DNA of 64,000 nt from a virus (lineage: Duplodnaviria > Heunggongvirae > Uroviricota > Caudoviricetes). The notes beneath the pieces were generated by a model. That model saw only the letters and a program-made list of their open reading frames with translations. It made no database searches and had not been told where the DNA came from. The stretch spans positions 35,982-99,981 of IMG/VR virus record IMGVR_UViG_3300044678_001935; one strand, written 5' to 3'. The translations under genes were made by a program, and so were the position numbers. Positions 1 to 64,000 of this stretch are shown piece by piece; the first letter of the stretch is position 1, and the number at the start of each line of letters is the position of its first letter.

Positions 1-39
1 AAAAACAGAAAAAAACCACAGAAAATAACTCTGGAACAG

Positions 40-702
40 ATGGTTGAATTACAGCCATTAACCGAAAATCAAGAGAAATTTTTTGATCTTTACGACAGCG
101 GTAAGTGTATGGTTGCCTATGGTTATCAAGGCACTGGTAAGACGTTCTTAACACTCTATAAAGCTTTAGAGGAAGTTCTGGACCCTACAACCCCTTATGA
201 TAAAGTTTTGATTGTAAGATCTATGGTTCCAACTAGGGAGATTGGTTTTCTCCCCGGTTCTCTTGACGATAAGCAATCTGAGTACGAGCGTCCTTACAAG
301 TATATGATTAAAAAGCTCTTTGAGTTAAATACCGAAGAGGAATATGAACTACTTTACGGTGCCTTAAAAAATCAAAAATCGTTATACTTTCTTTCAACCA
401 GTTTTATTCGTGGTGAAACTTTTGACGATTGTATTATTATCGTAGATGAATTCCAAAATTTGTCATCGCATGAAAATTCTTCTATCATAACTCGTGTTGG
501 TGAAAATTCAAAGATTATGTTCTGTGGTGATGCAGCTCAGAGTGATTTAATTAAGCTGAGTGAAAAATCTGGAATTCTTGATTTTATTCGGATTCTAAAA
601 AGAATGAATTCCATCGATTTTGTTGAGTTCGGTATTGATGACATCGTAAGATCTTCATTGGTGAAAGAGTTTATTATTGCCAAAACTGAGTTGGGTCTAT
701 AA
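40..702 (+). CDS. phoH: PhoH-like ATPase
   Basis: Walker A GYQGTGKTF near the N-terminus and a DEFQN Walker B/DEAD-like box. Length and motif order fit the PhoH family, which is common in T4-like phages. Confidence 0.8.
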   Translation: MVELQPLTENQEKFFDLYDSGKCMVAYGYQGTGKTFLTLYKALEEVLDPTTPYDKVLIVRSMVPTREIGFLPGSLDDKQSEYERPYKYMIKKLFELNTEEEYELLYGALKNQKSLYFLSTSFIRGETFDDCIIIVDEFQNLSSHENSSIITRVGENSKIMFCGDAAQSDLIKLSEKSGILDFIRILKRMNSIDFVEFGIDDIVRSSLVKEFIIAKTELGL

Positions 703-745
703 TACCAACACACTTCCTAGCCATTCTTTAATCCATAAAACGCGC

Positions 746-774
746 TTGACAACTCAGGCGCTTTGTGGTATGAT
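746..774 (+). promoter_or_regulatory. sigma70-type early promoter, TTGACA-17 nt-TATGAT with TG extended -10
   Basis: Perfect -35 TTGACA at 746-751, a 17-nt spacer, and TGgTATGAT at 766-774. The alternative reading (this is the translation start context ACTCAGG...TGTGGTATG) is not excluded. Confidence 0.5.
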
Positions 775-796
775 GGGGCTTCAGTTGAAGAAGAAA

Positions 797-1360
797 ATGG
801 AAAACGAATTTAATGAATTAAAGATGGTATCAATGGATATCAAAGACACCGCTGGCTTTATTCAGAATGATCTGCGTAAATGTTTAGATGATGGAGTAAT
901 AACAAGATCAGAACTCTGGGATGACTATTACGAGTTCAAACAACGGATGTCTTATCATAAGATCCGACTTGAACAAATAGAGAAAAAAGTCCGTGAAGAG
1001 TTTTTAAAATTTTATGACGAATCCTCAACAGTAAGAGTAAAGGGCAAATGTTACGCACGTTTTACTGGAAAAAATGGTTATGACTTTGAAAATAAACAAG
1101 CCAACTCAATTCTAGAAAAAGGTGAAGTTTATACTGTCGTCGGTGGAAGAATGGGTGGGATGAAAACTCATATCGTTTTAGAAGGTTACGAGAACACTTC
1201 CTTCAATTCTGTTATGTTTGATATTGAAGGTGAACTTCCTTTTAAGTATGAGGATAGTTATGTTACCAGTGAACAATTAATGAAATGGGTAAAAGAATAT
1301 AAAGATAATAAAGACAATGAAGACATTCACACACAACCCAATAACGCTACCGAAGCTTAA
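797..1360 (+). CDS. hypothetical protein
   Basis: Same frame as track ORF 677..1360. The start was chosen downstream of the candidate promoter, preceded by GAAGAAG. Alternative starts are ATGATG at 770 and TTG at 677, the latter overlapping phoH. Confidence 0.4.
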   Translation: MENEFNELKMVSMDIKDTAGFIQNDLRKCLDDGVITRSELWDDYYEFKQRMSYHKIRLEQIEKKVREEFLKFYDESSTVRVKGKCYARFTGKNGYDFENKQANSILEKGEVYTVVGGRMGGMKTHIVLEGYENTSFNSVMFDIEGELPFKYEDSYVTSEQLMKWVKEYKDNKDNEDIHTQPNNATEA

Positions 1361-2312
1361 ACAAGTCAATCTACCAGGATTAAGATACTATACAAAAGAA
1401 GGAACCGAAACAAAATTCGTTTCAGTCACATCTGTTATTTCACATAACACCAAACACAAATTCACAGATTGGCGAAAGGAAGTAGGTGAAAAAGAGGCCA
1501 ATAGAGTTACGAACAGATCAACAACCAGAGGCACAAAAACTCACTCTCTCGTTGAATCTTATGTTGGTAATGAACCACTTCTTGAAGAAGTCTTTAAACC
1601 GGAAGAAGACAATAAGATCTCCAATTTACTCAATCCTTACGATACAATTCGGGCAAAAAAGAATTCCGTTACTATTGATGTTTACCGAGAATCGGAAGAT
1701 CCTCTTAAAGTAGTAATAAGCGCAGGCAATATCATAGGTGATATTCTCGGTAAGATTTTCAAAGAATTTGGTGAAATCGTTATTGATGAAAAGTCAACTC
1801 AATATAAAAAGACGATTTACGTTCAGGCTTCTTATTATAACTTCGTCAATTTTTGTCTAGAATTATTTGAGGATTCTAAGCTCTATAAAGATACAGTAGA
1901 ATCATACAAGAGACTCCCGTTTTTTCTGTTTGAGAATCTTAAACCGGAACTCAACAAAATTGATAACATTCTGGGTATTGAGATTCCTCTTCATAGTGAA
2001 TACTTCGGTCTTGCTGGCACTTCCGACTGTATTGCTAAGTACAATGGAATTCTGAGTATTATTGACTATAAGACCTCAGAATACATCAAAAAGAAAGAGT
2101 GGATTTTTGATTACTTTGTTCAGGCTGTTGCTTATCGTTATATGCTAAAAGAGCTAACCGGAATAGATGCTCCGCAACTTGTGATCTTTATGGCTGCGGA
2201 AAACGGAGAAATTAAAACATTTGTGGAGACTAACTTCACACCCTATGCACGAAAACTCGTAGAATATATCAGAAATTTTAAAAATGCCAAAAACCAAGAA
2301 ATTGCAGATTGA
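1317..2312 (+). CDS. hypothetical protein with a PD-(D/E)xK nuclease-like motif
   Basis: C-terminal GTSDCI...IIDYKTSE resembles a D...(D/E)xK core. Function is inferred, not established. Confidence 0.4.
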   Translation: MKTFTHNPITLPKLKQVNLPGLRYYTKEGTETKFVSVTSVISHNTKHKFTDWRKEVGEKEANRVTNRSTTRGTKTHSLVESYVGNEPLLEEVFKPEEDNKISNLLNPYDTIRAKKNSVTIDVYRESEDPLKVVISAGNIIGDILGKIFKEFGEIVIDEKSTQYKKTIYVQASYYNFVNFCLELFEDSKLYKDTVESYKRLPFFLFENLKPELNKIDNILGIEIPLHSEYFGLAGTSDCIAKYNGILSIIDYKTSEYIKKKEWIFDYFVQAVAYRYMLKELTGIDAPQLVIFMAAENGEIKTFVETNFTPYARKLVEYIRNFKNAKNQEIAD

Positions 2313-2565
2313 AGAAGAATTAGAAAAAGAGTTTAATAAGAAGTTCATATCACAAGAAAAGTTCGCCGAAGAGATTGAAACTTATTTTCAAGATAACGGC
2401 TACAGCAATTACTTTACCGCAATGGCTGATTATTGTGAAGAGAATAACATTGACATTGAATCAGTACCAAAACTAATCTCAAAACAATTCAAAAAGAAGA
2501 TTGAACATCAAGCATCAAAGTTGCATTTAGTGAAGTTCAAACCTCTACCAGAATTGCCATTTTGA
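2284..2565 (+). CDS. hypothetical protein
   Basis: 93-aa ORF tightly packed with its neighbours. No recognisable motif. Confidence 0.4.
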   Translation: MPKTKKLQIEEELEKEFNKKFISQEKFAEEIETYFQDNGYSNYFTAMADYCEENNIDIESVPKLISKQFKKKIEHQASKLHLVKFKPLPELPF

Positions 2566-3158
2566 AACAAACTCCTTATGAATGTTACACAATATATCTC
2601 GCATTAAAACAACATTTCTCTAATGAGAATTACGACTTTCTTCAATACAACGGAAAAGTCAGGACATCAATAAAAACCTACAACAAGAGAAACGATCGAT
2701 ATTTTTTTGAGAAGTTAAGTAGAAAATACGACCGACAAGAAATTATTGAATACTTTGTTGCCTCTTTTATTCACTCCGATAATCCATCTTCATTGTGGAT
2801 CGGAGATTTAAAAAGCACGGGAGACGAAATCTATACATCATGGAAAGCCAACATCCAGGCACTAACTTATCGGTTTACAGAAGATCTAAAGAAATTAACT
2901 GAATCACAACATTTATATGAGTGTATTCAGTCTAAAGAAACAAAACATCCTCCAATTATAAAAGCCTTTCTAAGAAACGACATTACTTTGGAAACTTTGT
3001 TTATTCTTGAGGATATTTTACATTTTATGAAAGAAAGTGATTATGATCCTATTCTAAAGACGATTAATTTCAAGATTAAAAAATATCGTCCGTTCTTTGA
3101 GTACAATAAAAGTTACTTTATAGAACAGATGAAAACAATATGCTATCAGAAAACTTAA
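2562..3158 (+). CDS. hypothetical protein
   Basis: 198-aa ORF whose start overlaps the upstream stop (ATGA-type coupling). Confidence 0.45.
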   Translation: MKQTPYECYTIYLALKQHFSNENYDFLQYNGKVRTSIKTYNKRNDRYFFEKLSRKYDRQEIIEYFVASFIHSDNPSSLWIGDLKSTGDEIYTSWKANIQALTYRFTEDLKKLTESQHLYECIQSKETKHPPIIKAFLRNDITLETLFILEDILHFMKESDYDPILKTINFKIKKYRPFFEYNKSYFIEQMKTICYQKT

Positions 3159-3724
3159 TAACAGAAATAAAACACAGAATACATGAGCATCATAATCTAT
3201 ACGACCTAAGTGTAAAAGGTGAATATTGGGAAGAAATATTAGCGAAATCAATATTAGCTATAGGTGGAACAACTGATTGGGAGGCGGAAAGAACTCATAC
3301 GATAGGAAAGGATCAGATTTGTAGTTGGGATAATTATCAAAACAAGAGAATCTCAAACAAAAGTGGAGTTTATACAATCTCATCAAACACACTAAAAATC
3401 AATGGTTCCCGTAGCACAACATATCAAACACTAGAAGAAAAGATAGATTACTTTGCTGATAAACAAGAAGATTATTATTTCTGTTTAGCCACATCAACTC
3501 TAAAGAAAGATATAAATTACTACTTGTTCTTTTTTGCGTCATCTTTATTAGATTATAAGAATGCAGAATGGAAAGAACAACACAACGAACAACAAAAGCT
3601 TATCGGGTGGAACTGTGATACTCCGATATACAAAGCCTGGATAAAACGAAATATGTCAGATCAATTATGGACGCACATCAAACTAACACCAGCGAATCTT
3701 ACACCGACAATTCTGGAACGATAA
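3140..3724 (+). CDS. hypothetical protein
   Basis: 194-aa ORF within the compact early-gene block. Confidence 0.45.
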   Translation: MLSENLITEIKHRIHEHHNLYDLSVKGEYWEEILAKSILAIGGTTDWEAERTHTIGKDQICSWDNYQNKRISNKSGVYTISSNTLKINGSRSTTYQTLEEKIDYFADKQEDYYFCLATSTLKKDINYYLFFFASSLLDYKNAEWKEQHNEQQKLIGWNCDTPIYKAWIKRNMSDQLWTHIKLTPANLTPTILER

Positions 3725-4467
3725 GACTCTATCGCGGTGATTGTTTAGATGTTCTTCCATCTATAGATGACAACTCGGTAGATATGGTTATGTGTGATCT
3801 ACCTTATATGAAAACAGCTTGTTCTTGGGACCACATTATTCCACCAGAAGAATTATGGAAACAATACAACCGAATCTGTAAAGAAAATGCTGCAATGGTC
3901 TTTACGGCAGTTCAACCTTTCACCACACTTCTTATCAGTTCCAATCTTAAGAACTTTCGTTATGAGTTAATCTGGGAGAAACCACAAGGAACCAATCCCT
4001 TAAACAAAGACTACATGCCTCTTAGGTCACATGAGAATATTTTAGTCTTTTATCGCAGACCACCTACCTACAATCCACAGATGGAAAAAGGTAGTCCCTA
4101 CAAGGGTTTTCAGTCACAAAAATCGCTTATTGGGGAAATATACGGTTCGGTCAAAAGTAAGCACCGAAACAATGTAGAAGGAACAAGATACCCTAAAACC
4201 GTTCTTAAGTTTCAACAAGAAAAAGGATTACATCCAACACAAAAGCCTGTTCCTCTTATGGAATATCTCATAAGAACTTACACGAACGAAGGTGATACTG
4301 TTCTAGATAATACTATGGGTAGCGGCACTACCGGAGTAGCCTGCATAAATTCCCAAAGAAATTTTATCGGAATGGAGAGCGAAGAAGCTATCTATAATAC
4401 AGCATTAAAGCGAATTAAAGAAGAACATCTTCGGTCTCGGATGAATATCATGGAATTATTGAGCTAA
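3667..4467 (+). CDS. DNA methyltransferase (beta-class N6-adenine/N4-cytosine family)
   Basis: Motif IV context RLYRGDCLDVLPSI..SVDMVMCDLPY (a DPPY-type box, here DLPY) comes first. The AdoMet motif VLDNTMGSGTTGVA follows, which is the beta-class permutation. Confidence 0.8.
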   Translation: MDAHQTNTSESYTDNSGTIRLYRGDCLDVLPSIDDNSVDMVMCDLPYMKTACSWDHIIPPEELWKQYNRICKENAAMVFTAVQPFTTLLISSNLKNFRYELIWEKPQGTNPLNKDYMPLRSHENILVFYRRPPTYNPQMEKGSPYKGFQSQKSLIGEIYGSVKSKHRNNVEGTRYPKTVLKFQQEKGLHPTQKPVPLMEYLIRTYTNEGDTVLDNTMGSGTTGVACINSQRNFIGMESEEAIYNTALKRIKEEHLRSRMNIMELLS

Positions 4468-4485
4468 TAACAACACAAGAAAATT

Positions 4486-5100
4486 ATGAAAGAATTTACA
4501 CCGAATCAGGCGATTGTTGATCCCGAAACACACGAAAAAGTAGTTAAACTACTTGATAGGATTAAAGATGAGGCAGAAAAATCCAAGTGGGTCTGGGAAG
4601 ATGTTCCACCAGAGGAAGACGATTATATTGAATCCTATAATATTAGTTTTGATTTTGACTTGTTAGAAATTTTAGAGAAAAGGATTCTCGATGATAAAAA
4701 TTCAACGCCATGGGAAACTGTTATAATAAAACGTGGGAATTGTGAGACTTCATACTATAGGCAATTTAAAACCGAGGAAAGTTATAAAAATTATCTAAGT
4801 GAGCATAAAAAATATACTAAAGAAATTGCGCCTTATATTTTTGGTTATTGTAAGACTGCGTGTGGAATCTATAAAAACAAGTCATTAGAATTTCAGGATC
4901 TCAAATTTAAATCCTTTGATAATCTGATTACACATCTTAAAAAATTAACTGAAGATAAAAATATTATTCTAGTACGCTTCGGATATGCACATTTTGAGTT
5001 TAAAACTATTCTTGACGATAAACTTGGATTTAAGGATACTATTGAATTAGAAGAGCCCGATTCTTACTTCTACATCAAATTCGCTCTTGTAGACAAGTAA
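4486..5100 (+). CDS. hypothetical protein
   Basis: 204-aa acidic ORF. Confidence 0.45.
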   Translation: MKEFTPNQAIVDPETHEKVVKLLDRIKDEAEKSKWVWEDVPPEEDDYIESYNISFDFDLLEILEKRILDDKNSTPWETVIIKRGNCETSYYRQFKTEESYKNYLSEHKKYTKEIAPYIFGYCKTACGIYKNKSLEFQDLKFKSFDNLITHLKKLTEDKNIILVRFGYAHFEFKTILDDKLGFKDTIELEEPDSYFYIKFALVDK

Positions 5101-5209
5101 AATTATGAGTATTATTTTTGCGTGATTAATGGGCGAATAAATAAATCTGGGTTGGTAAACCCCTAAAGCTTCCATTTTTAAACACAACCATTTTAACTAA
5201 TTTAACAAC

Positions 5210-6172
5210 ATGTTTTCTGACTTTAAACAACTTAAAAAATCATCTTCAATCGGCTCATTAACTCAAAAACTTATTGAGCATTCCGAGAAACTATCAAAGG
5301 CTTCATCTACAAAAGACGATAGAATTTTTAGCGTAGATCGTGACAAAAAAACCGGAACTGGCTTTGCTATTGTACGGTTTATGCCACCACCGCCTAATGA
5401 GCCTAGCTCATGTGTTAAAATCGTAAATCACAATTTTAAGTATAACGGCAAGTATTTAAACGAGAATTGCCCAAATCACACTCCCGGAATCACCAAGAGA
5501 GATTGTCCTATTTGTGATTCTAATCGTGAACTTTGGGCAACAGAAGTTGAAACCAATAAGCAAATCGCATCACTAAGAAAGCTGCGAACTTCTTATTATA
5601 CTAACGTCTATATTGTTAAGAACCCAGCAAATCCAGAATTGGAAGGTCGGGTTATGCTTTATCGCTTCGGTGTTAAACTTTTTGAAAAAATTGAAAACGC
5701 CCGCAAGGAAAAGTATGTTGGGGATACCAATGTAATTGAACCGTATGATCTTTTTGACAGCGGTGCTAATTTCCGAATTGTTGTAAAAACTCAGGTTGAT
5801 TCTAAGAACAACAAAGAATTTCCTGAATATTCGGAATCCGGCTTTGAATCAAAAGGTGCTCTCTTTTCTGATGACACAAGACTAGAAGCCGTCTGGCGCC
5901 AGTGTCATTCTCTCCAGGAACTTATTTCACCAGAGAAGTTCCGCTCTTATGAAGATATTGAAAAAAGTCTTCGTCGGGTTATGGGAGTTTCTGCTAATTC
6001 TGTTCAGGCGCAAGAGGCTGAACTGGAAGAAGTTGCACAGGCGGTTAATGACGACTCCATTATGAGTGAACTAGAGGCTCATTATAAGAGCAAAAACAAT
6101 CCGCTAGATGAGGAAAATTCCTCGCTAGAAGATGCTCTTAAGGCCTTTGAAGAACTAGAGATGGACGACTAA
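5210..6172 (+). CDS. 32: ssDNA-binding protein gp32
   Basis: Segments align with T4 gp32: FAIVRFMPPP, the Zn site CPNHTPGITKRDCPICD (His/Cys ligands) and LYRFGVKLFEKI. It also has the acidic C-terminal tail. Confidence 0.9.
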   Translation: MFSDFKQLKKSSSIGSLTQKLIEHSEKLSKASSTKDDRIFSVDRDKKTGTGFAIVRFMPPPPNEPSSCVKIVNHNFKYNGKYLNENCPNHTPGITKRDCPICDSNRELWATEVETNKQIASLRKLRTSYYTNVYIVKNPANPELEGRVMLYRFGVKLFEKIENARKEKYVGDTNVIEPYDLFDSGANFRIVVKTQVDSKNNKEFPEYSESGFESKGALFSDDTRLEAVWRQCHSLQELISPEKFRSYEDIEKSLRRVMGVSANSVQAQEAELEEVAQAVNDDSIMSELEAHYKSKNNPLDEENSSLEDALKAFEELEMDD

Positions 6173-7167
6173 TTAAACAGTCTAATATTATCACCCTTCT
6201 TAAGGGAACGGCTCTCATATTGAGAGCTTTTTTTATACCTCATAATATTCTCAATATCCTCAAATAAGATGCCAAGATAGGCTGGTTTAAGAATATAAAT
6301 TCCCCTCTTTTTCTCTTCTTTCTCTATTTCGTAATCGTAGTTTGTTATTGGCTCAACGAATGTAGATTTTGGCACATGCACAGTATATCCCAAACCCTCA
6401 TCAAAAAATTCATAATAATAAGAGTTAGCAGTAAAGCTACTATTTTCTGCTAAGGTAAAATGTACTTCTTCAACTCTTGGATTCGCAAGAATTGGATTTG
6501 GGTTTGCTGGAATTTCGTTTAGAGCGAATTCAAAGGATTCAACAGTTCCATTATCTTCTTGTAGAATATTACTTATAATAAACTGTCCGTTATATTCGCT
6601 TTCTGTTACGTTAATAATCGTTATTTGAGTTCCGACTTCTAGACCAACGATTCCGTCAACTAGAGAGACTGTTGCCTTTGTTCCATCACTTGTTAAGGTA
6701 TTAATCTTAGAGTTGATAACTTCTATAAAATTACCGTTGGTTTTCCAAGTAGGTGATACCCTGATATTCCCTGGAAGCATTTTAATTCCCAAAGAATTTA
6801 AAATTTCTCTTGTTTGATAATGATGAATACCTGAGTATAATTGATCATAAGACCCATACTTTTGTAGCATTATCTTATCAAAAACATAAGAAGGCAACGG
6901 CCACTCTTCTTGTGCATTGATAATATTATTAGAAAGAAAAACAACCCAATCTAATGTTGGATCATCATAAACTTTATTTGCTACTTGATCAGCTCTCTCA
7001 TCACCTTCAATTTGATAATCCTCAAAATAAGCCAGATTGGTGAAAATACTCGGAACTATCTGCCCTCTTCTAAAGAAGTTCTTTACAACAGTGTATTCAG
7101 AAATTTTAGAATCTGGTAAAAGACTTATGTAATTGAAGTCTGAAACGTAACTGAAGTAATGAGCCAT
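6169..7167 (-). CDS. baseplate/tail-tube associated protein (gp54- or gp48-like by size and position)
   Basis: Last gene of a four-gene minus-strand operon whose sizes (150, 186, 329, 332 aa) match T4 gp4, gp53, gp48 and gp54. No motif-level proof. Confidence 0.3.
   Translation of the reverse strand: MAHYFSYVSDFNYISLLPDSKISEYTVVKNFFRRGQIVPSIFTNLAYFEDYQIEGDERADQVANKVYDDPTLDWVVFLSNNIINAQEEWPLPSYVFDKIMLQKYGSYDQLYSGIHHYQTREILNSLGIKMLPGNIRVSPTWKTNGNFIEVINSKINTLTSDGTKATVSLVDGIVGLEVGTQITIINVTESEYNGQFIISNILQEDNGTVESFEFALNEIPANPNPILANPRVEEVHFTLAENSSFTANSYYYEFFDEGLGYTVHVPKSTFVEPITNYDYEIEKEEKKRGIYILKPAYLGILFEDIENIMRYKKSSQYESRSLKKGDNIRLFN
6211..6234 (+). terminator. intrinsic terminator hairpin GCTCTC-ATATT-GAGAGC followed by T7
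   Basis: Perfect 6-bp stem plus T-run just downstream of the gp32 stop. It lies inside the 3' end of the convergent minus-strand ORF. Confidence 0.45.
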
Positions 7168-8156
7168 TAGTAGCCTATTGAATGATTGATTGTTTCCGCT
7201 GTTTCATAATCAACATCGTAAATAGGAACAATTTCTTGGAAGGTCATGTTAATATTATAAGAAACCATCGTTCCTTCTTGATATGTCATGTAAGAATTAT
7301 TAGGTGTATAATCAACAGTGCAATTTTGCAATGCACAATGTTTGATTTTACCAATACCATCGTGTTCTTTTTTATTACCCATCATGTACTTAATATCAAA
7401 GACATAAGGAGCAGTAAGAAAAAGATTATTCGCTTGTACTCTAGGTGCCATTCCCTGTTTGAAGAATCTTATGATCTTCTTCACTTCACTTCCTTCAATT
7501 TCGTCTCTCGGTGATAACTTAAAATTGAATGTAAAAGGTCTTAGAGTTGGAGTGCTGAACAATAACTCCAAATTGGGATTTAAAACTTTACCTGTGGCTC
7601 TACTCAATAGACCTTGAACACCAATAATTTGCTCTACCAGATAAAGTCTCCCAAGATTTCCAACATTTCCATCACTCAATAGATTTTTCATTGCATCTAT
7701 TGATGAGTCAACCTGTGGATTATCATCAGACATCATATTATAAGACAAGTTGGCAACTCTTCTTTGTAGATCGTTCAGAGTGCCATCTGCCCAGGTAACA
7801 GCATTGGTGTCTTGGATTTTATCCTGAATCGGGAGAAACACCTCACCAACCTTGGAACCACCTATGTTGATAGATGTTGCTTCATATTGATCGGATTCTT
7901 TTATTCTGTCTTTTGTTGAAGGGAAAGGAGCCTCTGATGAACCGGGTACTGGGCCAACAGCAGCATCGTCTTTTTTCTTGGTGTATTGCTTTAACCTAAA
8001 GTGAATTCTATCTTGACCTTCAATTTCTCGGCCATTAACAGTCCTATCATTTTTCATATTAATAGGATACATCAAATAAGACCTCCCAGGATTAACGTCG
8101 GGTCTTACGATGTTTTTATTAACAGTCCTTAAATTTTCAGCCGAAATAATTGGCAT
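7167..8156 (-). CDS. baseplate tail-tube cap-like protein (gp48-like by size and synteny)
   Basis: 329 aa, start abutting the stop of the downstream gene; part of the structural operon. Assignment is by inference only. Confidence 0.3.
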   Translation of the reverse strand: MPIISAENLRTVNKNIVRPDVNPGRSYLMYPINMKNDRTVNGREIEGQDRIHFRLKQYTKKKDDAAVGPVPGSSEAPFPSTKDRIKESDQYEATSINIGGSKVGEVFLPIQDKIQDTNAVTWADGTLNDLQRRVANLSYNMMSDDNPQVDSSIDAMKNLLSDGNVGNLGRLYLVEQIIGVQGLLSRATGKVLNPNLELLFSTPTLRPFTFNFKLSPRDEIEGSEVKKIIRFFKQGMAPRVQANNLFLTAPYVFDIKYMMGNKKEHDGIGKIKHCALQNCTVDYTPNNSYMTYQEGTMVSYNINMTFQEIVPIYDVDYETAETINHSIGY

Positions 8157-8171
8157 TGTTTTTGTTATTAT

Positions 8172-8732
8172 TTATAGCTTAATTGGGTAGAATGTTTGTA
8201 TTCTCATAACATCTTCCAATTCCCACTCTTTTATTTCATAAAATCTTGACTGGAATCTACTATAATCATAATTACGGTACATACTCTCAATATATTGTGG
8301 AGCGTTCCTCCAGTGTAGGTTTACACCAAATACATGAAAGGATTCTTTATGGAGTATTATAGAAACGGGATAAAGATCAAAATACTTACCTTTTGTTTTT
8401 GCCCAATACTTAAAAGTGTAATATTTTCCTATCTCTAGAGATTCTTCCTGACGACCAAGATTCTGAAGAGTTTCTACCAATTTATCCCAATAAAAATCAG
8501 GTGACTTCCCTGGTGGTAGAGAATCAGCCAACTCTTTTATGCTGTATAACTGCTGCCTATCGCGGATTCTTCTTTCTTTTGTTACACTAGATTGAATATC
8601 AATCTTCGGCTTCTTTTCTTCCTTCTCTAACGCAAGTCTCTTTGCCCGACCAATAAGACTTCCGAATTGGATATTTGTGTTAATCCAACGAAGAACCCAT
8701 TGAGTAGATCTGGAGATTGCGTTTTTAAACAT
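8172..8732 (-). CDS. baseplate wedge-like protein (gp53-like by size and synteny)
   Basis: 186 aa, immediately downstream of the gp4-like gene with a 1-nt overlap. Confidence 0.3.
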   Translation of the reverse strand: MFKNAISRSTQWVLRWINTNIQFGSLIGRAKRLALEKEEKKPKIDIQSSVTKERRIRDRQQLYSIKELADSLPPGKSPDFYWDKLVETLQNLGRQEESLEIGKYYTFKYWAKTKGKYFDLYPVSIILHKESFHVFGVNLHWRNAPQYIESMYRNYDYSRFQSRFYEIKEWELEDVMRIQTFYPIKL

Positions 8733-9184
8733 CAGACTTTCTTAAGACCTAAGTTTTTTTCTGTAAGTATAATAAATTCCATTCCATTGTTACGACAAAA
8801 ATCCTCAGCAAATTTCCATTTAGATTGATTTTTTGCGTAGGTATTACACTCATTAATATAAGTTCTGGTTTTCTTTCTTCCTTCTTTGGGTGGTAGCGTT
8901 TGCTTATAGGGTTTTACTTCAACAAGATATTTCTTTGTTGTCCCATCTGGTTGTAAGACTTCCATGTAAGCATCTGGGAAATAACGACGAGTTTTCATTG
9001 TAGATTCATCCCAATACTTTATGGCGAATGGCTCACTTGACCACTTTAGTATATTGCTACTGGAATCACAAAATTGGAACAGATGTCTTTCCCAAGAAGA
9101 TCTATAAACAATCTCACTAAGATCTCCGATATACTTGTCTGGATTAACGGGGTGATAAAAATTCTGAACCCAATTATTGGACAC
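8732..9184 (-). CDS. head completion protein-like (gp4-like), PD-(D/E)xK-type motif
   Basis: 150 aa, exactly the T4 gp4 length. It carries FPDAYMEV...LVEVKPYK, a D..EVK nuclease-like core. Its position is divergent from gp32. Confidence 0.35.
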   Translation of the reverse strand: MSNNWVQNFYHPVNPDKYIGDLSEIVYRSSWERHLFQFCDSSSNILKWSSEPFAIKYWDESTMKTRRYFPDAYMEVLQPDGTTKKYLVEVKPYKQTLPPKEGRKKTRTYINECNTYAKNQSKWKFAEDFCRNNGMEFIILTEKNLGLKKV

Positions 9185-9220
9185 TAAATATAGTTTAGAC
9201 TCTTAATATTTAGAGATAAG

Positions 9221-9940
9221 TTGTATAAACCCAAACCACCAACTATATCACAATTAAAGGATAAGATTCTTCGCCCAGCGACGACATCTAATTATCAATG
9301 CTGGTTTCCACCGCCGCTTAGTATCAAACAATGGTTTGATGAAAAGAAACTTGCTGGTCTTGATATAAATTTTAATGATGATACTTTTGAGATGATAAGT
9401 CTTAATTGTATGGAGGCCAATTTACCAGGCTCTACTTTTTTGACCAATGAAATCACCGATGATTATACTGGTGTAACCGAGCGGCATGTTTATCGTAGAC
9501 AATATGATGACAGAGCGGATTTTACGTTTCAGGTTGATAATTCCGTAAACAATTCATCAATCAATTCTGCTAATTATAGAGTCTTATTGTTTTTTGAACT
9601 TTGGATGCAATATATTGTTGATGAGCAAGAAGTATTAGGAATGAGAGATCCTAATTATTTCTATAGGGTGAACTACCCCTATAAGTATCAGGCACCTTAT
9701 ATTATCATCAATAAGTTTGAGAAGGATTTTAGAGGTAACTACTTACAATATAAGTTTTTGCAAGCTTTTCCTATTGCAGTTAACAGTATTCCAGTATCAA
9801 ACGAATCTTCTCAGATTCTTAAATGTACTGTTTCTTTCGCATACACTCGTTATATTATTGATACATTCCCTTTATCTGGATTACCCAAACCAAATACTCC
9901 AGCTAGAACTCGTGATAACTTCCCTCCACCACCAATCTAA
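9221..9940 (+). CDS. hypothetical protein (first gene of the late structural block)
   Basis: 239-aa ORF starting the long + strand structural operon. Confidence 0.35.
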   Translation: MYKPKPPTISQLKDKILRPATTSNYQCWFPPPLSIKQWFDEKKLAGLDINFNDDTFEMISLNCMEANLPGSTFLTNEITDDYTGVTERHVYRRQYDDRADFTFQVDNSVNNSSINSANYRVLLFFELWMQYIVDEQEVLGMRDPNYFYRVNYPYKYQAPYIIINKFEKDFRGNYLQYKFLQAFPIAVNSIPVSNESSQILKCTVSFAYTRYIIDTFPLSGLPKPNTPARTRDNFPPPPI

Positions 9941-9959
9941 ATAAAACGTCATAATTTAG

Positions 9960-10757
9960 TTGTTGTTTATGTCGGTTATTCCCGCTCCAATTTATCCTAC
10001 TTATGAGATCGTAATTCCATCTCTAAAAAAGAAAGTAAAATATCGCCCCTATATTGCCAGAGAAGAAAAAGTTTTAACAATCGCATTAGAAAGTAAAGAT
10101 CCTGAGGAGATGATAAATGCGATTAAAATTATTATTAAAAATTGCATTCAAACAAAAGACATTGATGTTGATAAGCTTGCCGTTTTTGATATTGAATATC
10201 TCTTTTTAAACATCAGAGCAAAAGCCGCTGGTGAAGAAATTGATTTGCAGGTTTTATATCCAGACGGAGCCGAAGAAGGTGAGGACGACCTTTATATCCG
10301 TGTGAAGTTAAACGTATCAGATATAAAAGTAATAGAGACAAAAGGTCACACTAATATTGTTGATCTTGGTAATGATATGAAACTGTTTATGAAATATCCG
10401 TCTTTTGATTATTTCGTTAACGACCAGTTTATGTTAACCGACGTTGAAAAAATGTCACTTGATGAGAAATTTGATAAAGGTTATGAGGTTTTGGCTTCTT
10501 GTGTAGATAAGATTTGTTATGGTGAAGATGTTTGGTTATCCGATGATGTTGGTAGAGAAGAAGTCGTTGATTTTCTGTGGAAATTAACCTCCAAACAACT
10601 TGAAAAGTTACAGAATTTCTTAGATACTATGCCTCAGATGAAACATGAGATTAAACTAAAACACCCAACCCGAACCGTTATTGATGAGAAGACGGGTGAA
10701 GAAGTTCCAGAAGAAACTAAAATCACTCTAAACGGTATCATTGATTTTTTTATCTAG
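9960..10757 (+). CDS. hypothetical acidic protein (possibly virion assembly)
   Basis: 265-aa ORF with acidic stretches. No motif identified. Confidence 0.4.
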   Translation: MLFMSVIPAPIYPTYEIVIPSLKKKVKYRPYIAREEKVLTIALESKDPEEMINAIKIIIKNCIQTKDIDVDKLAVFDIEYLFLNIRAKAAGEEIDLQVLYPDGAEEGEDDLYIRVKLNVSDIKVIETKGHTNIVDLGNDMKLFMKYPSFDYFVNDQFMLTDVEKMSLDEKFDKGYEVLASCVDKICYGEDVWLSDDVGREEVVDFLWKLTSKQLEKLQNFLDTMPQMKHEIKLKHPTRTVIDEKTGEEVPEETKITLNGIIDFFI

Positions 10758-10943
10758 GGCTGTCTCATATCAATTTAGAGACTTATTATAGACGCACATT
10801 TGCATTAGTACAATATCATAAATGGGATCCTATTTGGATGGATGATCTGATACCTTGGGAATTGGACGCTTATGTTGAACAACTAAAACAACATCTAGAA
10901 GAAGAAAGAGCGAAAAAAGCCCAACAACAGCATCAAATGTCCT

Positions 10944-10951
10944 CATAAATA
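10944..10951 (+). promoter_or_regulatory. T4-type late promoter-like element CATAAATA
   Basis: 7/8 match to TATAAATA, about 24 nt upstream of the ATG at 10975. Confidence 0.3.
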
Positions 10952-10974
10952 TAAAATAATTACGTTATTTTTTA

Positions 10975-13677
10975 ATGCCCGCAGCCAGAGTAAGGCAACC
11001 AAAAATAGAGGATCTTAATCTATCCCCAGTTCAATTAGCAAAGGCCCAAGACTTTGTTGAAGAGCTAGGAATAGGTGCTAAAGATCCTCTTTATTATTAT
11101 GCCTTATTGTGGTGTAAAGATAACGAAAAATCTAATGGTGATTATCTAAGCAATTCCGAAAGAAAAAAGTTTGATTCGGAAATATTAAAGAAACGTAGAG
11201 GATCAATATCACTTAAGATTCTTGGTGATATCGCATTACTGGAAAGTGTAAAAAAAGAAACTAAGAATAGACAACAGCAGACTTCAACAGATACCGCACA
11301 GCAGATTAGATCTGCTAAAACTAAGGTATTAAAAAAGAAGGCCCCGGCCAAGATTATTCCTCCTAAACTCACACTTACCATTGATAAGACGGAAGTAGAG
11401 AAAGGTGAGTCTTATACTGTTAGCTGGAAAGCCGAAAATGCTATTACTGTTTCTAGATCAATCGGATTCTATCCCCGTATTCTAGATGTAGAATTAAGCG
11501 GGTCTAGGACTATTACTGCCGATAGAATTGGTAGTAAGACTTATGGTATTACTGTAAGAAGTTCTACAGGCAGAGGTGTATTTGCTACTGCTAAAATTCA
11601 GATTGTTGAAGTAAAAACAGTTGACGATCCAGTTCAGAAACCTCAACCAAAAACTCCTGGAGCACCAAGAGTTATATCAAGAACATTATCAAGAAGTGGT
11701 GGTCCTGAAGATAGTAGTAGAGTTCTTAACGACATTAATAAATCCTTAGACACCATTCTAAAGATTCTCCAAACTCAAAACATGCTTACGCAGAGTTTGG
11801 CTAAAATGCAACTCAAAGAAGCCGAAAACGAAAGACGTAGAAAAAAAGAATCTGTTTTAGAGTCTGTTAAAAATATAAGGCAAAAAGCGATGGAGAAAGC
11901 TTTTGCTCCTATTAAAAATATTTTTGAACAGATTTGGAAATTCATTTATTACACTCTTTTAGGAAGAGCTTTTACTGAGTTTATACGATGGGCTGGTGAC
12001 CCAAAGAATTCTGGTAAAATAAAATCAATATCTAGATTTCTTAAGGATTTCTGGTTTTATATTGGTGGCGCAGCAATGTTTTTCTTAACACCTCTTGGGT
12101 CTATGGTCAAGGGTGTTTATTCAACTATTAAATTCCTTAGTGGGTTGTTACTGAAAAGCCCGCTTTTACTTGGATCTTCGGCTGTTGCTGGAATTGCAGT
12201 TTTAATGAATGAAATAACAGGACAAAGAGCTGCCGCACCACTTCAAGCAGAAAGAGCTGCAAGAGTTCAATCAGGAAAAACTATTGATATTCCTGGTGTT
12301 GATGTTATGAATGAAAAATATAAGACTCCTGGAATCGCAGGTAGAACTGGATACGGTTTATTGGGTGGTCTTGCTTATGGTGGAATAGTAACACCAGGAA
12401 CAGGCATGACAGTAAAAGGTGCTGGTGTTGATACACAACTTGTTCCAATAAAAGACGGTGGTTCTGTAGTTTTACAAAAAGGTGAAACCGTTCTACAGAA
12501 AGGCGCTAGAGAAAGAATGATGAGTGCGACAGGAATTGACCCACTTCTCTTTAACATCGGACCTAATGCCAATAAGCCAAGAACGATTGGATCTAAACTC
12601 ACCGCCATGAGCACTGGTGGTATCGTTGGTGGTAAATCTCCAAGTTTGCTCAATTCACAAGCAAGACATATTTTAAACCGACTTATTAGAGGTGGTTTAA
12701 CACCAACAGCAGCGGCTGGAATTGTTTCTAATATTGGTGTAGAAAGCGCCTATACTTATGACCCAAATACACATCAAGGTGGTGGAGGTCCCGGCAGAGG
12801 ATTAGTACAATGGGAAAAAGGTGGAAGATTTGATACTGACAATATTAATCTACAATCCTTTGCTAAGAGTAGAGGGAAGTCGTGGAATGATATGGACACT
12901 CAGATTGATTTTATATTACACGAGCTTAATACTCATCCAGAGTATAAGGCTGTTAAAAATAAAATCAATAAGAGCAAGAGTATTTCCGATGCAACGGGTA
13001 TCTTTCTTAAGGAATATGAAAAAGCTGGAACACCACACATTGAAGATAGACTTAAAATTGGTTCTGAATTAGCAAAATCTGGATGGTTAAATCCACCAAA
13101 GAAAAAAGAATCAGTTAAATCCAAAAATTCTGGCTTTAATCCTCTCGCTTTGTTAGGTGGCTTCCCTAGGCCGGTTAGAGCTGAAGAAATGTCCAAACCG
13201 ACTCGGCCTAAGGTAACACCAAAACCACAACCGAAACCCAAGTCACAGCAGCGGGCCTGGTGGGATCCTAGAGGTTTTATGGGTCTCAAAAAGGGTGGAT
13301 TCGTCAGCGGATCACTTCCTGTCGTTGGTAGTGATCCTGAAGACAGACATATGGCATTATTGAAAGCGGGTGAATACATTGTGCCTAAATTAACAGTCCA
13401 AAAATTGGGTGTAAATTTCTTTGATAATATCGTTTCAAATACCGATCCAAATTCTAATGCTGCAAGAGTATCACCAATAAGTAGAGAATATGATATTCCA
13501 ATGCCAGTATCTTCGTCTGGTGCTGGCGGCGCATTTATAACACTGCCACCGATTATGAAGAGTGCGATGGCGGATTCAACAGAAACTTCAACAACAAGCG
13601 TTCCATCTTTTTCTGCTATTTCTCCAATGGGTAATGGTGTCAGAGGAATGTTAGCTGAAATTTATGGTATCGGTTGA
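10975..13677 (+). CDS. large virion-associated protein with a tail-lysozyme-like peptidoglycan hydrolase domain (tape-measure/ejection-protein-like)
   Basis: 900 aa. It has an Ig-like N-terminal region, hydrophobic helices (FWFYIGGAAMFFLTPLG..) and the motif NIGVESAYTYDPN..GRGLVQWEKGGRF, which resembles the phage tail lysozyme ES..NP..GxGLxQW signature. A PK-rich linker is also present. Confidence 0.5.
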   Translation: MPAARVRQPKIEDLNLSPVQLAKAQDFVEELGIGAKDPLYYYALLWCKDNEKSNGDYLSNSERKKFDSEILKKRRGSISLKILGDIALLESVKKETKNRQQQTSTDTAQQIRSAKTKVLKKKAPAKIIPPKLTLTIDKTEVEKGESYTVSWKAENAITVSRSIGFYPRILDVELSGSRTITADRIGSKTYGITVRSSTGRGVFATAKIQIVEVKTVDDPVQKPQPKTPGAPRVISRTLSRSGGPEDSSRVLNDINKSLDTILKILQTQNMLTQSLAKMQLKEAENERRRKKESVLESVKNIRQKAMEKAFAPIKNIFEQIWKFIYYTLLGRAFTEFIRWAGDPKNSGKIKSISRFLKDFWFYIGGAAMFFLTPLGSMVKGVYSTIKFLSGLLLKSPLLLGSSAVAGIAVLMNEITGQRAAAPLQAERAARVQSGKTIDIPGVDVMNEKYKTPGIAGRTGYGLLGGLAYGGIVTPGTGMTVKGAGVDTQLVPIKDGGSVVLQKGETVLQKGARERMMSATGIDPLLFNIGPNANKPRTIGSKLTAMSTGGIVGGKSPSLLNSQARHILNRLIRGGLTPTAAAGIVSNIGVESAYTYDPNTHQGGGGPGRGLVQWEKGGRFDTDNINLQSFAKSRGKSWNDMDTQIDFILHELNTHPEYKAVKNKINKSKSISDATGIFLKEYEKAGTPHIEDRLKIGSELAKSGWLNPPKKKESVKSKNSGFNPLALLGGFPRPVRAEEMSKPTRPKVTPKPQPKPKSQQRAWWDPRGFMGLKKGGFVSGSLPVVGSDPEDRHMALLKAGEYIVPKLTVQKLGVNFFDNIVSNTDPNSNAARVSPISREYDIPMPVSSSGAGGAFITLPPIMKSAMADSTETSTTSVPSFSAISPMGNGVRGMLAEIYGIG

Positions 13678-16406
13678 TGTCCAATACTCCGGCAAAAGTT
13701 CTTACAAAAAGAGCAACGGTATTAAAAATAAGAAACAAAGTCCTTGCTATTGAGAAAGTATTCAAAAATAGTCTTGCTTATCAAATCGTATCAAAACAGA
13801 AAGATCAAAAACAAAAAATAAAAATAAGGATTCTTAACGGAGAAGAAGAGAGAAGAAAGAAGAAGAAATCCAATCTAGAAAAAATAAGAAACAAACTATC
13901 CTTAAGAACTGGTGTCGGTGAAGGTGCTGCAAATTTTCTAACAAACACTCTTATGGGGTTTTTGTTTACTGCAATTGTTCCTGCATTACCTAAACTTTCT
14001 GGTATTATTAACGCATTAAAACCCGCTGCATGGTTTGTATCGGTATTAACAAATCTTTTTCTTAATACAATCGGTGGTTTTATTGATACAGGTTATAAGC
14101 TACACGACACAATAAAAGGAACATCGGAAAACATCAAAAAGATTCCGATTAAGAAAGAATTTGATGATTTTCAAACAACTTTATCTAAAAGCCTCGGATC
14201 TGTTGTTGACGTTGTTTATGGTATCACTGGCAGTAAACCACCAACTCAACAAGCAAAAGAACAAACTAAAAAACCAGTAAAAGGTGCTGCGGTTGGTGGT
14301 CCAATTGCTTATACTCCACCGTCACGAAAACTTAAGAAATCACAGGAACTCAACATACCCAGAAAGCAAACAATACCCGAAACCAAAATCGGTAAAGATG
14401 TTGGAGGTGAAGGCAAAGTTAGAGAATTTTATGGTAGTCCGAAAGTTGGATTCGGTGGTATTCTTGGAATCTTTAAACCAAAAAATGCACCCCTAACAAA
14501 AACACCTGTTGACAGTATTTCAAATATTTCAAAAACCTTAAGAAGAAGAAATCTTCTTTTTGGTGACATTTCTAGTATTGGTTCTGATATCGCATTAGGA
14601 CAAAAACCAAATAAGAATGTTTATAGGAATACTGCCAAAGACGTTATTGAGTTGGCCCAGATGATATCCGAGAAGCAACAAAATAGTGCTATAGCAATGG
14701 CTACTGGTGGATCTGTTCCTAGTAGATCCTTAACATTAGCTTCTCGTGGAAATGTTGTTGATGCTGTTGCTACTGTTATTCAAAAGTCTGTTGATGATCG
14801 GGTGAATCGGGCAATGGCGGATTTTAGGCGCCCTGTTGGTAAGGAGGAAATGTTAGAAGAAAATCAGAAACGAACAGGTGGTGGCAGTTATGAATCAGGA
14901 GGTAGTTCTGGCGTCGCTGGTGGAATTTATGGCGGGTATCAACCTCGTGGTGAGATGGAAAAGAAAATATATGATTATCTTACAAAAGAAAAGAAACTGA
15001 ATGATATTCAGGCTCTTGGATTAATGGCTAACATTGAAAGAGAAAGTAGTTTTCGTCCTGGTATTAAAGAGAAAGGTGGAACTGGGCATGGCTTATTTCA
15101 ATGGTCTCATGGAAGAATTGCGCCTTTTATTCGCGCAGTACCTGATTGGCAGACTAACTGGAAGGCTCAGATTGATTATGCTTTGAGTGAACCAAAAACA
15201 TTATCAGGAGTAAATCCCGGAGAATACGCTTCCAAAACTTTTGCGTCTGCTCAAGAAGCTGCTGATTGGTGGATGAAAAAATGGGAAAGACCGAGGGATA
15301 AAATCTCCGGATCAAGAAAACATTCTGATTATCTTAAAGGTGTTCCGAAAGGTCCTACTGGAAGTGCCATGTTTAGGGCACCAGAAAGTGTAAAAAATTC
15401 TGAGGTTGAGGCTAAATCAAAGGGGTTTAGGACAGGGCTTAAAACGGGACCAGCCGGAAGAATAGGTTCTGGTACGGAATATCACATTGATGCCAGATTT
15501 GTCACTGGATTAAAGTTGGACGACAAGATTAAAATGATAGATTCTATGGCATCTGCACATGCAGCCGAAGGATTTGTTATAGAGTTTTCGGGAAGAAATG
15601 TTTCTGGGATGAGATGGAATCCGAATGCCTCTCAAAGAGAAAAAGAATCACTTGCAAAAAAAGTTTTAGTCTCTCACTGGGCTGCTAGAGAAGGATATGA
15701 ACCATTTGATTATTTTATTGTTAAATCATCTGCGAAAAATAGATCTCATAAAAGTGCAGAAGGATCTAATGTTATGGCGCCAATAATTTCGGGTGGAACC
15801 TATGAATATCAAGAGCAACCGGGTGGTTATGGAAGATTTCTAATTTTGCGGGATAAAAATGGTAAAGTTTTAATGAAGATTGGACATGGTGATTTGGGTG
15901 TACCATCACCAAGAGAATTAGGGCGAAGGTTTAATATGGATGAACTAGAAGAAAAATCTAGTGGTTTGGCAATGAAGGAAGGTAAACAGGGAGTAATAAT
16001 TAATGGGAAATTTAAAGCCCGAAAATGGACAGATGAAGAGAATGAGAGATATAAACAAAATATTAAAAATCAGAATGTACAACAACAACAAAAAACTAAT
16101 GTAGATGACAAGAAAAAACAGAAAATAACACCAACTAATAAAAAAACCAAACCAGGACAAAACGAATCACAGCAACCAAACCTATTAGAACAAGTCCGAA
16201 GTAACATTAAAAAAATAACGGGATTCAAAAAAGGCGGATCTGTTGGTAACATTTCAAACTATGCTTCGTATGAGAATACTGGCGGTTCTGTTGTCATTGC
16301 AATACAACCAATGATAATTCAAAAAGAAACACTTGTGGATCATAAGATTCCAGTATCTTTTCCTGTGCCTTCTCGTGTAAATAATAATACAAACTATAGA
16401 GCATAA
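13674..16406 (+). CDS. large virion-associated protein, paralog of the upstream gene, with a tail-lysozyme-like domain
   Basis: 910 aa. The equivalent motif is NIERESSFRPG..GTGHGLFQWSHGR, with hydrophobic helices near the N-terminus and a lysine-rich low-complexity C-terminal region. Its start overlaps the upstream stop. Confidence 0.5.
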   Translation: MMSNTPAKVLTKRATVLKIRNKVLAIEKVFKNSLAYQIVSKQKDQKQKIKIRILNGEEERRKKKKSNLEKIRNKLSLRTGVGEGAANFLTNTLMGFLFTAIVPALPKLSGIINALKPAAWFVSVLTNLFLNTIGGFIDTGYKLHDTIKGTSENIKKIPIKKEFDDFQTTLSKSLGSVVDVVYGITGSKPPTQQAKEQTKKPVKGAAVGGPIAYTPPSRKLKKSQELNIPRKQTIPETKIGKDVGGEGKVREFYGSPKVGFGGILGIFKPKNAPLTKTPVDSISNISKTLRRRNLLFGDISSIGSDIALGQKPNKNVYRNTAKDVIELAQMISEKQQNSAIAMATGGSVPSRSLTLASRGNVVDAVATVIQKSVDDRVNRAMADFRRPVGKEEMLEENQKRTGGGSYESGGSSGVAGGIYGGYQPRGEMEKKIYDYLTKEKKLNDIQALGLMANIERESSFRPGIKEKGGTGHGLFQWSHGRIAPFIRAVPDWQTNWKAQIDYALSEPKTLSGVNPGEYASKTFASAQEAADWWMKKWERPRDKISGSRKHSDYLKGVPKGPTGSAMFRAPESVKNSEVEAKSKGFRTGLKTGPAGRIGSGTEYHIDARFVTGLKLDDKIKMIDSMASAHAAEGFVIEFSGRNVSGMRWNPNASQREKESLAKKVLVSHWAAREGYEPFDYFIVKSSAKNRSHKSAEGSNVMAPIISGGTYEYQEQPGGYGRFLILRDKNGKVLMKIGHGDLGVPSPRELGRRFNMDELEEKSSGLAMKEGKQGVIINGKFKARKWTDEENERYKQNIKNQNVQQQQKTNVDDKKKQKITPTNKKTKPGQNESQQPNLLEQVRSNIKKITGFKKGGSVGNISNYASYENTGGSVVIAIQPMIIQKETLVDHKIPVSFPVPSRVNNNTNYRA

Positions 16407-17737
16407 TGGCTTTAAATCTCAGTGCTGCCGCTGGCTCAGCCCAACTTAAACAGTTTATTCTAGTCTCTAACGAAGACAAGGATGTTGATATTACTGGTGG
16501 CTTTGTTGAGATGACATTTTACCATAGCTGTTTAGATTATAGTACAAGAGTTACAGCTATTATTGGTGATACAGGTTATAGAGAATCTGGCGCATCGGTT
16601 GGTATATTTGAGAGAGACGATTTAAATCTAACTGCTGGAGAAAAAGCGACAATTCTAGCTGTTGATGGTTATGGTAATAAGTTGTCATTTTTGGGTGATT
16701 ATCATCTAAGACTACAACAATTAAGAAATGTTGATGAGCATACAGGAAAAGCTATTTTCACTCTAGATTTTTATTCAAAGGAATCTATTGATAATGAATT
16801 GGTAGATTGTAGAGTCACAAAAAGATACAATGGAAGAATTTCAGATTCCATTGAAAGTATATTAACAGAAACGCTTAAAACCTCAAAGAAACTTTACATT
16901 GATGAGACGGTAAATAAGTTTAATTTCTTAGGTAATATTGAGAAGCCTTTTTATAAGATTCCCTGGCTAGCATCTAAATCTATTCCCAATGTTCCTGGGG
17001 CAGTGGGTAAATATGCTGGTTATTTCTTTTATGAGACCCCGGACGATGGATTAGGTAATGGTGGTTATCACTTCAAATCCATTGACAAATTTTTCACACA
17101 AACACCGAAGAAAAAGCTAATTTTCAATAACACTCCCTATCTACCTTTTGGTTATGATGAGAAGATTCTTACTTATTCAATCAACAATTCCGTTAATCTG
17201 GACAACACATTAAAAGTTGGATCACTAACAAAACCCATTATCAAAAGCTTTAATCCTTTCACCAAAGAATATAAAGAAGAAACATCCTTTAGTGATGTTG
17301 AAAGAATGGGTGATGAATATATGGGTGGAACAAGTCTTCCTTTTATCGCAAAGGATTTAGACTTATGGAACAAGTCAACAAAAATTTATACAAAATGGAA
17401 GCCTGTGGGAATTTTGCCGACTGGCTCTACATTAGAATCTCAGTTATCCGAAATAGAATCCGAAGATTGGGATATTGAAGCGATTGAACGGCAAGCAAGA
17501 TCTAGATACAATAACCTCTTCAACACCCGTCTAAATATTACCATTCCAGGTGACTTCTCAATTTATGCTGGTGATGTTCTTTCCTGTGATTTCCCTGAAT
17601 TATCAGGCAAAGCCGCGAAAATAGTCAGCAATAAAAAGAGTGGTAATTATCTGGTTATTGATGTAGCCCACAGAATAACAAAAAACAATTCTTTTACAAC
17701 AATCAATCTAGTTAGAGAATCTATTTACAAATCTTAA
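16406..17737 (+). CDS. baseplate hub-like protein (gp27-like by position)
   Basis: 443-aa ORF immediately upstream of the gp5-like gene; assigned by synteny only. Confidence 0.3.
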   Translation: MALNLSAAAGSAQLKQFILVSNEDKDVDITGGFVEMTFYHSCLDYSTRVTAIIGDTGYRESGASVGIFERDDLNLTAGEKATILAVDGYGNKLSFLGDYHLRLQQLRNVDEHTGKAIFTLDFYSKESIDNELVDCRVTKRYNGRISDSIESILTETLKTSKKLYIDETVNKFNFLGNIEKPFYKIPWLASKSIPNVPGAVGKYAGYFFYETPDDGLGNGGYHFKSIDKFFTQTPKKKLIFNNTPYLPFGYDEKILTYSINNSVNLDNTLKVGSLTKPIIKSFNPFTKEYKEETSFSDVERMGDEYMGGTSLPFIAKDLDLWNKSTKIYTKWKPVGILPTGSTLESQLSEIESEDWDIEAIERQARSRYNNLFNTRLNITIPGDFSIYAGDVLSCDFPELSGKAAKIVSNKKSGNYLVIDVAHRITKNNSFTTINLVRESIYKS

Positions 17738-17741
17738 TTCC

Positions 17742-17951
17742 ATGGAAAATATTACAAATCACATTGAAGCTGATAAAAAAGAACTGGATAATCCGGCTAT
17801 CAGTCCACAAAGAAGGCGCCATATTTCTCAAGAGCTAGAATCACTTGAGCTTTATAGAGAGAAACATCCCAATGACGATAAAGATCCTTCTCCATTGGAA
17901 CTCTTTTGTAGTGAAAATCCAGATGCCTTAGAATGCAGAATTTATGAATGA
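17742..17951 (+). CDS. small hypothetical protein
   Basis: 69-aa ORF overlapping the start of the gp5-like gene. Confidence 0.3.
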   Translation: MENITNHIEADKKELDNPAISPQRRRHISQELESLELYREKHPNDDKDPSPLELFCSENPDALECRIYE

Positions 17952-20118
17952 TGCCCCAGGTGTTAATTCTACTTATTGGTGGGTCGGTCAAGTTGTTGAT
18001 GAAAAGAACTGGCAAAAATCTACTGCCGGTAAAATTCATAAACCAACCGACACAAAGGGAGAAGTTTTCTCATATAAGGTCCGAATCGTAGGTAGACACA
18101 CCACAGAAACTCCTGATATTGATCTACCAACAGCTTCTGTTGCATTGCCTGTAACGGCTGGTGGTGGATTAGCTGGTTCTGTTCAAACACCGAATGTACG
18201 GCAAGGATCTTATGTTATCGGTTTTTATCGTGACGGTAAAGATGGTAACGAGCCTTTTATCGCTTTCGTTCTTCCGATAAATCCAAAGACTCCTTTATTT
18301 CCTGGTAATCCTCAAACTGGATTTACAGCAAGAAGTGGATTCAATGGTGAGAACGGACAAAAGACGGTTTCCACATCCAATATTAGTATAAACCAAAACG
18401 GCACTACTCCAACGGAAAGTGTTGATCCCCATGTTTATTCTGTCAATAAGCGAGACCAATATGTTGACGGAAAAAGATTCTTTTATCTCCCGAAAACAAA
18501 AGCATGTGAAGGGCCATCAGGACCATTAAAAGGAATTCAAAAGAATCTCGGAGACGCAATAGCAACACTTAATCTAATAAAATCTGGAGTGTTAGGATCA
18601 ACTTCTGATCTTCAAGGATTACTTGAAAATCAAATAAGTTCTTATCAAACCCAAATAACAGCATTAACAAAGACTCTTATTGATTCAATGAGAAGTTTTG
18701 TTCTTAATAAGATCAATAATGAGCTTAGTTCAAAATTAGAAAAGTTTGAACCACAACTAAGAATAAAATACAGTAAGGATTTTGAATCGGCAAATGACAT
18801 AGTTTTTTGCATCTTTCAAAAAATTCTTAATAAACTACCAAATCTTATCACATCACTATTCAATCAAATTATTGATAAGTATATTAGCGCCCCTTTATGT
18901 GCTGCGGAGAATTTTGTTGCTGGAATATTATCGGATGTCTTCGGTGATTTATCTGATGGTATAAATTCGGCTCTGGCTTTTTCTGGTATAGGAAATATTC
19001 AAAATCAATTACTTTCAGGACTAGATGTTTTTATTGGTGTTCTAGAATTTTTGACTTGTGAAGAAGATTTGAATTGTGAAATGCCAGACCAATGGAGCAT
19101 TTTTGGTGGAGCGAAAAGAATTTTAGGTGATGTAAATGCCAAGGTTAATAAGAAAATAGAATCTCTTATTGATGATCCAGAATCTTCCTCTTGTAATACG
19201 TCTCAACTTCCTTGTGGTCCACCGACAATAAATTTCATTAGCAATAGTGGAAGTGGTGCTGCTGGTAATCCTATTGTAAGCGCAGCCGGATCCTTGTTAG
19301 GAATAGATTTGATTTCTGGTGGTAGAAATTATAATAATCCCCCGACTATAGAAATAACCGATAATTGTGGCAATGGTGGCGGAGCCTCTGCCATGGCTAT
19401 CATGAAAAACGACAATAGTGGAACCATTGATAAGATTGTTATTATTGACGGTGGAAGTGGTTATCTCCAATATCCAAATGGAAGCACCGGCGCAAATGGA
19501 TTTACATTCTCAAATCCAGACGATACAATAATCTTTAATACCAATAGTGGCTATAACGTTTACTCCTGCAACACGACTGTTAATGTCAATAAGAATGATC
19601 TAATATATCTTAAAACCTTGGCCTTTGTGGATGTTTATAGACAAGATGGTGAGATCTTACAAGAATTAATCGGCCTTGGTCCAACTATTCCAATCACAAT
19701 AGAATATGACGGTACAATAACAACACCTCCATGTTCTGACACCATTCAAGATTTTAAAGGAGAATTTCCATCAACCGATAGTTCTTATCCTGTTGTTCTG
19801 ACAATTGATGATATTGCTCTTACTAATAGTGGTGCAAATTATAGTTCTGGTGATAAGATCATAATCTCCCCTTCAAATGGGGCAGAATTGAATGTTTATT
19901 TTGATAAAAATGGTGCGGTCAATAATGTGGTTGTTGTTAATGGTGGAATTGGCTTTACTGAGATTCCGACGATAACGATAGAGAGTAAAACCGGATTTAA
20001 TTCTGGCTTTATTCCCGTATTCAAGATTCTAAGAATTGGTGATCTTAAAGAAGACCAAGACAAGATTCCTCTGAATACACCGACCATAAATGTTATAGAT
20101 TGTGTGGGGGTCGTATAA
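17944..20118 (+). CDS. baseplate hub/central spike protein (gp5-like OB-fold N-terminal domain)
   Basis: N-terminus YWWVGQVVDE...KVRIVGRHT..DLPTASVALP..GSYVIGFYRDGKDGNEPFIAFVLP parallels the T4 gp5/Vgr OB domain (FVGVVED..LPWA..V.F.DGD..P). No lysozyme domain is seen inside it. Confidence 0.65.
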   Translation: MNDAPGVNSTYWWVGQVVDEKNWQKSTAGKIHKPTDTKGEVFSYKVRIVGRHTTETPDIDLPTASVALPVTAGGGLAGSVQTPNVRQGSYVIGFYRDGKDGNEPFIAFVLPINPKTPLFPGNPQTGFTARSGFNGENGQKTVSTSNISINQNGTTPTESVDPHVYSVNKRDQYVDGKRFFYLPKTKACEGPSGPLKGIQKNLGDAIATLNLIKSGVLGSTSDLQGLLENQISSYQTQITALTKTLIDSMRSFVLNKINNELSSKLEKFEPQLRIKYSKDFESANDIVFCIFQKILNKLPNLITSLFNQIIDKYISAPLCAAENFVAGILSDVFGDLSDGINSALAFSGIGNIQNQLLSGLDVFIGVLEFLTCEEDLNCEMPDQWSIFGGAKRILGDVNAKVNKKIESLIDDPESSSCNTSQLPCGPPTINFISNSGSGAAGNPIVSAAGSLLGIDLISGGRNYNNPPTIEITDNCGNGGGASAMAIMKNDNSGTIDKIVIIDGGSGYLQYPNGSTGANGFTFSNPDDTIIFNTNSGYNVYSCNTTVNVNKNDLIYLKTLAFVDVYRQDGEILQELIGLGPTIPITIEYDGTITTPPCSDTIQDFKGEFPSTDSSYPVVLTIDDIALTNSGANYSSGDKIIISPSNGAELNVYFDKNGAVNNVVVVNGGIGFTEIPTITIESKTGFNSGFIPVFKILRIGDLKEDQDKIPLNTPTINVIDCVGVV

Positions 20119-20121
20119 GTT

Positions 20122-20778
20122 ATGATAGACTTATCAAGACATAAAATTAACGAGACTGGAGCAAAAACTGATCCAGAGACGATTACTTATGGTAATAAGG
20201 ATGGTGCTATCCATTTTGGATATTTGTACTCGGCCAATTTGGATGCAACATCGGCTCAGGCAGTTGCCGGTGTTCATCTTCAGGGATTTCACTCACTCCA
20301 TTATATTAGTTTATTGAAAAACGGTCCTATGAAAGGATCAACAATTAATCGTTGTCCTGGCCCGTTTCAAATTGTTTGTGCGTCAGAGCACGCAGGAAAT
20401 ATTGGAGATACTAATGGAAATGGATTTTTTCTTTTTGCTGAAAACGGAGATGTTGTTATTCGGGCGCCAAACGGAAGAGTCAGAATCTCAGGATTAGACG
20501 TTGATATAAGAGCCGAAGGTTCTGATAATTCCAGAGGAAGCATAAATTTAGATTCAAACCAATCAATAAATCTAAAGACTGGTAGTTTTGATGTGAAGGC
20601 CACTCTCGGTGTTAAGATGTTTACACCCAAGAGCATAGATATTATTGCTAACACGACTCTTGGTTTGGTCAGCAATTTCGTCAACGGCCTAACAGCAGCT
20701 TCCAAGACAAGGCCCGCCAAAAATATTCCACCAGAAGCATCTACTGCTAAATTTATACGTTCGCAAAATTATAATTAA
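20122..20778 (+). CDS. hypothetical baseplate-associated protein
   Basis: 218-aa ORF directly after the spike gene. Confidence 0.35.
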   Translation: MIDLSRHKINETGAKTDPETITYGNKDGAIHFGYLYSANLDATSAQAVAGVHLQGFHSLHYISLLKNGPMKGSTINRCPGPFQIVCASEHAGNIGDTNGNGFFLFAENGDVVIRAPNGRVRISGLDVDIRAEGSDNSRGSINLDSNQSINLKTGSFDVKATLGVKMFTPKSIDIIANTTLGLVSNFVNGLTAASKTRPAKNIPPEASTAKFIRSQNYN

Positions 20779-20780
20779 TT

Positions 20781-21572
20781 ATGGCATTTTCACAAGATGA
20801 TGTTTACATCAGTCATCAACTTTCTATTGGTGAAGGTTTTCCCAAAAGAGTATTGAAGACCGGCGATGAAAAAGTTCGCGGATCTGCGGCGATTGAAGGT
20901 CCGGTTGTTATTGGTTCTTTAGACTCCTGGAATCAACAGACAGCAACGGTTATGATTGGTCCAGATGAGAATACTGATTCTGCAGGACCACAGTTGGATG
21001 ATGCTATTATTAGTTGTGGTAGTCACAATAATTCACCTTATTCTCTGCATGTAGTTGGTGACGGTAGAATTGATGATAATCTAGATGTAAAACGAGATGT
21101 AAATGCTGGTGGAATAGTAAGAGCAGGAAATAATATTGAATCTCAAGGTGATGTGACTGCATTATGTGGCGCCCATCGTTTATCACTGAAAAAGAATTTT
21201 GATATTCCTCACCCAACAAAACCTGGTTGGCGCCTAAGACATACGTGTACTGAGGCTCCTTATAATGATGTCTACATACGGGGAAGGCTCAAACATCAAA
21301 ACGAAATTATTCTCCCTGATTATTGGGAAGAGTTCGTAGATGTCAAATCCATAACAGTGAATGTAACACCCATCGGTGTATCACAGCATATTATGGTTTC
21401 AGGAATAACAAAGAAAAAAATTATTTTATCATCAAATTCCGTATTACCGATAGATTGTTTTTATCACGTATTTGCCACAAGAGCTGATGGTGATGTTCTT
21501 ATTCCAGAATATGAAGGAAACACACCAGACGATTATCCCGGAAACAATTCAGAATATCTTATTAACAAATAA
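20781..21572 (+). CDS. hypothetical structural protein
   Basis: 263-aa ORF in the structural operon. Confidence 0.35.
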   Translation: MAFSQDDVYISHQLSIGEGFPKRVLKTGDEKVRGSAAIEGPVVIGSLDSWNQQTATVMIGPDENTDSAGPQLDDAIISCGSHNNSPYSLHVVGDGRIDDNLDVKRDVNAGGIVRAGNNIESQGDVTALCGAHRLSLKKNFDIPHPTKPGWRLRHTCTEAPYNDVYIRGRLKHQNEIILPDYWEEFVDVKSITVNVTPIGVSQHIMVSGITKKKIILSSNSVLPIDCFYHVFATRADGDVLIPEYEGNTPDDYPGNNSEYLINK

Positions 21573-21573
21573 A

Positions 21574-21729
21574 ATGAAAGTAACCAGAGAAGTTAGCAAC
21601 GAACTTATTGAACTACAAGAGGATGTCGCATCTCAATTTTGTCAAGATAATTTTCCCATAAGTGGTGAACTTTATTGGACTCTCGTTGAATCTATTGCAA
21701 CCGCAAAACTGGCGGAAATTCAATCTTAA
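21574..21729 (+). CDS. small hypothetical protein
   Basis: In-frame ATG within track ORF 21472..21729, after the upstream stop; 51 aa. Confidence 0.25.
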   Translation: MKVTREVSNELIELQEDVASQFCQDNFPISGELYWTLVESIATAKLAEIQS

Positions 21730-21808
21730 CCAATTTACAAACTGGCATAGCCTAATCTCAAACCTTGGACGGATGTGGTATGATTGATTCATCTTCGCAC
21801 TTGAAGTC

Positions 21809-22006
21809 ATGAAAATTCAAAAGTCTACAATTCAATCAGCTTATCAACAATATCTTCAATCGGGAAATGACGATTGGTCTGCAAGAACATCAGTTATTGA
21901 ATCAATTATCAATATCGCTGATGTGGAAGACGAGAATTATGTTGAGCCACAAAGTCCAGAGTATTACTTCACAATCCAAACTATTTGGAATCTTTGTGAT
22001 TCATGA
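21809..22006 (+). CDS. small hypothetical protein
   Basis: 65-aa ORF preceded by the conserved AACTGGCA...TGTGGTATGAT module. Confidence 0.3.
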   Translation: MKIQKSTIQSAYQQYLQSGNDDWSARTSVIESIINIADVEDENYVEPQSPEYYFTIQTIWNLCDS

Positions 22007-22247
22007 GACCGGAAACCCGCAAAGCTATGGAAATGTTGTTTGCCGCTAAATGGAATCTTCCAAAGGCGGCAGAGTATTGTAATCTTACAAATAAAGAATG
22101 CAAAATCGTTTTTAGTGAATATTGTATGTTGAATCCACCTACATACCATGAAACTTAAAAAACCGCTTTTACGTTACCTTTTCTATCTGATAATTATAAG
22201 CTAATGACAAAGATTTTGCTAGATGTATTTCTTATTTTTGGTGTTGT

Positions 22248-22556
22248 TTGTTTTGCGTCACTTCTTCTAACTCTAAATTAATGTATAATCTATCTGTAGA
22301 TTATCATTGGTATCGGACTCCTGAAAACGACGTAGAAATTATAAAAGTCTTTAATATCAATAACATTACTTATTCCTTTGATTATATTCCTTCTTTAGAA
22401 TTAGATAATCCGTCTGTTGTTGAGATTGCTGAAAATAACCCGGTTCTAACAGCAGACGATCTTTTTAGAATGTCTTATTATCTTGTTGCCGAGATGGTTC
22501 ATCCTCTTCTTTTTGAATTAGAAGTTGATGATCCATCGCTTCTTCCCAAGGATTAG
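22248..22556 (+). CDS. hypothetical protein
   Basis: 102-aa ORF. Confidence 0.35.
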   Translation: MFCVTSSNSKLMYNLSVDYHWYRTPENDVEIIKVFNINNITYSFDYIPSLELDNPSVVEIAENNPVLTADDLFRMSYYLVAEMVHPLLFELEVDDPSLLPKD

Positions 22557-22595
22557 TGGGCGATAAATAATAACACAAGGAATGTTATAGAACCC

Positions 22596-25500
22596 ATGAG
22601 TCTGACTAGGCTGGAGAATTTTTTACGATCTGTTAAAGGGTCTACAATTTATGTAAACAGTGATAGCTTAGATTCCACTGATAGTATTGAAAATACCGGG
22701 TCTTCTCTTACAAGACCATTTAAAACAATTCAACGTGCTTTAATTGAGGCAGTTAGATACAGCTATAGAGCTGGTTTGGATAATGACCGATTTGGTAAAA
22801 CAACCATTATCGTCTATCCTGGAGAATATGATATTGACAATAGACCCGGTGTTCTTATTAAAGACGACGGGTCTTTGCTGTATAGAAATAGTCTTACCGC
22901 TTCTCTCCCCGAATGGAATCTTTCCAGCAATTTTGATATCTATAACCAGAATAACGAATTATACAAACTTAACTCTATTCATGGTGGAGTTTTTATTCCT
23001 CGTGGTGCTACTCTGTGGGCTTATGATCTAAGAAAAACTATTATACGACCACTTTACGTCCCTAGTCCAACGAACAATAGTATAGAAGAAAGTTCAGTAT
23101 TCCGACTAACTGGCGCATCTCTCCCAGAAAGATTCACTTTTCTTGATTCAAATCCAAATGGCTCCTGCTATAAGGATTATACGTCTAATAAATTCGCTCC
23201 TATTTTCTCCCACCATAAACTACACTGTTATCTCAATGCTGATGGTGTTAATGATGTAGTAGTTAATGATGATTTTCTCAACGTAACTACAACAAGAACT
23301 GATCTTGAAATGTATTATGAGAAAATCTCTCTTGTTTATGGTGAATCCTCTGGCAGAGAAATTCAAGACGTAATTTATTCACCTAATCTTTCTCTTGATC
23401 TAGAACCTATTATTGATGAGATTCGTATTGTAGGTTCAAAAGGAAAAGAAGTAGGAATCACAACAATTCGCTCTGGTGATGGTGTAACACCATCAACCAC
23501 AATAACAGTATTTGTCTCAGAAGAATTAACCGACGTTAGCGTAGACACTCCAATTCAAATTAGCGGTGTTGGACAAGCTGGCTATGATGGTCAATTTGTT
23601 GTTTATAATGTAATAAGCTCTTCTCAGTTAGAATATAAAACATCAATTGTTCCAACAGTTGCAAGTCCGTCTACTGTAGGATCAACTCTTAATATTGTTG
23701 TTGATAGTGTAACATCAGCTTCACCGTACATAAAAACCAATACACTAAGAAGTGTTTATGGTATGTGTGGTTATAAGGCTGATGGTAATGTTGTTTCGGG
23801 TTTTAAGAGTGCCGTAGTATCAGAATTTACCGGAATTAGCGTTCAGAAAGATGATAACGCTTTCGTAAAATATGATTCTGTTAGCGGAACTTATAGAGAT
23901 TCAACAACGGTTCCCAATCTACATAAGGATCCAAGAGCAAGATATAAACCAGAATACGAACACTATCACCTAAAGTTTATCAATAATGCTTTTGGTGAAG
24001 TTGTGTCCAGCTTTGCTATTGGTATGGCAAATCAGTATGTCGTAGAATCTGGCGGAGATATTACTATAACCGCATCCAAGTCTGATTTTGGTGCCAAAGC
24101 CTTGGTCTCTGATGGATTCAAAAAAGAGGCTTTTACTCAAGACGATCAAGGTTATTTTGTTGGGTTTGTTCCACCGAAAATCGTTGGTACCAATACATTC
24201 AATGTGGAATTTTATTCTGTTGATGTTGGCCTAACAACTTCCGTTGCCAATAACACCAGGCTTTATATCTCAGAAGCAAAGAATATTGATTCACCCCCAA
24301 TCCATCTTGTTGATGGTTACAGATTTGGTGCTAACAGTAATGAAATTCTAGGTGTTGAGCTGTCTAACGGAACCACTGTTGGAATTTATACAGCTAAAGT
24401 CTTACAGCCGAATAGTGCAACATCTTCTGAAAAGTCATATACTGTTGCAAGAATCAATAATAACACAGAAAACTCCATAACTAATAACACCTTTAACCTG
24501 AATTCACCCCATAACATTGTAACAGGTGAAAAGATTAGAGTTGTGTCTGAAAATGGTCATCTTCCTGATGGTTTAATTTCTCATAGAGTTGGTTATGCTA
24601 TCACTACGGGTTTACCTGCAACAAGAATTAAAATTGCGGAAACCTTCAATAATGCACTGTCTAATAATGCGATAACTATAAATCGTAAAGGTGGAAATCT
24701 TAGTATTGTTAGTAAAGTATCCGATAAACTACCAGGAGAAGCCGGGCATCCTATTCAATGGGATTCAACCAATAATAATTGGTATGTGAATGTTGATTCC
24801 ACGAATTCTGTGTATTCTCAATTGAATACTTTAGGAGTCTCTGTTTTAGGATCTTCTACTCCAAGATCTTTTATTTCAAGAACAACAGATTCTCGTTCAG
24901 ATGAAGATAAGATTTTTAAAATTCAATATGTTATTCCATCAAACACTAATGTTTCAGGTAGACCACCGCTGGAATCCTATGTGATTCAGGAGTCTAATGA
25001 TGTTCTTTTAGATTCAACCGAAATTGTTAAATATTTCTCTGATTCTGTTTCAACTCTTAATAATGTATCAGAACTGAGGAATTATCATTACATTTCTAAT
25101 GTAACTTGGGATTCTGGTTTTGCTACCGTCTGGACTGAAACTCCACACAATCTTTCTATTGGAACAAAAATTGAAAGTATTAATGTTATTGAAGGTGAAT
25201 ACCTTGTAAGTGGCATTGTTGATGATAAAAAATTCACTGTTCCTCTTTCTACCAATCCCGGAACATTTAATGTAGATACAACACAAAGAAATCAAAATCT
25301 TCCATACTTTAAAAAGCTGGAGACTGCAAATACATATCAAATTTATAAAGTAAACGAAGTTCAAGAGTATATCTATAATAAGCAAGACGGTGTTTATGAG
25401 TTTATTGTTGTAAATACCTCTAATTCTCCGACTGTTTCTCCATTCCAAGGTCTTAAATTCTCTCAACCAATAGAGAACCTATATCCGCAATTAGATAGAG

Positions 25501-27263
25501 ATAATGTAGAATCTGATCCAGATTCAGCACTATGTTTTGCTCTTCCAGATAAGATCGGTGAAGTTGTTATCAATAAAGAACAGAACTCCTTAACAAAGGA
25601 AACCAAGTATAAAATAGATAAAGACTTTAATCATGGTTATGAGGTTGTAAATATCATTTCAAATTCTTCTGGTATTGCTCATACTTTTACTACCGGAACA
25701 ACCCACAACCTCAGAGGTATAACAAATCTATCACTTCTTACCGCTGGTAGTAATTATATTCCAGGGACTTATTATGCTGCTAATGTGTTAGCCCAAGAGG
25801 GAACCGGAAGAAATGCTAATGCGAGAATTACTGTAAATGGTAGTGGCTTTGTTAGTGGACTCCAAATTATGGATGGTGGTGCGGCCTATTGTGTTGGTGA
25901 TGTTGCTAATCTAGTTCCTGTTGCGGGAATTGGAACAACAACCGGCTTTGTTCCTGCTACTATTATTGTAACAAGTGTAAATGATAATCTGAATGATACT
26001 TTCTATTTTAATAATAGCACCACACCATTTAGAATCACTGCCGTTGAGGATCATAATAAAATTCAGGTTTCGTCTGCTACAACCGCAGTAGGATTGGATA
26101 ATGGTGATATTACACCCTCAGGTAAGGCTATTTCAATAACAACCTTTAGTTATTCTCCAACCACTGGTATAGCAACGGCAATTTGCTCTGGTTCACATGG
26201 ATTCCAGGTTAATGAAACCACAATTTTAGGTGGATTTGATTCTGAATTTTATAACAAACAAGTTCTAATTAAACAAGTTCCTGATATCACGTCTATTATT
26301 GTGGATCTAGGTAAAAATACAACTTCTCCGGTAACTACTGGAACTCCGTTTGTCTATCCGACATTGACGGCAAATCACGGAAAAGTCTTGTATCCTTATG
26401 GTGGTATAAGTGCAACACTAGCGTCACAATTAACTTCAGAGTCTACTTCTGATGTATTAACAATTGCCAACGCTGTGAGTCTCGGTCTTATTATTGGGGA
26501 TTTTGTTAAAGTTGACGATGAGGTATTCAGAATTAAATCCGATATCACATCTAATAATATTTCTGTCTTCCGCGCCCAACTGGGTACTAAGAAACAAACT
26601 CACCCAATTAATTCGGTTGTCAGAAAAATCAAAGTTACTCCCGTTGAATTAAGAAAGAGTTCTAGCATTAGGGCTTCTGCTCATACTTTTGAATCAGTTG
26701 GTTTTGGTCCTGGTAACTATTCAACGGCTCTCCCAGAGAGACAGACTATAACGATAACAACAAAAGAAAAAAATCTGGCACATAGCTTTAAGACAAATTC
26801 TGGAGTTATTAATTATAGTGCTAATGATGAAAATGGTGATCTTTACACAACCAATAAGAAAACTTATGCTCATACCGGAGTTGAAGAAGTTTATGAATCT
26901 CCAATTTCTAATATTCTAGGTGATCCGAAAACAAATGATCTCCTCACCAGTAGTAATGTTATTGTAAATAATACCATTAAGATTTCTGGTGGATCTGAAG
27001 GCGATTTATTATCTGAGATTTATGGCCCTCTTGTTTTGAATAATAAGCTAACTTCTTATTCAGATAAGGGTATTGAGGCTCCTTGTTTTCTCATTCAAGG
27101 TCAAGAGTCAACATCCAGAAAAATTGGTGTTGGTTCAACTACTCCGACTTCTGGTGGTTATGGAGATATTATCTTCAACAGTAAGCCAAAAAATGGTGGA
27201 TATATTGGTTGGTCTTATACCGTTGACAATAGATGGATTGGTTTTGGTAAAATCGGTTCTTAA
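22596..27263 (+). CDS. very large structural protein (1555 aa; baseplate wedge or fibre component)
   Basis: Long uninterrupted ORF rich in Thr/Ser/Asn/Val, typical of beta-rich virion proteins. A GATAAATA late-promoter-like element lies at 22562-22569 upstream. Confidence 0.5.
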   Translation: MSLTRLENFLRSVKGSTIYVNSDSLDSTDSIENTGSSLTRPFKTIQRALIEAVRYSYRAGLDNDRFGKTTIIVYPGEYDIDNRPGVLIKDDGSLLYRNSLTASLPEWNLSSNFDIYNQNNELYKLNSIHGGVFIPRGATLWAYDLRKTIIRPLYVPSPTNNSIEESSVFRLTGASLPERFTFLDSNPNGSCYKDYTSNKFAPIFSHHKLHCYLNADGVNDVVVNDDFLNVTTTRTDLEMYYEKISLVYGESSGREIQDVIYSPNLSLDLEPIIDEIRIVGSKGKEVGITTIRSGDGVTPSTTITVFVSEELTDVSVDTPIQISGVGQAGYDGQFVVYNVISSSQLEYKTSIVPTVASPSTVGSTLNIVVDSVTSASPYIKTNTLRSVYGMCGYKADGNVVSGFKSAVVSEFTGISVQKDDNAFVKYDSVSGTYRDSTTVPNLHKDPRARYKPEYEHYHLKFINNAFGEVVSSFAIGMANQYVVESGGDITITASKSDFGAKALVSDGFKKEAFTQDDQGYFVGFVPPKIVGTNTFNVEFYSVDVGLTTSVANNTRLYISEAKNIDSPPIHLVDGYRFGANSNEILGVELSNGTTVGIYTAKVLQPNSATSSEKSYTVARINNNTENSITNNTFNLNSPHNIVTGEKIRVVSENGHLPDGLISHRVGYAITTGLPATRIKIAETFNNALSNNAITINRKGGNLSIVSKVSDKLPGEAGHPIQWDSTNNNWYVNVDSTNSVYSQLNTLGVSVLGSSTPRSFISRTTDSRSDEDKIFKIQYVIPSNTNVSGRPPLESYVIQESNDVLLDSTEIVKYFSDSVSTLNNVSELRNYHYISNVTWDSGFATVWTETPHNLSIGTKIESINVIEGEYLVSGIVDDKKFTVPLSTNPGTFNVDTTQRNQNLPYFKKLETANTYQIYKVNEVQEYIYNKQDGVYEFIVVNTSNSPTVSPFQGLKFSQPIENLYPQLDRDNVESDPDSALCFALPDKIGEVVINKEQNSLTKETKYKIDKDFNHGYEVVNIISNSSGIAHTFTTGTTHNLRGITNLSLLTAGSNYIPGTYYAANVLAQEGTGRNANARITVNGSGFVSGLQIMDGGAAYCVGDVANLVPVAGIGTTTGFVPATIIVTSVNDNLNDTFYFNNSTTPFRITAVEDHNKIQVSSATTAVGLDNGDITPSGKAISITTFSYSPTTGIATAICSGSHGFQVNETTILGGFDSEFYNKQVLIKQVPDITSIIVDLGKNTTSPVTTGTPFVYPTLTANHGKVLYPYGGISATLASQLTSESTSDVLTIANAVSLGLIIGDFVKVDDEVFRIKSDITSNNISVFRAQLGTKKQTHPINSVVRKIKVTPVELRKSSSIRASAHTFESVGFGPGNYSTALPERQTITITTKEKNLAHSFKTNSGVINYSANDENGDLYTTNKKTYAHTGVEEVYESPISNILGDPKTNDLLTSSNVIVNNTIKISGGSEGDLLSEIYGPLVLNNKLTSYSDKGIEAPCFLIQGQESTSRKIGVGSTTPTSGGYGDIIFNSKPKNGGYIGWSYTVDNRWIGFGKIGS

Positions 27264-27264
27264 T

Positions 27265-27272
27265 TATAAATA
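27265..27272 (+). promoter_or_regulatory. T4-type late promoter TATAAATA
   Basis: Exact TATAAATA about 30 nt upstream of the ATG at 27302. Confidence 0.4.
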
Positions 27273-27301
27273 ATAAAAAGAGTGGATAGGGAAACTCTAT
27301 T

Positions 27302-29467
27302 ATGGCAAATAATAATTTTGTTGTAAAGAACGGAATTGAAGTAGCAAATAAGTTACTTTATGCTGATTCTATTACCAATAGAGTTGGTATTGGAACTTCA
27401 ACTCCGACTGTGGAATTGGATGTTGCTGGTGATGTTAGACTAGACAATCTAACTATTTCTGAGATTTTATCGTTATATGGTAATGTCCGGCTTAATGGTC
27501 AACTAGGTTCGGAAGGGGATATTTTATCCGTAACTGGTACTGGTGTTACCTGGCGCCCAGCACCAGGATTGAGAAGTCTTGCTAGTTTTAATGCAACTCA
27601 AGATCAGTTTATTTTTAACGTTCTTTATACACCAGCCAATGGTGTTGATGTTTTCTTAAACGGTGCTAGATTATCAGCTAGTGATTATGTTGCAAGTAAC
27701 GGAACAACTGTAGAATTAATTGTTCCTTGTTATGCCGGGGATAAGGTAGACATTGTTTCCTACTCAGTTTTCGGTGAATCAAATCCTGGTATAACGATTA
27801 AAGAAAATTCGGTCGCTGTTGGTTCTAATAATGCTATCAACGAAATCAACTTTGTTGGCTTCACAAGTGTATCTTTAAGCAGTAGTGGTCTGGGTATTAG
27901 TGTATTCAGTAATTTTTATGAATTTGATAATATAGATCTGACTGGTAAGCTAGCTTTCTATGAAGATACTCCTAACTGCCCAAATTATATCGGGTTTCAG
28001 GCTCCTTCAGCATTTACTACATCAACCACATATACTCTTCCAACAGCCTATCCACCTGATCCTGGAATGGTATTATCGTCAAATACCGTTGGTATTCTGA
28101 CTTGGGTTACTGGCGTTGGTGGCAGCAGTGGTGGTGCATTTAGTTACATTAACGTTGATAATATTACGTCAACAAATTTAACATCCCACCCCAGTTTAAC
28201 TTCAGCTAATCACAACTTTTTTGTTGGCAGCAATAGCGGCACATCTATTACTTCTGGTGATGATAATACTTTTATTGGTCGGGATTCAGGAAGAACTAAT
28301 ACAATTGGTGCCCAAAACGTTTTTATTGGTTATGAAGCGGGAAGATCTAACATTGATGGGGGATCTAACGTTTTTATTGGTCGCGGGGCGGGTTATTCTA
28401 ACAATTACGCATATTCCAATGTTTTTATTGGTGATCAAGCAGGAAGAAGTAATACAGTTGGAAACAATAACGTATTTCTAGGTTTTTATGCTGGTAATGG
28501 TAATGTGGGAGGTGAACATAATGTTTTTACCGGAACCTACGCAGGCACGAGTGTTGCTAGTGGTTCATATAATATTATGTCTGGATATCTAGCTGGAAGA
28601 GAGTCTACTGGTTCTAATAACATTTTTCTTGGAGCTTCTGCTGGTTCCAATCATATATCTGGGGATTATAATATAGCTATTGGCCCTGCTGCCGGAGGAA
28701 AGGGTGGATCATTCAATATTGCTATGGGGTCGGATGCTGGGCAGAATAATATAGGAACTCGGAATATCTTCATAGGTGAAGACTCTGGTTTGCGGAATAC
28801 AACGGGTAATTATAATAGTTTTTATGGTAGAAACTCTGGCAGTGAAAATAAGACTGGTTCTAGTAACATTTGTATTGGTGATTTTTCTGGTTGGAATAAT
28901 ATTAGTGGTAATCAGAATCTTTATCTTGGTGCTTCTTCGGGTGTTTCCACTAACGCTTCGTATAAAGTAATCATAGGTAATGGTAGATATCTAGACCAAG
29001 CGAATCCTTTTGATTCCCCAAGTACAACCAAAGATTTACAATTAGCCATCGGTATGAGAACCGATACTAATGCCAGTAAGTATTGGATAGTTGGTGATGA
29101 GAATTTCAACATTGGTATCGGAACAACTGCCCCAACTTCTAAATTAGATGTTATTGGAATCACAAGACTTCAAGATAATGTTACAATTGGTTCTGGTTCT
29201 ACAATGTTAGGATCCAGACTAACTGTTAATGGAAATTCTAATTTTCTTGGTATAGCAACTATTGGTATTGGATCTACTGTTGGTGCGCCAACATTAGATG
29301 TTCGTGGTAATGCTAGTATTAGTGGTATTGTTACTGTTGGATTGGGAACTACTTCTAGCCCGTCTAATTCTTCTATGAGTTTTGAGCTTACAACAAATAC
29401 ATCTTTGATTATAAAAGTCAGAGGAACTGATGGTGTTCTTAGAAGTACAACTCTCACATTAGCATAA
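27302..29467 (+). CDS. fibre protein with glycine-rich beta-helix-like repeats
   Basis: N-terminal and C-terminal IGIGTTxPTxKLDVxG segments. The central region has tandem roughly 19-20-aa repeats NxFIGxxAGRSNT..N (NVFIGYEAGRSN, NVFIGDQAGRSN, NIFLGASAGSN and so on). Confidence 0.5.
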   Translation: MANNNFVVKNGIEVANKLLYADSITNRVGIGTSTPTVELDVAGDVRLDNLTISEILSLYGNVRLNGQLGSEGDILSVTGTGVTWRPAPGLRSLASFNATQDQFIFNVLYTPANGVDVFLNGARLSASDYVASNGTTVELIVPCYAGDKVDIVSYSVFGESNPGITIKENSVAVGSNNAINEINFVGFTSVSLSSSGLGISVFSNFYEFDNIDLTGKLAFYEDTPNCPNYIGFQAPSAFTTSTTYTLPTAYPPDPGMVLSSNTVGILTWVTGVGGSSGGAFSYINVDNITSTNLTSHPSLTSANHNFFVGSNSGTSITSGDDNTFIGRDSGRTNTIGAQNVFIGYEAGRSNIDGGSNVFIGRGAGYSNNYAYSNVFIGDQAGRSNTVGNNNVFLGFYAGNGNVGGEHNVFTGTYAGTSVASGSYNIMSGYLAGRESTGSNNIFLGASAGSNHISGDYNIAIGPAAGGKGGSFNIAMGSDAGQNNIGTRNIFIGEDSGLRNTTGNYNSFYGRNSGSENKTGSSNICIGDFSGWNNISGNQNLYLGASSGVSTNASYKVIIGNGRYLDQANPFDSPSTTKDLQLAIGMRTDTNASKYWIVGDENFNIGIGTTAPTSKLDVIGITRLQDNVTIGSGSTMLGSRLTVNGNSNFLGIATIGIGSTVGAPTLDVRGNASISGIVTVGLGTTSSPSNSSMSFELTTNTSLIIKVRGTDGVLRSTTLTLA

Positions 29468-29475
29468 AATAACCA

Positions 29476-30870
29476 ATGACCTATCCTAACAGAGAACTAT
29501 CACAGTTTGCATCATTTTTAAAAGTTAATGATGTAAATCAAAAAATAGCAATAACAACCTCAGCAACCCCTTATATTGGTATTGGTTTAACTAATCCTTC
29601 TGAAAAGTTAGAAGTATTGGGTAACATAAAAGCCAGTGGTGTTGTGAGCGCAACTCAATATTTTGGTGATGGAAGTTCTTTGAGCAATGTAACTGCTATT
29701 GTGAATGGATATTTTGTTAATACTGTATCTGGTATTTGGACTGGATCCAGTGTCGGAATTGGAACTACACTTTTTCCTAATAAGTTAAATGTTAATGGAA
29801 ATGTTGGTGGATTTATTTTTTACTCTAATGCGCCGATTGGAACTGCACCTCTTAATGTTCAATCAACAACGAGAGTTAATAATCTCAATGTTCAATTTTT
29901 AGATGGTCTATCCGCACCTTCTAGTAATATTGTCGGTGAGTCTGATGTTCAAACTCTGGAGAATAAGACTCTTGTTCAGCCTGATATATCCATAATTAAA
30001 AATGGTTCGGCTAGTTTAACGGTGCCATCCACATCTGGCACTTTAATTAGTTCTGGATCTAGTGGTATTATTACCAGTGGAATGTATGCAAGTGGAAGTA
30101 TAAACGATTCTGTTATTTCTGTTGGCGCTGGAATTTCTTATGCTAAATTAAATCTAGGTAGTGCTATTAAGTCTTCTGATATTGATCCGAATAACAGAAT
30201 TCAAAATAATAAGTTAGTAAATAGTACGATCTCTGGAGTTTCTCTTGGTAGTAATTTATTAAATTTAGTTGCTGGTAGTTATATTGACGGTGGTTCTTAT
30301 AATGGCTCAGGTATTGTTACTTTTTCCATTCGGGCTAGTGTTGATAATGTTGCGAATACTCTTGTTGCTAGAGATGCAAATGGTAATGTAAATATTCAGG
30401 GTGCTAATTTTAACGGATCTATTCCTATTGGTGGAATTATTATGTGGAGTGGTGCGACTGTTCCTTCTAGTTGGGCATTATGTAATGGTGCTACTGTTAA
30501 TGGTGTTGCGACTCCAGATTTAAGAGATCGTTTTATTGTTGGTTCAGGTTCTGCTTATAACATTGGTAACACTGGTGGTGCGAATGCCGTTACTTTGAGT
30601 ATAGCTCAGATGCCGGCACACGCTCATGGCGGAGTGACTAACACCGATTTTCCAGATCACACACATAACGTTTCATTCCAAACAGAAAATGTGCCGAAGA
30701 ACCCAGGCCAAACATCGGTTATAACACCTAAACCTAATCTCAATTTCACTGTCGGGAGCAGCGGAGCCACATCTAGACACCAACACTCAATTAGCGCCGA
30801 GGGTGGTTCCAGCGCACATGAAAACCGTCCACCATATTATGCTTTGGCTTTTATTATGCGAGTTCAATAA
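29476..30870 (+). CDS. tail fibre protein with a C-terminal phage tail-collar domain
   Basis: C-terminus GGIIMWSGATVPSSWALCNGATVNG..PDLRDRFIVGSG...LSIAQMPAHAH matches the tail-collar (Collar) domain signature W..C.G..LPDLRGRF...LP.H.H. The N-terminus has fibre-type IGIG..KLEVLG motifs. Confidence 0.6.
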   Translation: MTYPNRELSQFASFLKVNDVNQKIAITTSATPYIGIGLTNPSEKLEVLGNIKASGVVSATQYFGDGSSLSNVTAIVNGYFVNTVSGIWTGSSVGIGTTLFPNKLNVNGNVGGFIFYSNAPIGTAPLNVQSTTRVNNLNVQFLDGLSAPSSNIVGESDVQTLENKTLVQPDISIIKNGSASLTVPSTSGTLISSGSSGIITSGMYASGSINDSVISVGAGISYAKLNLGSAIKSSDIDPNNRIQNNKLVNSTISGVSLGSNLLNLVAGSYIDGGSYNGSGIVTFSIRASVDNVANTLVARDANGNVNIQGANFNGSIPIGGIIMWSGATVPSSWALCNGATVNGVATPDLRDRFIVGSGSAYNIGNTGGANAVTLSIAQMPAHAHGGVTNTDFPDHTHNVSFQTENVPKNPGQTSVITPKPNLNFTVGSSGATSRHQHSISAEGGSSAHENRPPYYALAFIMRVQ

Positions 30871-31023
30871 CGAAGATAAGAATCTTACCACAGAAACTCA
30901 AGACTGTCAATCCTCCGTGTGTCAATTCCAGAATCGGCATAGTGAAGGTTGACAGTTTCCCGTTTAGGGTGTAGGATCAGCCTTGTCAGCGTTGATGAAC
31001 ATTTACTATCTAATTAACTACTT

Positions 31024-31224
31024 ATGAATAAAACACTAAAGATTACTAATGGTATTGAATCATTTGATATTGAATGTACAAATAAGATTCATACTAGAGT
31101 CAGCGAAGAATGCCTACTTCAGATGACTTATAAGAACAAAATTATTCCAGAACAGGTAGTTCTACAAGTTCTGTTAGAAGAATTAAAAATTGCAAACAAA
31201 GAAGATTGGTCACTATGTATCTAA
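31024..31224 (+). CDS. small hypothetical protein
   Basis: 66-aa ORF after a promoter-like TTGACA-17-TAGGAT at about 30947-30975. Confidence 0.3.
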   Translation: MNKTLKITNGIESFDIECTNKIHTRVSEECLLQMTYKNKIIPEQVVLQVLLEELKIANKEDWSLCI

Positions 31225-31442
31225 TTTCAATCTGGTTTAATGTTCTAAATGGAACCTCATCCAATCATGAATTTTTTCATTTGATTAATTCTGGTTGGTT
31301 AGAGATGAAATTTATAGAAAAGTATGGAGATAATCCATCAGAAGAAGTTTACTGGGAATGGATGTATGAACATGCTGAAACAATTTATATTTCACAACAA
31401 GACTACGATTACCTAACTCGTGATGATGTTTTAAGTGAATAA
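31206..31442 (+). CDS. small hypothetical protein
   Basis: 78-aa ORF. Confidence 0.3.
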   Translation: MVTMYLISIWFNVLNGTSSNHEFFHLINSGWLEMKFIEKYGDNPSEEVYWEWMYEHAETIYISQQDYDYLTRDDVLSE

Positions 31443-31779
31443 TTATTTTGTTCGTCGTCGGGTCGCATTGAATCCTAAAACATTACCAGAAATCTTAGAA
31501 GGTCTGGCTAATGATAAGGATTGGAGTGTTCGTATTGAGGTTGCAGAAAATTCCAACACACCACCAGAAACCTTAGAACGGCTGGCTGATGATGAGAGTT
31601 CTTTTGTTCGTAGCTGTGCTGTACGAAATCCCAACACACCACCAGAAACCTTAGCTCGTCTGGCTAATGATGAGGATTGGTATGTTCGTCTTGGGGTTGT
31701 AATTAATCCCAACACACCACAATACATTAGAACTTATCTTAAAATTAAAAAGCTTCTGAATTATTATGAGCAATTATGA
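31435..31779 (+). CDS. LRV/HEAT-like repeat protein (26-aa repeats NPNTPPETLERLANDxDxxVRxxVA)
   Basis: GTG start within GTGAATAATTATTTTG. It has three 78-nt repeats and the conserved C-terminal tail NPNTPQYIRTYLKIKKLLNYYEQL. Confidence 0.55.
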   Translation: MNNYFVRRRVALNPKTLPEILEGLANDKDWSVRIEVAENSNTPPETLERLADDESSFVRSCAVRNPNTPPETLARLANDEDWYVRLGVVINPNTPQYIRTYLKIKKLLNYYEQL

Positions 31780-32053
31780 GCTAGCGAGGAGTCGCAACAC
31801 CACACCAGAAACATTAGAACGTCTGGCTAATGATGTGAATGCCACTGTTCGTTGTGAGGTTGCAGAAAATATCAACACACCACAAGAAAGTTTAAAAAAT
31901 CTGGCAAATGATAATAATCGGACTGTTGCGTATTATGCTAGAAATAATAAAAATTATAATAATCCAATGAAACTAGAGACCTTTGAGTTTTTTGAATGGG
32001 TGGAAAATGCAAGCATAGAAGATCTAGAGAACTTTGCAAATAAAGAATTGTGA
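31766..32053 (+). CDS. LRV/HEAT-like repeat protein
   Basis: Starts MSNYELA inside the conserved junction TTATTATGAGCAATTATGA. Repeats ETLERLANDVNATVRCEVAENINTP. Confidence 0.55.
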   Translation: MSNYELARSRNTTPETLERLANDVNATVRCEVAENINTPQESLKNLANDNNRTVAYYARNNKNYNNPMKLETFEFFEWVENASIEDLENFANKEL

Positions 32054-32403
32054 AAACTATTATTGCCGGATCAAGAAATTGTAATAACATAAAAGAATTA
32101 ATAAAAGCTATTGAAGATTGTAATTGGGTAATAACAACAGTAATAAGTGGAAAAGCTAAGGGTGCTGATACATTAGGTGAATTGTGGGCCAAATATATGA
32201 AGGTTCCTATTATTGAATTTCCAGCCGATTGGAAAACTTATGGTAGATCCGCCGGCCCCCGTAGAAATATTCAAATGGCAGATAATGCAGAAGCTCTTAT
32301 TGCATTATGGGATGGTGAGAGTCGTGGAACAAAACACATGATAAGTGTAGCCGAAGAAAAACAACTATTGGTACACGTCCATAAATTCTGTTGTGACGGT
32401 TGA
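32050..32403 (+). CDS. SLOG/DUF2493 (YspA-like) domain protein
   Basis: IIAGSRNC...ISGKAKGADTLGELWA..VPIIEFPADWKTYGRSAGPRRNIQMAD..ALIALWDGESRGTKHMI matches the DUF2493 consensus GsR..GGA.GaD..A..WA...PAdW..G..AGp.RN..M. GTG start overlapping the upstream TGA. Confidence 0.6.
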   Translation: MKTIIAGSRNCNNIKELIKAIEDCNWVITTVISGKAKGADTLGELWAKYMKVPIIEFPADWKTYGRSAGPRRNIQMADNAEALIALWDGESRGTKHMISVAEEKQLLVHVHKFCCDG

Positions 32404-32424
32404 AAAACTGTCACTTCTTTTCGT

Positions 32425-32895
32425 TTGTGGGTGGTAATCGCTGTTATTCTATTCGGAGAGTTCACGAGAAGAATGTTTTCTGAAGAAGATACTGCGCGAT
32501 GTTGGGATGCACAAAATCCTAAAACCACACCAGAAACCTTAGATCGTCTGGCTAACGATAAGAGTAATCTGGTTCGTCGTAGGGTTGCAGAAAATCCCAA
32601 TACACAATCAGAAACATTAGAACGTCTAGCTGATGACGACGATTATTGGGTTCGTTTTCGGGTTGCAATTAATCCCAACGCACCACCAGAAGCCTTAGAA
32701 CGGCTGGCGAATGATAAGGATTCTTCTGTTCGTTGGTATATTGCAAGAAATCCTATCACACCACCAGAAGTTTTAGAACTTATGGCTAATGATAGGGATT
32801 GGGATGTTCGTTGGCAGGTTGCAAGAAATCCTAACACACCGCAATACATTATAACGTATCTTAAAATCAAGGAGTTTCTGAATTATTATGAGTAA
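32425..32895 (+). CDS. LRV/HEAT-like repeat protein
   Basis: Four 26-aa repeats and the C-terminal NPNTPQYIITYLKIKEFLNYYE. The true start may be the internal ATG at 32473 (MFSEEDTARC). Confidence 0.5.
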   Translation: MWVVIAVILFGEFTRRMFSEEDTARCWDAQNPKTTPETLDRLANDKSNLVRRRVAENPNTQSETLERLADDDDYWVRFRVAINPNAPPEALERLANDKDSSVRWYIARNPITPPEVLELMANDRDWDVRWQVARNPNTPQYIITYLKIKEFLNYYE

Positions 32896-33205
32896 TTATG
32901 ATCTAGCAAGAAATTCCAACACATTACCAGAAGCTTTAGATCGTCTGGCTAATGATAACGATTATTGGGTTCGTCAATATGTTGCATATAATCCATCCAC
33001 GCCACCAGAAGCTTTAGAACGTCTGGCTAATGATAAGTATCCATGTATTCGTTGTGGGGTTGCATGGAATCCCAACACACTACCAGAAATATTAGTTAAT
33101 ATGTCTAATGATAAGTATATTTATATTCGTAGCTGTGTTGCAAATAATCCCAGCACACCACAATACATTAGAACATATCTTAAACTCAACCAAAACAATT
33201 TTTGA
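32888..33205 (+). CDS. LRV/HEAT-like repeat protein
   Basis: Starts MSNYDLA at the junction TTATTATGAGTAATTATGA, overlapping the upstream stop by 8 nt. Confidence 0.55.
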   Translation: MSNYDLARNSNTLPEALDRLANDNDYWVRQYVAYNPSTPPEALERLANDKYPCIRCGVAWNPNTLPEILVNMSNDKYIYIRSCVANNPSTPQYIRTYLKLNQNNF

Positions 33206-33206
33206 C

Positions 33207-34460
33207 ATGTCTTTGAGCGCCATTAAACTCCGCCCACAACAGACCGAAGCTCTTGGTATTATGGAAGAGCATAATAAAGTTCGGGTTATTGCTGCAACAT
33301 CAGCGGGTAAGAGTTACATCATCTTCTTTGATATTCATAAGAAAGCGAAGAATAAAGAGAACTCTTTGTTTGTTATCGTAAGCTCTCGTATTCTACTCCT
33401 TCAACAACTAGAGAAAGAATATTCTAAACTATTTGATAATACTCATATCGTTCATATGCACTCTGGAGAAGCCAAAAGCCGTAAGATTACAGATTATCTT
33501 GAGTTCAGTTATTGGGCAGAAGTCACCGAAGGACCTAAGATTGTTTTTGTAACTTATCATTCTCTTAAGAAGATCGTTAAGAGTGAGATGAATATTGATG
33601 CTCTATATTTGGACGAATGCCACAATGGAGCTAAGAGTCACTTCTTTGAGTATATTAAAGGAGTTGAACCTTATTGTAATAATCTTTACAGTTTCACCGC
33701 TGCTCCTCGTTATCATCCAGATCCTACAAAAAACGGTAACAACAACTCAGAAGTTTTTGGTAGTCAAGTTTATAATGTTAATACTCTTGATTTGATCAAG
33801 AATGGTTCTATTCTTCCACCAAAATCCCAAACCATGAGAATTCCTTCCGTGCGGGATAAGAAGCAGAACCCTCATGAGAGTGATTATTATACTCTTATGG
33901 ACTATCTTTATAATAACGATAATACCGAGAGAGTTCTTATTACTTGCCCCTCTTCAAGATCACTTATGGATTTGATTTGTCTTACTGATTTTTTGAAAGA
34001 TTTGAATGATAGTGGTTATGATGTATTTCATATCACATCAAAATATGGTGCCTTCCATAATAAGACAAAGATTAAACGGTCAGAATTCTTGAATCGGATG
34101 GAAGAGTATGGGGAGCAAAATAAAAAATTTGTCGTTCTCCATTATAGTATCTTGACCGAAGGTTGGAGTAATAATTCCATTCAGGCATCTATTCTCATGC
34201 GACAACAACAATTGGGTGCTACAATTCAAAATATTGGTAGGACACTACGGATTGGCCATTCAGATATTGATCGTATTCAAAAAGGGGAGTTGACTGCTGG
34301 TGATTATGATAATTATGAAAAGCCCTGTGGTAACATAATCATTCCAGTATATGAGAACGTGGGTTCTAACATTGAAGAACAGGTAGATTTTGTTATTGAC
34401 GAGGTTTTTACCAAAGGTAATTATGTTCACGATCTTATTAATGAGAAAAAGAAGTCATGA
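33207..34460 (+). CDS. superfamily 2 DEAD/DEAH-type helicase
   Basis: Motif I AATSAGKS, motif II LDECH, and a C-terminal helicase domain with QN.GRTLR. The in-frame ATG at 33207 is preferred over the track start at 33108, which overlaps the upstream gene. Confidence 0.65.
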   Translation: MSLSAIKLRPQQTEALGIMEEHNKVRVIAATSAGKSYIIFFDIHKKAKNKENSLFVIVSSRILLLQQLEKEYSKLFDNTHIVHMHSGEAKSRKITDYLEFSYWAEVTEGPKIVFVTYHSLKKIVKSEMNIDALYLDECHNGAKSHFFEYIKGVEPYCNNLYSFTAAPRYHPDPTKNGNNNSEVFGSQVYNVNTLDLIKNGSILPPKSQTMRIPSVRDKKQNPHESDYYTLMDYLYNNDNTERVLITCPSSRSLMDLICLTDFLKDLNDSGYDVFHITSKYGAFHNKTKIKRSEFLNRMEEYGEQNKKFVVLHYSILTEGWSNNSIQASILMRQQQLGATIQNIGRTLRIGHSDIDRIQKGELTAGDYDNYEKPCGNIIIPVYENVGSNIEEQVDFVIDEVFTKGNYVHDLINEKKKS

Positions 34461-34801
34461 ATAATGAAGGATTGAAAATATTACAGGCGTCTAATACCAA
34501 CACACCAACAGAAATCTTAGAACGTCTGGCTAATGATGGGGATTATTATGTTCGTTCTCGGGTTGCATCTAATCACAACACATCACCAGAAACCTTAGAA
34601 CGTCTGGCTAATGATGATTTTGTGGATGTTCTTTATTGGGTTGCAGAAAATCCCAACACTCCGTCAGAAATCTTAGAACGTTTGGCTAATGATGGTTCTT
34701 GGTTTGTTCGTTGTGGGGTTGCAAATAATCCCAATACACCTCAATACATTATAACATATCTTAAAATCAAGAAGTTTCTGAATTATTATGAGCAATTATA
34801 A
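34457..34801 (+). CDS. LRV/HEAT-like repeat protein
   Basis: ATGA overlap with the helicase stop. Repeats TEILERLANDGDYYVRSRVASNHNT.., C-terminus NPNTPQYIITYLKIKKFLNYYEQL. Confidence 0.55.
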   Translation: MNNEGLKILQASNTNTPTEILERLANDGDYYVRSRVASNHNTSPETLERLANDDFVDVLYWVAENPNTPSEILERLANDGSWFVRCGVANNPNTPQYIITYLKIKKFLNYYEQL

Positions 34802-35336
34802 TCCCAACATATCACCAGAAACATTAGCTAGTCTGGCTAATAATGATTATGGGGTTGTTCGTTTTGGGGTTGCAACAAATCCTAACACACCACCAGAAGC
34901 ATTAGAACTTCTGGCGAATGATGATCATATTGATGTTCGTCGTGGGGTTGCAGTGAATCCCAACACACCACCAGAAACATTAGAACTTCTGGCTAATGAT
35001 GAGAATGTTGGTGTTCGTGTGAGGGTTGCAGGAAATCTCAACACACTACCAGAAGCATTAGAACGTCTTGCTAATGATGGCGATTATTATGTTCGTTATT
35101 GGGTTGCATCAATTACCAACACACCACCAAAAATATTAGTTATTATGGCTAACGATAAGCATTCTCATGTTCGTAGCTGTGTTGCATCTAATACCAATAC
35201 ACCACCAGAAGCCTTAGAACGTCTGGCTAATGATAATAATTGGCTTGTTCGTTGGCAGGTTGCATATAATCCCAACACTCCCCAATACATTCTAACTTAT
35301 CTTAAAATCAAGGAGTTTCTGAATTATTATGAGTAA
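34788..35336 (+). CDS. LRV/HEAT-like repeat protein
   Basis: 182 aa with six repeats, starting MSNYNPN at the conserved junction. Confidence 0.55.
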   Translation: MSNYNPNISPETLASLANNDYGVVRFGVATNPNTPPEALELLANDDHIDVRRGVAVNPNTPPETLELLANDENVGVRVRVAGNLNTLPEALERLANDGDYYVRYWVASITNTPPKILVIMANDKHSHVRSCVASNTNTPPEALERLANDNNWLVRWQVAYNPNTPQYILTYLKIKEFLNYYE

Positions 35337-35338
35337 TT

Positions 35339-35581
35339 ATGAGTAATTATGATCCCCACACATCAACAGAAACATTAGATCGTCTGGCTAATGATGAAGA
35401 TTTGGAAGTTCGTTGTCAGGTTGCACAAAATCCCAATACACCACCAGAAGCATTATCACGTCTGGCTGATGATAAGAGTTATTATGTTCGTTCTGGGGTT
35501 ACATTTAATCCCAACACACCTCAATACATTCTAACTTATCTTAAAATCAAGAAGTTTCTGAATTATTATAAATTATTATGA
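35339..35581 (+). CDS. LRV/HEAT-like repeat protein
   Basis: Preceded by a duplicated junction ATGAGTAATT x2 (35329-35348) that creates a 5-codon mini-ORF MSNYE. Confidence 0.5.
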   Translation: MSNYDPHTSTETLDRLANDEDLEVRCQVAQNPNTPPEALSRLADDKSYYVRSGVTFNPNTPQYILTYLKIKKFLNYYKLL

Positions 35582-35910
35582 CTAATTACGATATAGCAAA
35601 AAATCTCAATACATCAATAGAAACCTTAGAACGTCTGGCTAATGATGACGATTGTTGTGTTCGTTGTGGGGTTGCAGAAAATCCCAACACACCACCAGAA
35701 GCATTAGCACGTCTGGCGAATGATAATAGTTATTATGTTCGTGGCTGGGTTGCAAGAAATCCCAATACACCACCAGAAGCCTTAGAACGTCTGGCTAATG
35801 ATAATAATTGGCTTGTTCGTTGGCAGGTTGCATTTAATCCCAACACCCCCCAATACATTCTAACTTATCTCAAAGTTAGACAGTTTCTGAGGTGTCACAC
35901 TAGAACCTAA
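35578..35910 (+). CDS. LRV/HEAT-like repeat protein
   Basis: Starts MTNYDIAKN and carries four repeats. Confidence 0.55.
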   Translation: MTNYDIAKNLNTSIETLERLANDDDCCVRCGVAENPNTPPEALARLANDNSYYVRGWVARNPNTPPEALERLANDNNWLVRWQVAFNPNTPQYILTYLKVRQFLRCHTRT

Positions 35911-35956
35911 AAACTCACAGGGGGTGCTATTATGGATTCATAATTCAGCTCAAACC

Positions 35957-36700
35957 ATGACCAATTACGTTTTTATCGGAGACGTTCACTCTCAATTCTC
36001 CAAATTTTCCGCAGCGGTGGATTGGATTCAAAATAATGTGAAAGATTATCACATTATTCAAGGTGGTGATCTCTTTGATTCTAGGTCAGAGGAATCTAAT
36101 TCTATGTTAGTTTATAATCTTGTTAAACTATTGGAGGATCGTATTACGGTTCTACATTCAAATCATCATATTAAACTCTATAAGATTCTAACACAAGAAA
36201 ATAATAACATGCAAAATCTGGAGAGTCTTCATAGGACTGTTATAGATTTTGATTTTGATAATAACAAAAGTCTGAAAGACGAGATCGTGAATTGGTTAGA
36301 AACCCTTCCTTACGGCGTCTCTTTTAAAGATCAGACGGGATTGGAATATAGGGCCTGCCATGCTTATTGGTTCAAAAAGCTTTATGTGCCGAATGAGTAT
36401 GAAGGACTTTATCCCATTCATGAAGTTTCAGCAAAAGCCAAGGGGCAGATGTTGTATGGAATTAGCCGAAAAGGAGAAGACGGTGGAAATGAAAGGATTT
36501 TGTGGTGGAGTAATATCAATAATTCTTATTGTGGAGAGAAAGAAGAATTTGTAAGAGTTTCTTTTCATTATCATACAGTATCTTTGGATATTGAAGGAAC
36601 TTCGGGACGAAAGCATCTGATTTTGGATGGATCTTGTGGTGACAAAGGTGGAGAATTGGTTGTCTATGATGTAAGCAATCATAGATGTGTCAGATTTTAA
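35957..36700 (+). CDS. calcineurin-like metallophosphoesterase
   Basis: Motifs FIGDVHSQ (GDxHG), GGDLFDSR (GDxxDRG) and LHSNHH (GNHE-like). The in-frame ATG at 35957 is preferred over the track start at 35924. Confidence 0.65.
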   Translation: MTNYVFIGDVHSQFSKFSAAVDWIQNNVKDYHIIQGGDLFDSRSEESNSMLVYNLVKLLEDRITVLHSNHHIKLYKILTQENNNMQNLESLHRTVIDFDFDNNKSLKDEIVNWLETLPYGVSFKDQTGLEYRACHAYWFKKLYVPNEYEGLYPIHEVSAKAKGQMLYGISRKGEDGGNERILWWSNINNSYCGEKEEFVRVSFHYHTVSLDIEGTSGRKHLILDGSCGDKGGELVVYDVSNHRCVRF

Positions 36701-37522
36701 AGTGGCACACCAGCAACACAAACTCTTCACTCATCGTGTTATTCTTATTGAAACTTTGGAGGACCAATGGAACTGAATGCTTTTCTGAATCAATTGATTA
36801 TTGATCTTGAAGATGTCTGTGATGACATTGAATTTGACTTCGGCAATAATACTGTCCCGGAAGAAAAAGTTCGCCAGATCAAAAAGGCCGTTGAGGATTT
36901 TCATAATGAAATTTAAAGTTGCTTATCAACGACCCAAAAAGAAAAAGGGTTTCTATGTCAAAGAAGAAGTTGTTTTTTATGACATTGAATCTGCTGTCTT
37001 CTATGAGTCGGAGATGACCAAACGAGGATCCAAGAACTTTAAAATTACCCCAATTTAGGAGAATCTCATGACTGCTTTGGTTGAAACACTGTTACCTAGG
37101 ATCACCAGCATTGAAGCATTTTTTTCTGATGGTGAATGGTGGGCTAGCATTCGCTATAGTGATGGAGGTGAAGATGAGTTTGGACCTTTTGACACTAAAG
37201 AGAAAGCTGAAGGAGTTATCTTTTGATGATTTTGAATCCGCTCTTTATGTTTTTTCTGACGAATTCGGGTTTTTATCTTCCGATCAGATGTTGATCTTGG
37301 ATGTTGTATGCCTTAGTCCTCTACACGTAGAGGATTTTCTAGATATTTTTCTTTATACGAGGATATTAAATTCATGACTAAAATAACTACAGAACAAAAA
37401 CAACAGAAGACCGAAGTAAATGAACTATCGGAAAAATTTCTAGAGTATATGGAGGATGTCATTCGTGATGACGAGGAATACGAATATCCTGAATACGATG
37501 ATGCACCCTCATCTTTTTAATC

Positions 37523-37795
37523 ATGAACAGTATTGATAAAATTGTTTCTGTTGAAACAGAATATCGTCCAGGAGAAATTCCAACTCTTCGGGTTAATGTA
37601 ACTGCTATTGTTGAAGATTTTGTTGTTGTCCATCAACAAACGCTAAACGATCCAGAGGAGTTAGGTCCTGCTGAATGTTTTATGGAATTTACTGTTGATG
37701 ATTATGAAGAAGATCTCGTTATGAATGAGCCAAATATTCTTGAGCTTATTGATCATTTTGGAACCGAATGGAAGCTAACCTCTTATGACGATTGA
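37523..37795 (+). CDS. small acidic hypothetical protein
   Basis: 90-aa ORF with ATGA-type coupling to an upstream 48-codon ORF. Confidence 0.35.
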   Translation: MNSIDKIVSVETEYRPGEIPTLRVNVTAIVEDFVVVHQQTLNDPEELGPAECFMEFTVDDYEEDLVMNEPNILELIDHFGTEWKLTSYDD

Positions 37796-37837
37796 ACAAC
37801 TGGCACAATACCCTTTGCAAACTCAGGAGAATGTGGT

Positions 37838-38281
37838 ATGGTAAGAAAGTCAAGTCGTAGGAGGTCTACCGATATAACATCCCTTGCTGACTCTCTCATT
37901 GATACCGAAGTTTTTTCTTGTTACAATGAGGAACTTGATTTAGAAACACTTAAACTTTTGGAGATTTACGAAATGCAATCTACTATGAATTCTGTTGATA
38001 CTATGCCGGCCATGGGGCAACTTGATGTCGGCCCGAATAATACCTTTAGTGCTACCTTTACCGAAGAAGGAAGTAGTGCTATTCAATCTGTTTCCTATAT
38101 GGGCGAAATGCTGGATGTTATCTATCGCAGCAATCCTTCCGTGATTTATCAATACACTGCAACCGAAGATACTCTTTCTGCTATTATGAAAGAAGTTCAG
38201 GCTACTCTTGTTGATGGTGAAGGATCTGTCGGCTCTATCATCTCTCGTCTAAAAAATTCCAACGCTATCCAACTTGTTTGA
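37838..38281 (+). CDS. hypothetical protein
   Basis: 147-aa ORF preceded by AACTGGCACA..CAGGAGAATGTGGTATG (a strong SD AGGAG 8 nt upstream). Confidence 0.4.
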   Translation: MVRKSSRRRSTDITSLADSLIDTEVFSCYNEELDLETLKLLEIYEMQSTMNSVDTMPAMGQLDVGPNNTFSATFTEEGSSAIQSVSYMGEMLDVIYRSNPSVIYQYTATEDTLSAIMKEVQATLVDGEGSVGSIISRLKNSNAIQLV

Positions 38282-38425
38282 TATGTACCATAAGAAAATT
38301 GAAACACAAAAAGACGCCATTGAATATCTACAAAAAGGTAAGGTGTCTAAAATTCTAGAACGACTTGACAATCTACCTCTTATGATTGAAACTCCCGAAC
38401 AAGAGGAACGAAATCCTGTTGAGGT

Positions 38426-38989
38426 TTGATTATGTCTCAACCAAGTTTTAAGGTTGGTGATATTGTTGTTTCTAAGAAAGGAACCCGCCCAGGAAAAATA
38501 ATTGAAACTGATGCCTACAACTATAGCACCGACAGCTATGGATATGTAAAAGTTCAATATCTTCACAATAAAAGAACCCAACTCTTAGCAAAAGAAAACC
38601 TTGTACTTTATAATGATTCAAAAACAATGACACCAGAACAAAACACCCTTTATCAATTTAAACCTTCCGACTCTTCGGAATCCCTTTATGGGCATCACAT
38701 TGGCACTAATCAACAAAGTCAATGGGTAATGGAAGAAAAAGGTACTGGGAAAATTCACGTTATTCCAAAAGAAGCTGCTGAAGAAGTTCTTCCTTTCACC
38801 TTCAGCGTAAAAATGGGGGGCACACGTCATTTTATCGCTGATCCTGACACGGTTCAAAAAGATGATATTCTTCTTTACACTGGAGGAGAATACCCAGAAC
38901 TGGCTGTAGTGATTGCGACCAACACAAAAAACAAATCCGCTCAGAGTAAATTCATCGGTGTAAAATTAGTAACTACGGAAAAATTATGA
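38426..38989 (+). CDS. hypothetical protein
   Basis: 187-aa ORF. Confidence 0.45.
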   Translation: MIMSQPSFKVGDIVVSKKGTRPGKIIETDAYNYSTDSYGYVKVQYLHNKRTQLLAKENLVLYNDSKTMTPEQNTLYQFKPSDSSESLYGHHIGTNQQSQWVMEEKGTGKIHVIPKEAAEEVLPFTFSVKMGGTRHFIADPDTVQKDDILLYTGGEYPELAVVIATNTKNKSAQSKFIGVKLVTTEKL

Positions 38990-39222
38990 TTGATTTAGAA
39001 TCTGCCGATGAGGCATTCAAACTAACAGACGAGCAACTAACAGCTCTTATTATTGAGGATGTATTCCAAGGTGATAATACAGCTAAAGAAAGTTGTCTAA
39101 AAGAACTAGCTGAGTTGAGAGGTTTAGATTACTCAAATCTAACACCCGAAGAACAGCAAAATCTTATTATTGATAACGAAGACGATCTCTATTCCCTATC
39201 GGATCAATACAACGCTGCTTGA
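38986..39222 (+). CDS. small acidic hypothetical protein
   Basis: 78-aa ORF with ATGA overlap to the upstream gene. Confidence 0.4.
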   Translation: MIDLESADEAFKLTDEQLTALIIEDVFQGDNTAKESCLKELAELRGLDYSNLTPEEQQNLIIDNEDDLYSLSDQYNAA

Positions 39223-39279
39223 ACATTAATCCACGGGCGTCTTTATGGCGCCCATTTTTAGCAATTTTGGGGTACACTC

Positions 39280-39468
39280 ATGAAAACAATTTATTCACAT
39301 CAAAAATGGGTTCTTTTTACACCCAGAAAAGCTACAGAGATCTCTAACCATTTGAATGAAATTCGTGAAAATGGATTGATGTACGCTCCAAATAAAATAG
39401 GTAAAAACAAGTATGCCACGGTTGAAGTCTTTGACGAGGATGGGTATTCTTTGGGATTCTTAAATTAA
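39280..39468 (+). CDS. small hypothetical protein
   Basis: 62-aa ORF. Confidence 0.35.
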   Translation: MKTIYSHQKWVLFTPRKATEISNHLNEIRENGLMYAPNKIGKNKYATVEVFDEDGYSLGFLN

Positions 39469-39470
39469 GT

Positions 39471-40007
39471 TTGGCTATGTATGAAGATTATTCTAAAAAA
39501 CAATTAGCTCTTCTGGCTAATGATAAACATTATTATGTTCGTTGTGGTGTTGCAAATAATCCCAACACACAACCAGAAACATTAGATCGTTTAGCGAACG
39601 ATGAGCATCTGCATGTTCGTAGATATGTTGCACGAAATCCAAACACACCACCAGAAGCCTTAGATCGTCTGGCTAATGATGAGGATTCTTGGGTTCGTCT
39701 TGGGGTTGCAAGACATCCCAACACACCACCAGAAGTTTTAGAATGTTTGGCTAATGATAAGGATTATTCTGTTCGTTGTTGGGTTGCGAGAAATCCCAAC
39801 ACAACACCAGAAACCTTAGATCGTCTGGCTAATGATGAGCATTATTATGTTCGTACGCCGGTTGCATTTAATCCCAACACACCACCAAAAAGCTTAGAAC
39901 GTCTGGCTAATGATGAGGATTGGTATGTTCGTTTTGGAGTTACAATAAATCCCAGCACACCTCAATACATTAAAACCTATCTTAAAATTTTAAAATTATT
40001 CAAATGA
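39471..40007 (+). CDS. LRV/HEAT-like repeat protein
   Basis: 178 aa with six 26-aa repeats. C-terminus NPSTPQYIKTYLKILKLFK. Confidence 0.55.
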   Translation: MAMYEDYSKKQLALLANDKHYYVRCGVANNPNTQPETLDRLANDEHLHVRRYVARNPNTPPEALDRLANDEDSWVRLGVARHPNTPPEVLECLANDKDYSVRCWVARNPNTTPETLDRLANDEHYYVRTPVAFNPNTPPKSLERLANDEDWYVRFGVTINPSTPQYIKTYLKILKLFK

Positions 40008-40211
40008 AACATTATAGCGTAGTTAGTGGGCCGGACTCTTTTGATACCGATTCCGTTGAAGAAGCCATTTCCGTTATGCAATCTATGGCAGAACATTTTG
40101 GTGGTGCTAAAGTTGTTGATAACACAACCAAAGAAATTATCTACGAAATCTAATAGACACATCCCGAACTGTCCATTCAGACTCGTAGAGCCATTGGCTA
40201 GAGGATAAAAT

Positions 40212-40580
40212 ATGAGGAGTAAGGGTAACCCCATGAAAACTCTCAATGAAAAAGAACAAAAAGTTTTGCTTTTGGCTCTTAATCACCATCAAAAATACCA
40301 TAATGACATTATCTCTCAATATTTTTTTGAGGATGATAAAAACTCGGTTGTATCGGAATCTTTTGAAAGTCTTGGGACAATTAACGATTTACACAATACT
40401 TTTTCGGGTGATTCAAATCTTCATCTTTTGAGATCAGGAGATTTAGAAAACATTGAAGCCGCTTTTACTCGTTCTGACGAGATTTATAATAATGGTGATA
40501 ATGTAATCATGAAGGCCAGTCTTTATTTGGCTCTTATTGATACTATTAAGGCAATTCTGAGAAAAGATGATTGTACTTGA
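40212..40580 (+). CDS. hypothetical protein
   Basis: 122-aa ORF. Confidence 0.35.
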   Translation: MRSKGNPMKTLNEKEQKVLLLALNHHQKYHNDIISQYFFEDDKNSVVSESFESLGTINDLHNTFSGDSNLHLLRSGDLENIEAAFTRSDEIYNNGDNVIMKASLYLALIDTIKAILRKDDCT

Positions 40581-41010
40581 ATCTTATTTGAAACCTCGCA
40601 TTTTGGACCAAGCAATCGCTGTGGCTATGGTAAGTAACGGATCTAAAAGAATTGGTGCGATTCTTCTTAAAAAGAATAAGATTGTCGCGGCAGCCTGTAA
40701 CAATTACGACAAATCAGATGCGTTTCAATTTAGGGCTTCCCAAAGAGCCTCTATCATATACAATAAACCAGAATATTCAAAACGTGTTTACGGGCACGCT
40801 GAAACCCTGGCTCTTAAAAAAATTAACGATGGTGACGCTGATACGATTGTAGTTTGCAGACTTTCTGGTAAACACAATTCTAAAAAACTGAGATTGGCTA
40901 GACCATGTAGAATTTGTTCTCATCTTATTCAAAATTTCTACCCCTCAATTCGGTATATCCATTATTCCACCGAAAGAGGATTTTTCTACGAGACTTGGGG
41001 TCTTATCTAA
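40567..41010 (+). CDS. zinc-dependent cytidine/deoxycytidylate (CDA-fold, TadA-like) deaminase
   Basis: HAETLAL (HAE zinc/catalytic motif) and PCRICSHLI (PCxxC zinc ligands) at the spacing typical of the CMP/dCMP deaminase fold. Confidence 0.55.
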   Translation: MIVLESYLKPRILDQAIAVAMVSNGSKRIGAILLKKNKIVAAACNNYDKSDAFQFRASQRASIIYNKPEYSKRVYGHAETLALKKINDGDADTIVVCRLSGKHNSKKLRLARPCRICSHLIQNFYPSIRYIHYSTERGFFYETWGLI

Positions 41011-41276
41011 TGAAAAAACTTTCTCTTAAAGAAACTCACACTCTTTTGAAGAAATACAATCATGTTATTTTTGACGAAGAAACCTCTGGGTTAAATTCAA
41101 AACTTAATGACGATGGGTTAATTATTACGTTAAAAAGTGGTAACAATAAGAGTGTTATGTTGTTTCCCCATGAAAAAAATGAGTCTGTTGAGATCACTAA
41201 AACCACAGTAACTCTTTATGATAGTATGGGTTGGGTTCATAATTTCATCCCCCTTATGAATGCCGACTTGATTTGA
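41010..41276 (+). CDS. small hypothetical protein
   Basis: In-frame ATG of track ORF 40914..41276, overlapping the deaminase stop by 1 nt (TAATG). Confidence 0.35.
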   Translation: MKKLSLKETHTLLKKYNHVIFDEETSGLNSKLNDDGLIITLKSGNNKSVMLFPHEKNESVEITKTTVTLYDSMGWVHNFIPLMNADLI

Positions 41277-41282
41277 ATTATT

Positions 41283-41609
41283 ATGAGTAATTATGAGCTA
41301 GCGAGGAGACGTAACACTCCACCAGAAGCATTATCACGTCTGGCTAATGATAAGGATTCTTATGTTCGTCGTGGGGTTGCATGGAATCCCAAGACCCCTC
41401 TAGAAACCTTAGATCGTCTGGCTAATGATAAGGATTCTTGGGTTCGTGGTGAGGTTGCATTTAATCCCAACACACCACCAGAAGTTTTAGAACGTCTGGC
41501 TAATGACGAGTATCGGTATGTTCGTCGTTTGGTTGCCAAAAATCCCAACACGCCACAATACATTAGAACATATCTTAAAATTACCGAGGTTTTGAATTAT
41601 TATGAGTAA
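41283..41609 (+). CDS. LRV/HEAT-like repeat protein
   Basis: MSNYELARRRNTPPEALSRLANDKDSYVRRGVA.. with C-terminal NPNTPQYIRTYLKITEVLNYYE. Confidence 0.55.
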   Translation: MSNYELARRRNTPPEALSRLANDKDSYVRRGVAWNPKTPLETLDRLANDKDSWVRGEVAFNPNTPPEVLERLANDEYRYVRRLVAKNPNTPQYIRTYLKITEVLNYYE

Positions 41610-41928
41610 TTATGAGCTAGCAGATAATCCCAACACCCCACCAGAAACATTAGAAAGTCTAGCGAATGACGATAATTGGTATGTTCGTAGCTGTGTGGCA
41701 TTTAATCCCAACACACCACCAGAAGCTTTAGAACGTCTGGCTGATGATGAGGATTTAAATGTTCGTTATTATGTTGCAAGAAATCCCAACACATTACCAG
41801 AAACCTTAGCTCGTCTGGCTAAGGATGAGGATTGTCGTGTTCGTCGTTGGGTTGCAAGAAATCCTAACACACCACAATACATCAAAGATTATCTTAAAAT
41901 CAAGGGGTTTTTGGGTTGTTATGAGTAA
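41602..41928 (+). CDS. LRV/HEAT-like repeat protein
   Basis: Starts at the conserved 8-nt overlap junction; four repeats. Confidence 0.55.
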   Translation: MSNYELADNPNTPPETLESLANDDNWYVRSCVAFNPNTPPEALERLADDEDLNVRYYVARNPNTLPETLARLAKDEDCRVRRWVARNPNTPQYIKDYLKIKGFLGCYE

Positions 41929-42100
41929 TATTGAACTAGCAGGAAATCCCAACACACCACCAGAAACCTTAGATCTTCTGGCTAATGATAATATTTGGAA
42001 TGTTCGTTATTTGGTTGCAAAAAATCCCAACACTCCACAATACATTAGAACATACCTTAAACTTCAAAGGACGATTGGTGGACTGTCCACAAGAAGTTGA
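41921..42100 (+). CDS. short LRV/HEAT-like repeat protein
   Basis: MSNIELAGNPNTPPETLDLLANDNIWNVRYLVAKNPNTPQYIRTYLK. The in-frame ATG sits at the junction TTATGAGTAATATTGA; the track ORF starts upstream at 41825. Confidence 0.4.
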   Translation: MSNIELAGNPNTPPETLDLLANDNIWNVRYLVAKNPNTPQYIRTYLKLQRTIGGLSTRS

Positions 42101-42435
42101 CAAACCAGGGATCTTGTGGTACTATTATTGAGTAGTGGGGAGTTACTCTTTTTATGATAACTTGAGATTTATGTTATGGGCTCTGCCCCGGCAGTGGCCT
42201 TCTAAGCCATTCCATTAAACGCCGGAAGGACGGTACGATGTTCGATTCATCCAGAGCCTGCTAAATGAAATAACTTATAGTTATTTACTAATCACACCTC
42301 ATTGGAGATATGATGCTCGGTTATTTAAAAAATGAGTTGAAGGCCAATCCTTAAACTGTCACACTAGACTTTGTTACAGCTAGACTTCGTGTTATGCTTT
42401 ACTTGCGAAACAATTCAACCCACCATTAATAAAAA

Positions 42436-42597
42436 ATGATTGTTCGTTTTCTTGGAATTACAGTTGGTATTTCTATCATTCTGTTTATTCTTTTTCTGAG
42501 AGGACTTCCGGTTCTTATTCTGTTGAAAGCAGTTCCTCTCATTGTCCTACTCCTGATTGGAGCTGCTTTCATCTATGCCGGAGTTACCTCCGATTAA
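42436..42597 (+). CDS. small integral membrane protein (NfeD-like partner candidate)
   Basis: 53 aa, almost entirely hydrophobic (two predicted TM helices), immediately upstream of the SPFH gene. It is below the 60-aa track threshold. Confidence 0.35.
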   Translation: MIVRFLGITVGISIILFILFLRGLPVLILLKAVPLIVLLLIGAAFIYAGVTSD

Positions 42598-42627
42598 TCC
42601 TGTTCTTTATTCTTTTTTAAAAACATT

Positions 42628-43437
42628 ATGTCTCTCGTAAAAGTTGGTATTGGTGCTGGAGCACTTCTTGGAGTTATTCTGCTTACTGCTGGACAATTCA
42701 CAACTATTAACACTGGTGAAAATGGATTATACATCGGATTTGATGGCCAGGTAAAAAATGAGATCCTTACTCCTGGTATCAAATATGATGGTCTAGGATC
42801 TATTAAAGTCTTCAACACCCGTAAGATTACTGTTACAGCAAATGATCTTCGTCCTAAAACAAAGGACAATACGATTATGAAGGAGATGGATGTGACTGTA
42901 ACTTACAGTATCAATCCTACTTCTCTGTATGAGTTCTATACGAATTATGATCTTACTAATCACGCAATTGGTGATGGTGGACAAGTTCAATTGATGTCTA
43001 GTTATATCTCTCGTCTGATTACATCCTCTGTTAATCAGTCGGTTGACGAGTTTCCTGCTCTTGCAGTAAATTCAAACTTGGAACAAATCCAAGACACTAT
43101 TAAGAATAATCTTTCAGGTGCACTCAAGAAGAACGGTCTGGAAGGTAAGATTACTATTGATTCAATTATCGTAGGTAAAGCCGACCTTCCCGATGACCTT
43201 GTTGCTTCTGTGAATCGTGTGGTTGCCGCCCAGTCTGCTAACAAAGAGCAACAAGTAAGGACTGAAACTGCTCAGTTGAAAGCGGAGGAAAACAAAGCTC
43301 TAGCATCTACAGTATCGTCACAATCACTTGAGTACCAAAGGAACGAAATTCTTCGTGCCGCGATGGAGAACGGAAGCATCCAGAAAATGCTTATTGTGAA
43401 TGGTACGCCTCTTCAGTTCTTCCCAACTGACAAATAA
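42628..43437 (+). CDS. SPFH/band-7 (stomatin/prohibitin-like) domain protein
   Basis: N-terminal TM helix followed by ..TINTGENGLYIGFDGQVKNEILTPGIKYDG..KITVTANDLRPKTKDNTIMKEMDVTVTYSINP, the SPFH pattern (..TKDN..v.vd..v.y.I.dp). Confidence 0.55.
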   Translation: MSLVKVGIGAGALLGVILLTAGQFTTINTGENGLYIGFDGQVKNEILTPGIKYDGLGSIKVFNTRKITVTANDLRPKTKDNTIMKEMDVTVTYSINPTSLYEFYTNYDLTNHAIGDGGQVQLMSSYISRLITSSVNQSVDEFPALAVNSNLEQIQDTIKNNLSGALKKNGLEGKITIDSIIVGKADLPDDLVASVNRVVAAQSANKEQQVRTETAQLKAEENKALASTVSSQSLEYQRNEILRAAMENGSIQKMLIVNGTPLQFFPTDK

Positions 43438-43508
43438 AAACTGATTGGTGATGATGGTTAAAATAATACTAACCATCATCACCCTTACGTTTCATAATTA
43501 TTTTTATA

Positions 43509-43895
43509 ATGAACTTCTTCAATAAAAACAAAAATAAAGATAAAGACACAACTCCAGAATGGGTCAAAGGTGTATGCGTGTTTCTTGAAATTCAAGAAAT
43601 CCCCGAGTGTAAAGATTGGGGTGTCGTTAATTCCTGTATTCTAATGGTAATTATGTCAGAATTTCCCGGACAATACATTGAAGATCATTGGGTTAATTTA
43701 AGAAATGGGAGTTCTTTATTAACCACAAGGTCATTTTTAGCTAGAGTCTTTATGACTGTTGCTACGAAAAAGTACAAAAAAGAATCATCTATTGAAAATA
43801 ATCTTTTCAATGTTGGGTTAGAATATAGCCGACTCCGGGATAACTTCAGAAACAAATTCTACGAGGCAGTAAACTATGGAAACACACGAGATTGA
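43509..43895 (+). CDS. hypothetical protein
   Basis: 128-aa ORF. Confidence 0.35.
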   Translation: MNFFNKNKNKDKDTTPEWVKGVCVFLEIQEIPECKDWGVVNSCILMVIMSEFPGQYIEDHWVNLRNGSSLLTTRSFLARVFMTVATKKYKKESSIENNLFNVGLEYSRLRDNFRNKFYEAVNYGNTRD

Positions 43896-44295
43896 AAATA
43901 AATTTTGGGACCTTGAATCTAATCTAAATGAGATTGAATCCAATTATTTGGATCTTGAAGAGCAGTTAGCACATTTTGTTACAGATTCGCTTCTACTTAT
44001 TGAAAACTTAGATCTTGAATCTTTGGCAATACCAATATTCGCTCAGAGTCTTATTATTCGTAATTACCGAGATTACAAATATCAAGATTTATTAAAAAAA
44101 TTACTGGTATCTAAAAATTTCACACCAGGCCTAATATACCGCACAAGAGAAATTTTTACAGAAAAAGAGTTTGAACCTTTTTTACAATACTTACTACAAA
44201 ATCCAAATTTAGACCAGTATGCAAGAGAATACTACACCAACCTAAAAAAATCTTATGACCGAAGACTTACTAGGGAACAAACTAAAAAAGCTTGA
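43876..44295 (+). CDS. hypothetical protein
   Basis: 139-aa ORF. Confidence 0.35.
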   Translation: METHEIENKFWDLESNLNEIESNYLDLEEQLAHFVTDSLLLIENLDLESLAIPIFAQSLIIRNYRDYKYQDLLKKLLVSKNFTPGLIYRTREIFTEKEFEPFLQYLLQNPNLDQYAREYYTNLKKSYDRRLTREQTKKA

Positions 44296-45025
44296 GCAAC
44301 TGGAGGCTGGGCGTTATGCCGATCCTTTTCTTCCACTCATGGCCAGAATTGATGGTAAGTGCTTCAGTAATTTCACTAGAAGTCTAAAACGTCCTTATGA
44401 CGAGAGATTTATTCGGCTTATGATAGCAACGACAAAATATCTTGTTGAAGAAAGTGAGGCTATTTTAGGTTATTGCCAATCTGATGAAATTACTCTTTAT
44501 TGGTACTTAGATAAAGAAAACTTTTCCAATAGAGAATTCTGGTTTCGTGGTAAGTTTCAGAAATTAACTTCTGTCTTAGCCTCAACTGCTAGCTCTTATT
44601 TTTGTGGTAATCTCGCACATTATTTACCAGAAAAGACTGGTAACTATCCAACCTTTGATACAAGAGTTTGGAGTGTTCCCGATTTGGAATGCGTTTATGA
44701 GAATTTTCTATGGCGGTTTAAGGATGCGAGAAAAAATTCTGTATCCATGTATGCAAGACATTTCTTTTCACCAAACCAGCTTTTTAAAAAGTCCTGTGAA
44801 GAAATGAAAGAAATGTTAGCGGTTATTCGTAGGCCGTGGGAAGAATTACCTAAATTCTTTACCGATGGGACGTATATTAAAAGACAAAAATTCTTATTGT
44901 CTCCTTATGATCCTAGATGGAATGACGTTCCCTCTCAATACCGGCCAACAAAACCTGTTGAGCGTACATTGGTTTCCGTTTGGGAACCAGAGACAACGGT
45001 ATCACTTGATTGGTTCACTTATTAA
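44255..45025 (+). CDS. Thg1-like protein (tRNA-His guanylyltransferase family 3'-5' nucleotidyltransferase)
   Basis: MARIDGKCFSNF..KRPYDERFIRLM aligns with the Thg1 region VRLDGRNFHRF..KPNDSRALQLM. GYCQSDEITLYW aligns with AYGQSDEYSFVF, SVLASTASSYF with HVASQFASSY, and the C-terminal FDTRVWSVPD...ENFLWRFKDARKNSVSMYARHFF with FDGRVVVYPS..LSWRQADCHINNLYNTVFW. Confidence 0.75.
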   Translation: MTEDLLGNKLKKLEQLEAGRYADPFLPLMARIDGKCFSNFTRSLKRPYDERFIRLMIATTKYLVEESEAILGYCQSDEITLYWYLDKENFSNREFWFRGKFQKLTSVLASTASSYFCGNLAHYLPEKTGNYPTFDTRVWSVPDLECVYENFLWRFKDARKNSVSMYARHFFSPNQLFKKSCEEMKEMLAVIRRPWEELPKFFTDGTYIKRQKFLLSPYDPRWNDVPSQYRPTKPVERTLVSVWEPETTVSLDWFTY

Positions 45026-45074
45026 ACTGGCACATCAGAAACCCGCTGACGCCTCTTGTGGTCTACAATAATCT
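45024..45074 (+). repeat. 51-bp direct repeat copy A (AAACTGGCACATCAGAAACCCGCTGACGCCTCTTGTGGTCTACAATAATCT)
   Basis: Copy B at 45357-45407 is identical except for one T/C difference. Each copy precedes a small ORF. Confidence 0.7.
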
Positions 45075-45096
45075 CACATTCAAAAAGGAAAAATTG

Positions 45097-45345
45097 ATGG
45101 CCAGTGTTGATGCAAAAGATTTGATGAATACACTCAGTAATATCTGGGTTGTAGAGTTCCGTGAGAGTGAGCTTGGTTGGGGTAGTCATACTTGGACTTT
45201 AATGTTTGACAATTATACAGAAGCTTCAAATGTAGTAAAAAACACTAACAAGGAAAATATTTCTAACACAGCCCCTGATTATTATATTCAGGCAAACCAA
45301 CCAAAATTGTTTGCAGATTATTATAAATTCAAACTGAGTTGCTAA
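45097..45345 (+). CDS. small hypothetical protein
   Basis: In-frame ATG downstream of repeat copy A with AAAAAGGAAAAA upstream. The track ORF starts at 45010 inside the repeat. Confidence 0.35.
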   Translation: MASVDAKDLMNTLSNIWVVEFRESELGWGSHTWTLMFDNYTEASNVVKNTNKENISNTAPDYYIQANQPKLFADYYKFKLSC

Positions 45346-45356
45346 GACCAATTCTT

Positions 45357-45407
45357 AAACTGGCACACCAGAAACCCGCTGACGCCTCTTGTGGTCTACA
45401 ATAATCT
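45357..45407 (+). repeat. 51-bp direct repeat copy B
   Basis: See copy A. It is followed by an ATG at 45427. Confidence 0.7.
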
Positions 45408-45426
45408 TACACAAACAGTCAACACC

Positions 45427-45609
45427 ATGCACACCATAGAACTTTTTACTTTTAAAGACGCTATACATCTTTTTAACATAGAAATGCAGATTGTTCCCAT
45501 TGCTGGAGATTATATTAAGTATAATTACATCTTATACAAAGTTATTGAAAGAGGTTTTGAAGTTTTTCCGGCTACAACTATTCGTCTTTACGTAGAAGAA
45601 ACCAAATGA
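45427..45609 (+). CDS. small hypothetical protein
   Basis: In-frame ATG within track ORF 45391..45609, downstream of repeat copy B. Confidence 0.3.
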   Translation: MHTIELFTFKDAIHLFNIEMQIVPIAGDYIKYNYILYKVIERGFEVFPATTIRLYVEETK

Positions 45610-46223
45610 ATTACACCGAAGAACAAGTTAAAGAAATCGTCAGAAATGTCATTTCTGAGATGCAATCTGTAAATGTTAAGGATCTTACACTTTACCAAAA
45701 AAGGGGTGTTGCAAGAAATCCCAATACAGCACCAGAAGTCTTAGACCGTCTGGCTAATGATAAGGATTCTTATGTTCGTTGGCAGGTTGCAGAAAATCCC
45801 AACACACCACCAGAGACCTTAGAACGTCTGGCTAATGATGACGATTATTGTGTTCGTTGGAGTGTTGCATTTAATCCCAACACACCACCAGAAACATTAG
45901 CTCGTCTAGCTAATGATGTGGATTATTGTGTTCGTACGCCGGTTGCATTTAATCCCAACACACCACCAGAAGTTTTAGAACGTCTGGCTAATGATAACGA
46001 TTCTGTGGTTCGTTATTATGTTGCAAGAAATCCCAACACATTAACAGAAACTTTAGAACGTTTGGCTAATGATAAGAGTTCTTCTGTTCGTGAATGTGTT
46101 GTACAAAATCCTAACTACAAACGGAAATCCAACAATAAGATCACTATTGAGCTTACAGAAGAACAGTTGTCTCAATTACGAAAATGTGCAGACATGTTCT
46201 CTGGTCTTTTAGGATCTGTATAA
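45606..46223 (+). CDS. LRV/HEAT-like repeat protein
   Basis: 205 aa with six 26-aa repeats, a unique N-terminal 30 aa and a unique C-terminal 35 aa (no NYYE tail). Confidence 0.55.
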   Translation: MNYTEEQVKEIVRNVISEMQSVNVKDLTLYQKRGVARNPNTAPEVLDRLANDKDSYVRWQVAENPNTPPETLERLANDDDYCVRWSVAFNPNTPPETLARLANDVDYCVRTPVAFNPNTPPEVLERLANDNDSVVRYYVARNPNTLTETLERLANDKSSSVRECVVQNPNYKRKSNNKITIELTEEQLSQLRKCADMFSGLLGSV

Positions 46224-46250
46224 CCTTACTACCATCGTATAAAAATTATT

Positions 46251-46505
46251 ATGGAAAAACTAAAATTCGTTGAAACCATTCTTGATCGGCTACAAGAATA
46301 TTCTATATCTCATCCACAACATGATACAGATGATGTGCTTAGCAAAGCACGAAAAGAACTTGAAAAACTTAATAAAAATTATGTTTTGATTGAAAACACT
46401 GAACATATTAAACTTTTGGACAATCAACGCACTCTTTATGCTCTTCATCGTGGTGGTGTTGATAATTGGGAATGGTATGACGAGTCTTTGAGCAGTTTGG
46501 ACTGA
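46251..46505 (+). CDS. hypothetical protein
   Basis: 84-aa ORF. Confidence 0.35.
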   Translation: MEKLKFVETILDRLQEYSISHPQHDTDDVLSKARKELEKLNKNYVLIENTEHIKLLDNQRTLYALHRGGVDNWEWYDESLSSLD

Positions 46506-46676
46506 CACTTTCAGAACCGTCCACAACCGCTTGACAATCCAGCCAATCCATGGTAGATTGAACAAGTTCAAAGATGAGGCAGCAATTCCTTTCTTCTGCA
46601 AATAGAAACAAAACTCATCTTGTATTAAGTTGATTCCGCATCAACAACAGCAAAAACATCAACTTGGAGATTAATT

Positions 46677-48140
46677 ATGACTTTTATGCAAGCTCTTTCT
46701 TCTGAAATGAACGTAACCACCACCGCTAATGGTGCCAAGGCTTACGAATCAACCGAAAATGAATGTCTTGATCTTTTCGGTTCAATTGGTGCCTGTCGCA
46801 ATAATATGTCTTTGGCTGAACGGTTGTTCTTTAATGCTTATAACCAACACCCAGAAACTGCCGCTAGAATTCTCTTCTACTCCCGCGATATTCGTGGAGC
46901 TAGTCAAGGTGAGCGAGCCGTATTTCGGGCTCTTATGCCGAAGTTCGCACAAAAGAATCCGACTGTTGCAAAAAAACTTGTTTCTTTGATTCCTTATTAT
47001 GGCCGATGGGATGATCTTCTATGTCTAGAAGGAACTCCTGTTTGGACAGAGGCTCTAGAAACTATTAAAGTTCAACTTAATGCAGATCTTAATAACAATA
47101 AGGTTTCTCTGGCAGCAAAATGGATGCCTAGTATCAATGCTTCAAGCAAAGAAAGCAAGCGTCTTGGTCGGATGATTGCGAATCATATGGGTTGGTCTGA
47201 ACGACAGTATCGTAAGAATCTTTCTACTCTTCGGGCGAAAATTAACATTGTTGAAACTCCGATGTGTGCCAAAGAGTGGGGACTTATCAATTATGAGAAT
47301 CTTCCTTCTCGTGCGGCGATGATGTACCGCAAAGCCTTTAAAAAGCACGATGAGACCCGATATAATAACTATCTCTCTAGTGTAGAGAAAGGTGAAGCGA
47401 AGATCAATGCTGGGACTCTGTTTCCTTATGATATTGTGAGCAAGTACCTCTACAAAGGTGCTCATAATGATAAAACTCTTGAGCTTCAATGGGATGCTCT
47501 TCCTAATTATATGGAAGGACTAGAGTTTAATGGTCTTGTTGTTGCAGACGTTTCAGGATCAATGACTTGCGCTGCTGGTATGCCATTGGCCGTTTCTATC
47601 TCACTTGCGATGTATATTGCCGAAAGAAATCCTTCAAGCGTTTGGAAAAATAAGTTCATCACTTTTTCTCAAAATCCAAAACTTCAATCTATTCTTGGTA
47701 ATAATATTGAAGAGAAAATTAGGTATCTCCAACGTGCTGAATGGGGAGTTAATACTGATCTAATGGCAGTATTCCGTACTGTTCTTGATGCTGCAACCAA
47801 TAATAATGTTGCACAATCAGATATGCCCCAGAAGCTAATTATCGTTTCCGATATGCAATTTGATAAGGCTTGTGCCTCAAATAAGCGAACTAATTTTGAG
47901 CAGATTCAGAAACTTTATCGTAAGGCTGGTTATGAAATGCCAGAACTCGTATTCTGGAATGTAAATGCTGGTGCAAATGTTCCAATTCAGGCCGATGATA
48001 ATGGAACCTGTCTTGTTTCGGGATGTAGTCCTGCTATTCTAAAGAGTGTTCTTAGTGGTAAAATCGTTTCTCCTATTGATGTTATGATGGAAAGTCTTTA
48101 TGTGGAACGATACGCTCCTATTGGTGAAGCGTTTGCATAA
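46677..48140 (+). CDS. von Willebrand factor A (vWA) domain protein (DUF2828-like architecture)
   Basis: MIDAS-type motif VVADVSGSM at the start of a C-terminal alpha/beta domain, after a long helical N-terminal region. Confidence 0.5.
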   Translation: MTFMQALSSEMNVTTTANGAKAYESTENECLDLFGSIGACRNNMSLAERLFFNAYNQHPETAARILFYSRDIRGASQGERAVFRALMPKFAQKNPTVAKKLVSLIPYYGRWDDLLCLEGTPVWTEALETIKVQLNADLNNNKVSLAAKWMPSINASSKESKRLGRMIANHMGWSERQYRKNLSTLRAKINIVETPMCAKEWGLINYENLPSRAAMMYRKAFKKHDETRYNNYLSSVEKGEAKINAGTLFPYDIVSKYLYKGAHNDKTLELQWDALPNYMEGLEFNGLVVADVSGSMTCAAGMPLAVSISLAMYIAERNPSSVWKNKFITFSQNPKLQSILGNNIEEKIRYLQRAEWGVNTDLMAVFRTVLDAATNNNVAQSDMPQKLIIVSDMQFDKACASNKRTNFEQIQKLYRKAGYEMPELVFWNVNAGANVPIQADDNGTCLVSGCSPAILKSVLSGKIVSPIDVMMESLYVERYAPIGEAFA

Positions 48141-48207
48141 TTAAATTTCTTAAGATGGTTCAGCAATTCTCATATGTTTTGGGTACATAAAAGACCATCT
48201 TGTTTAA

Positions 48208-48322
48208 AGAGCGAGTAGCTCAGGGGTAGAGCAACGTAATAACAAATCTCGTTTGAGATTTTAACAGCAATCAAAACCGCATGTTAAGCCGTAGGCCCCA
48301 GGTTCAAATCCTGGCTCGCTCA
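48208..48322 (+). tRNA. tRNA-like gene with a roughly 42-nt insertion between the D and T arms (isotype unresolved)
   Basis: Perfect 7-bp acceptor GAGCGAG/CTCGCTC, D arm GCTC-AGGGGTA-GAGC and T arm CCAGG-TTCAAAT-CCTGG. The central region is 65 nt instead of about 23 and contains the hairpin AAATCTC-GTTT-GAGATTT (48243-48260). Confidence 0.4.
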
Positions 48323-48433
48323 TCAGATGATTCAGCAATTATCTCTTCGCTAGGAAAACAAAATCATCTAGTTAAACAATTTTATCAATTCTCAAAAAAT
48401 GTTCAATTTCGTTATTAATACTAAATAACCAAC

Positions 48434-48507
48434 AGCGGGCGAGTGTAACGGTAGTCACGTCGGGCTCATAACCCGGAGGAATATGGGTTCAATTCCCAGG
48501 TCCGCCA
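48434..48507 (+). tRNA. tRNA-Met (CAT), initiator-like
   Basis: Anticodon arm TCGGG-CTCATAA-CCCGG is the same as E. coli tRNA-fMet through its three G-C pairs. There is an A1·C72 mismatch at the acceptor end, T loop TTCAATT and acceptor 3' GTCCGCC. Confidence 0.55.
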
Positions 48508-48572
48508 TCAGATGATTCAGCAATTTCAAAACTTCTTATTGGTTAGAAAAACAAAAATCATCTAGTCTTATT

Positions 48573-48693
48573 ACGAGAGTAGCCCAATTGGTTGAGGTGA
48601 GCGTAAGAAACAAAAATGATCTAGACAGATCATTCAGCAATAATACACTTTCTAAGGAACGCTTTGATGTCAGTTCAAATCTGACCTCTCGTA
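48573..48693 (+). tRNA. tRNA-like gene with a roughly 49-nt insertion in the anticodon-loop region (isotype unresolved)
   Basis: Perfect acceptor ACGAGAG/CTCTCGT and T arm GTCAG-TTCAAAT-CTGAC. A candidate anticodon stem GAGCG/CGCTT encloses 56 nt that include the hairpin AATGATCT-AGAC-AGATCATT (48614-48633). Confidence 0.35.
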
Positions 48694-48809
48694 TTTGGTA
48701 GTCGCTAGACACATAGCCTAGAAAGACGCCATATTTTCATTATAAATACAACCAACAGACTTTAACACTACAAAACGATCACTTAGTCTGTGTGATCTGA
48801 AAGAAACAA

Positions 48810-49514
48810 ATGATGTACTCAAACAACTTTGCTGCGGCAATTAAGGTAAACGGTAAAATTCTCCGTGAGTTCGGTGATACTGTTTATCTTCCATTCGGCT
48901 CTGAATATGAAATCAGACTGAAGAACTTACATTCTCAAAGAGCCAAAGTCAATATTGATATTGACGGTTCTACTGTTACAGGGAATGGTCTTATTATCCG
49001 ACCCCAACAGACTGTAGATCTAGAAAGATTCATTCGTGATAATCTAAACGAAGGTAATAAATTCAAGTTTATTGAGCGAACAGATAAGATTGAAAATCAT
49101 CGCGGAATTAAACTTGAAGATGGATTGATTACGATTCGTTTTGAGTTTGAAATTACTCTTAATAATTTTGCTATTTCAACTCCATTAACTTATAGATCTT
49201 ATGGTGGAGGTCTTTATAACTCTTCTAATGTGGTTTCTAATAATATTGTAAGCGTTCCCGTAAATGATACAGGAATCACTGTAGAAGGATCCAAAAGCGA
49301 TCAATCGTTTGGTGCGACAAGTTGGTTTGGATCTATTGGTGGGACTCATGTTTTGAACATTAAACTTTTAGGTGAAACTGAAGACAATAAAAAAATTAGA
49401 GAACCAGTTACAGTTAAAACTAAATTAGAATGTAAAACTTGTGGTACTATTAACAGTGTAACATCCAAGTTCTGTTCTGAATGTGGAACATCTTTACACA
49501 TCGTAGCCGCCTGA
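48810..49514 (+). CDS. hypothetical protein with a C-terminal zinc ribbon
   Basis: C-terminus CKTCGTINSVTSKFCSECGT (a CxxC-x9-CxxC motif). Confidence 0.45.
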   Translation: MMYSNNFAAAIKVNGKILREFGDTVYLPFGSEYEIRLKNLHSQRAKVNIDIDGSTVTGNGLIIRPQQTVDLERFIRDNLNEGNKFKFIERTDKIENHRGIKLEDGLITIRFEFEITLNNFAISTPLTYRSYGGGLYNSSNVVSNNIVSVPVNDTGITVEGSKSDQSFGATSWFGSIGGTHVLNIKLLGETEDNKKIREPVTVKTKLECKTCGTINSVTSKFCSECGTSLHIVAA

Positions 49515-49588
49515 TAAACTGGCACAATGGGTACTCAGATTCTCTCTGGGTGCCCTATACTGTATAAGTCCTTAAAAGAATTTTAATT

Positions 49589-49780
49589 ATGTACGAAAAT
49601 AATCAGCCATTGGTTATTGCTGTTATTGTATTGTCTTGTTTTTCTTTTATGCTTGGTGCGATCATCGGAATTGGCACCAGCGAAAGCTATAACAGAGAAA
49701 AAACTGTTATTGATTGTATTACACGACCCAAAGAATGTAAAAGTGAATATGATTATTATCAATTAAAAAATAAAGAATAG
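49589..49780 (+). CDS. small membrane protein
   Basis: 63 aa with one hydrophobic helix PLVIAVIVLSCFSFMLGAIIGIG. Confidence 0.3.
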   Translation: MYENNQPLVIAVIVLSCFSFMLGAIIGIGTSESYNREKTVIDCITRPKECKSEYDYYQLKNKE

Positions 49781-49962
49781 TATTAAATGAAACATTGTTC
49801 AGGTTATGACGCACAACAACTTCTTGATGTGACAATGAATTGTTCGCTAAGACCAAAGCGAAACGATAGAATTGAGCTAATTGTAACTGTGTTAAGATGG
49901 TTAAACTCTAATGACTTTGATGATCTTATTCAAAACCTTGAAAACCTTAAGACTTAATTATT

Positions 49963-50298
49963 ATGGACCAACAAATTAAAAAACAATGGGTTGAGGCACT
50001 TCGCTCTGGTAAGTATAAACAAGGAACTGGACATCTTCGTACTGGGGATAATTACTGTTGTTTGGGTGTCTTGTGTGATTTGAACGAGTACACCAATTGG
50101 ACTCCAGTTTGTGAAATGGCTGATGAGATAGTTTATGAACTCCAACCAGATAAAAATGAACTTACTTACTGGCCATCAGGATATATCCGCGATTGGGCTG
50201 GTATATCTAAAGACAATGAAGACCATTTGATTCATCTTAATGATACCTTAGAGTGTAACTTTAATCAAATTGCCGACTACATTGAGAATAATCTTTAA
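49963..50298 (+). CDS. hypothetical protein
   Basis: 111-aa ORF. Confidence 0.4.
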   Translation: MDQQIKKQWVEALRSGKYKQGTGHLRTGDNYCCLGVLCDLNEYTNWTPVCEMADEIVYELQPDKNELTYWPSGYIRDWAGISKDNEDHLIHLNDTLECNFNQIADYIENNL

Positions 50299-50300
50299 TC

Positions 50301-50519
50301 ATGTCAAGTAAAAAACATCAAACGATTCTCAAGAAAGAGTATCAAAAAGAACATTTCTTTCAAGAAGAATATGAAGTTCATTTTACTACCGGAAAAGTTA
50401 TCTATGTTGATGTTGATGTTGAACATGGAGTGAATGAGAAAAACAATCATCAAAAAGCTGGTTTAATTGCGGCTTCACTTCATCCCGATCTTAAAATTCT
50501 TAAAATTTATTATTGTTAA
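50301..50519 (+). CDS. small hypothetical protein
   Basis: 72-aa ORF. Confidence 0.3.
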   Translation: MSSKKHQTILKKEYQKEHFFQEEYEVHFTTGKVIYVDVDVEHGVNEKNNHQKAGLIAASLHPDLKILKIYYC

Positions 50520-50794
50520 TTATGGACCTCAATAATTTTGATTATTTCCGAGCCGGTAAATATCCAGGATGTATGGATATTAAAAAAATCGGGTATCATT
50601 CATCAGTTGGTGTTATGGCGGTGGTATCATCACTACCACCTGAGATAAATGCCCCAGATATTGAGAAAAATTTCGTTCAATTTCGTAAGCATAAAAATAC
50701 TCCGAAAGTTGCTCTTTTCTCATTTAATTATGAAGTAGAACTGGATGAATACTGGCAAGATTCTGATATTATTTGGGATAGTCGCAACTCATGA
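50513..50794 (+). CDS. hypothetical protein
   Basis: 93-aa ORF. Confidence 0.35.
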   Translation: MLIMDLNNFDYFRAGKYPGCMDIKKIGYHSSVGVMAVVSSLPPEINAPDIEKNFVQFRKHKNTPKVALFSFNYEVELDEYWQDSDIIWDSRNS

Positions 50795-51312
50795 CTGAAC
50801 AAGAGCAAAAACTATTAAACAAGTTTCTTTCCTCTATTGAAGAAGACGAAAAGTTCTTCAAAGAGATTATGAACCGAACAGATGAAGACGCAAGACTTCT
50901 TCAATGGATTGTCAATAATAATATCAATCCTTACGGTGTTTTTCCTTATTATATTGCTGGCAGTCTTTCCGAATTACAATCCTTTGTTGCCATCTACATT
51001 AAGATGACGTATCAAAGAAAGCACTGTGAAATTAATTACGTCAACGTTGAAAGAACAAGTAGCTCACATGATCATGTTGATAACCTAGGACCGAGAGTAG
51101 TTTTTGTTGGTAAATGGGAAGATGATTTTCATGCGCTAGTTAAAAAAGAATTAAATCTACCCGACGATGAGCTACCATGGGAATCATACACTTATGACTT
51201 TGACATCTTAGAAAACGTAGACGCCTTTATTGAAACATACAATAGGGTTGAAGATTATCACAAGAATCGTTATGAAGAAAACAGTAAGCTTGCGGATAGG
51301 TGGTTATCATGA
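50791..51312 (+). CDS. hypothetical protein
   Basis: 173-aa ORF whose stop TGA overlaps the lysS ATG (ATGA). Confidence 0.4.
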
Positions 51313-52787
51313 ATGAAGAAACATCACAATTTTTATCAGCCAGGTTGGATAAGATTTCAGAACTACAGAAAATAGGGCAAGTTGCATATGCTAATTCTTT
51401 TCACCCTACAATTAAAGCATTAGAATTACATAAGAATTATTTTAATCTGGAAAATGGTTCTGAATGTGATGATAATGTTGTTATAGCTGGTCGTATTATC
51501 GCAAGAAGAGTATTCGGTAAGTTGTCATTTTTTACTCTTTCCGATGACAGTGGAACAATTCAGCTTTATATTGAGAACGCCATCGTTGGTTCCGATATTG
51601 TTTCCTTAACCGATGTCGGCGACTGGATCGGCGCCACCGGCACCCTGCGGCGCACCGACCGGGGCGAGCTTTCGGTCAAGGTGCGCGACTGGACGATGCT
51701 CAGCAAGTCGCTTCAGCCCCTGCCCGACAAGTGGCATGGCCTGGCGGACGTGGAGAAGCGCTACCGGCAGCGCTATCTCGATCTGATCGTCTCCCCCCAC
51801 ACCCGCGAAACTTTCCGGCGACGTGCCATTTTGATTAGAACTATTCGCAATTGGCTTGACTCGCGGGAATTTTTGGAGATTGAAACTCCTATTCTACAAA
51901 CCGAAGTTGGCGGAGCCGAGGCCAAACCTTTCTCAACATATCATAACACTCTAGATCTATCATTAACTCTAAGAATTGCGACCGAGTTGCACCTTAAGAG
52001 GATGATTGTTGGTGGTTTTGAAAGAGTTTATGAGTTGGGTCGTATATTTCGTAATGAAGGTCTAAGCACCCGCCATAATCCAGAGTTTACAACCGTTGAG
52101 ATTTATCAGGCATATGCAGATTATAATGATATGATGATTTTAACAGAAAATCTCATATCTACTTGCGCAGAGACAGTTTGTGGTTCTACTGTAATAGTTT
52201 ATCAAGATGAAAAAATTGATCTAACTCCTCCTTGGAATAAATGTACAATGCACGAATTGGTTTTTGAGCATACTGGTCTTGATTTTCATCAATTTTCGTC
52301 AAGAACCGATGCCGCTAATGCTATGGAAACTATTGGATTGGTTGTTCCTGATAGTGCCGATTCCGTTGGTCGGTTATTAAACGAAGCCTTTGAACAAAGA
52401 GTTGAAAAACAGCTCATTCAACCGACTTTTGTTTTAGATTATCCTGTTGAAATTTCTCCACTGGCCCGTTCTCATAGAGAAAAACCGGAATTGGTTGAAA
52501 GATTTGAATTATTCATCTTTGGTCGTGAAATTGCCAATGCCTTTAGCGAACTCACCGATCCTTTAGAACAGAGAAAAAGATTAGAAGAACAACAAACCCG
52601 CCGCAATAATGGCGATCAAGAGGCTCACACTATTGATGAAGACTTTTTAAACGCACTTGAAATTGGAATGCCGCCAACCGGAGGACTAGGTATTGGTATA
52701 GACAGATTGACAATGTTACTTACGGATAGTCCGTCTATTCGTGATGTTATCGCTTTTCCTTTAATGCGCCCAGAGGACAAAACATGA
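51309..52787 (+). CDS. lysS: lysyl-tRNA synthetase (class II)
   Basis: N-terminal OB anticodon-binding region ([23 protein letters not shown]), motif 2 [23 protein letters not shown] and motif 3 [18 protein letters not shown] at 51309; the track lists a GTG at 51300. Confidence 0.85.
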
Positions 52788-53017
52788 ATGAAGAAACACT
52801 AACAATTGAAAATTTTATTCGTCTTCTCAAATCTCACATAAAAACCAATCACTATAAGTACAGCGATTCTTTTGAAACAGTAGTCAAAGATCTTATTGAA
52901 CAAATTTCAGATACAGCAGAAGAAAAAGGTTATCGTAATGGTTATTCTGCTGGTTATGATGCCGGACAATACGATAAAAAGCAAGAACTTATTGAAAATC
53001 TGAGGACTATGTTATGA
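52784..53017 (+). CDS. small hypothetical protein
   Basis: 77-aa ORF with ATGA overlap to lysS. Confidence 0.3.
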
Positions 53018-53185
53018 AAACAAAAATACTCATTGGATTTACAGTAGGGCTTATTCTTAGTTTTATTGGTATATTTACATCAGACTTAATGTGCATGTGG
53101 ATTGGTGGTTTGTTTGTTGGTGGGAATATTTCAATTCTTAGTTTAGTAAAATGCCAAAAAATTATTATGAAAGAGGAGAACTGTA

Positions 53186-53428
53186 ATGAGTAAACTTACA
53201 ATTAATGAAGAAGAATTCTTTGATAAAGAAGGAGCACTTAAAACAGTAGTTGAATATCTTCAAAAAATGTTAAACGAAGGTTGGAAAGATGTTGTTTGTG
53301 AGGGGACGCTTTACCGATCTAGGGAAGAAAACGATGATGAATACGCAGATCGTCTTGCTATAGAAGCACGAGAAAAAGAACGGCGCCGCAAACAGTACGA
53401 AAAACTAAGAAAAGAATTTGAGGAATGA
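53186..53428 (+). CDS. small hypothetical protein
   Basis: 80-aa ORF with AGGAG upstream. Confidence 0.35.
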   Translation: MSKLTINEEEFFDKEGALKTVVEYLQKMLNEGWKDVVCEGTLYRSREENDDEYADRLAIEAREKERRRKQYEKLRKEFEE

Positions 53429-53655
53429 TTATGAGAGCAACAGTTTATAAGGCAGTCTTGTGTATTGTTGATCATGAAGATATGCCAGAAGAATCCGTTA
53501 TTCATCTTTTAGAAAATGTTCGTTATCTTTATCCGAACATTATTAGTCTAGAATCACGAGAGATTGAAGAGTGGAATGATGAACATCCATTAAACAAAAA
53601 AGACACACATACTCAAGAATTTGGAAGATTATTCAATGGCATTCATTCAAAATAA
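53425..53655 (+). CDS. small hypothetical protein
   Basis: 76-aa ORF. Confidence 0.3.
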   Translation: MIMRATVYKAVLCIVDHEDMPEESVIHLLENVRYLYPNIISLESREIEEWNDEHPLNKKDTHTQEFGRLFNGIHSK

Positions 53656-54091
53656 AAACATTCTAACGCTTCATGATAACGAAATCTTCGTCTTTGGAAG
53701 CAACCGCGCTGGCATTCATGGAGCAGGAGCCGCTCTGCACGCCGCAAGATACTTTAAGGCTGTCCACGGGGTCGGTGAGGGCCTTACAGGGTTCTCCTAC
53801 GCACTACCAACAAAGCGAGCCAACTTTACCATCTGCTCTCTGGATGAGATTTCTTGGTCATTAAAATGTTTAAAAGAGTGTGCTAAAGAAAATCATATGT
53901 TCACTTTCTTCTTAACGAGAATCGGGCAGGGTTATGCAGGAATTCCAGAGAAAGATATTAAGAATCTGGTTATAAAAACCGATTTGCCTGATAATGTTCT
54001 TCCTTGGTGGATATGGGAGAATGCTTTTGGAACTTTCACAAAGGAAAATATTAACGTAAATTTGGATATTTTGGGTGTGACAGTTGATTAA
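53621..54091 (+). CDS. hypothetical protein, tentatively macro-domain-like (ADP-ribose binding)
   Basis: FVFGSNRAGIHGAGAALHAARY resembles the macro signature NAAN..LGGGGVDGAIHRAAG. It contains a GC-rich island at 53690-53840. The assignment is tentative. Confidence 0.3.
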   Translation: MEDYSMAFIQNKNILTLHDNEIFVFGSNRAGIHGAGAALHAARYFKAVHGVGEGLTGFSYALPTKRANFTICSLDEISWSLKCLKECAKENHMFTFFLTRIGQGYAGIPEKDIKNLVIKTDLPDNVLPWWIWENAFGTFTKENINVNLDILGVTVD

Positions 54092-54156
54092 GTGGCTACC
54101 ACGAACTTCAATGATTCTGTTTTGTGCTATGATTTTCTGGTAACTTAAGAGGTTTT

Positions 54157-54381
54157 ATGTGCCCTATGGATGAACTTGATCTGTATTTTGAACAAATTTG
54201 GGAGAAGCACAAGCCTTCAAAAAAACTTCCTGTAGAGTTTGAGAAAAATCTTAAACAGTCTTTTATGTCTGCTGCTCGTGAAGTGTGGAAAAAAAGCCTA
54301 GAACATGATAGAGAACGAATGATTCAGGAATTTCCTGATTTCGTCAAAGAACGATATTTTCATACAGGCCCAGTTGCATAA
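54157..54381 (+). CDS. small hypothetical protein
   Basis: 74-aa ORF. Confidence 0.3.
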   Translation: MCPMDELDLYFEQIWEKHKPSKKLPVEFEKNLKQSFMSAAREVWKKSLEHDRERMIQEFPDFVKERYFHTGPVA

Positions 54382-54842
54382 TAAAAACAAATTATTACGA
54401 TAACATTCTTCTAAATTTATGAACTTTGATTTTTTAGAACGACAACCAAAAATTATTCAAGAGTTTTTATTATTTTTTGTTGAAATTTATTTTGGATTTA
54501 CCATAAAATGTAATATGGCATTTTTCTTATGGCGCTATATTATGACTCATGATATTGATGTATTAAAAAAACATGTTTTGGATTAACTACATTTAATGAC
54601 TTTTATGCTACACTTAATGGAGGATGGAGAGGCGCCAAATAAAAAAGTGTAAAATCTGTAAACAAACTAGGACAACCTCTTGTTACGCCAGGTGTTTGAA
54701 TTCCCGGAACAAACATTAATACAAAAGATTTTGTTTATACCTAATCAACTTGGTGTTGTGCCAATTGGAAACGTGTCCACTAATCCATCTTATATCCAGT
54801 AAATCTGCTACTATACAAGGAGTTAAAACAAATGGGTGAACT

Positions 54843-55010
54843 ATGAAACGTTTATTATCTTTTCTCTGGTCTGGCTGTTGGCATGAATGGGTAGATGAAA
54901 AACGGGAAGCTGTTACTTTTGTGAGTGATTATTCGCCGGATGTTTCTGGTTATAGAGTATTTCAGAAGTGCAAAAAATGTGGTGATACGCGGGTCAAAAG
55001 GCTTATGTAA
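54843..55010 (+). CDS. small Cys/His-containing protein (not in the ORF track; 55 aa)
   Basis: ATG preceded by AGGAG. Encodes ..SGCWHEW..CKKCGD.., a possible zinc-binding motif. Confidence 0.3.
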   Translation: MKRLLSFLWSGCWHEWVDEKREAVTFVSDYSPDVSGYRVFQKCKKCGDTRVKRLM

Positions 55011-55033
55011 GTTATCGCTAAATAACAATTCAC

Positions 55034-55105
55034 CTGGAAATAAGTCAGTGGTAGACGGTCTAGTTTGGGGCTAGAAAGACGTTGGTTCGAGTCCAACTTT
55101 TCAGA
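55034..55105 (+). tRNA. tRNA-Pro (TGG)
   Basis: Acceptor CTGGAAA/TTTTCAG, D arm AGTC-AGTGGTA-GACG, anticodon arm TCTAG-TTTGGGG-CTAGA (U33, anticodon TGG, G37) and T arm GTTGG-TTCGAGT-CCAAC. Confidence 0.55.
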
Positions 55106-55175
55106 TTTGGGATAATCCCCAAAACAAATTGGAGATAGACTCCGATTTTTAAACTATTCTAAGGAGCTTAGAACA

Positions 55176-56234
55176 ATGAAAAAATACGATGCGGTGGTTT
55201 TCATCGGCAGGTTTCAACCTTTCCATAACGCTCATTTTGATATTATCAAAAAAGCTTATGAGCTAACTGATTATGTAATTCTTATCGCGGGTTCTCAGTA
55301 TCAACCACCTAGCTATAAGAATCCATTTCAGGCTTTAACTTTTGACGGTTATTTTGATTCAATTGGAAAAACCATTGATAATTATCTTAGAGTTAACTTT
55401 GAGGATTATTATGACGAAGACCGTAACTATGAGTTCTCGTTTTGTTTTCAACGAGATATTTACGGTGATAATCTCTGGTGCAAAAGTGTACAGGAAAAAG
55501 TATCAGAATTATTCTTAGGTCAAGAAGCTGAAATAGCCATTATTGGTTGTAATAAGGATGAAAGTTCTTATTACTTAAATATGTTCCCTCAGTGGGATCT
55601 TATTGAGGTTCCTCTGGATCAAAACCTTAGTGCTACACAGATCAGAGAACTTTATTTCGTTGAAGAACCAAATATGAGTTTTCTTCAAGGTGTTGTATCG
55701 TCTGAGGTTTTTAATTATCTTGACGAACACAAAAATACCGAATGGCACAATAATATCGTAAACGAACGAAATTTTATTGAAAAATACAAAGCCCAATATG
55801 CTTCTTTCCCATATCCACCAACATTCGTTACTGTAGATTCTGTAGTATTTCAATCCGGTCATGTTCTCGTTGTTCGGAGAAATGCTTATCCTGGTAAAGG
55901 TCTTATTGCTCTTCCTGGTGGATTCTTAGACGCTAATAGTGATGCCTCTTTGGAAGATGCTATGATTAGAGAACTGAGAGAGGAAACAGGGCTTAAAGTG
56001 CCAACTCCGGTTCTCAAGGGATCTATTAAAGATGTTAAAGTTTTTGATTCTCTTTATAGAAGCTCTCGTGGACGGACTATTACTCATGCTCATAACATTG
56101 TATTGTCTGATGGAGAACTACCTAGAGTCAAAGGTGATTCTGATGCTGATAAGGCTTTCTGGTTACCATTCAGCCAACTTAAATCAGAGCAATTTTTTGA
56201 AGACCATTATCAAATTATCAATTATTTTCTATGA
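55176..56234 (+). CDS. natV: bifunctional NMN adenylyltransferase / Nudix hydrolase (NadM-Nudix, NatV-like)
   Basis: N-terminal GRFQPFHNAH (the H/TxGH nucleotidyltransferase motif) and a C-terminal Nudix box GGFLDANSDASLEDAMIRELREETGL. Confidence 0.8.
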   Translation: MKKYDAVVFIGRFQPFHNAHFDIIKKAYELTDYVILIAGSQYQPPSYKNPFQALTFDGYFDSIGKTIDNYLRVNFEDYYDEDRNYEFSFCFQRDIYGDNLWCKSVQEKVSELFLGQEAEIAIIGCNKDESSYYLNMFPQWDLIEVPLDQNLSATQIRELYFVEEPNMSFLQGVVSSEVFNYLDEHKNTEWHNNIVNERNFIEKYKAQYASFPYPPTFVTVDSVVFQSGHVLVVRRNAYPGKGLIALPGGFLDANSDASLEDAMIRELREETGLKVPTPVLKGSIKDVKVFDSLYRSSRGRTITHAHNIVLSDGELPRVKGDSDADKAFWLPFSQLKSEQFFEDHYQIINYFL

Positions 56235-56431
56235 TTATGAATCAAGTGCAACTGAGTAAAATGTCAAGAGAAGAAAAACTTAAGGCATTGGCTTTAATTG
56301 ATAAAAACATTGAGACAACAAAACTTAAATTAAGCCAATTACATCATGAAGCCTATAAGTTGCAATATGAATTAGGTTATTACGCTAAAAAAGAAATCCT
56401 TTATGGAATTAAATATGATGTTCAAAATTAA
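56231..56431 (+). CDS. small hypothetical protein
   Basis: 66-aa ORF with ATGA overlap to natV. Confidence 0.3.
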   Translation: MIMNQVQLSKMSREEKLKALALIDKNIETTKLKLSQLHHEAYKLQYELGYYAKKEILYGIKYDVQN

Positions 56432-56951
56432 TAAAAATCGAAACTTCCTAGAAGACTATAAGAAATATTATTTCTTTTATGATACTCCATTGTCAAATTG
56501 GGCAGGTTATTCTTTTGTTGATACAACAACTGGAGTTTCTTACAATTGCTCAGAACAGTTTATGATGCACAAGAAGGCCCTACTTTTTTCTGATTATAAT
56601 ACTGCCGGCAAGATCATGAATAAAGAATACCCAGGAGATCAAAAAGCCTTGGGTAGAATGGTGGCAGGCTTTGATGTTAGCATTTGGAATGAATATGCAA
56701 GAGATCTTGTGTATGAAGGATGTTATTATAAGTTTACCCAAAATAAGGAAGCTTATGAATATCTTATGGGGACAGAAGGTTATCTTCTAGTAGAGGCATC
56801 ACCAACAGATACTATTTGGGGTATTGGACTTGGAGGTTATGATGCAGATAATCAAGATCCTAAAAATTGGAGAGGAACTAACTGGTTGGGTGAAGTTCTT
56901 ACACAACTACGAGAAGATTTGAAAGATAACCCAGAGTTAGTTTTATTCTAG
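56403..56951 (+). CDS. NADAR (DUF1768, YbiA-like) domain protein
   Basis: ..NCSEQFMMHKKALLF..KALGRMV..WNEYARDLVYEGCYYKFTQNKEAYEYLMGTEGYLLVEASPTDTIWGIGLGG matches the NADAR pattern (EH....K......LGR...W......M......KF.QN..L...LL.T...L.E.SP.D..WG.G). Confidence 0.65.
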   Translation: MELNMMFKINKNRNFLEDYKKYYFFYDTPLSNWAGYSFVDTTTGVSYNCSEQFMMHKKALLFSDYNTAGKIMNKEYPGDQKALGRMVAGFDVSIWNEYARDLVYEGCYYKFTQNKEAYEYLMGTEGYLLVEASPTDTIWGIGLGGYDADNQDPKNWRGTNWLGEVLTQLREDLKDNPELVLF

Positions 56952-57027
56952 TCAGATGTAAAGACTTTAAAACATAATTCAACGATAGACGTTGAATTTT
57001 ATCCACTATCATTTTAAGGAGTTTAAA

Positions 57028-59343
57028 ATGGACAACATTATTCTTTCTGCTGATTCTTACAAATACTCTCAGTTCAATCAATATCCTCCACAAACAGAGG
57101 GTGTTTATTCTTACATTGAGAGTCGCGGTGGTGGAGAAGAAGTTCTCTTTATGGGTCTTCAGATCTATCTTAAGGAATATCTATCTCGTCCCATTCGCAT
57201 GGAAGATATTGACGAAGCAGAGGAACTTATTCTCGCTCACGGAGAACCTTTTTATCGTGGCGGGTGGGAATACATCGTTAAGAAGCATGGTGGTTATCTA
57301 CCCGTAAGAGTAAAAGCCGTTCCAGAAGGAATGGTGATTCCAACGAAAAATGTTTTGGTTACGATTGAGAATACAGATCCAAACTGCTATTGGCTGACAA
57401 GTTTTCTAGAGACAAGTCTTCTTCGGCATGTTTGGTTTCCAACAACGGTTGCGACGAATTCTTATAACATCAAGAAGCTTATTTTGAGTTACTTGATTCG
57501 TAATGGAGATCCCAATACGATTGATTATAAGCTACATGACTTTGCATTTCGAGGTGTGTCTTCTTCTGAATCTGCCGGAATCGGTGGTATTGCACACCTT
57601 GTTAATTTCAAGGGAACTGATACAGTTGCCGCTCTTCGTTATGGTAGAAAATATTATAACGAAAAAATGGCAGGCTACTCGGTCCCAGCTTCAGAACATG
57701 GTGGAATCACGAGTTGGGGTAAAGAAAACGAAGTAGCGGCATATAGAAATATGCTTAATCATTATGCTAAGCCTGGTGCTATCGTCGCTTGTGTAAGTGA
57801 CAGTTATGACATTTATAACGCTTGCGATAAGCTCTGGGGTGAGGAGTTAAAGGATGAAGTTATTGCTTCTGGTGCTACTCTGACGGTCAGGCCGGATTGT
57901 TATGATGATCAAACTAAGATTTTAACTCCTAGTGGGTGGAAATTATTTTGTGAATTATCGGAAAACGATCTGGTTGCCCAGGTTAATCCCGATAAAACTT
58001 ATGAATTTGTCAAACCTCTTGAAATTATTAATGAATATTATGAAGGAGAAATGTATCAAATTCGGGATTTTCACGGAAAAATTGATCTCTTAGTCACTCC
58101 TAATCATAGATTAGTGGTTGTAGATAGAGCTGGTGAACTTATAGTAAAAGAAGCCAAAGATTATAACCCAAAAAATTTGAATTACCGAAAACTTCGTTCG
58201 GCTAAGGCCAAAACTTTTGGGAAAAATTTAACCTGGCACGAAAGACTATTAATCGCATTACAGGCTGATGGTACTATTAGAAAAACGACCTCCAATAAGA
58301 CGAGTATTGAATTCAATTTTCAAAAAGAGCGAAAGCATAATAGATTATTAAATATTCTTAATAATTTAAATTATGAGTATAGTGTCTTTTATAGTGAGTC
58401 TAGGGAGGGCCAATCAATTATAACCGTGTCAATACCATTGGGTGAAATTGTTTCTAAAACATTTGATTGGGTTGATATTTCAAACTTGGATAGTCAATGG
58501 TGTGAGCAATTTATAGATGAATTAAAACATTGGGATTCTTCTATTAGAAATAGTGGAAGATTTAAATATGATACTACAGTTAAATTTAACATAGACGTAG
58601 TAGAATATATTGCCATTTCTTCAGGGAAAGGGATTTTAATTTCCGTCGCCGAAGATAATAGACAATCTTATTATTCTGATGTTTATACTGCACATATATT
58701 GGATAATCCTTATTCTGGTGGTCAGACCATAACCAAAACAAAAGTTAATTATAAAGGAAGTGTACATTGTGTTAAAGTTCCGAGTGGTATGGTTTTAGTT
58801 AAAAGACACCGGGGAGTTTCTGTTTCTGGAAATTCTGGAGAACCTGTAGAAGTGAATCTTAAGTGTGCTCAAATTCTTGAAAGTCATTATGGATCTACCG
58901 TAAACTCTAAAGGATTTAAGGTACTCAATAACGTCAAGCTCATTCAGGGTGATGGTGTTAATTATGAAACTGTAGATCGGGTTCTTCATGTACTTGAATC
59001 TAACGGATATAGTAGTGATAACATTGGTTTCGGAATGGGTGGCGCCCTGCTCCAGGCTGTTACTCGTGATGATTACAAATTTGCCATGAAGTGTAGTGCG
59101 GTTAATGTGGCTGGAAATTGGAGGGATGTTTACAAGGATCCTATTACAGATCCAGGTAAAACATCTAAGAAAGGTCGTCTGAATCTGATTCATACCGATA
59201 ATGGTTACGAAACGGTTCCTGAACGCCCATGGAATAAAGATGTTCTTGAGGTTGTTTATGAGAATGGAGAACTTCTAAAGGATTATACTTTGGAAGAAAT
59301 CCGAGTGAACGCAAATCGGTGTATTCATAATTACTTCGCATAA
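57028..59343 (+). CDS. nadV: nicotinamide phosphoribosyltransferase NadV, interrupted by an intein
   Basis: N-terminus MDNIILSADSYKYSQFNQYPP is NAMPT-like and has a TAAGGAG RBS. The extein aligns with NAMPT on both sides of a 312-aa insertion between RPD and SGEP (human RPDSGNP), and NSKGFKVL..LIQGDGV matches NSKGYKLL..VIQGDGV. Confidence 0.8.
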   Translation: MDNIILSADSYKYSQFNQYPPQTEGVYSYIESRGGGEEVLFMGLQIYLKEYLSRPIRMEDIDEAEELILAHGEPFYRGGWEYIVKKHGGYLPVRVKAVPEGMVIPTKNVLVTIENTDPNCYWLTSFLETSLLRHVWFPTTVATNSYNIKKLILSYLIRNGDPNTIDYKLHDFAFRGVSSSESAGIGGIAHLVNFKGTDTVAALRYGRKYYNEKMAGYSVPASEHGGITSWGKENEVAAYRNMLNHYAKPGAIVACVSDSYDIYNACDKLWGEELKDEVIASGATLTVRPDCYDDQTKILTPSGWKLFCELSENDLVAQVNPDKTYEFVKPLEIINEYYEGEMYQIRDFHGKIDLLVTPNHRLVVVDRAGELIVKEAKDYNPKNLNYRKLRSAKAKTFGKNLTWHERLLIALQADGTIRKTTSNKTSIEFNFQKERKHNRLLNILNNLNYEYSVFYSESREGQSIITVSIPLGEIVSKTFDWVDISNLDSQWCEQFIDELKHWDSSIRNSGRFKYDTTVKFNIDVVEYIAISSGKGILISVAEDNRQSYYSDVYTAHILDNPYSGGQTITKTKVNYKGSVHCVKVPSGMVLVKRHRGVSVSGNSGEPVEVNLKCAQILESHYGSTVNSKGFKVLNNVKLIQGDGVNYETVDRVLHVLESNGYSSDNIGFGMGGALLQAVTRDDYKFAMKCSAVNVAGNWRDVYKDPITDPGKTSKKGRLNLIHTDNGYETVPERPWNKDVLEVVYENGELLKDYTLEEIRVNANRCIHNYFA
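57898..58833 (+). mobile_element. intein (312 aa) with a LAGLIDADG-like motif, in-frame within nadV
   Basis: Begins with Cys (CYDDQTKILTPSGW) and has block B LVTPNHRL. The LAGLIDADG-like motif is LLIALQADGTIRK. It ends ..VSVSGN followed by an extein Ser, and it sits in the conserved PRPP-binding RPDSG site. Confidence 0.65.
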
Positions 59344-59348
59344 GGAGT

Positions 59349-59379
59349 GTGCCAGCCTAAAAACTGGCACTTTCTTTTT
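59349..59379 (+). terminator. rho-independent terminator GTGCCAG-CCTAAAAA-CTGGCAC followed by TTTCTTTTT
   Basis: Perfect 7-bp stem, 8-nt loop and a T-rich tail immediately after the nadV stop. Confidence 0.6.
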
Positions 59380-59428
59380 ACGGTCGTCACATAAGGCATC
59401 TATAGTTGTTTGGTCAGACTCTCTTTTT

Positions 59429-59905
59429 ATGAAACGTCCTCAGGTAAAAACCTCTACGTTTAAGGAAATTCGTCCAATCACAAAATTGGATGATATTCCA
59501 CGTATAAAGCAATTTAATTTTTTTCATAAAAAAGGAGTAAAATGTGTTAAATGTGGTTGTGAGGGAAAGTTTATTGTTAAAGATAACCTTAATAGACGCA
59601 AAATTTGTACAGAAAATTACATTAGTTTGAGTAGGGATCATATTATTCCAATCTCTAAAGGTGGGTCCAACGTAATAAAAAATATGCAGACGATGTGTGA
59701 ATATTGTAATGGTTTAAAGGGTACCATGAATAATGAGATTTTTATGTCTATACCAAATTTCTTTTTAGACGATGCTTTTAAATGTGACCGGAGCAAAAGT
59801 TTTAAAGTGTTTATTCTTCTATTAAGAGTTATGGCAAAATTTTATAGGACTAAAACCAGGATTTACTCAAGAATGAAAAATCTGCACTCACAAACTCTAA
59901 CCTAA
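59429..59905 (+). CDS. HNH endonuclease (free-standing)
   Basis: CVKCGCEG..C..RDHIIPISKGGSNVIKNMQTMCEYCNGLKG carries the HNH core with its flanking Cys pairs. Confidence 0.7.
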   Translation: MKRPQVKTSTFKEIRPITKLDDIPRIKQFNFFHKKGVKCVKCGCEGKFIVKDNLNRRKICTENYISLSRDHIIPISKGGSNVIKNMQTMCEYCNGLKGTMNNEIFMSIPNFFLDDAFKCDRSKSFKVFILLLRVMAKFYRTKTRIYSRMKNLHSQTLT

Positions 59906-59926
59906 AAGTAACAATTCTTAACCGTT

Positions 59927-60205
59927 ATGATCAAACTGAATGAAATCACCGTCAAGGTTACGTTTAACATTAACAAATATATTGATTATTGTTGGGACCA
60001 AAGAATCATACCATCGCAAGATAATTATAGAGAGTGGGTTATTCAGCAAATGTCTGATTGTAGTGAAGACGAACTCAAAGTTACCTACTCTAAAAAGCAG
60101 CAAATCTTTAATAACAATAAGGTGGAATTTGTTTGTTTGAATGACAAATTGGCTAAAAGGCTAAAGCGGGGCCACCAATTATTCAAGAAAAAAATGGAAA
60201 GATAA
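59927..60205 (+). CDS. hypothetical protein
   Basis: 92-aa ORF. Confidence 0.35.
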   Translation: MIKLNEITVKVTFNINKYIDYCWDQRIIPSQDNYREWVIQQMSDCSEDELKVTYSKKQQIFNNNKVEFVCLNDKLAKRLKRGHQLFKKKMER

Positions 60206-60360
60206 AACTCTATGGTGAATTTTTTGAGCCTATACTTAATTCCACTGACACACAAATAGGAGTGGTTGTTCAGAATAAAAAAAGCGAATCCTTGAGGCAT
60301 CATTGGGATTTAGATAAAATCTTTATTCTAAAAAGTTCTATTAAACCCTGAGCCATAACT

Positions 60361-61710
60361 ATGTCATTGTTTCTAACAGATACTCTAACAAAAGAAAAAA
60401 GGGAATTCGTTCCACTAGAAAATAACACTGTCAACATATACTCCTGTGGTGTGACCGTTTATGATCTAACACACTTTGGTCATGCTCGCAGTTTTATAGT
60501 TTGGGATGTTCTTCGTAGACACCTAAAATGGCTTGGATATGCTGTTAAATTTGTTCAGAACTATACCGATATTGATGATAAAATTATTGCAAAAGCCAAT
60601 GAACAGAATCAAACAATCAAAGAAATAACAGAAAAGTACATTAACGAGTATGAGAAAGATATGACCTTTCTTAATGTTATGTTGCCGGATAAGATGCCTA
60701 GAGCCACAGATCATTTATCCGAAATTCGCAGTATGATTAAAACTCTAGAATCTAAAGGTGCTGCATATACTTTAGATGGTAGTGTTTATTTTTCTGTTAA
60801 TACTCATGAGAATTATGGTAGATTATCTGGAAGAATTTTAGACAATCAAAAAGATAACTCAGGTGAATTTCTTAAAAAGAATTCTTTTGATTTCGCATTA
60901 TGGAAAGCTTCTAAACCAGGTGAACCGAGTTATTCTTCTTATTGGGGAAATGGTAGACCGGGATGGCATATAGAATGTTCGGCGATGATCTGGAAGGAAT
61001 TTGGAAAGACTATTGATATCCATCTTGGGGGTTCTGATCTGATTTTTCCACATCATGAGAATGAAATAGCCCAAACTGAAGTTGCAACAGAAAATCAATT
61101 ATCTCGTTGGTGGTTACATTCTGGAATGGTAATGGTTGATGGTAAAAAAATGAGCAAGTCTCTAGGAAACTTTACAACCATTCGGTCCTTACAAGAATCA
61201 GGATTTAGTCCAATGGCCATAAGGCTTTTCGTATTACAGGGGCATTATCGCAAACCTCTTGATTTTACGGAAAATGCTTTAAAAATGGCAACGAATTCCT
61301 GGAATAAATTAAATGAAGTTTTGTTGTTAAAATCTTCAAAAGAAACTACCGAAATTGATTTTGATGATAAGCTAAGATCTTATCACAATAATTTTATAGA
61401 TGCTCTTAACGACGATCTCAATACTTCTCTTGCAATCTCAGTTCTTTTTGTTTTGGTTAAAGAAATAAGAGTGAATAACTCAGACTCTTATATTTTACTT
61501 TTGTGCGAATTATCAGCAATTCTTGGTCTTTTTGGAGAGCAAAAGTCCAATATAAGCGAATCAGAAATTTTAGAACAAATTGAATTAAGAAATTCAGCAA
61601 GAAAAGAAAAGAATTTTACTCTTGCGGATGAGATCAGAGAAAAATTATTAACTTCTGGTGTTAAACTTGAAGATACAAAAGACGGAACTAGTTTTAATTT
61701 TATTGTGTGA
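60361..61710 (+). CDS. cysS: cysteinyl-tRNA synthetase (class I)
   Basis: HIGH-type motif THFGHARS, zinc ligands CGVTVYD and WHIECSAM, the KMSKS motif GKKMSKSLGNF, and overall collinearity with bacterial CysRS (NYTDIDDKII, PRATDHL, FPHHENEIAQ). Confidence 0.85.
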   Translation: MSLFLTDTLTKEKREFVPLENNTVNIYSCGVTVYDLTHFGHARSFIVWDVLRRHLKWLGYAVKFVQNYTDIDDKIIAKANEQNQTIKEITEKYINEYEKDMTFLNVMLPDKMPRATDHLSEIRSMIKTLESKGAAYTLDGSVYFSVNTHENYGRLSGRILDNQKDNSGEFLKKNSFDFALWKASKPGEPSYSSYWGNGRPGWHIECSAMIWKEFGKTIDIHLGGSDLIFPHHENEIAQTEVATENQLSRWWLHSGMVMVDGKKMSKSLGNFTTIRSLQESGFSPMAIRLFVLQGHYRKPLDFTENALKMATNSWNKLNEVLLLKSSKETTEIDFDDKLRSYHNNFIDALNDDLNTSLAISVLFVLVKEIRVNNSDSYILLLCELSAILGLFGEQKSNISESEILEQIELRNSARKEKNFTLADEIREKLLTSGVKLEDTKDGTSFNFIV

Positions 61711-61785
61711 CAATAATCAAACTGGCACACAAAACATCTAAAGGCTTCTGAATTGTGTTAAGATTGAAACTTAAAGGAAAGAATT

Positions 61786-62661
61786 ATGATCATTAAAGCA
61801 CCACTTCTCGCAGGAAACTTTGACCCAGCAAAGGCAAGATACCCTTATATTGCCACACAAAAGATTGATGGAATTCGTTTCCTAATGGTTTCCGGTGTAG
61901 CTGTATCTCGCACATTCAAACCAATTCGTAATAAACACATTCAATCTCTTTTGTCTCAATACTTACCAGACGGTATTGACGGTGAATTAACTTCTGGTAA
62001 TAATTTTCAAGACTCTACGTCTGCTATTATGAGAATTGAAGGAGAGCCTGAATTTAAGGTTTGGGTCTTTGATTATGTTAATCCGAAGTCTCCTGATATT
62101 CTGCCATATTATTTGAGAATGCTACAACTTGGAGATATTAATATTTCTCAAGAACTTAATTATGAAAAATTGTTAGGTACTAATATTAAAACCGAAGACG
62201 ATCTTGTTGCTATTGATAAGATTTATCTTGAATCTGGATATGAAGGCACAATGCTTCGTGATCCAAATGGTACTTATAAATTTGGAAGATCTACCGTAAA
62301 CGAAAACATTCTTCTTAAGGTAAAACACTTTATTGATGACGAAGGATTACTTGTTAATGTTCATGAGAAAATGAGCAATCAGAACGAATTAGGTGTTGAT
62401 GAACTCGGACACGCTAAAAGATCTTCTGCTCTAGATGGAATGGTTCCAATGGACACTGCTGGTAGCTTGGTTGTCAATGGATCTTATGGTGAAGTTAAAA
62501 TTGGTAGTGGTTTAGATGATAAATTGAGAGAATATATCTGGGCCAATAAAGAAAAACTGATTGGTAAGACCTACGTGAAATATAAGTTCTTTCCTCATGG
62601 TGTTAAGAATCTTCCGCGCCATCCAGTTTTCATTGGATTTCGTGACCCTGATGATATGTGA
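61786..62661 (+). CDS. ATP-dependent DNA ligase (minimal T7/Chlorella-virus type)
   Basis: Motif I KIDGIR, motif III IDGEL, motif IV YEGTMLRDPNGTYKFGRS and motif V ILLKVKHF in the canonical order. Confidence 0.75.
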   Translation: MIIKAPLLAGNFDPAKARYPYIATQKIDGIRFLMVSGVAVSRTFKPIRNKHIQSLLSQYLPDGIDGELTSGNNFQDSTSAIMRIEGEPEFKVWVFDYVNPKSPDILPYYLRMLQLGDINISQELNYEKLLGTNIKTEDDLVAIDKIYLESGYEGTMLRDPNGTYKFGRSTVNENILLKVKHFIDDEGLLVNVHEKMSNQNELGVDELGHAKRSSALDGMVPMDTAGSLVVNGSYGEVKIGSGLDDKLREYIWANKEKLIGKTYVKYKFFPHGVKNLPRHPVFIGFRDPDDM

Positions 62662-62738
62662 CAATAATCAAACTGTCCTACCTGATCCCAAAAGACATTT
62701 TCAACCCACTACACTGTTAAAAACAAAGGAGATTTACT

Positions 62739-63155
62739 ATGCTTATTGATGATTCGTTTATTTACATTCTTAAAAGCGATGCGAGGAAAATAGTCGCTCA
62801 AATTATTACAGTTCCTGAAGTTTTAGCTCGTTTAGCTAAGGATAATAATTCTAATGTTCGTTGTCATGTTGCATGGAATCGCAACACACCACCAGAAGCA
62901 TTAGAACGTCTGGTTAATGATGATGATGATTGGGTTCGTTATTATGTTGCACAAAATCCCAACACATCAACAGAAACCTTAGAACGTTTGGCTAATGATA
63001 GGAGTTCTTCTGTTCGTGCGAATGCTACATGTAATCCCAATTATAAAAAACCTAACACCATTCATTTCACAAATGAGCAAATGGTAGCACTAAAATCTTT
63101 GATTGAAAGTGCTAGTAACCCACATCTTCAGGAATTTCTTAAAAATGCTGATTGA
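62739..63155 (+). CDS. LRV/HEAT-like repeat protein
   Basis: 138 aa. Repeats PEVLARLAKDNNSNVRCHVAWNRNTPPEALERLVNDDDDWVRYYVAQNPNT. Unique C-terminus. Confidence 0.5.
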   Translation: MLIDDSFIYILKSDARKIVAQIITVPEVLARLAKDNNSNVRCHVAWNRNTPPEALERLVNDDDDWVRYYVAQNPNTSTETLERLANDRSSSVRANATCNPNYKKPNTIHFTNEQMVALKSLIESASNPHLQEFLKNAD

Positions 63156-63589
63156 CCTTTCAGATGGAATTTTTAACCATAGATATGTATCGTTATGAGG
63201 TTGCAAATAATCCAAACACATCACCAGAAACTTTAGAACGTCTTGCTAATGATAAAGATTGGCGTGTTCGTTATTATGTTGCAAGAAATCCCAACACACC
63301 ACCAGAAACCTTAAAGTGTCTGGCTAATGATGTGTATTCTGATATACGTTGTGGGGTTGCACTGAATCCCAATACACCAACAGAAACAGTAGATCGTCTG
63401 GCTAATGATGAGTATCTGCATGTTCGTAGATATGTTGCACAAAATCCCAACACACCACCAGAAGCTTTAGATCGTCTGGCTAATGATGTGGATTGGGGGG
63501 TTCGTGGATGGGTTGCAAATAATCCTAACACACCACAATACATTAGAACCTATCTTAAACTCAAGGAGTTTCTGAATTATTATGAGTAA
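63152..63589 (+). CDS. LRV/HEAT-like repeat protein
   Basis: 145 aa with five repeats. C-terminus NPNTPQYIRTYLKLKEFLNYYE. The true start is uncertain (several in-frame Met). Confidence 0.5.
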   Translation: MTFQMEFLTIDMYRYEVANNPNTSPETLERLANDKDWRVRYYVARNPNTPPETLKCLANDVYSDIRCGVALNPNTPTETVDRLANDEYLHVRRYVAQNPNTPPEALDRLANDVDWGVRGWVANNPNTPQYIRTYLKLKEFLNYYE

Positions 63590-63842
63590 TTATGATCTTG
63601 ATCTAGATCTTGCATGGAATCCCAACACACCCCCAGAAACATTGGATCTTCTGGCTAATGATGTGGATTGGATTGTTCGTTGGTATGTTGCAGAAAATCC
63701 CAACACACAATCAGAAACCTTAGAACGTCTGGCTAATGATAGCGATTATTGTGTTCGTTGGTGTGTTGCAACAAATCCCAACACACCACAATATATTCTA
63801 ACATATCTTAAAATCAAAAAGTTTTTGAATTGTTATGAGTAA
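63582..63842 (+). CDS. LRV/HEAT-like repeat protein
   Basis: MSNYDLDLDLAWNPNTPPETLDLLANDVDWIVRWYVAENPNT.. at the conserved junction. Confidence 0.55.
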   Translation: MSNYDLDLDLAWNPNTPPETLDLLANDVDWIVRWYVAENPNTQSETLERLANDSDYCVRWCVATNPNTPQYILTYLKIKKFLNCYE

Positions 63843-64000
63843 TTTTGATCTTGCAAAAAATCCCAACACACCACCAGAAGTCTTAGACCGTCTGGCTGAT
63901 GATGAGGATTTAAATTTTCGTTATTATGTTGCATGGAATTCCAACACGAAAACAGAAACCTTAGAACGTTTGGCTAATGATGGGGATACTAAGGTTCGTG
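63839..64000 (+). CDS. LRV/HEAT-like repeat protein (3' truncated by the window end)
   Basis: MSNFDLAKNPNTPPEVLDRLADDEDLNFRYYVAWNSNTKTETLERLANDGD.. continues beyond position 64000. Confidence 0.45.

What the first reader, a model, noticed from the sequence alone, without database searches (positions are those of the whole stretch)
48208..48693. tRNA cluster with two tRNA-like genes carrying 40-50-nt hairpin inserts, and an initiator-type tRNA-Met
An ORF-free 670-bp region holds three elements with perfect acceptor and T arms. The middle one (48434-48507) is a normal initiator-like tRNA-Met (CAT). The other two have intact acceptor, D and T arms but 42-49 extra nucleotides in the anticodon region, each folding into a perfect 7-8-bp hairpin. 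They could be intron-containing tRNAs, tRNAs invaded by a small repeat element, or tRNA-like precursors of small RNAs, as with the T4 tRNA-region species 1 and 2 RNAs.
Basis: seen in the sequence. Interest (0 to 1): 0.7.

Follow-up and report, generated by a model that had tools for sequence, protein, structure and literature searches.

The report
tRNA-shaped partner RNAs of Ro60-like protein
The two "tRNAs with inserts" are not intron-containing tRNAs but most likely tRNA-shaped non-coding RNAs that carry, in place of the anticodon loop, a conserved stem-plus-CAGCAAU module found next to a Ro60-like (DUF2828) gene in hundreds of phages and bacteria, making them a rewired version of bacterial Y RNAs.

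Summary
Rfam's tRNA model hits 48209-48322 and 48573-48693, each with 53-54 nt where the anticodon loop should be, and 48434-48507 is an initiator-like tRNA-Met.

Neither insert leaves a convincing anticodon loop. Each is a 7-8-bp hairpin followed by CAGCAAU. The same module occurs five more times nearby as free hairpins (5' AGAUNNNN-CAGCAAU-N22-31-NNNNAUCU-NG 3'), with the two helix strands joined the other way round.

Stem+CAGCAAY elements flank its homologues, on the gene's strand, in 32/51 viral and 57/80 bacterial loci. Their stems covary. Some enclose YrlA-like tRNA mimics. Cutting one of those at its acceptor loop and rejoining its ends gives a sequence that aligns end to end with the window's first tRNA-like RNA (79/114 identical).

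Best reading: these are circularly permuted, cloverleaf-shaped YrlA-type Y RNAs that partner a Ro60-like protein. Binding itself is inferred, not shown.

This is a new variant of a known kind. The free hairpins also resemble Dictyostelium Class I RNAs; that link is untested.

The parts
46531..46559 (+). Sigma-70-like promoter (TTGACA-17-TAGATT, with TG extension). It would start transcription a few bases before the first hairpin.
   Evidence: 10/12 match. This is a consensus scan only; function is inferred.
46569..46624 (+). Free-standing stem+CAGCAAU hairpin 1 (AAAGATGAGG-CAGCAAT-N27-ACTCATCTT-GTA), upstream of the Ro60-like gene.
   Evidence: Model R2 scores 54.5 bits, but this copy was in the training set.
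46625..46668 (+). Degenerate second hairpin (AAGTTGAT...ATCAACTT-GGAG) in the 5' UTR. Its 3' tail runs into the Shine-Dalgarno GGAG, so it is a possible autoregulatory operator.
   Evidence: R2 scores 20.5 bits, E 0.047; the window copy was not in the training set. Homologous hairpins lie directly before the start codon in L002, L004-L007, L019, L040 and L043.
46677..48140 (+). 487-aa Ro60-like protein: a helical-repeat ring plus a vWA domain with the MIDAS motif DVSGS...T...D. Pfam DUF2828 + DUF7788; PHROG 850 'RNA-binding protein'.
48150..48204 (+). Free-standing hairpin 3 (TAAGATGGTT-CAGCAAT-N25-GACCATCTTG). It ends 4 nt before the 5' end of tRNA-like 1.
48209..48322 (+). tRNA-like RNA 1 (type A): a full cloverleaf with a 3-bp ACG/CGU 'anticodon stem'. 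The module AAATCTC-GTTT-GAGATTT-TAA-CAGCAAT (48244-48271) replaces the anticodon loop. No CCA is encoded.
   Evidence: 123 bits with R1; covariation; aligns 79/114 with the circularly permuted Enterococcus phage ZJGS3 YrlA-type RNA.
48322..48373 (+). Free-standing hairpin 4 (AGATGATT-CAGCAAT-N22-AATCATCT-AGT). It starts 2-3 nt after the 3' end of tRNA-like 1.
48434..48507 (+). tRNA-Met (CAU), initiator-like: A1/C72 unpaired, G29-31:C39-41.
   Evidence: A homologous tRNA-Met lies at the same relative place in L002/L003.
48507..48567 (+). Free-standing hairpin 5 (AGATGATT-CAGCAAT-N31-AATCATCT-AGT). It starts right after tRNA-Met and ends 6-9 nt before tRNA-like 2.
   Evidence: Weak Rfam Dicty_Class_I_RNA match, 15.8 bits.
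48573..48693 (+). tRNA-like RNA 2: a cloverleaf with a 5-bp AGCGU/ACGCU stem and a further AGAAA/UUUCU helix. The module is AATGATCT-AGAC-AGATCATT-CAGCAAT (48615-48641).
   Evidence: 37.3 bits; 41.2 bits with R1.

Best explanation
**What it is.** The region 46.5-48.7 kb is one ribonucleoprotein locus. It encodes a Ro60-like ring protein (DUF2828/DUF7788) and an array of its likely partner RNAs. All of these RNAs share one recognition module:
- a 7-10-bp helix whose outer pairs are nearly fixed (5' AGNU / ANCU 3');
- a G one or two bases past the 3' strand;
- the single-stranded motif CAGCAAY, 0-5 nt after the other strand.

**Two forms in the window.** The module appears as five ~50-nt hairpins, where the helix closes the RNA's own ends. 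It also appears inside two cloverleaf tRNA look-alikes, where the same helix is capped by a tetraloop and takes the place of the anticodon loop. The cloverleaf form is a circular permutation of YrlA-type Y RNAs. In those, the module closes the RNA ends and the acceptor stem is capped by a loop.

**Proposed mechanism.** Only step 2 has a consensus-scan result behind it; the rest is inferred.
1. The array is transcribed with or just after the gene.
2. No terminator-like site was found across the locus.
3. RNase P and 3' processing enzymes cut at the tRNA and tRNA-like boundaries. This releases the hairpins, the 114- and 121-nt tRNA-like RNAs and tRNA-Met. CCA is then added.
4. The Ro60-like ring binds the helix+CAGCAAY module.
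5. The L-shaped tRNA body acts as a tether or mimic for tRNA-handling enzymes, or gates the ring. This would direct the complex to tRNA surveillance, repair or decay during infection.
6. The hairpins in the 5' UTR may give feedback control of the protein's own synthesis.
For: **The protein is Ro60-like.**
- The top 12 Foldseek hits are all Ro60.
- A MIDAS motif is present.
- Mycobacteriophage homologues are annotated 'Ro-like RNA binding protein'.

**The RNA travels with the gene.**
- Viral loci: 104 stem+CAGCAAY elements on the gene's strand within 1 kb, against 5 on the other strand; 32/51 loci have at least one.
- Bacterial loci: 110 against 7; 57/80 loci.
- In the 64-kb window, only the sites flanking the gene score with model R2.
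- All 7 R2 hits in bacterial loci are on the gene's strand next to the gene.
- Cultured phages of Mycobacterium, Listeria, Enterococcus, Bacillus, Campylobacter and Citrobacter have them too.

**The structure is selected at the RNA level.**
- Hairpin stems are 92% paired, with 28 double-change cells against 5.7 in shuffles (0/500 reach this).
- tRNA-like helices are 99% paired, with 15 pairs showing compensatory changes.
- There are 49 G-U pairs in 110 bacterial stems.

**Link to YrlA.**
- Elements with 80-100-nt interiors contain a T arm, a capped acceptor stem and a D arm, and hit Rfam YrlA at 30-47 bits with E 2e-7 to 0.02. Examples are Akkermansia L102, Mycolicibacterium L116 and phage Krypton555.
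- Cutting these at the acceptor loop and joining their ends gives sequences that align with window 48209-48322 over the full length. Identical positions: ZJGS3 79/114, Krypton555 82/114, Akkermansia 76/114. Alignment scores are 27-38, against 5.4 +/- 2 for shuffles and 16-20 unpermuted.
- Cloverleaf versions with hairpin+UAACAGCAAY inserts also sit upstream of the gene in Clostridia, Neisseriaceae and other loci.

**Precedent.** Ro60 orthologues bind adjacent, same-strand Y RNAs with tRNA-like domains that are RNase P and CCA-enzyme substrates (PMC4201824). A phage Ro60 binds phage Y-like RNAs and host PNPase (PMC12135203).
Against: - No binding, expression or processing data exist for this locus; the protein-RNA pairing rests on co-occurrence.
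- Pfam TROVE is not matched, and a sequence search of the PDB finds nothing. Ro60 likeness is therefore at the fold level, from a predicted model.
- The YrlA motif thought to bind Rsr (GNCGAAN0-1G) is absent. Rfam YrlA scores stay below the gathering score of 69 (17.5 bits in the window).
- 19/51 viral and 23/80 bacterial loci had no element under my strict pattern. Some of these carry a CUGCAAY variant.
- My element finder is a home-made pattern, and its list includes some false positives.
- The alignment used for covariation of the tRNA-like RNAs was fitted to the model, which leans towards the structure.
- The partner of the tRNA-shaped body and the biological role are guesses.
Confidence: 0.75

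Rival explanations
1. They are genuine tRNA genes interrupted by short introns. The introns are spliced out to give working tRNAs, and the hairpin may be released as a by-product.
For: Acceptor, D and T arms are intact, and the Rfam tRNA scores are above the gathering score. In element 3 a 5-bp anticodon stem is present, and the last 7 insert bases (CUAAGGA) could by chance read as C32-U33-AAG-G37-A38.
Against: - The inserts are 42-47 nt, far too short for group I introns, and there is no intron hit in Rfam at E<=10.
- Bacteria and their phages have no known splicing endonuclease for such inserts.
- In type A (7 distinct copies) the stem is only ACG/CGU, and no 7-nt loop with U33 can be formed.
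- About 40% of random sequences would offer a YU-NNN-R loop at one of 8 possible cut positions.
- The same module occurs outside tRNA frames and in the permuted YrlA arrangement.
Confidence: 0.05
2. A small selfish repeat (MITE- or REP-like) spread through the tRNA region and disrupted two tRNA genes, which are now pseudogenes.
For: There are seven copies of one short motif within 2.2 kb. Synechococcus phage B3 annotates its copy as 'tRNA-Pseudo'.
Against: - The copies are confined to the flanks of one gene and are absent from the other 60 kb.
- They are all on the gene's strand.
- Acceptor, T and insert helices keep pairing through compensatory changes, which pseudogenes would not do.
- The association holds from cyanophages to Clostridia, Akkermansia and mycobacteriophages.
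- In inserts the two half-sites are joined in the opposite order to the free copies, which is not what insertion of an element would give.
Confidence: 0.05
3. The modules are cis-acting processing or regulatory signals, such as nuclease entry sites, 3'-end protectors or a translational operator. They would serve tRNA maturation and control of the upstream gene, and would not be stable partner RNAs.
For: Hairpins abut tRNA 3' ends and precede tRNA-like 5' ends. The hairpin nearest the gene overlaps the Shine-Dalgarno region in many lineages. No terminators are predicted inside the array.
Against: - Some lineages have a single ~150-nt element with its own rho-independent terminator and no tRNA nearby (L009-L016).
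- Many elements enclose elaborate conserved domains, including YrlA-like ones.
- A signal for tRNA maturation would not be expected inside the anticodon arm of a conserved cloverleaf.
- This reading is compatible with the main one for the 5'-UTR copies.
Confidence: 0.1
4. The tRNA-like RNAs are decoys that soak up host anticodon nucleases or other tRNA-targeting defences, and act independently of the Ro60-like protein.
For: The setting is a phage with many tRNA-related genes nearby: a Thg1-like enzyme, lysyl-tRNA synthetase and tRNAs. RNA ligase or RtcB genes sit next to homologues in GAP32 and Listeria phage.
Against: The anticodon loop, which is the usual target of such nucleases, is exactly the part that is missing. 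This reading does not explain the strict linkage to one protein family or the free hairpins. The PADLOC defence library gives no hit.
Confidence: 0.05

Closest known systems
YrlA-type bacterial Y RNAs with Ro60 orthologue Rsr (Rfam RF02553; Chen et al. 2014, PMC4201824)
   Same: - Non-coding RNAs encoded next to, and on the same strand as, a ring-plus-vWA RNA-binding protein.
- A terminal helix with a short conserved motif, plus a tRNA-like domain (T arm, D arm, acceptor-like stem) that keeps the tertiary-contact nucleotides.
- Several RNAs per locus; present in phages too.
- Relatives of the window's RNA in the YrlA arrangement hit RF02553 at E down to 2e-7.
   Different: - The protein is Pfam DUF2828/DUF7788, not TROVE.
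- The conserved motif is CAGCAAY, not GNCGAAN0-1G.
- In the window the RNA ends lie at a normal 7-bp acceptor stem and the protein-binding module sits in the anticodon arm, which is a circular permutation.
- Scores are below Rfam's gathering threshold.
Thermus phage phiLo Ro60 with Yrl1/Yrl2 (PMC12135203)
   Different: The phiLo RNAs carry a CGAA motif in a stem-bulge-stem. They are not cloverleaves and are not reported as tRNA-shaped.
Deinococcus radiodurans Yrn1
   Same: It has tRNA-like features in the natural tRNA order (D side, 'anticodon arm', T side), according to PMC4201824.
   Different: In Yrn1 the Ro-binding helix continues from the acceptor side. Here it replaces the anticodon loop, and the acceptor end is free.
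Dictyostelium Class I RNAs (Rfam RF01414; PMC7919456)
   Same: These resemble the free hairpins. Shared features:
- a 6-9-bp stem joining the 5' and 3' ends, with compensatory changes;
- a start at AAG and an end at CU(U)GU;
- a CAGCAA core just after the 5' strand (Class I motif CCUUACAGCAA, with C6, C9, A10 and A11 nearly invariant);
- an A/U-rich variable interior;
- a length of ~50-60 nt and many copies.

RF01414 is the recurrent best non-tRNA hit on these hairpins, at 15.8-25.4 bits.
   Different: All scores are below the gathering score of 41.5. The Dictyostelium promoter element is irrelevant here. It is not known whether Dictyostelium has a DUF2828 protein. The known Class I binder is an RRM protein.
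Circularly permuted tRNA-related genes (permuted tRNAs of Cyanidioschyzon; two-piece and permuted tmRNA)
   Same: One RNA fold is encoded with different positions of the 5'/3' ends in different lineages.
   Different: Those cases restore a normal tRNA or tmRNA. Here both arrangements are stable non-decoding RNAs. This comparison comes from my own knowledge and was not tested.

Membership tests
tRNA (decoding) | Cloverleaf with a 7-bp acceptor stem, D arm and T arm with T-loop consensus | tested here: met
   RF00005 scores 50.7 and 37.3 bits (gathering score 29). Acceptor 7/7 and T stem 5/5.
tRNA (decoding) | 5-bp anticodon stem closing a 7-nt loop with U33 and an anticodon | tested here: not met
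   53-54 nt replace the loop. ARAGORN makes no call. Type A has a 3-bp stem and no U33 loop.
Intron-containing tRNA (group I or bulge-helix-bulge) | Group I catalytic core, or a bulge-helix-bulge at the exon-intron junctions that leaves a canonical anticodon arm after excision | tested here: not met
   The insert is 42-47 nt, and no Rfam intron family hits at E<=10. No canonical loop is recoverable in type A.
Initiator tRNA-Met (element 48434-48507) | CAU anticodon, unpaired 1:72, and three G-C pairs at 29-31:39-41 | tested here: met
   Read directly from the sequence: A1/C72, UCGGG/CCCGG and CAU. Formylation and initiator use are not testable here. An elongator Met or a lysidine-modified Ile identity is not excluded.
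Y RNA / YrlA (RF02553) | Encoded next to, and on the same strand as, a Ro60 orthologue | tested here: met
   The adjacent same-strand gene has a Ro60 fold. It is not a Pfam TROVE member.
Y RNA / YrlA (RF02553) | tRNA-like domain with T arm, D arm and acceptor-like stem | tested here: met
Y RNA / YrlA (RF02553) | 5'/3' terminal helix carrying GNCGAAN0-1G; T arm before D arm; acceptor stem capped by a loop | tested here: not met
   The motif here is CAGCAAY, and the ends lie at the acceptor stem. The window scores 17.5 bits against a gathering score of 69. Relatives in the YrlA arrangement score 30-47 bits. The permuted forms align.
Y RNA / YrlA (RF02553) | Physical binding to the Ro60 protein | not testable with these tools
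   Needs EMSA, RIP or co-purification.
Ro60/TROVE protein | HEAT-like helical ring closed by a vWA domain with MIDAS | tested here: met
Ro60/TROVE protein | Sequence membership (Pfam TROVE PF05731) | tested here: not met
   Pfam gives only PF11443 and PF25043. phmmer against PDB sequences gives no hit.
Dictyostelium Class I RNA (RF01414), for the free hairpins | Terminal 6-bp stem, a conserved motif ending CAGCAA next to the 5' strand, AAG start and CUGU end, ~42-65 nt | tested here: inconclusive
   The architecture and core motif match (PMC7919456). Model scores of 15.8-25.4 bits are below the gathering score of 41.5.
T4 tRNA-region species 1 and 2 RNAs | Sequence or structure similarity to the T4 stable RNAs | not tested
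   No model or sequence was available in the tools used.

The most novel reading that the evidence does not exclude
DUF2828/DUF7788 proteins, together with stem+CAGCAA RNAs, form a large and so far undescribed sister system of Ro60/Y RNA. It spans phages, many bacterial phyla and eukaryotes, and its RNAs come in at least three interchangeable layouts: a bare hairpin, a YrlA-like tRNA mimic, and a cloverleaf with the module in the anticodon arm.

The abundant Dictyostelium Class I RNAs (AAG-stem-CUUACAGCAA...stem-CUGU), whose function has been open since 2004, would be its eukaryotic members. A DUF2828 protein would then be their missing partner. [quoted passage not shown]
Probability: 0.35. 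Interest if true: 0.9.

Novelty: new variant of a known kind. Interest (0 to 1): 0.8.

Why it matters
**It explains a common annotation puzzle.** Odd 'pseudo-tRNA' or 'tRNA-OTHER' calls in large phage genomes would be functional RNAs, not decayed or intron-bearing tRNAs.

**It gives a widespread protein of unknown function a likely ligand.** Homologues occur in 697 cultured phage genomes, and more than 6,500 were found in the protein search. The proposed ligand comes with a defined recognition module that can be tested by simple mutagenesis.

**It shows one RNA-protein recognition unit in two permuted layouts.** The same unit is wired into a tRNA fold in two circularly permuted ways. That is a clean natural experiment on how Y RNAs are built, and on which part tethers and which part mimics.

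**It may bear on phage-host conflicts over tRNA.** Homologues repeatedly sit next to tRNA arrays and RNA ligase or RtcB genes, and this window also holds Thg1-like and tRNA synthetase genes. This points to tRNA repair or surveillance during infection.

**It may give Dictyostelium Class I RNAs a biochemical context.** If the resemblance holds, a 20-year-old orphan RNA class gains a directly testable partner protein.

Tried and rejected
**tRNA and intron checks**
- ARAGORN finds no intron-containing tRNA at the two long elements.
- Rfam at gathering threshold gives only tRNA. At E<=10 it gives no intron, riboswitch or known phage RNA family, only weak YrlA and Dicty_Class_I hits.

**Protein searches that gave nothing**
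- Sequence search of the protein against the PDB: no hit.
- NCBIfam and PADLOC: no hit.

**Alternative readings considered**
- Promoter or terminator reading of the repeat. The spacing to downstream genes is variable, copies lie inside tRNA frames, and no terminator-like sites were found. Rejected.
- A second helix in element 1 (UUAACAGC/GCAUGUUAA), proposed by single-sequence folding. It is not conserved in relatives, so it was dropped.

**A correction**
- By eye I found no motif around the Citrobacter phage Moogle homologue. The pattern scan later found three elements on the gene's strand, between the opposite-strand tRNA genes.

**Limits of the models and tools**
- The phage-trained hairpin model R2 recovers only 7 bacterial copies, because its stem positions are sequence-biased. 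The pattern-based counts are more sensitive but noisier.
- The AlphaFold-database fold search, meant to ask whether Dictyostelium has a DUF2828 protein, was unavailable.
- The 2011 Class I pull-down paper is not held.
- Literature searches for DUF2828, PF11443 and DDB_G0281243 found nothing relevant.
- Cluster look-up gave no organism names.
Full report
**1.

Between the stop codon at 48140 and the next gene at 48810 there is no credible ORF. Rfam's tRNA model matches three places on the + strand:
- 48209-48322 (50.7 bits);
- 48434-48507 (38.7 bits);
- 48573-48693 (37.3 bits).

The first and third carry 53 and 54 nt where the model expects the inner anticodon arm or loop. ARAGORN calls only the middle one, as tRNA-Met(CAT).

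Both long elements have perfect 7-bp acceptor and 5-bp T stems. Element 1 keeps U8, A14, G18G19 and the T-loop. Each insert contains an exact hairpin: 7 bp at 48244-48261 and 8 bp at 48615-48634.

The tRNA-Met has an unpaired 1:72 and the GGG/CCC run in its anticodon stem, so 'initiator-like' is fair.

**2. The inserts are not introns**

They are 42-47 nt long. No intron family matches even at E<=10.

In the best-represented type the anticodon stem is just ACG/CGU, flanked by conserved UAA and AGC, and no U33-anticodon loop can be recovered. That type includes window element 1, Synechococcus phage B3, and six IMG/VR relatives.

**3. What the inserts are**

Each insert is a hairpin followed 0-5 nt later by CAGCAAT. 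In the window the two inserts read AAATCTC-GTTT-GAGATTT-TAA-CAGCAAT and AATGATCT-AGAC-AGATCATT-CAGCAAT.

The exact word TTCAGCAAT occurs four times on the + strand within 48159-48641 and once elsewhere in 64 kb, on the minus strand. The expectation is 1.2.

The other copies are free hairpins of the form 5' (A)AGATNNNN-CAGCAAT-N22-31 (A-rich)-NNNNATCT-NG 3'. They lie at 46569-46624, 48150-48204, 48322-48373 and 48507-48567. A degenerate one lies at 46625-46668.

The same helix and the same flanking motif are therefore present in both settings, but the strands are connected differently. In the free copies the helix closes the RNA's ends. In the inserts it is capped by a tetraloop, and the open side faces the tRNA body.

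Twenty-seven free copies from the window and its relatives align. Their stems are 92% paired, and the inner four pairs covary: 28 double-change cells against 5.7 in shuffles, with 0/500 shuffles reaching the observed value. Slid controls pair at 21-44%. The outer pairs (A-U, G-C, N-N, U-A) and a G just past the 3' strand are nearly invariant. That pattern fits sequence-specific recognition.

**4. The neighbouring gene**

ORF 46677-48140 matches Pfam DUF2828 + DUF7788 and PHROG 850 'RNA-binding protein'.

An AlphaFold model built from 33 sequences has pLDDT 80.8 and pTM 0.75. Its 12 best Foldseek matches in the PDB are all Ro60/TROVE proteins, with E 5e-8 to 7e-6 over more than 500 columns. vWA-only proteins come next, at E >= 0.01.

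Plain sequence methods do not see this: Pfam TROVE is not matched, and a sequence search of the PDB finds nothing. Homologues occur in 697 cultured phage genomes, and the mycobacteriophage ones are annotated 'Ro-like RNA binding protein'.

**5. The RNA module travels with the gene**

*Viral loci.* In 51 loci holding a homologue (36-81% identity), stem(>=7 bp)+CAGCAAY elements number 104 on the gene's strand within 1 kb. There are 5 on the other strand near the gene, and 31 (+) and 18 (-) in the 225 kb further away. Thirty-two of 51 loci have at least one. One clade without them has a CUGCAAY variant instead. There it closes a ~150-nt RNA directly after the gene, with its own terminator.

*Bacterial and MAG loci.* In 80 loci (37-60% identity) the counts are 110 against 7, in 57/80 loci. 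The phyla include Clostridia, Erysipelotrichaceae, Akkermansia, Treponema, Selenomonas, Succinimonas, Mycolicibacterium, Chloroflexi and a cyanobacterium. The consensus is 5' AAGRCNC-N1-3-CAGCAAY...GNGYCUU-GU 3', with 49 G-U pairs among the stems.

*Cultured phages.* Phages of Mycobacterium, Listeria, Enterococcus, Bacillus, Campylobacter and Citrobacter show the elements in the unannotated gaps beside the gene.

*Model scans.* In the window, a covariance model of the hairpin scores only the sites around this gene. In bacterial loci all seven of its hits lie on the gene's strand next to the gene.

**6. The link to Y RNAs**

Where the element's interior is 80-100 nt, it contains a T arm, a capped acceptor-like stem and a D arm, which is the YrlA layout. 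These interiors hit Rfam YrlA with E 2e-7 to 0.02, at 30-47 bits, below the gathering score of 69. Examples are Akkermansia L102, Mycolicibacterium L116, Succinimonas L110 and phage Krypton555.

Other bacterial loci instead carry cloverleaf tRNA look-alikes of 105-125 nt. Like the window's, these have hairpin+UAACAGCAAY inserts. They are all on the gene's strand and mostly just upstream of the gene.

The two layouts are circular permutations of one another. I cut the Enterococcus phage ZJGS3 RNA at its acceptor loop and joined its natural ends. The result aligns with window 48209-48322 over the full length:
- 79/114 positions are identical;
- the score is 38, against 5.4 +/- 2.0 for shuffles and 19.5 unpermuted;
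- the shared blocks include GTAGCTCAG..GGTAGAGCAACGTA, CTYGTT, TAACAGCAAT and AGCCGT.GG, as well as the T arm.

Krypton555 and Akkermansia behave the same way. The 'GUU' that ends the free RNAs is the loop of the insert hairpins.

In eight type-A cloverleaf copies, 99% of cells pair and 15 of 26 pairs show compensatory changes: acceptor 6/7, insert hairpin 6/7, T stem 3/5 (0/500 shuffles reach this). The caveat is that this alignment was fitted to the model.

**7. Mechanism**

*Shown here:* the fold of the protein, the conserved and covarying RNA module, its linkage to the gene, and the permutation.

*Taken from the literature:* Ro60 orthologues bind adjacent Y RNAs. YrlA's tRNA-like domain is modified by tRNA enzymes, and in Mycobacterium smegmatis it is cut by RNase P and given CCA (PMC4201824). 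A phage Ro60 binds phage Y-like RNAs and host PNPase (PMC12135203).

*Inferred for this locus:*
- A promoter-like site at 46531-46559 and the absence of terminator-like sites suggest one transcript.
- The tRNA-shaped units punctuate it, so RNase P and 3' trimming would release the hairpins, the two tRNA-like RNAs and tRNA-Met.
- The ring protein binds the helix+CAGCAAY module.
- The tRNA body recruits or mimics a substrate for tRNA-handling enzymes.
- The 5'-UTR hairpin that overlaps the Shine-Dalgarno sequence may give feedback control.

The local gene content fits a role in tRNA surveillance or repair during infection, but the role is a guess. The window holds a Thg1-like enzyme, lysyl-tRNA synthetase and tRNAs. 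Relatives have RNA ligase or RtcB next to the gene.

**8. Comparison and novelty**

This works like Ro60/YrlA. It is not a member by the family's own criteria: the protein family differs, the motif differs, the scores are below threshold, and the topology differs.

I found no paper linking DUF2828 to these RNAs. The Ro-likeness of the protein is already reflected in phage annotations, and YrlA RNAs next to Ro60 in phages are known. I therefore rate it a new variant of a known kind.

**9. An unexpected lead**

The free hairpins repeatedly give Rfam's Dictyostelium Class I RNA as their best non-tRNA match, at 15.8-25.4 bits against a gathering score of 41.5.

Published Class I features match the prokaryotic consensus AAG-stem-N1-3-CAGCAAY...stem-CUU-GU. 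Those features are a 6-bp terminal stem with compensatory changes, an AAG start, a CUGU end, the motif CCUUACAGCAA with C6, C9, A10 and A11 nearly invariant, a length of ~60 nt and many copies (PMC7919456).

One of four proteins pulled down with a Class I RNA, DDB_G0281243, has no known function (bioRxiv 10.1101/2020.04.05.026054). I could not check its domains, so this remains a hypothesis.

Noticed in passing
L049 1420-1884; L019 107-570: GOLLD RNA (RF02032) scores well above its gathering score (226 and 203 bits). Both copies lie inside tRNA arrays a few kb upstream of DUF2828 homologues in freshwater viral contigs.
   Followed up: no
window 51300-52787: A full-length lysyl-tRNA synthetase (NCBIfam lysS, 639-689 bits) is encoded by what appears to be a ~250-kb cyanophage-like genome. 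The closest relatives are Synechococcus phage B3/B23 and a 248-kb IMG/VR contig.
   Followed up: partly
window 44255-45025: A Thg1-like tRNA-His guanylyltransferase / 3'-5' polymerase gene (Pfam Thg1, PHROG 4717) lies 1.6 kb upstream of the Ro60-like gene.
   Followed up: no
window 46251-46505: An 84-aa ORF matches phage T7 gp5.9, a RecBCD inhibitor (Pfam PF25708, E 1e-8).
   Followed up: no
window ~31540-35700, 45786-45814, 63687-63716: A ~30-nt coding repeat, GTTGCAGAAAATCCCAACACACCACCAGAA (VAENPNTPPE), recurs at least 8 times. It corresponds to leucine-rich-repeat-variant/HEAT units; one such protein is at 45606-46223.
   Followed up: no
L042-L045 (e.g. L043 2741-5059): The DUF2828 gene looks split. 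The N-terminus starts near 2741, and similarity to residues 124-479 resumes at 4001. This implies a ~900-nt insertion, possibly an intron or a mobile element.
   Followed up: no
L009-L016 (e.g. L010 5515-5640): In this clade the RNA element has a conserved interior, CUUC-N-GGG-UU-GAAG-UAAA-N-CCCC, which may form a pseudoknot. It differs from the tRNA-like modules.
   Followed up: no
L137 10-1275; L136 4343-4497: RNA ligase genes sit beside DUF2828 homologues: an Rnl-type ligase in Cronobacter phage GAP32 and RtcB in Listeria phage LMTA-148.
   Followed up: no
window 48148-48261: Rfam's weak YrlA alignment places AAGAUGGUUcaGCAAU against YrlA's CGAAUGCUU..GGGGAAC. This hints that the CAGCAAY module may be a diverged form of the YrlA Rsr-binding region.
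   Followed up: no
window 55034-55105: An ordinary tRNA-Pro(TGG) (56.5 bits). Synechococcus phage B3 has one at a comparable position.
   Followed up: no

What the first reader, a model, noticed from the sequence alone, without database searches (positions are those of the whole stretch)
48322..48633. Repeat element CAGATGATTCAGCAAT...AAAACAAAATCATCTAG after each tRNA, also inside the tRNA-like genes, with a compensatory G/C swap
Directly after the first two tRNA genes the 18-mer ATCAGATGATTCAGCAAT recurs (48322 and 48507). In each case an AAAACAAAA(A)TCATCTAG follows 30-40 nt later, so AGATGATT pairs with AATCATCT. Inside the third tRNA-like gene the two halves are fused as AATGATCT-AGAC-AGATCATT-CAGCAAT, with G and C exchanged on both arms so that pairing is preserved. 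The first tRNA-like insert also carries GAGATTTTAACAGCAATCAAAAC. Compensatory change indicates a selected RNA stem. The unit looks like a small mobile or processing element associated with tRNA 3' ends.
Basis: seen in the sequence. Interest (0 to 1): 0.65.

Follow-up and report, generated by a model that had tools for sequence, protein, structure and literature searches.

The report
Y-RNA-like modules beside phage Ro60-like gene
The repeat is a conserved folded RNA module, present seven times around a phage gene for a Ro60-like RNA-binding ring protein and twice built into the anticodon arm of tRNA genes, so it is most likely that protein's partner RNA and not simply a tRNA 3'-end signal.

Summary
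The unit is a 7-10 bp helix (P1) that opens into a fork. One fork strand carries a near-invariant CAGCAA(Y) and the other is A-rich.

The window holds seven copies, all on the + strand within 46569-48693. Five are "open" hairpin RNAs of about 45-60 nt: two lie in the 5' leader of ORF 46677-48140 and three alternate with tRNAs. Two are circularly permuted "closed" copies inside tRNA-type genes.

The ORF (Pfam DUF2828+DUF7788) models as a HEAT-ring plus vWA protein. Its best structural matches are Ro60/Rsr, including a phage Ro60 that has two Y-like RNA genes upstream.

Covariance models found 167 modules next to homologues of this gene in phages and bacteria. All 167 lie on the gene's strand, and every P1 pair covaries. 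No Rfam family matches.

Removing the 42-nt insert from 48209-48322 gives a perfect tRNA-Asn(GUU). About 20 other phage tRNAs carry the same module at position 29/30, and 32 of 37 lie beside the Ro60-like gene.

Best reading: a new Y-RNA-like partner family of a divergent Ro60, in places fused to tRNAs. Binding is inferred. Whether the inserts are spliced out is unresolved.

The parts
46531..46559 (+). Sigma-70-like promoter TTGACA-17 nt-TAGATT with TG extension, about 10 nt upstream of the first module. It is the likely start of the transcript that carries the modules, the gene and the tRNAs.
   Evidence: Best promoter-like site in 46200-49000 (10 of 12 matches); sequence. No terminator-like site was found in 46200-49000. 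Function is inferred.
46569..46623 (+). Open module 0: P1 AAGATGAG (46571-46578) / CTCATCTT (46614-46621); fork strands G-CAGCAAT and AAACAAAA.
   Evidence: R1 60.2 bits; R2, built without window sequences, 23.5 bits, E 0.0035; MFE keeps P1.
46625..46667 (+). Open module 0', a variant with TCCGCAT: P1 TAAGTTGAT / ATCAACTTG. It ends against the GGAG ribosome-binding site, 10 nt before the ATG.
   Evidence: R1 24 bits, E 0.09; regex hit; MFE z -2.4. Orthologous second leader modules occupy the same position in L002-L007. This is the weakest copy.
46677..48140 (+). Gene for a 487-aa Ro60-like protein (HEAT-repeat ring plus vWA domain with a DxSxS MIDAS motif); the proposed protein partner of the modules.
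48150..48203 (+). Open module a: P1 AAGATGGTT (48152-48160) / GACCATCTT (48193-48201); CAGCAAT at 48161. It ends 6-7 nt before the tRNA-Asn gene.
   Evidence: R1 53.9 bits; R2 18.7 bits; MFE z -2.7.
48209..48322 (+). tRNA-Asn(GUU) gene interrupted between nt 29 and 30 of the anticodon stem. Exon 1 is 48209-48236, the 42-nt insert is 48237-48278, and exon 2 is 48279-48322. The insert is closed module b: A-rich UAAUAACAA, P1 48244-48250 / 48255-48261 with loop GUUU, and CAGCAAT at 48265-48271. No CCA is encoded.
   Evidence: Rfam tRNA 50.7 bits with a 53-nt insert. With the insert removed, ARAGORN calls a 72-nt tRNA-Asn gtt. Insert P1 covaries at 7 of 7 pairs among 18 homologues chosen by exon sequence only.
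48322..48372 (+). Open module c: P1 AGATGATT (48325-48332) / AATCATCT (48362-48369). It starts 2 nt after the tRNA-Asn discriminator base.
   Evidence: R1 52.2 bits; R2 16.1 bits. The MFE prefers an alternative hairpin, so P1 here rests on comparative evidence.
48434..48507 (+). Uninterrupted tRNA-Met(CAU) gene lying between modules c and c'.
   Evidence: ARAGORN; Rfam 38.7 bits.
48507..48566 (+). Open module c': same P1 as module c (48510-48517 / 48556-48563) with a longer loop that holds a small hairpin. It ends 7-9 nt before the next tRNA-like gene.
   Evidence: R1 60.4 bits; R2 26 bits, E 8.5e-4; MFE z -2.8.
48573..48693 (+). tRNA-like gene ('class B'). It has acceptor, D and T arms and a 5-bp anticodon stem AGCGU/ACGCU. 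The anticodon loop is replaced by closed module d: A-rich AAGAAACAAAA, P1 AATGATCT 48615-48622 / AGATCATT 48627-48634 with loop AGAC, and CAGCAAT at 48635-48641. There is no reliable anticodon.
   Evidence: Rfam tRNA 37.3 bits with a 54-nt insert. P1 is the helix of module c with one G-C pair flipped. Homologues in L004, L006 and L104 lack any anticodon loop.

Best explanation
The repeat is one structured RNA module. A helix P1 has a semi-conserved outer end, (U/A)AAG...CUUG. It opens into a fork: the strand leaving one P1 arm reads CAGCAA(Y), and the strand entering the other arm is A-rich (AAAAC-like).

I propose it is the cognate RNA ligand, a Y-RNA analogue, of the Ro60-like ring protein encoded at 46677-48140.

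Proposed sequence of events in the window:
1. One transcript starts at the promoter at 46531 (inferred).
2. It carries two modules in the gene's leader, then the gene, then modules alternating with tRNA genes.
3. RNase P cuts at each tRNA 5' end and RNase Z cuts after each CCA-less discriminator base. This would release the open modules as roughly 55-65-nt small RNAs (inferred).
4. The leader copy that abuts the ribosome-binding site could also let the protein repress its own translation (inferred).

In two genes the module is circularly permuted: P1 is capped by a tetraloop and the fork strands run into a tRNA anticodon stem. This tethers a tRNA body to the protein-binding module. It is the same two-part logic as bacterial YrlA (a Ro-binding stem plus a tRNA-like domain) with the opposite ends closed.

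Shown here:
- the RNA structure and its conservation;
- strict same-strand linkage to the gene over wide phylogeny;
- the Ro60-like fold of the protein;
- the tRNA character of the interrupted genes.

Inferred: physical binding, the processing route, and the biological role. The role is probably tRNA surveillance or repair during infection, given the neighbouring Thg1-like gene, the tRNAs and the aminoacyl-tRNA synthetases.
For: Structure:
- P1 covaries in three separately assembled sets. Window clade: 5 of 9 pairs change on both sides, 94% of cells paired against 28-44% when the partner is slid.
- Thirty modules from other phages and bacteria: 8 of 8 pairs covary. The 110 hits in bacterial loci: 8 of 8 pairs, 94% paired.
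- Closed copies chosen by tRNA exon sequence alone: 7 of 7 pairs, 98% paired.
- CAGCAA is 106-110 of 110 at each position.

Linkage to the gene:
- Model R2 gives 110 hits in 80 bacterial loci and 57 hits in 52 viral loci. All 167 are on the strand of the DUF2828 gene and none on the other strand.
- The regex definition gives 158 hits against 2-9 in block shuffles.
- In the 64-kb window both models hit only 46569-48566.
- Interrupted tRNAs found without using the protein lie 98-2744 nt from a homologue on the same strand in 32 of 37 cases.

Protein:
- The MIDAS residues are invariant.

Precedent:
- Thermus phage phiLo Ro60 binds two Y-like RNAs encoded just upstream of its gene (PMC12135203).
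- Bacterial Y RNAs lie next to Ro60 genes and carry tRNA-like domains (PMC4201824).

The same tRNA-module-tRNA alternation occurs in the cultured Citrobacter phage Moogle.
Against: - No binding data exist.
- The protein has no sequence-level similarity to TROVE or Ro60: phmmer and a family profile against PDB find nothing, and Pfam reports DUF2828, not TROVE.
- Global TM-scores are only 0.31-0.47 and the model's confidence is moderate (pLDDT 79.6).
- The conserved RNA motif CAGCAAY differs from the Ro-binding motifs described for known Y RNAs (GNCGAAN0-1G, GGUCCGA).
- Rfam YrlA scores 17.5 bits against a threshold of 69.
- P1 in the window copies is AU-rich and thermodynamically weak (z -1.3 to -2.8). 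One copy prefers another fold.
- Some of the module sets were picked by a rule that required a helix, so 'percent paired' is partly circular for those sets. It is not circular for A5 or for the strand and position statistics.
- Linkage alone would also fit a purely cis-acting leader or processing signal.
Confidence: 0.68

Rival explanations
1. The closed copies are true tRNA introns. The 42-nt insert at 48237-48278, and its relatives at position 29/30, are cut out and the exons are ligated by an unidentified endonuclease and ligase. This yields working tRNAs. The module is mainly an intron or spacer handle, possibly with the Ro60-like protein as a splicing cofactor. This can coexist with the Y-RNA reading.
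For: - Removing the insert restores a perfect 5-bp stem and 7-nt loop in all 7 class-A genes tested. ARAGORN then calls normal 72-74-nt tRNAs.
- About 20 distinct genes give Asn, Thr, Arg, Pro, Ile, Asp and Leu anticodons. U33 is present in all but two, the Lys-UUU loop and a 6-nt loop.
- Nucleotide 37 follows the normal rule: A after U36 or C36, G after G36.
- Some identity elements fit: C1-G72/A73 with Pro UGG in L002, G73 with Asp, and G73 with 3 of 5 Asn.
- One spliced Arg-UCU is 92% identical over its full length to an intron-less viral tRNA.
- The insertion point 29/30 is kept even where the stem sequence differs (L104).
Against: - No bacterial or phage machinery for protein-dependent tRNA splicing is known (my own knowledge).
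- No RtcB, Rnl or EndA-type gene was found among the 29 ORFs scanned in 33-64 kb. The first 33 kb was not scanned.
- No bulge-helix-bulge motif is evident in the folds.
- Class-B genes have no anticodon at all, so they cannot be pre-tRNAs.
- Nearly identical tRNA bodies carry different anticodons: L004 Thr against L006 Pro, L061 Thr against L087 Ile.
- Some identity elements do not fit: B3 has UCG on a Pro-type acceptor stem, and the window tRNA-Asn has A73.
- A displayed anticodon loop could be kept for enzyme recognition and not for decoding.
Confidence: 0.4
2. The modules are only cis-acting processing or regulatory hairpins. They would be RNase E, RNase III or RNase Z guides that separate tRNAs, or a translational operator in the leader. 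They would have no trans-acting small-RNA role and no stable RNP.
For: - Open copies abut tRNA ends: 2 nt after the discriminator base and 6-9 nt before the next tRNA.
- One leader copy abuts the ribosome-binding site in the window, in L002-L007 and in phage Moogle.
- No terminators separate the units.
Against: - A host RNase signal would not need an invariant CAGCAA conserved from cyanophages to Firmicutes, Chloroflexi and Planctomycetes.
- It would not track one accessory gene this strictly.
- Many loci have 2-5 tandem modules and no tRNAs.
- Larger versions carry extra domains, as Y RNAs do.
- The operator role accounts for one copy per locus, not for arrays.
Confidence: 0.15
3. The module is a small self-cleaving ribozyme that frees tRNA ends. 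The known examples of this kind are the HDV-like theta ribozymes found next to phage tRNAs, and hammerhead, twister, pistol and hatchet ribozymes.
For: - It sits directly after tRNAs.
- It occurs in circularly permuted forms, as several ribozyme classes do.
- Theta ribozymes next to phage tRNAs are a precedent (PMC10879173, listed; abstract only read).
Against: - An Rfam scan of 48050-48850 at E up to 10 found no ribozyme family. Gathering-threshold scans of 40 related loci found none either.
- The conserved core is one helix, six invariant bases and an A-rich strand, with a variable interior. That is too little for any known catalytic fold.
- Copies in mRNA leaders would destroy the message.
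Confidence: 0.03
4. It is a DNA-level mobile element, either a MITE-like repeat or the remnant of a homing insertion, that spreads among tRNA genes and intergenic sites.
For: - Two tRNA genes of one phage carry nearly identical inserts together with identical D-arm and anticodon-stem flanks (L006 4835 and 5096).
- The insertion point is shared across lineages.
Against: - Orientation is strictly strand-specific relative to one gene (167 to 0).
- P1 sequences differ between copies while pairing is kept, which indicates selection on RNA and not recent copying.
- There are no target-site duplications or terminal inverted repeats beyond P1 itself.
- There are no copies elsewhere in the 64 kb.
Confidence: 0.05

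Closest known systems
Ro60/Rsr-Y RNA ribonucleoproteins, especially bacterial YrlA (Rfam RF02553; PMC4201824)
   Same: - A ring-shaped HEAT plus vWA protein with small RNAs encoded beside it on the same strand.
- The RNA has a terminal stem opening into a conserved internal loop.
- At least one RNA per locus carries a tRNA-like domain with T, D and acceptor arms.
- The internal-loop strand before the 3' arm is A-rich in both: YrlA consensus aAaAcUuG, here AAAACAAA.
   Different: - The protein is DUF2828/DUF7788, not Pfam TROVE. Similarity shows only at the fold level.
- The conserved RNA motif is CAGCAAY, not GNCGAAN0-1G.
- The YrlA model scores below threshold (17.5 bits against 69).
- In the tRNA-bearing forms the topology is reversed: the acceptor stem is open and the protein-binding stem is capped.
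- Some copies retain a complete anticodon hairpin.
- Most copies are minimal, 45-60 nt.
Thermus phage phiLo Ro60 with Yrl1/Yrl2 (PDB 9KOP, 9L5Y; PMC12135203)
   Same: - A phage-encoded Ro60-type protein with two Y-like RNA genes immediately upstream, as at 46569-46667.
- 9KOP is the best Foldseek match of the window protein (E 1.2e-7).
   Different: - phiLo Ro60 is a recognisable TROVE protein, and its RNAs carry the CGAA motif.
- No tRNA-embedded copies or tRNA alternation are described for it.
Protein-spliced tRNA introns of archaea and eukaryotes (bulge-helix-bulge; non-canonical positions such as 29/30; circular intron products)
   Same: - A short insert in the anticodon arm whose removal restores a canonical tRNA.
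- Position 29/30 is one of the non-canonical sites seen in archaea (my own knowledge).
- A circularised insert would have the same topology as the open module (inference).
   Different: - No bulge-helix-bulge motif is evident, and no EndA or RtcB gene was found in the part of the window scanned.
- The hosts are bacteria, where such splicing is unknown.
- The insert carries a conserved motif shared with free-standing RNAs.
Group I introns in bacterial and phage tRNA genes (PMC3984707)
   Same: They interrupt the tRNA anticodon region in bacteria, cyanobacteria and phages.
   Different: Group I introns are over 200 nt long and are self-splicing ribozymes with a conserved core. These inserts are 38-55 nt: one hairpin plus single strands.
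HDV-like theta ribozymes next to phage tRNAs (PMC10879173)
   Same: A small structured RNA placed directly beside phage tRNA genes.
   Different: There is no HDV-like nested pseudoknot, no Rfam hit, the linkage is to a protein gene, and many copies have no tRNA nearby.

Membership tests
Ro60/TROVE protein family (for ORF 46677-48140) | HEAT-repeat ring followed by a vWA domain | tested here: met
Ro60/TROVE protein family (for ORF 46677-48140) | Sequence match to the TROVE domain or to solved Ro60 proteins | tested here: not met
   Pfam reports only DUF2828 and DUF7788. phmmer and a 30-sequence profile against all PDB sequences find no Ro60.
Ro60/TROVE protein family (for ORF 46677-48140) | MIDAS motif (DxSxS) in the vWA domain | tested here: met
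   D291, S293 and S295 are invariant, and T360 and D392 are also invariant, in 30 homologues. Assigning them to MIDAS is by position, not by structure.
Y RNA (general definition) | Encoded next to the Ro60 gene, and a terminal stem made by the 5' and 3' ends opening into a large internal loop | tested here: met
   All 167 hits lie on the gene strand, mostly within 1 kb of the gene. P1 covaries at 8 of 8 pairs. The loop is 15-45 nt and often holds a small hairpin.
Y RNA (general definition) | Conserved Ro-binding sequence (GGUCCGA in animals; GNCGAAN0-1G or CGAA in bacteria and phage) | tested here: not met
   The consensus is A-CAGCAA-Y. The motifs for comparison come from PMC4201824 and PMC12135203.
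Y RNA (general definition) | Physically bound by the Ro60 protein | not testable with these tools
   Needs pull-down, EMSA or CLIP.
YrlA (Rfam RF02553) | Score at or above the gathering threshold of the covariance model | tested here: not met
   Best match is 48148-48261: 17.5 bits, E 0.95, threshold 69.
YrlA (Rfam RF02553) | A tRNA-like domain joined through the anticodon-stem position to the protein-binding stem | tested here: met
   48209-48322 and 48573-48693 hit Rfam tRNA, and the module emerges from the anticodon stem. The topology is permuted relative to YrlA: the acceptor stem is open and the binding stem is capped.
tRNA (Rfam RF00005) | Cloverleaf scoring above threshold | tested here: met
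   50.7, 38.7 and 37.3 bits against a threshold of 29.
tRNA (Rfam RF00005) | Continuous 5-bp anticodon stem with a 7-nt loop in the gene | tested here: not met
   This is met only by 48434-48507. 48209-48322 meets it only after the 42-nt insert is removed. 48573-48693 has no reliable loop.
Archaeal/eukaryal-type spliced tRNA intron | Bulge-helix-bulge motif at the exon-intron junctions | tested here: inconclusive
   MFE folds of 24 insert regions and of the full gene show P1 and no 3-4-3 bulge-helix-bulge. No dedicated search for the motif was run.
Archaeal/eukaryal-type spliced tRNA intron | Splicing endonuclease and RNA ligase available | tested here: inconclusive
   None was found among the 29 ORFs of 33-64 kb scanned with Pfam, PHROGs or NCBIfam. 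The first 33 kb, the rest of the phage genome and the host were not examined.
Small self-cleaving ribozymes (hammerhead, twister, pistol, hatchet, HDV-like) | Match to the family's covariance model | tested here: not met
   There is no such hit at E up to 10 in 48050-48850, and none at the gathering threshold in the window or in 40 related loci.
Group I intron | A catalytic core of P3-P9 helices, usually over 200 nt | tested here: not met
   The insert is 42 nt (54 nt in the class-B gene) and there is no Rfam intron hit.

The most novel reading that the evidence does not exclude
The module inside the tRNA genes is a genuine intron of a kind not known in bacteria or their viruses.

It would be excised at position 29/30 by a protein machinery that recognises the CAGCAA fork, perhaps the Ro60-like RNP acting with a host or phage nuclease and ligase. 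That step would mature a set of phage tRNAs (Asn, Thr, Arg, Pro, Ile, Asp and others).

The excised insert, if its ends were joined, would be a circular RNA with exactly the topology of the free-standing modules. tRNA splicing and Y-RNA production would then be two outputs of one reaction.
Probability: 0.3. Interest if true: 0.92.

Novelty: new variant of a known kind. Interest (0 to 1): 0.74.

Why it matters
- It gives a large protein family of unknown function a likely identity and a specific RNA ligand. The family is DUF2828/DUF7788, equal to PHROG 850; the homology search returned more than 6,500 homologues across phages and many bacterial phyla.
- It adds a well-supported structured RNA family that is absent from Rfam.
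- It shows that Ro60-type RNPs in phages are far more common than the TROVE annotation suggests.
- It links these RNPs physically to tRNA genes, next to a Thg1-like tRNA 5'-end repair enzyme and phage-encoded aminoacyl-tRNA synthetases. That points to a phage system for protecting or repairing tRNAs.
- The interrupted tRNA genes are either the first tRNA/Y-RNA chimeras that keep a complete anticodon hairpin, or evidence for an unknown tRNA splicing pathway in the bacterial world.
- Both possibilities can be tested in a cultured phage of enterobacteria (Citrobacter phage Moogle and its relatives), which carries the same gene and the same tRNA-module alternation.

Tried and rejected
- **Ribozyme reading.** Rfam scans at permissive and gathering thresholds found only tRNA and tmRNA, a sub-threshold YrlA match, and one unrelated RAGATH-27 hit in L173.
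- **Terminator or promoter reading.** There are no terminator-like sites, and the only good promoter lies upstream of the first module.
- **Sequence-level link of the protein to Ro60.** No PDB hit with the single sequence or with the family profile. Only fold comparison shows the relation.
- **ARAGORN intron mode.** It places the inserts inconsistently and gives implausible anticodons (Leu-taa, Tyr-ata, Phe-aaa), so I did not use it. The 29/30 junction was derived by hand and then checked.
- **Class-B anticodons.** ARAGORN's 'ata' call is the A-rich fork strand, not a loop.
- **CAGCAAU pairing with the anticodon loop.** It holds for only some genes, at 3-4 bp, and cannot explain conservation in the free-standing copies.
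- **Population-level variation.** Two other metagenome contigs that carry the identical protein are identical across the RNA region, so they add nothing.
- **Literature.** Nine full-text searches found no description of this module, of DUF2828 as a Ro60 relative, or of short tRNA inserts in phages. The 2016 Burroughs and Aravind RNA-repair survey and the 2020 Ro60 review could not be read. Prior description there cannot be excluded.
- **Intron-less scaffold.** A scan for tRNAs with the same D arm and anticodon stem found mostly Arg-UCU tRNAs (114 of 120). This suggests the scaffold's origin but does not settle whether the inserts are spliced.
Full report
**1.

- The 18-mer ATCAGATGATTCAGCAAT starts on the discriminator base of two tRNA-type genes, at 48322 and 48507.
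- Each is followed 33-41 nt later by AAAACAAAA(A)TCATCTAG.
- AGATGATT pairs with AATCATCT.
- Inside 48573-48693 the arms read AATGATCT-AGAC-AGATCATT-CAGCAAT. This is the same helix with one G-C pair flipped.

Rfam's tRNA model hits 48209-48322, 48434-48507 and 48573-48693. The first and third carry inserts of 53 and 54 nt in the anticodon arm. ARAGORN calls only the middle one, as tRNA-Met.

Three further copies were missed: 48150-48203, just before the first tRNA gene, and 46569-46623 plus 46625-46667, upstream of ORF 46677-48140.

**2. Anatomy of the unit**

Each copy is a helix P1 of 7-10 bp that opens at one end into two single strands.
- The strand leaving one arm (S1) reads, after 0-4 linker bases, CAGCAA(Y).
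- The strand entering the other arm (S2) is A-rich (AAAACAAA and similar).

In the five open copies the order is S1-CAGCAAY-loop-A-rich-S2. The loop is 15-30 nt and often holds a small hairpin. In the two closed copies the order is A-rich-S2-tetraloop-S1-CAGCAAY, and the two fork strands continue into a tRNA anticodon stem.

**3. It is a conserved RNA family, not a local repeat**

The nearest cultured phages, Synechococcus phages B3 and B23, have the same arrangement with different helices: TAGGTGGTT/ACCACCTA, and CAGCCAT or CTGCAAT motif variants.

I built model R1 from 19 open copies of the window clade. Five of nine P1 pairs change on both sides, and 94% of cells pair against 28-44% when the partner is slid. 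R1 finds only the five open copies in the 64-kb window.

Model R2 was built from 30 modules of other phages and of bacteria, with no window sequence. All eight pairs covary. R2 still finds four of the window copies and nothing else in the window.

R2 gives 110 hits (E ≤ 0.1) in 80 bacterial loci and 57 hits in 52 viral loci. All 167 are on the strand of the neighbouring gene. In the 110-hit alignment:
- all eight pairs covary, and CAGCAA is 106-110 of 110 at each position;
- the outer helix is (U/A)AAG...CUUG;
- most helix changes are transitions that keep the purine on the same strand.

A regex definition of the module gives 158 hits against 2-9 in block shuffles. CM E-values here are rough. 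Sets chosen by the regex required a helix, so the strand, position and shuffle statistics, together with set A5 below, are the independent evidence.

No Rfam family matches the module.

**4. The constant neighbour is a Ro60-like protein**

ORF 46677-48140 (487 aa) matches Pfam DUF2828 and DUF7788, and PHROG 850 'RNA-binding protein'. It has no sequence-level match to any solved structure, even with a family profile.

An AlphaFold model (pLDDT 79.6, pTM 0.67) is all-helical to about residue 275 and then alpha/beta.
- The five significant Foldseek matches (E ≤ 0.001), each aligned over the full length, are the Thermus phage phiLo TROVE domain, D. radiodurans Rsr, the phiLo Ro60 dimer and two human Ro60 entries (E 1e-7 to 9e-5, TM 0.31-0.47).
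- The DxSxS residues of a MIDAS site are invariant in the family.

I therefore treat the protein as a divergent member of the Ro60 architecture, established at the fold level only.

Homologues occur in T4-like cyanophages, FelixO1-like enterobacterial phages, many uncultured phages and, probably as prophages, in many bacterial phyla.

**5. Why the Y-RNA reading**

Ro60 proteins bind Y RNAs that are encoded beside them. Bacterial YrlA joins a Ro-binding stem to a tRNA-like domain (PMC4201824). Thermus phage phiLo Ro60 binds two Y-like RNAs encoded just upstream of its gene (PMC12135203).

The window shows the same layout:
- a good sigma-70-like promoter at 46531-46559, then two modules, then the gene, with no terminators through 49000;
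- modules downstream, alternating with tRNAs.

Two upstream modules recur in L002-L007. Long versions of 85-200 nt with extra hairpins occur in more distant loci.

The module differs from known Y RNAs in its conserved motif, and it fails the YrlA model (17.5 bits against 69). It is an analogue and a new family, not a member of YrlA. Binding has not been shown.

**6. Relation to tRNAs**

Open copies begin 2 nt after a CCA-less discriminator base and end 6-9 nt before the next tRNA. RNase Z and RNase P cuts would therefore release them as small RNAs; this is inference.

The same tRNA-module-tRNA alternation is present in Citrobacter phage Moogle: tRNA-Glu, module 3143-3208, tRNA-Met, module 3305-3367, tRNA-Asn. 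Many bacterial loci, however, have modules without tRNAs. The tRNA link is therefore secondary to the protein link.

**7. The interrupted tRNA genes**

In 48209-48322, removing 48237-48278 joins ACG to GC-AUGUUAA-GCCGU. The result is a perfect anticodon arm, and ARAGORN calls a 72-nt tRNA-Asn(GUU). Six relatives likewise become Arg, Pro or Thr tRNAs.

An exon-only pattern scan of viral contigs found about 20 further distinct genes with a closed module at the same 29/30 position.
- Their loops read Asn GUU, Thr GGU/UGU, Arg CCU/UCU/UCG, Pro UGG, Ile GAU, Asp GUC, Leu GAG and Lys UUU.
- U33 is present except in the Lys-UUU loop and one aberrant 6-nt loop.
- Nucleotide 37 is A or G according to nucleotide 36, as in working tRNAs.

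These genes were chosen without regard to the insert, yet the insert helix covaries at 7 of 7 pairs. Thirty-two of 37 lie 98-2744 nt from a DUF2828 homologue on the same strand.

A Clostridiales genome (L104) has an Asn gene with a different stem, CGU|insert|GC-CUGUUAA-GCACG, interrupted at the same point.

The scaffold resembles intron-less Arg-UCU tRNAs.

The second type, 48573-48693 with its relatives in L004, L006 and L104, keeps the tRNA body and a 5-bp anticodon stem but has the module in place of the loop. It has no dependable anticodon. It is best described as a tRNA-like Y RNA.

Other fusions exist. L057 has an array of at least five interrupted tRNA-like genes. L104 has an open module whose loop contains an anticodon arm and a T arm.

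**8. What remains open**

The canonical anticodon loops argue that class-A genes make working tRNAs, which would require excision of the insert. Several points argue against this:
- no such pathway is known in bacteria (my own knowledge);
- I found no ligase or endonuclease candidate among the ORFs scanned in 33-64 kb;
- no bulge-helix-bulge motif is evident;
- near-identical bodies carry different anticodons.

I estimate about 0.4 that the inserts are spliced. The alternative is stable tRNA/Y-RNA chimeras that display an anticodon hairpin to tRNA-binding enzymes.

**9. Rivals rejected or down-weighted**

These are a pure processing or operator signal, a self-cleaving ribozyme, and a DNA mobile element. 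The evidence for and against each is given in the structured fields.

**10. Verdict**

The finding is real and is a new variant of a known kind: a Ro60/Y-RNA-type system with a new protein clade, a new RNA family and new topologies, including insertion into tRNA genes. Nine full-text searches found no description of it. Two key reviews could not be read.

Noticed in passing
window 51300-52787 and 60361-61710: The phage encodes full-length aminoacyl-tRNA synthetases. LysRS scores 689 bits against NCBIfam PRK00484 (cut-off 468). CysRS scores 522 bits against TIGR00435 (cut-off 340). Such genes are unusual in phages. They fit a tRNA-centred gene neighbourhood.
   Followed up: partly
window 44255-45025: A Thg1-like gene (tRNA-His guanylyltransferase / 3'-5' polymerase family; Pfam 1e-26, PHROG 4717 1e-63) lies 1.6 kb upstream of the Ro60-like gene. 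tblastn finds Thg1-like genes near the Ro60-like gene in 7 of the loci fetched through the interrupted tRNAs.
   Followed up: partly
window 34788-35336, 39471-40007, 45606-46223, 62739-63155: There are four paralogous small proteins made of leucine-rich-repeat-variant / HEAT repeats (Pfam LRV, E 1e-15 to 1e-39) scattered through the region. Their function is unknown.
   Followed up: no
window 55176-59343: An NAD salvage cluster is present: NadM-type cytidylyltransferase plus Nudix (55176-56234), a NADAR domain protein (56403-56951), and a 783-aa NAMPT/NAPRTase. The NAPRTase match is split into two stretches, which may mean an insertion.
   Followed up: no
window 46251-46505: The small ORF just upstream of the module promoter matches T7 Gp5.9-type RecBCD inhibitors (PHROG 6234, 6e-11; Pfam Phage_T7_Gp5_9 on the identical metagenome contig).
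   Followed up: no
window 55034-55105: This is an ordinary tRNA-Pro(UGG) with no module before or after it. The module is therefore not a general feature of this phage's tRNA genes.
   Followed up: yes
L006 and L007 2528-2779: Related phages carry a permuted cyanobacterial-type tmRNA gene (Rfam cyano_tmRNA, 115-116 bits) about 90 nt upstream of the two leader modules of their Ro60-like gene.
   Followed up: no
L052 (Citrobacter phage Moogle NC_027293.1) 2973-4656: The record's tRNA features appear on the strand opposite to the one where ARAGORN finds the same tRNAs at the same coordinates. Either the deposited strand or its conversion is wrong. The intergenic modules at 3143-3208, 3305-3367 and 3704-3778 are unannotated.
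   Followed up: partly
L173 1749-1831: A RAGATH-27 RNA (Rfam RF03100, 78.2 bits, threshold 76.1) lies about 650 nt upstream of a bacterial DUF2828 gene. It is unrelated in sequence to the CAGCAA module. This was seen in one locus only.
   Followed up: partly
L104 2318-2405 (Clostridiales bacterium CCNA10): This open module has P1 (AAGAGGCG/CGCCUCUU) in the place of a tRNA acceptor stem. Its loop holds an anticodon arm (CUCAUAA, CAU) and a T arm, and CAGCAAA sits where the D arm would be. This suggests the module may derive from the acceptor stem plus the U8-A14 region (UAGCUCA) of a tRNA.
   Followed up: no
L010, L013-L016, downstream of the gene (for example L014 4480-4680): In the 41-45% identity group the module motif (AAAGATGCATT-CTGCAAC) opens a much longer RNA of about 170-200 nt. 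It follows the gene's terminator and is itself followed by a terminator. Its internal structure was not analysed.
   Followed up: no
window 48322-48372: In module c, S1 (AGAUGAUU) can also pair with AAUUAUCU, which overlaps the end of CAGCAAU. The MFE prefers this alternative hairpin. It could be incidental or a switch.
   Followed up: no

What the first reader, a model, noticed from the sequence alone, without database searches (positions are those of the whole stretch)
51309..61710. Two aminoacyl-tRNA synthetases (LysRS and CysRS) encoded by a T4-like phage
A class II LysRS (51309-52787, motifs 2 and 3 intact) and a class I CysRS (60361-61710, HIGH and KMSKS motifs plus zinc ligands) lie about 8 kb apart. 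aaRS genes are very rare in phage genomes. Together with the tRNA cluster, the Thg1-like protein and the CDA-fold deaminase they form a translation-apparatus module. They might buffer codon-usage mismatch or resist host defences that deplete or cleave specific tRNAs. tRNA-Lys is the classic target of anticodon nucleases such as PrrC.
Basis: partly seen in the sequence, partly recalled or inferred. Interest (0 to 1): 0.8.

Follow-up and report, generated by a model that had tools for sequence, protein, structure and literature searches.

The report
Cyanophage carrying host-derived LysRS and CysRS
A large T4-like virus of freshwater picocyanobacteria carries two intact tRNA-charging enzymes (for lysine and cysteine) taken from its host lineage and kept under selection; this is a new example of something already known from very large phages.

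Summary
51309-52787 encodes a full-length class II LysRS and 60361-61710 a full-length class I CysRS. Both score above the curated equivalog cut-offs and have all catalytic motifs and zinc ligands.

The window is a T4-like cyanomyovirus. Its closest cultured relatives are the freshwater Synechococcus phages B3/B23 (Kyanoviridae, about 244 kb), which lack both genes. No cultured cyanophage in the phage collection has either gene.

This is neither host contamination nor gene decay:
- The same gene order recurs on about eight independent metagenome contigs.
- GC is phage-like: 42% and 33%, against about 64-70% for host lysS.
- dN/dS between strains is 0.06 (LysRS) and 0.10 (CysRS).

Both enzymes are closest to picocyanobacterial ones: LysRS 67-72% identity, CysRS 51-53%.

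Lysine is the amino acid most over-used by the phage relative to high-GC Cyanobium: 6.9% against 1.25%, or 5.5-fold. That supports a charging-capacity role for LysRS. It does not explain CysRS, where the ratio is 1.26-fold.

A defence role involving PrrC-type tRNA cleavage has no support. The "translation module" is a loose, strain-variable accessory region. The "tRNA cluster" includes tRNA-like RNAs beside a Ro60-like protein.

aaRS genes are already known in phages over 200 kb, so this is a new member of a known kind.

The parts
51309..52787 (+). Class II lysyl-tRNA synthetase (LysRS), 492 aa. It is translationally coupled to its neighbours by ATGA overlaps at both ends.
   Evidence: GC 42.1%, GC3 35%. 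dN/dS 0.059 against strain L018.
51308..51323 (+). Left copy of an exact 16-bp direct repeat, CATGAATGAAGAAACA, that brackets the LysRS ORF
   Evidence: Only two copies in the window. The repeat is conserved in five other contigs of two strain types.
52783..52798 (+). Right copy of the 16-bp direct repeat. It makes the downstream 77-aa ORF start with MNEET, like LysRS.
60361..61710 (+). Class I cysteinyl-tRNA synthetase (CysRS), 449 aa
   Evidence: GC 33.3%, GC3 24%. dN/dS 0.10 against L018. Phage-specific deletions after residues 168 and 375.
59429..59905 (+). HNH endonuclease ORF. It lies just upstream of CysRS in both strain types.
   Evidence: PF14279/PF01844. The linkage is kept in L018/L019/L020.
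54084..59344 (+). Strain-variable 5.26-kb block separating the two aaRS genes: tRNA-Pro(TGG) 55034-55105, NMNAT-Nudix 55176-56234, NADAR 56403-56951, and NAMPT 56992-59343 carrying an intein. This is context, not part of the aaRS function.
   Evidence: Absent at this place in L018/L019/L020. Pfam. Intein.
48434..48507 (+). tRNA-Met(CAT) (context)
44255..45025 (+). Thg1-like protein (context; tRNA 5'-end repair or maturation family)
   Evidence: PF04446, 94 bits
46677..48140 (+). Ro60-like (TROVE plus vWA fold) protein, Pfam DUF2828/DUF7788 (context)
48151..48693 (+). Non-coding RNA cluster: two tRNA-like RNAs with an anticodon-arm insert of about 53 nt (48209-48322 and 48573-48693), plus hairpins sharing the motif (T)CAGCAAT (context)

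Best explanation
The window comes from a roughly 244-kb T4-like cyanomyovirus of freshwater picocyanobacteria (Cyanobium/Synechococcus group). It carries two functional aminoacyl-tRNA synthetase genes of picocyanobacterial ancestry. They appear to have been captured at different times. CysRS looks older: about 52% identity to hosts, GC3 fully phage-like, and shared with other large cyanophage-like contigs. LysRS looks more recent: about 70% identity, GC3 still slightly raised, and bracketed by a 16-bp direct repeat.

Both genes sit in co-directional phage gene arrays and are presumably expressed with them during infection. The enzymes would then add charging capacity for tRNA-Lys and tRNA-Cys.

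For LysRS the likely benefit is quantitative. An AT-rich phage proteome (6.9% Lys, mostly AAA codons) has to be made in a high-GC host whose proteome, and so its Lys-tRNA charging capacity, is set for about 1-2% Lys.

For CysRS the benefit is not explained by demand. It may be to keep a low-abundance host activity going after host shut-off, or it may be a non-canonical role.

What is shown and what is inferred:
- Shown: the identity, intactness, phage context, origin and purifying selection of both genes.
- Inferred: expression, aminoacylation activity, the host, and the fitness benefit.
For: Identity and motifs.

Phage context:
- PHROG tail, baseplate, gp5-like hub and gp32-like SSB hits.
- Best protein matches are Kyanoviridae phages B3/B23, at 54%.
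- The same gene order recurs on JGI, ENA and Logan contigs from about eight samples, including scaffolds of 244 kb and 217 kb.

Not host DNA:
- Gene GC is 42% and 33%, against a mean of 64% for host lysS (66-70% in freshwater Cyanobium).
- ATGA start/stop overlaps join LysRS to phage ORFs.

Origin:
- All named top hits are picocyanobacteria.
- In the NJ tree, phage plus picocyanobacterial LysRS group in 200/200 bootstraps, to the exclusion of Gloeobacterales and plastid LysRS (58% and 57% identity). All other lineages are at 51% or less.

Selection: 37 synonymous against 8 non-synonymous differences for LysRS, and 10 against 4 for CysRS, between strain types.

Demand: Lys has the largest phage/host usage ratio of all 20 amino acids, 5.5-fold. 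AAA is 46 per 1000 codons in the phage against 1.8 in the host.

Related phages boost Lys decoding in another way. B3 and one CysRS-bearing contig (L011) encode tRNA-Lys(UUU).

Precedent: huge phages encode host-related aaRS (PMC7162821; PMC13359090).
Against: - No expression or activity data exist.
- The host is inferred, not known. The host amino-acid estimate rests on 119 ORFs next to lysS in 15 freshwater picocyanobacterial genomes or MAGs, filtered on GC3. A lower-GC host would shrink the ratio.
- Asn is over-used almost as much (5.3-fold), yet no AsnRS lies in the window.
- Cys usage is only 1.26-fold, so the demand logic does not cover CysRS.
- The closest cultured relatives, B3/B23, replicate without either gene.
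- The NJ trees place the phage LysRS outside the crown picocyanobacteria (196/200). That could be an old capture or a long-branch artefact, so the exact donor is not resolved.
- The two phage CysRS clades do not group in NJ (0/200), although they share indels.
Confidence: 0.6

Rival explanations
1. The segment is host (cyanobacterial) DNA, mis-assembled into or contaminating a phage contig.
For: The closest homologues are cellular picocyanobacterial enzymes. Many 'phage' database records with aaRS hits are evidently host contamination: unannotated, UNVERIFIED_ORG or bacterial WGS records.
Against: - GC and GC3 are phage-like, not 64-70% as in the host.
- Identity to any cellular protein is at most 72% (LysRS) or 53% (CysRS).
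- The same phage flanks recur on about eight independent assemblies.
- Start and stop codons overlap those of phage ORFs.
Confidence: 0.01
2. The genes are decaying passengers (pseudogenes in the making) with no function for the phage.
For: The closest cultured relatives lack them. The region is hyperplastic and varies between strains.
Against: - Both ORFs are full length with every catalytic motif.
- dN/dS is 0.06 and 0.10.
- LysRS is retained in a relative only 76% identical, with the same neighbouring gene sizes.
- CysRS is retained in three divergent phage-like lineages.
Confidence: 0.03
3. Counter-defence. The phage enzymes replace or shield host LysRS and CysRS (or their tRNAs) when a host immunity or toxin system inactivates them.
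For: The neighbourhood is rich in RNA repair and quality-control genes and in plausible counter-defence genes: Thg1-like, Ro60-like with tRNA-mimic RNAs, and an NAD+ salvage block. Phage tRNAs are reported to evade tRNA-targeting immunity (reference cited in PMC13359090).
Against: - A synthetase cannot repair a cleaved anticodon loop. T4 uses a kinase-phosphatase and an RNA ligase for that (established knowledge).
- I know of no defence system that targets LysRS or CysRS.
- No tRNA-Lys gene lies next to LysRS.
- Nothing in the sequences points to inhibitor resistance.
Confidence: 0.12
4. Dedicated charging of phage-encoded tRNAs. The phage aaRS co-evolved with phage tRNA-Lys and tRNA-Cys variants that host enzymes charge poorly.
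For: Al-Shayeb et al. propose this for huge phages. The relative B3 encodes tRNA-Lys(UUU) and tRNA-Cys(GCA). The phage CysRS clades share deletions in the helical region leading into the anticodon-binding domain.
Against: No tRNA-Lys or tRNA-Cys was found in the 64-kb window or in 10 kb downstream in the sister strain. B3 has those tRNAs without the synthetases. The rest of the genome could not be inspected.
Confidence: 0.12
5. Non-canonical enzyme roles. LysRS would act as an Ap4A (alarmone) synthase, and CysRS as a cysteine persulfide synthase, remodelling host physiology rather than translation.
For: Both side activities are documented for bacterial LysU and CysRS (established knowledge, not tested here). 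The demand argument fails for CysRS. A Nudix-domain enzyme lies between the two genes in this strain.
Against: Both proteins keep complete tRNA anticodon-binding domains (PF01336; DALR_2) under purifying selection. That is unnecessary for those side reactions. The Nudix block is absent in sister strains.
Confidence: 0.08

Closest known systems
aaRS genes of huge/jumbo phages (Al-Shayeb et al. 2020, Nature 578:425; PMC7162821)
   Same: The phage genome is over 200 kb. It carries full-length aaRS related to, but distinct from, those of the host phylum, alongside tRNAs and tRNA-processing genes. The proposed role is support or redirection of translation.
   Different: Here the carrier is a T4-like cyanomyovirus (Kyanoviridae-related), not one of the described huge-phage clades. 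Only two aaRS were seen in the 64 kb examined. For LysRS there is a specific quantitative rationale, the Lys usage mismatch.
Synechococcus phages B3 and B23 (MN695334/5; Kyanoviridae; PMC7171214)
   Same: They are the closest cultured relatives: about 54-64% amino-acid identity in gp32, a tail protein and the Ro60-like protein. The gene order is collinear, the genome is about 244 kb at 34.8% GC, and they are freshwater phages with a Synechococcus-Cyanobium host. They share the NMNAT/NAMPT genes and the long tRNA-like RNA beside the Ro60-like gene.
   Different: B3/B23 have neither LysRS nor CysRS. They carry 14-16 tRNAs, including tRNA-Lys(UUU) and tRNA-Cys(GCA), next to NAMPT. Their NAMPT has no intein.
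Picocyanobacterial LysS and CysS (Cyanobium, Vulcanococcus, Synechococcus, low-light Prochlorococcus)
   Same: They have the same domain architecture, and all catalytic and zinc-binding residues are conserved. They are the closest sequence relatives: 67-72% for LysRS and 51-53% for CysRS.
   Different: - The phage genes have 33-42% GC, against 54-70%.
- The phage LysRS has a replaced N-terminus, MNEET.
- The phage CysRS lacks 7-8 residues after position 168 and 13-18 residues after position 375. All 111 picocyanobacterial sequences compared have these residues.
aaRS of giant eukaryotic viruses (Mimiviridae and relatives; PMC11304981)
   Same: Large DNA viruses with AT-rich genomes carry a few aaRS. 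One proposed explanation is a codon or amino-acid usage mismatch with the host.
   Different: The virus realm and hosts are unrelated, and the acquisitions were independent and from eukaryotes. The resemblance is in logic, not in ancestry.

Membership tests
Bacterial class II lysyl-tRNA synthetase (LysS; TIGR00499) | N-terminal OB-fold anticodon-binding domain | tested here: met
   PF01336, 57 bits, residues 57-131
Bacterial class II lysyl-tRNA synthetase (LysS; TIGR00499) | Class II catalytic core with motifs 1, 2 and 3 | tested here: met
   PF00152, 303 bits. FRNEG..HNPEF and GGLGIGIDR align to 3A74 and are invariant across 11 sequences.
Bacterial class II lysyl-tRNA synthetase (LysS; TIGR00499) | Scores above the curated equivalog cut-off, and is not a paralogue (EpmA/GenX, LysX) | tested here: met
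   TIGR00499 scores 639 against a cut-off of 428. genX (240 < 287) and LysX (555 < 742) fall below their cut-offs.
Bacterial class II lysyl-tRNA synthetase (LysS; TIGR00499) | Charges tRNA-Lys with lysine | not testable with these tools
   Needs an aminoacylation assay or complementation.
Class I cysteinyl-tRNA synthetase (CysS; TIGR00435) | Rossmann-fold core with HIGH and KMSKS signatures | tested here: met
   HFGH 38-41 and KMSKS 263-267, aligned to 1LI5. PF01406, 408 bits.
Class I cysteinyl-tRNA synthetase (CysS; TIGR00435) | Zinc ligands of the cysteine-binding site (E. coli C28, C209, H234, E238) | tested here: met
   C29, C206, H231 and E235 lie at the aligned positions and are invariant in alignment A2.
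Class I cysteinyl-tRNA synthetase (CysS; TIGR00435) | C-terminal DALR-type anticodon-binding domain; scores above the equivalog cut-off; not MshC | tested here: met
   DALR_2, 39 bits. TIGR00435 scores 522 against a cut-off of 340. MshC, at 291, is below its cut-off of 485.
Class I cysteinyl-tRNA synthetase (CysS; TIGR00435) | Charges tRNA-Cys with cysteine | not testable with these tools
   Needs biochemistry. The phage-specific deletions lie outside the catalytic core.
T4-like cyanomyovirus (Kyanoviridae) | T4-type replication and baseplate/tail genes, most similar to cyanomyoviruses | tested here: met
   PHROG hits to a gp32-like SSB, a gp5-like hub and tail fibres. Best tblastn hits are B3/B23 (Kyanoviridae), followed by other Synechococcus and Prochlorococcus myoviruses.
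T4-like cyanomyovirus (Kyanoviridae) | Hallmark capsid, terminase and portal phylogeny | not tested
   These genes are not in the 64-kb window.
Host-derived auxiliary gene resident in a phage genome | Phylogenetic affinity to the host lineage, together with phage-like composition and conserved phage flanks | tested here: met
   origin; composition; flanks.
Ro60/TROVE-Y RNA module (side observation) | TROVE-type helical ring plus a vWA domain | tested here: met
   AF2 model with pLDDT 75. The top 9 Foldseek PDB hits are all Ro60/TROVE, E 1e-7 to 2e-4, TM 0.30-0.46. There is no sequence-level TROVE hit.
Ro60/TROVE-Y RNA module (side observation) | An adjacent non-coding RNA with a Ro-binding stem and a tRNA-like domain (YrlA type) | tested here: inconclusive
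   tRNA-like RNAs with long inserts lie next to the gene here and in B3, with compensatory changes. The Rfam YrlA model scores only 17.5 bits against a cut-off of 69, and the element order is tRNA-like, not permuted.

The most novel reading that the evidence does not exclude
Amino-acid usage mismatch, and not only codon or tRNA mismatch, may shape the translation genes that AT-rich viruses of GC-rich hosts acquire. On this reading the cyanophage LysRS is a demand-driven auxiliary gene that relieves a Lys-tRNA charging bottleneck. The widespread, indel-marked cyanophage CysRS family would then be a virus-adapted enzyme with an altered or additional role. If so, aaRS content of phages could be predicted from phage/host proteome composition, and this could be tested in a culturable B3-like system.
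Probability: 0.3. Interest if true: 0.6.

Novelty: new member of a known kind. Interest (0 to 1): 0.45.

Why it matters
Cyanomyoviruses are the best-studied model for host-derived auxiliary genes such as those for photosynthesis, carbon and phosphate metabolism. Intact, selected aaRS genes would extend that repertoire to tRNA charging. They would also link the 'huge phage translation genes' literature to a lineage with cultured relatives (B3/B23) and culturable hosts.

The 5.5-fold lysine over-use gives a concrete, testable reason for which synthetase a virus acquires.

Practically, the case shows that aaRS hits in phage databases need checks of genomic context and base composition. Most such hits in the phage collection searched here looked like host contamination.

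Tried and rejected
- Megablast of the 11-kb region against the phage collection: no match.
- IMG/VR scans with LysRS, as a single sequence and as an alignment: no confirmed locus. So the spread of LysRS among viral contigs could not be measured.
- Walking the genome beyond the window to find tRNA-Lys or tRNA-Cys: assemblies break in the LRV repeats downstream, and the first window ORF has no exact record.
- Search for an 'empty site' lacking LysRS: the flanking ORFs (173 aa and 77 aa) have no homologue in cultured phages.
- Promoter and terminator scans: counts were at chance level and uninformative.
- A first bootstrap run with Biopython NJ timed out. It was redone with a numpy NJ.
- Considered and rejected: EpmA/GenX, LysX and MshC paralogue identities; host contamination; pseudogenes.
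- The Rfam YrlA model does not recognise the tRNA-like RNAs (17.5 bits). Sequence searches do not link DUF2828 to TROVE; only the fold comparison does.

Full report
**Observation**

ORF 51309-52787 (+, 492 aa) has the OB-fold anticodon-binding domain (PF01336) and the class II D/K/N catalytic core (PF00152, 303 bits). It scores 639 bits on the NCBIfam equivalog lysS_bact, against a cut-off of 428. The paralogue models EpmA/GenX and LysX fall below their cut-offs. The protein aligns over its whole length with the solved Geobacillus LysRS 3A74 (539 bits), and motifs 2 and 3 are intact.

ORF 60361-61710 (+, 449 aa) has the class I CysRS catalytic domain (408 bits) and the DALR_2 domain. It scores 522 bits on the cysS equivalog, against a cut-off of 340. 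MshC falls below its cut-off. Aligned to E. coli CysRS 1LI5, it shows:
- HFGH at 38-41, the HIGH signature;
- KMSKS at 263-267;
- C29, C206, H231 and E235 at the positions of the four zinc ligands.

The two genes are 7,573 bp apart.

**What the window is**

Large ORFs upstream hit phage tail, baseplate-hub/lysozyme, tail-fibre, helicase and gp32-type SSB families. GC is 34-39% throughout.

The SSB and a tail protein find their best matches, at 54% identity, in Synechococcus phages B3 and B23. Other Synechococcus and Prochlorococcus myoviruses follow.

B3 and B23 belong to the Kyanoviridae. Their genomes are 244.9 and 243.6 kb with 34.8% GC. They were isolated from a subarctic lake on hosts of the Synechococcus-Cyanobium complex.

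A sister strain of the window phage lies on scaffolds of 244,048 and 216,779 bp. The lineage is therefore a T4-like cyanomyovirus that also passes the 200-kb 'huge/jumbo phage' threshold.

**Not contamination, not decay**

The exact proteins, or variants 98-99% identical, occur with the same phage neighbours on JGI, ENA and Logan contigs from about eight samples.

Composition is phage-like:

| Gene | GC | GC3 |
|---|---|---|
| Phage LysRS | 42.1% | 35% |
| Phage CysRS | 33.3% | 24% |
| Window as a whole | 36.3% | – |
| Host lysS, 80 picocyanobacterial genomes (mean) | 64% | 78% |
| Host lysS, freshwater Cyanobium | 66-70% | 86-91% |

LysRS shares ATGA start/stop overlaps with both neighbouring phage ORFs.

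Between the two strain types, LysRS differs at 37 synonymous and 8 non-synonymous sites (dN/dS 0.059). CysRS differs at 10 and 4 (dN/dS 0.10). Both genes are therefore maintained by purifying selection.

**Origin**

In the 5.8-billion-protein search, every named hit among the best 120 is picocyanobacterial:
- LysRS: Synechococcus, Cyanobium, Synechococcaceae, at 68-72% identity;
- CysRS: Vulcanococcus, Cyanobium, Synechococcus, at 51-53%.

The genome scan gave the same picture for LysRS. The nearest sequences are freshwater Cyanobium MAGs, for example from Lake Mendota. A few records carry obviously wrong organism names.

Against 50%-identity cluster representatives, the best LysRS hits are a Gloeobacterales cyanobacterium (58%) and a plant plastid-type LysRS (57%). 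Everything else is at 51% or less.

Neighbour-joining trees gave these results:
- The phage LysRS sequences (window, sister strain, and a 76% relative, P0002) are monophyletic in 100-200 of 100-200 bootstraps.
- Phage plus picocyanobacteria group in 200/200, excluding Gloeobacterales and plastid sequences.
- The phage clade lies outside the 80 crown picocyanobacteria in 196/200.

That last placement may reflect an old capture, or faster and compositionally biased evolution in the phage.

P0002 sits on a contig whose neighbouring ORFs have the same sizes as those here (172 aa upstream, 77 aa downstream). This suggests LysRS predates the split of these phages.

CysRS is more diverged. It occurs in at least three phage-like lineages:
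- the window clade;
- a clade 56% identical (P0128), found on cyanophage contigs next to ribonucleotide reductase and a SegE-type endonuclease;
- a 279-kb IMG/VR contig.

NJ does not unite these lineages (0/200). However, all share a 7-8-residue deletion after residue 168 and a 13-18-residue deletion after residue 375. All 111 picocyanobacterial sequences compared have those residues. I read this as probably one old, phage-adapted CysRS family. Convergent trimming is not excluded.

**Signature of capture**

The LysRS ORF is bracketed by an exact 16-bp direct repeat, CATGAATGAAGAAACA, at 51308-51323 and 52783-52798. These are the only two copies in the window; 0.16 are expected by chance at up to two mismatches. 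The repeat is conserved in both strain types.

As a result, LysRS and the downstream 77-aa ORF both begin with MNEET. Host enzymes begin with MSELR. This looks like an insertion at the start codon of the downstream gene, with the junction duplicated. No LysRS-free 'empty site' could be found to prove it.

**How it probably works**

I compared 86 non-overlapping window ORFs with 119 ORFs flanking lysS in 15 freshwater picocyanobacterial genomes.

| Item | Phage | Host | Ratio |
|---|---|---|---|
| Lys (share of residues) | 6.90% | 1.25% | 5.5 |
| Asn | 7.34% | 1.38% | 5.3 |
| Cys | 1.03% | 0.82% | 1.26 |
| AAA codons per 1000 | 46 | 1.8 | about 25 |

Lys has the largest ratio of all 20 amino acids. 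A phage that turns a high-GC cell over to making Lys-rich proteins plausibly exhausts Lys-tRNA charging capacity, and its own LysRS would relieve that.

Relatives address the same decoding step with tRNA genes instead. B3 has tRNA-Lys(UUU), and one CysRS-bearing contig also has it.

This logic does not explain CysRS. The reason for keeping CysRS remains open, as recorded in the notebook's 'unexplained' section.

The host is inferred, and the host sample is small and filtered. The ratio is indicative, not exact.

aaRS genes are absent from all cultured cyanophage records. No Synechococcus, Prochlorococcus or Cyanophage record appears among the 48 LysRS hits or the 21 CysRS hits. Most 'phage' records that do hit appear to be host contamination or bacterial WGS entries.

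aaRS genes are, however, well documented in phages over 200 kb. Up to 15 per genome are reported, related to those of the host.

The PrrC idea is not supported. A synthetase cannot mend a cleaved tRNA, and no tRNA-Lys gene lies here.

The 'module' is loose, for three reasons:
- In sister strains the two aaRS genes are only 2.1 kb apart. The 5.26-kb block 54084-59344 (tRNA-Pro, NMNAT-Nudix, NADAR, NAMPT) is missing there.
- The CDA-fold ORF lies 10 kb upstream and only just passes its Pfam threshold.
- The whole region is interleaved with a large family of LRV-repeat ORFs.

**The 'tRNA cluster'**

Besides tRNA-Met and tRNA-Pro, Rfam's tRNA model detects two elements of 114 and 121 nt. Each has normal acceptor, D and T arms, but an insert of about 53 nt replaces the anticodon arm.

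These elements sit among hairpins that share the motif (T)CAGCAAT. They lie directly downstream of a DUF2828/DUF7788 protein.

An AlphaFold model of that protein (pLDDT 75) matches Ro60/TROVE structures. The top nine PDB hits include Xenopus Ro, Deinococcus Rsr and a Thermus phage Ro60, with E-values from 1e-7 to 2e-4 and TM-scores of 0.30-0.46.

B3 has the orthologue (64% identity), followed by a homologous 110-nt 'pseudo-tRNA'. Compensatory changes appear in its acceptor stem and in the upstream hairpin.

The 669-bp non-coding stretch is 98.7% identical between strains whose LysRS has a dS of 0.12.

This resembles a Ro-Y RNA system with tRNA mimicry. The Rfam YrlA model does not match, at 17.5 bits against a cut-off of 69.

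**Verdict**

The genes are functional-looking, host-derived and resident in the phage. The finding extends a known phenomenon, aaRS in very large phages, to a T4-like freshwater cyanophage lineage. It also offers a testable demand-based rationale for LysRS.

This is a new member of a known kind, of moderate interest.

Noticed in passing
window 46677-48140 and 48151-48693; B3 locus L108 2501-3976 and 4369-4478: A DUF2828/DUF7788 protein whose predicted fold matches Ro60/TROVE is followed by conserved tRNA-like RNAs of 114 and 121 nt. They have tRNA acceptor, D and T arms and an insert of about 53 nt in place of the anticodon arm. The same pairing occurs in phage B3, with compensatory base changes. 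This may be a phage Ro-Y RNA (tRNA-mimic) module. No paper in the library links DUF2828 to Ro.
   Followed up: partly
window 48154-48167, 48326-48339, 48511-48524, 48628-48641 (also CAGCAAT at about 48265): Four or five hairpins around and inside the tRNA-like RNAs carry the shared motif GAT(G/C)(A/G)TTCAGCAAT in the 5' arm and loop. The B3 copy shows a compensatory stem change (GATGG/CCATC to GGTGG/CCACC). This could be a protein-binding site.
   Followed up: partly
window 51308-51323 and 52783-52798: An exact 16-bp direct repeat brackets the LysRS ORF precisely. It gives LysRS and the next ORF the same first five codons (MNEET). It is probably a scar of the insertion event.
   Followed up: yes
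window 57898-58821 (within NAMPT 56992-59343): A 308-residue insertion in NAMPT has intein boundaries: it starts with Cys and ends with Asn followed by Ser. B3 NAMPT is uninterrupted at exactly this point (RPD|SG). There is only a weak Intein_splicing Pfam hit (E 0.0025).
   Followed up: partly
window 54084-59344: An NAD+ salvage block (tRNA-Pro, NMNAT-Nudix, NADAR, NAMPT) is present in this strain and absent at this position in sister strains L018/L019/L020. B3 has NMNAT and NAMPT homologues next to its tRNA cluster. From memory, the block resembles phage NAD+ reconstitution pathways that counter NAD-depleting defence. This was not tested.
   Followed up: partly
window about 31.4-33.2 kb, 34.5-35.9 kb, 39.5-40.0 kb, 41.3-42.1 kb, 45.7-46.1 kb, 62.8-64.0 kb: A heavily expanded family of small ORFs is built from 26-residue LRV (leucine-rich variant/HEAT-like) repeats (NPNTPPETLERLAND...). 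The window holds at least eight paralogues, 70-85% identical to one another at the DNA level. Metagenome assemblies break at these repeats. Function unknown.
   Followed up: no
loci L004-L007, L009-L011 (P0128-type cyanophage contigs): A second cyanophage lineage carries CysRS at a different locus, next to RNR (with an intein) and a SegE-type GIY-YIG endonuclease. It is followed by a 195-aa EF-Ts-domain protein, a 227-aa protein with a ValRS C-terminal domain, and Thg1. One contig (L011) adds tRNA-Lys, tRNA-Gly and tRNA-Met 2 kb downstream.
   Followed up: partly
window 59429-59905: An HNH endonuclease ORF stays linked immediately upstream of CysRS in both strain arrangements. The segment between HNH and CysRS (59890-60347) is replaced by unrelated sequence in the sister strain.
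   Followed up: partly
window 61786-62661: A small ATP-dependent ligase-like ORF has a KIDG motif I, a DNA_ligase_OB_2 domain and a weak DNA_ligase_A_M hit. It lies directly after CysRS in all strains. Whether it ligates DNA or RNA was not examined.
   Followed up: no
window 48434-48507: The tRNA-Met(CAT) scores low on the tRNA model (38.7 bits). It has an unpaired 1:72 position and a GGG/CCC run in the anticodon stem. These features are reminiscent of initiator tRNA.
   Followed up: no
loci L025, L030, L034, L078, L095 (genome contigs): Several MAG records named as Bifidobacterium, Bordetella, Mesorhizobium, Chitinophaga or Sulfopaludibacter carry Cyanobium-like LysRS at 70-71% identity to the phage protein. 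Their organism labels look wrong.
   Followed up: no
locus L018 17931-19673 (sister strain, downstream of the window's end): A ClpS-like ORF and a small AAA_33/KTI12-like kinase ORF lie about 7-9 kb downstream of CysRS. The kinase could be a polynucleotide-kinase-type RNA repair enzyme.
   Followed up: no
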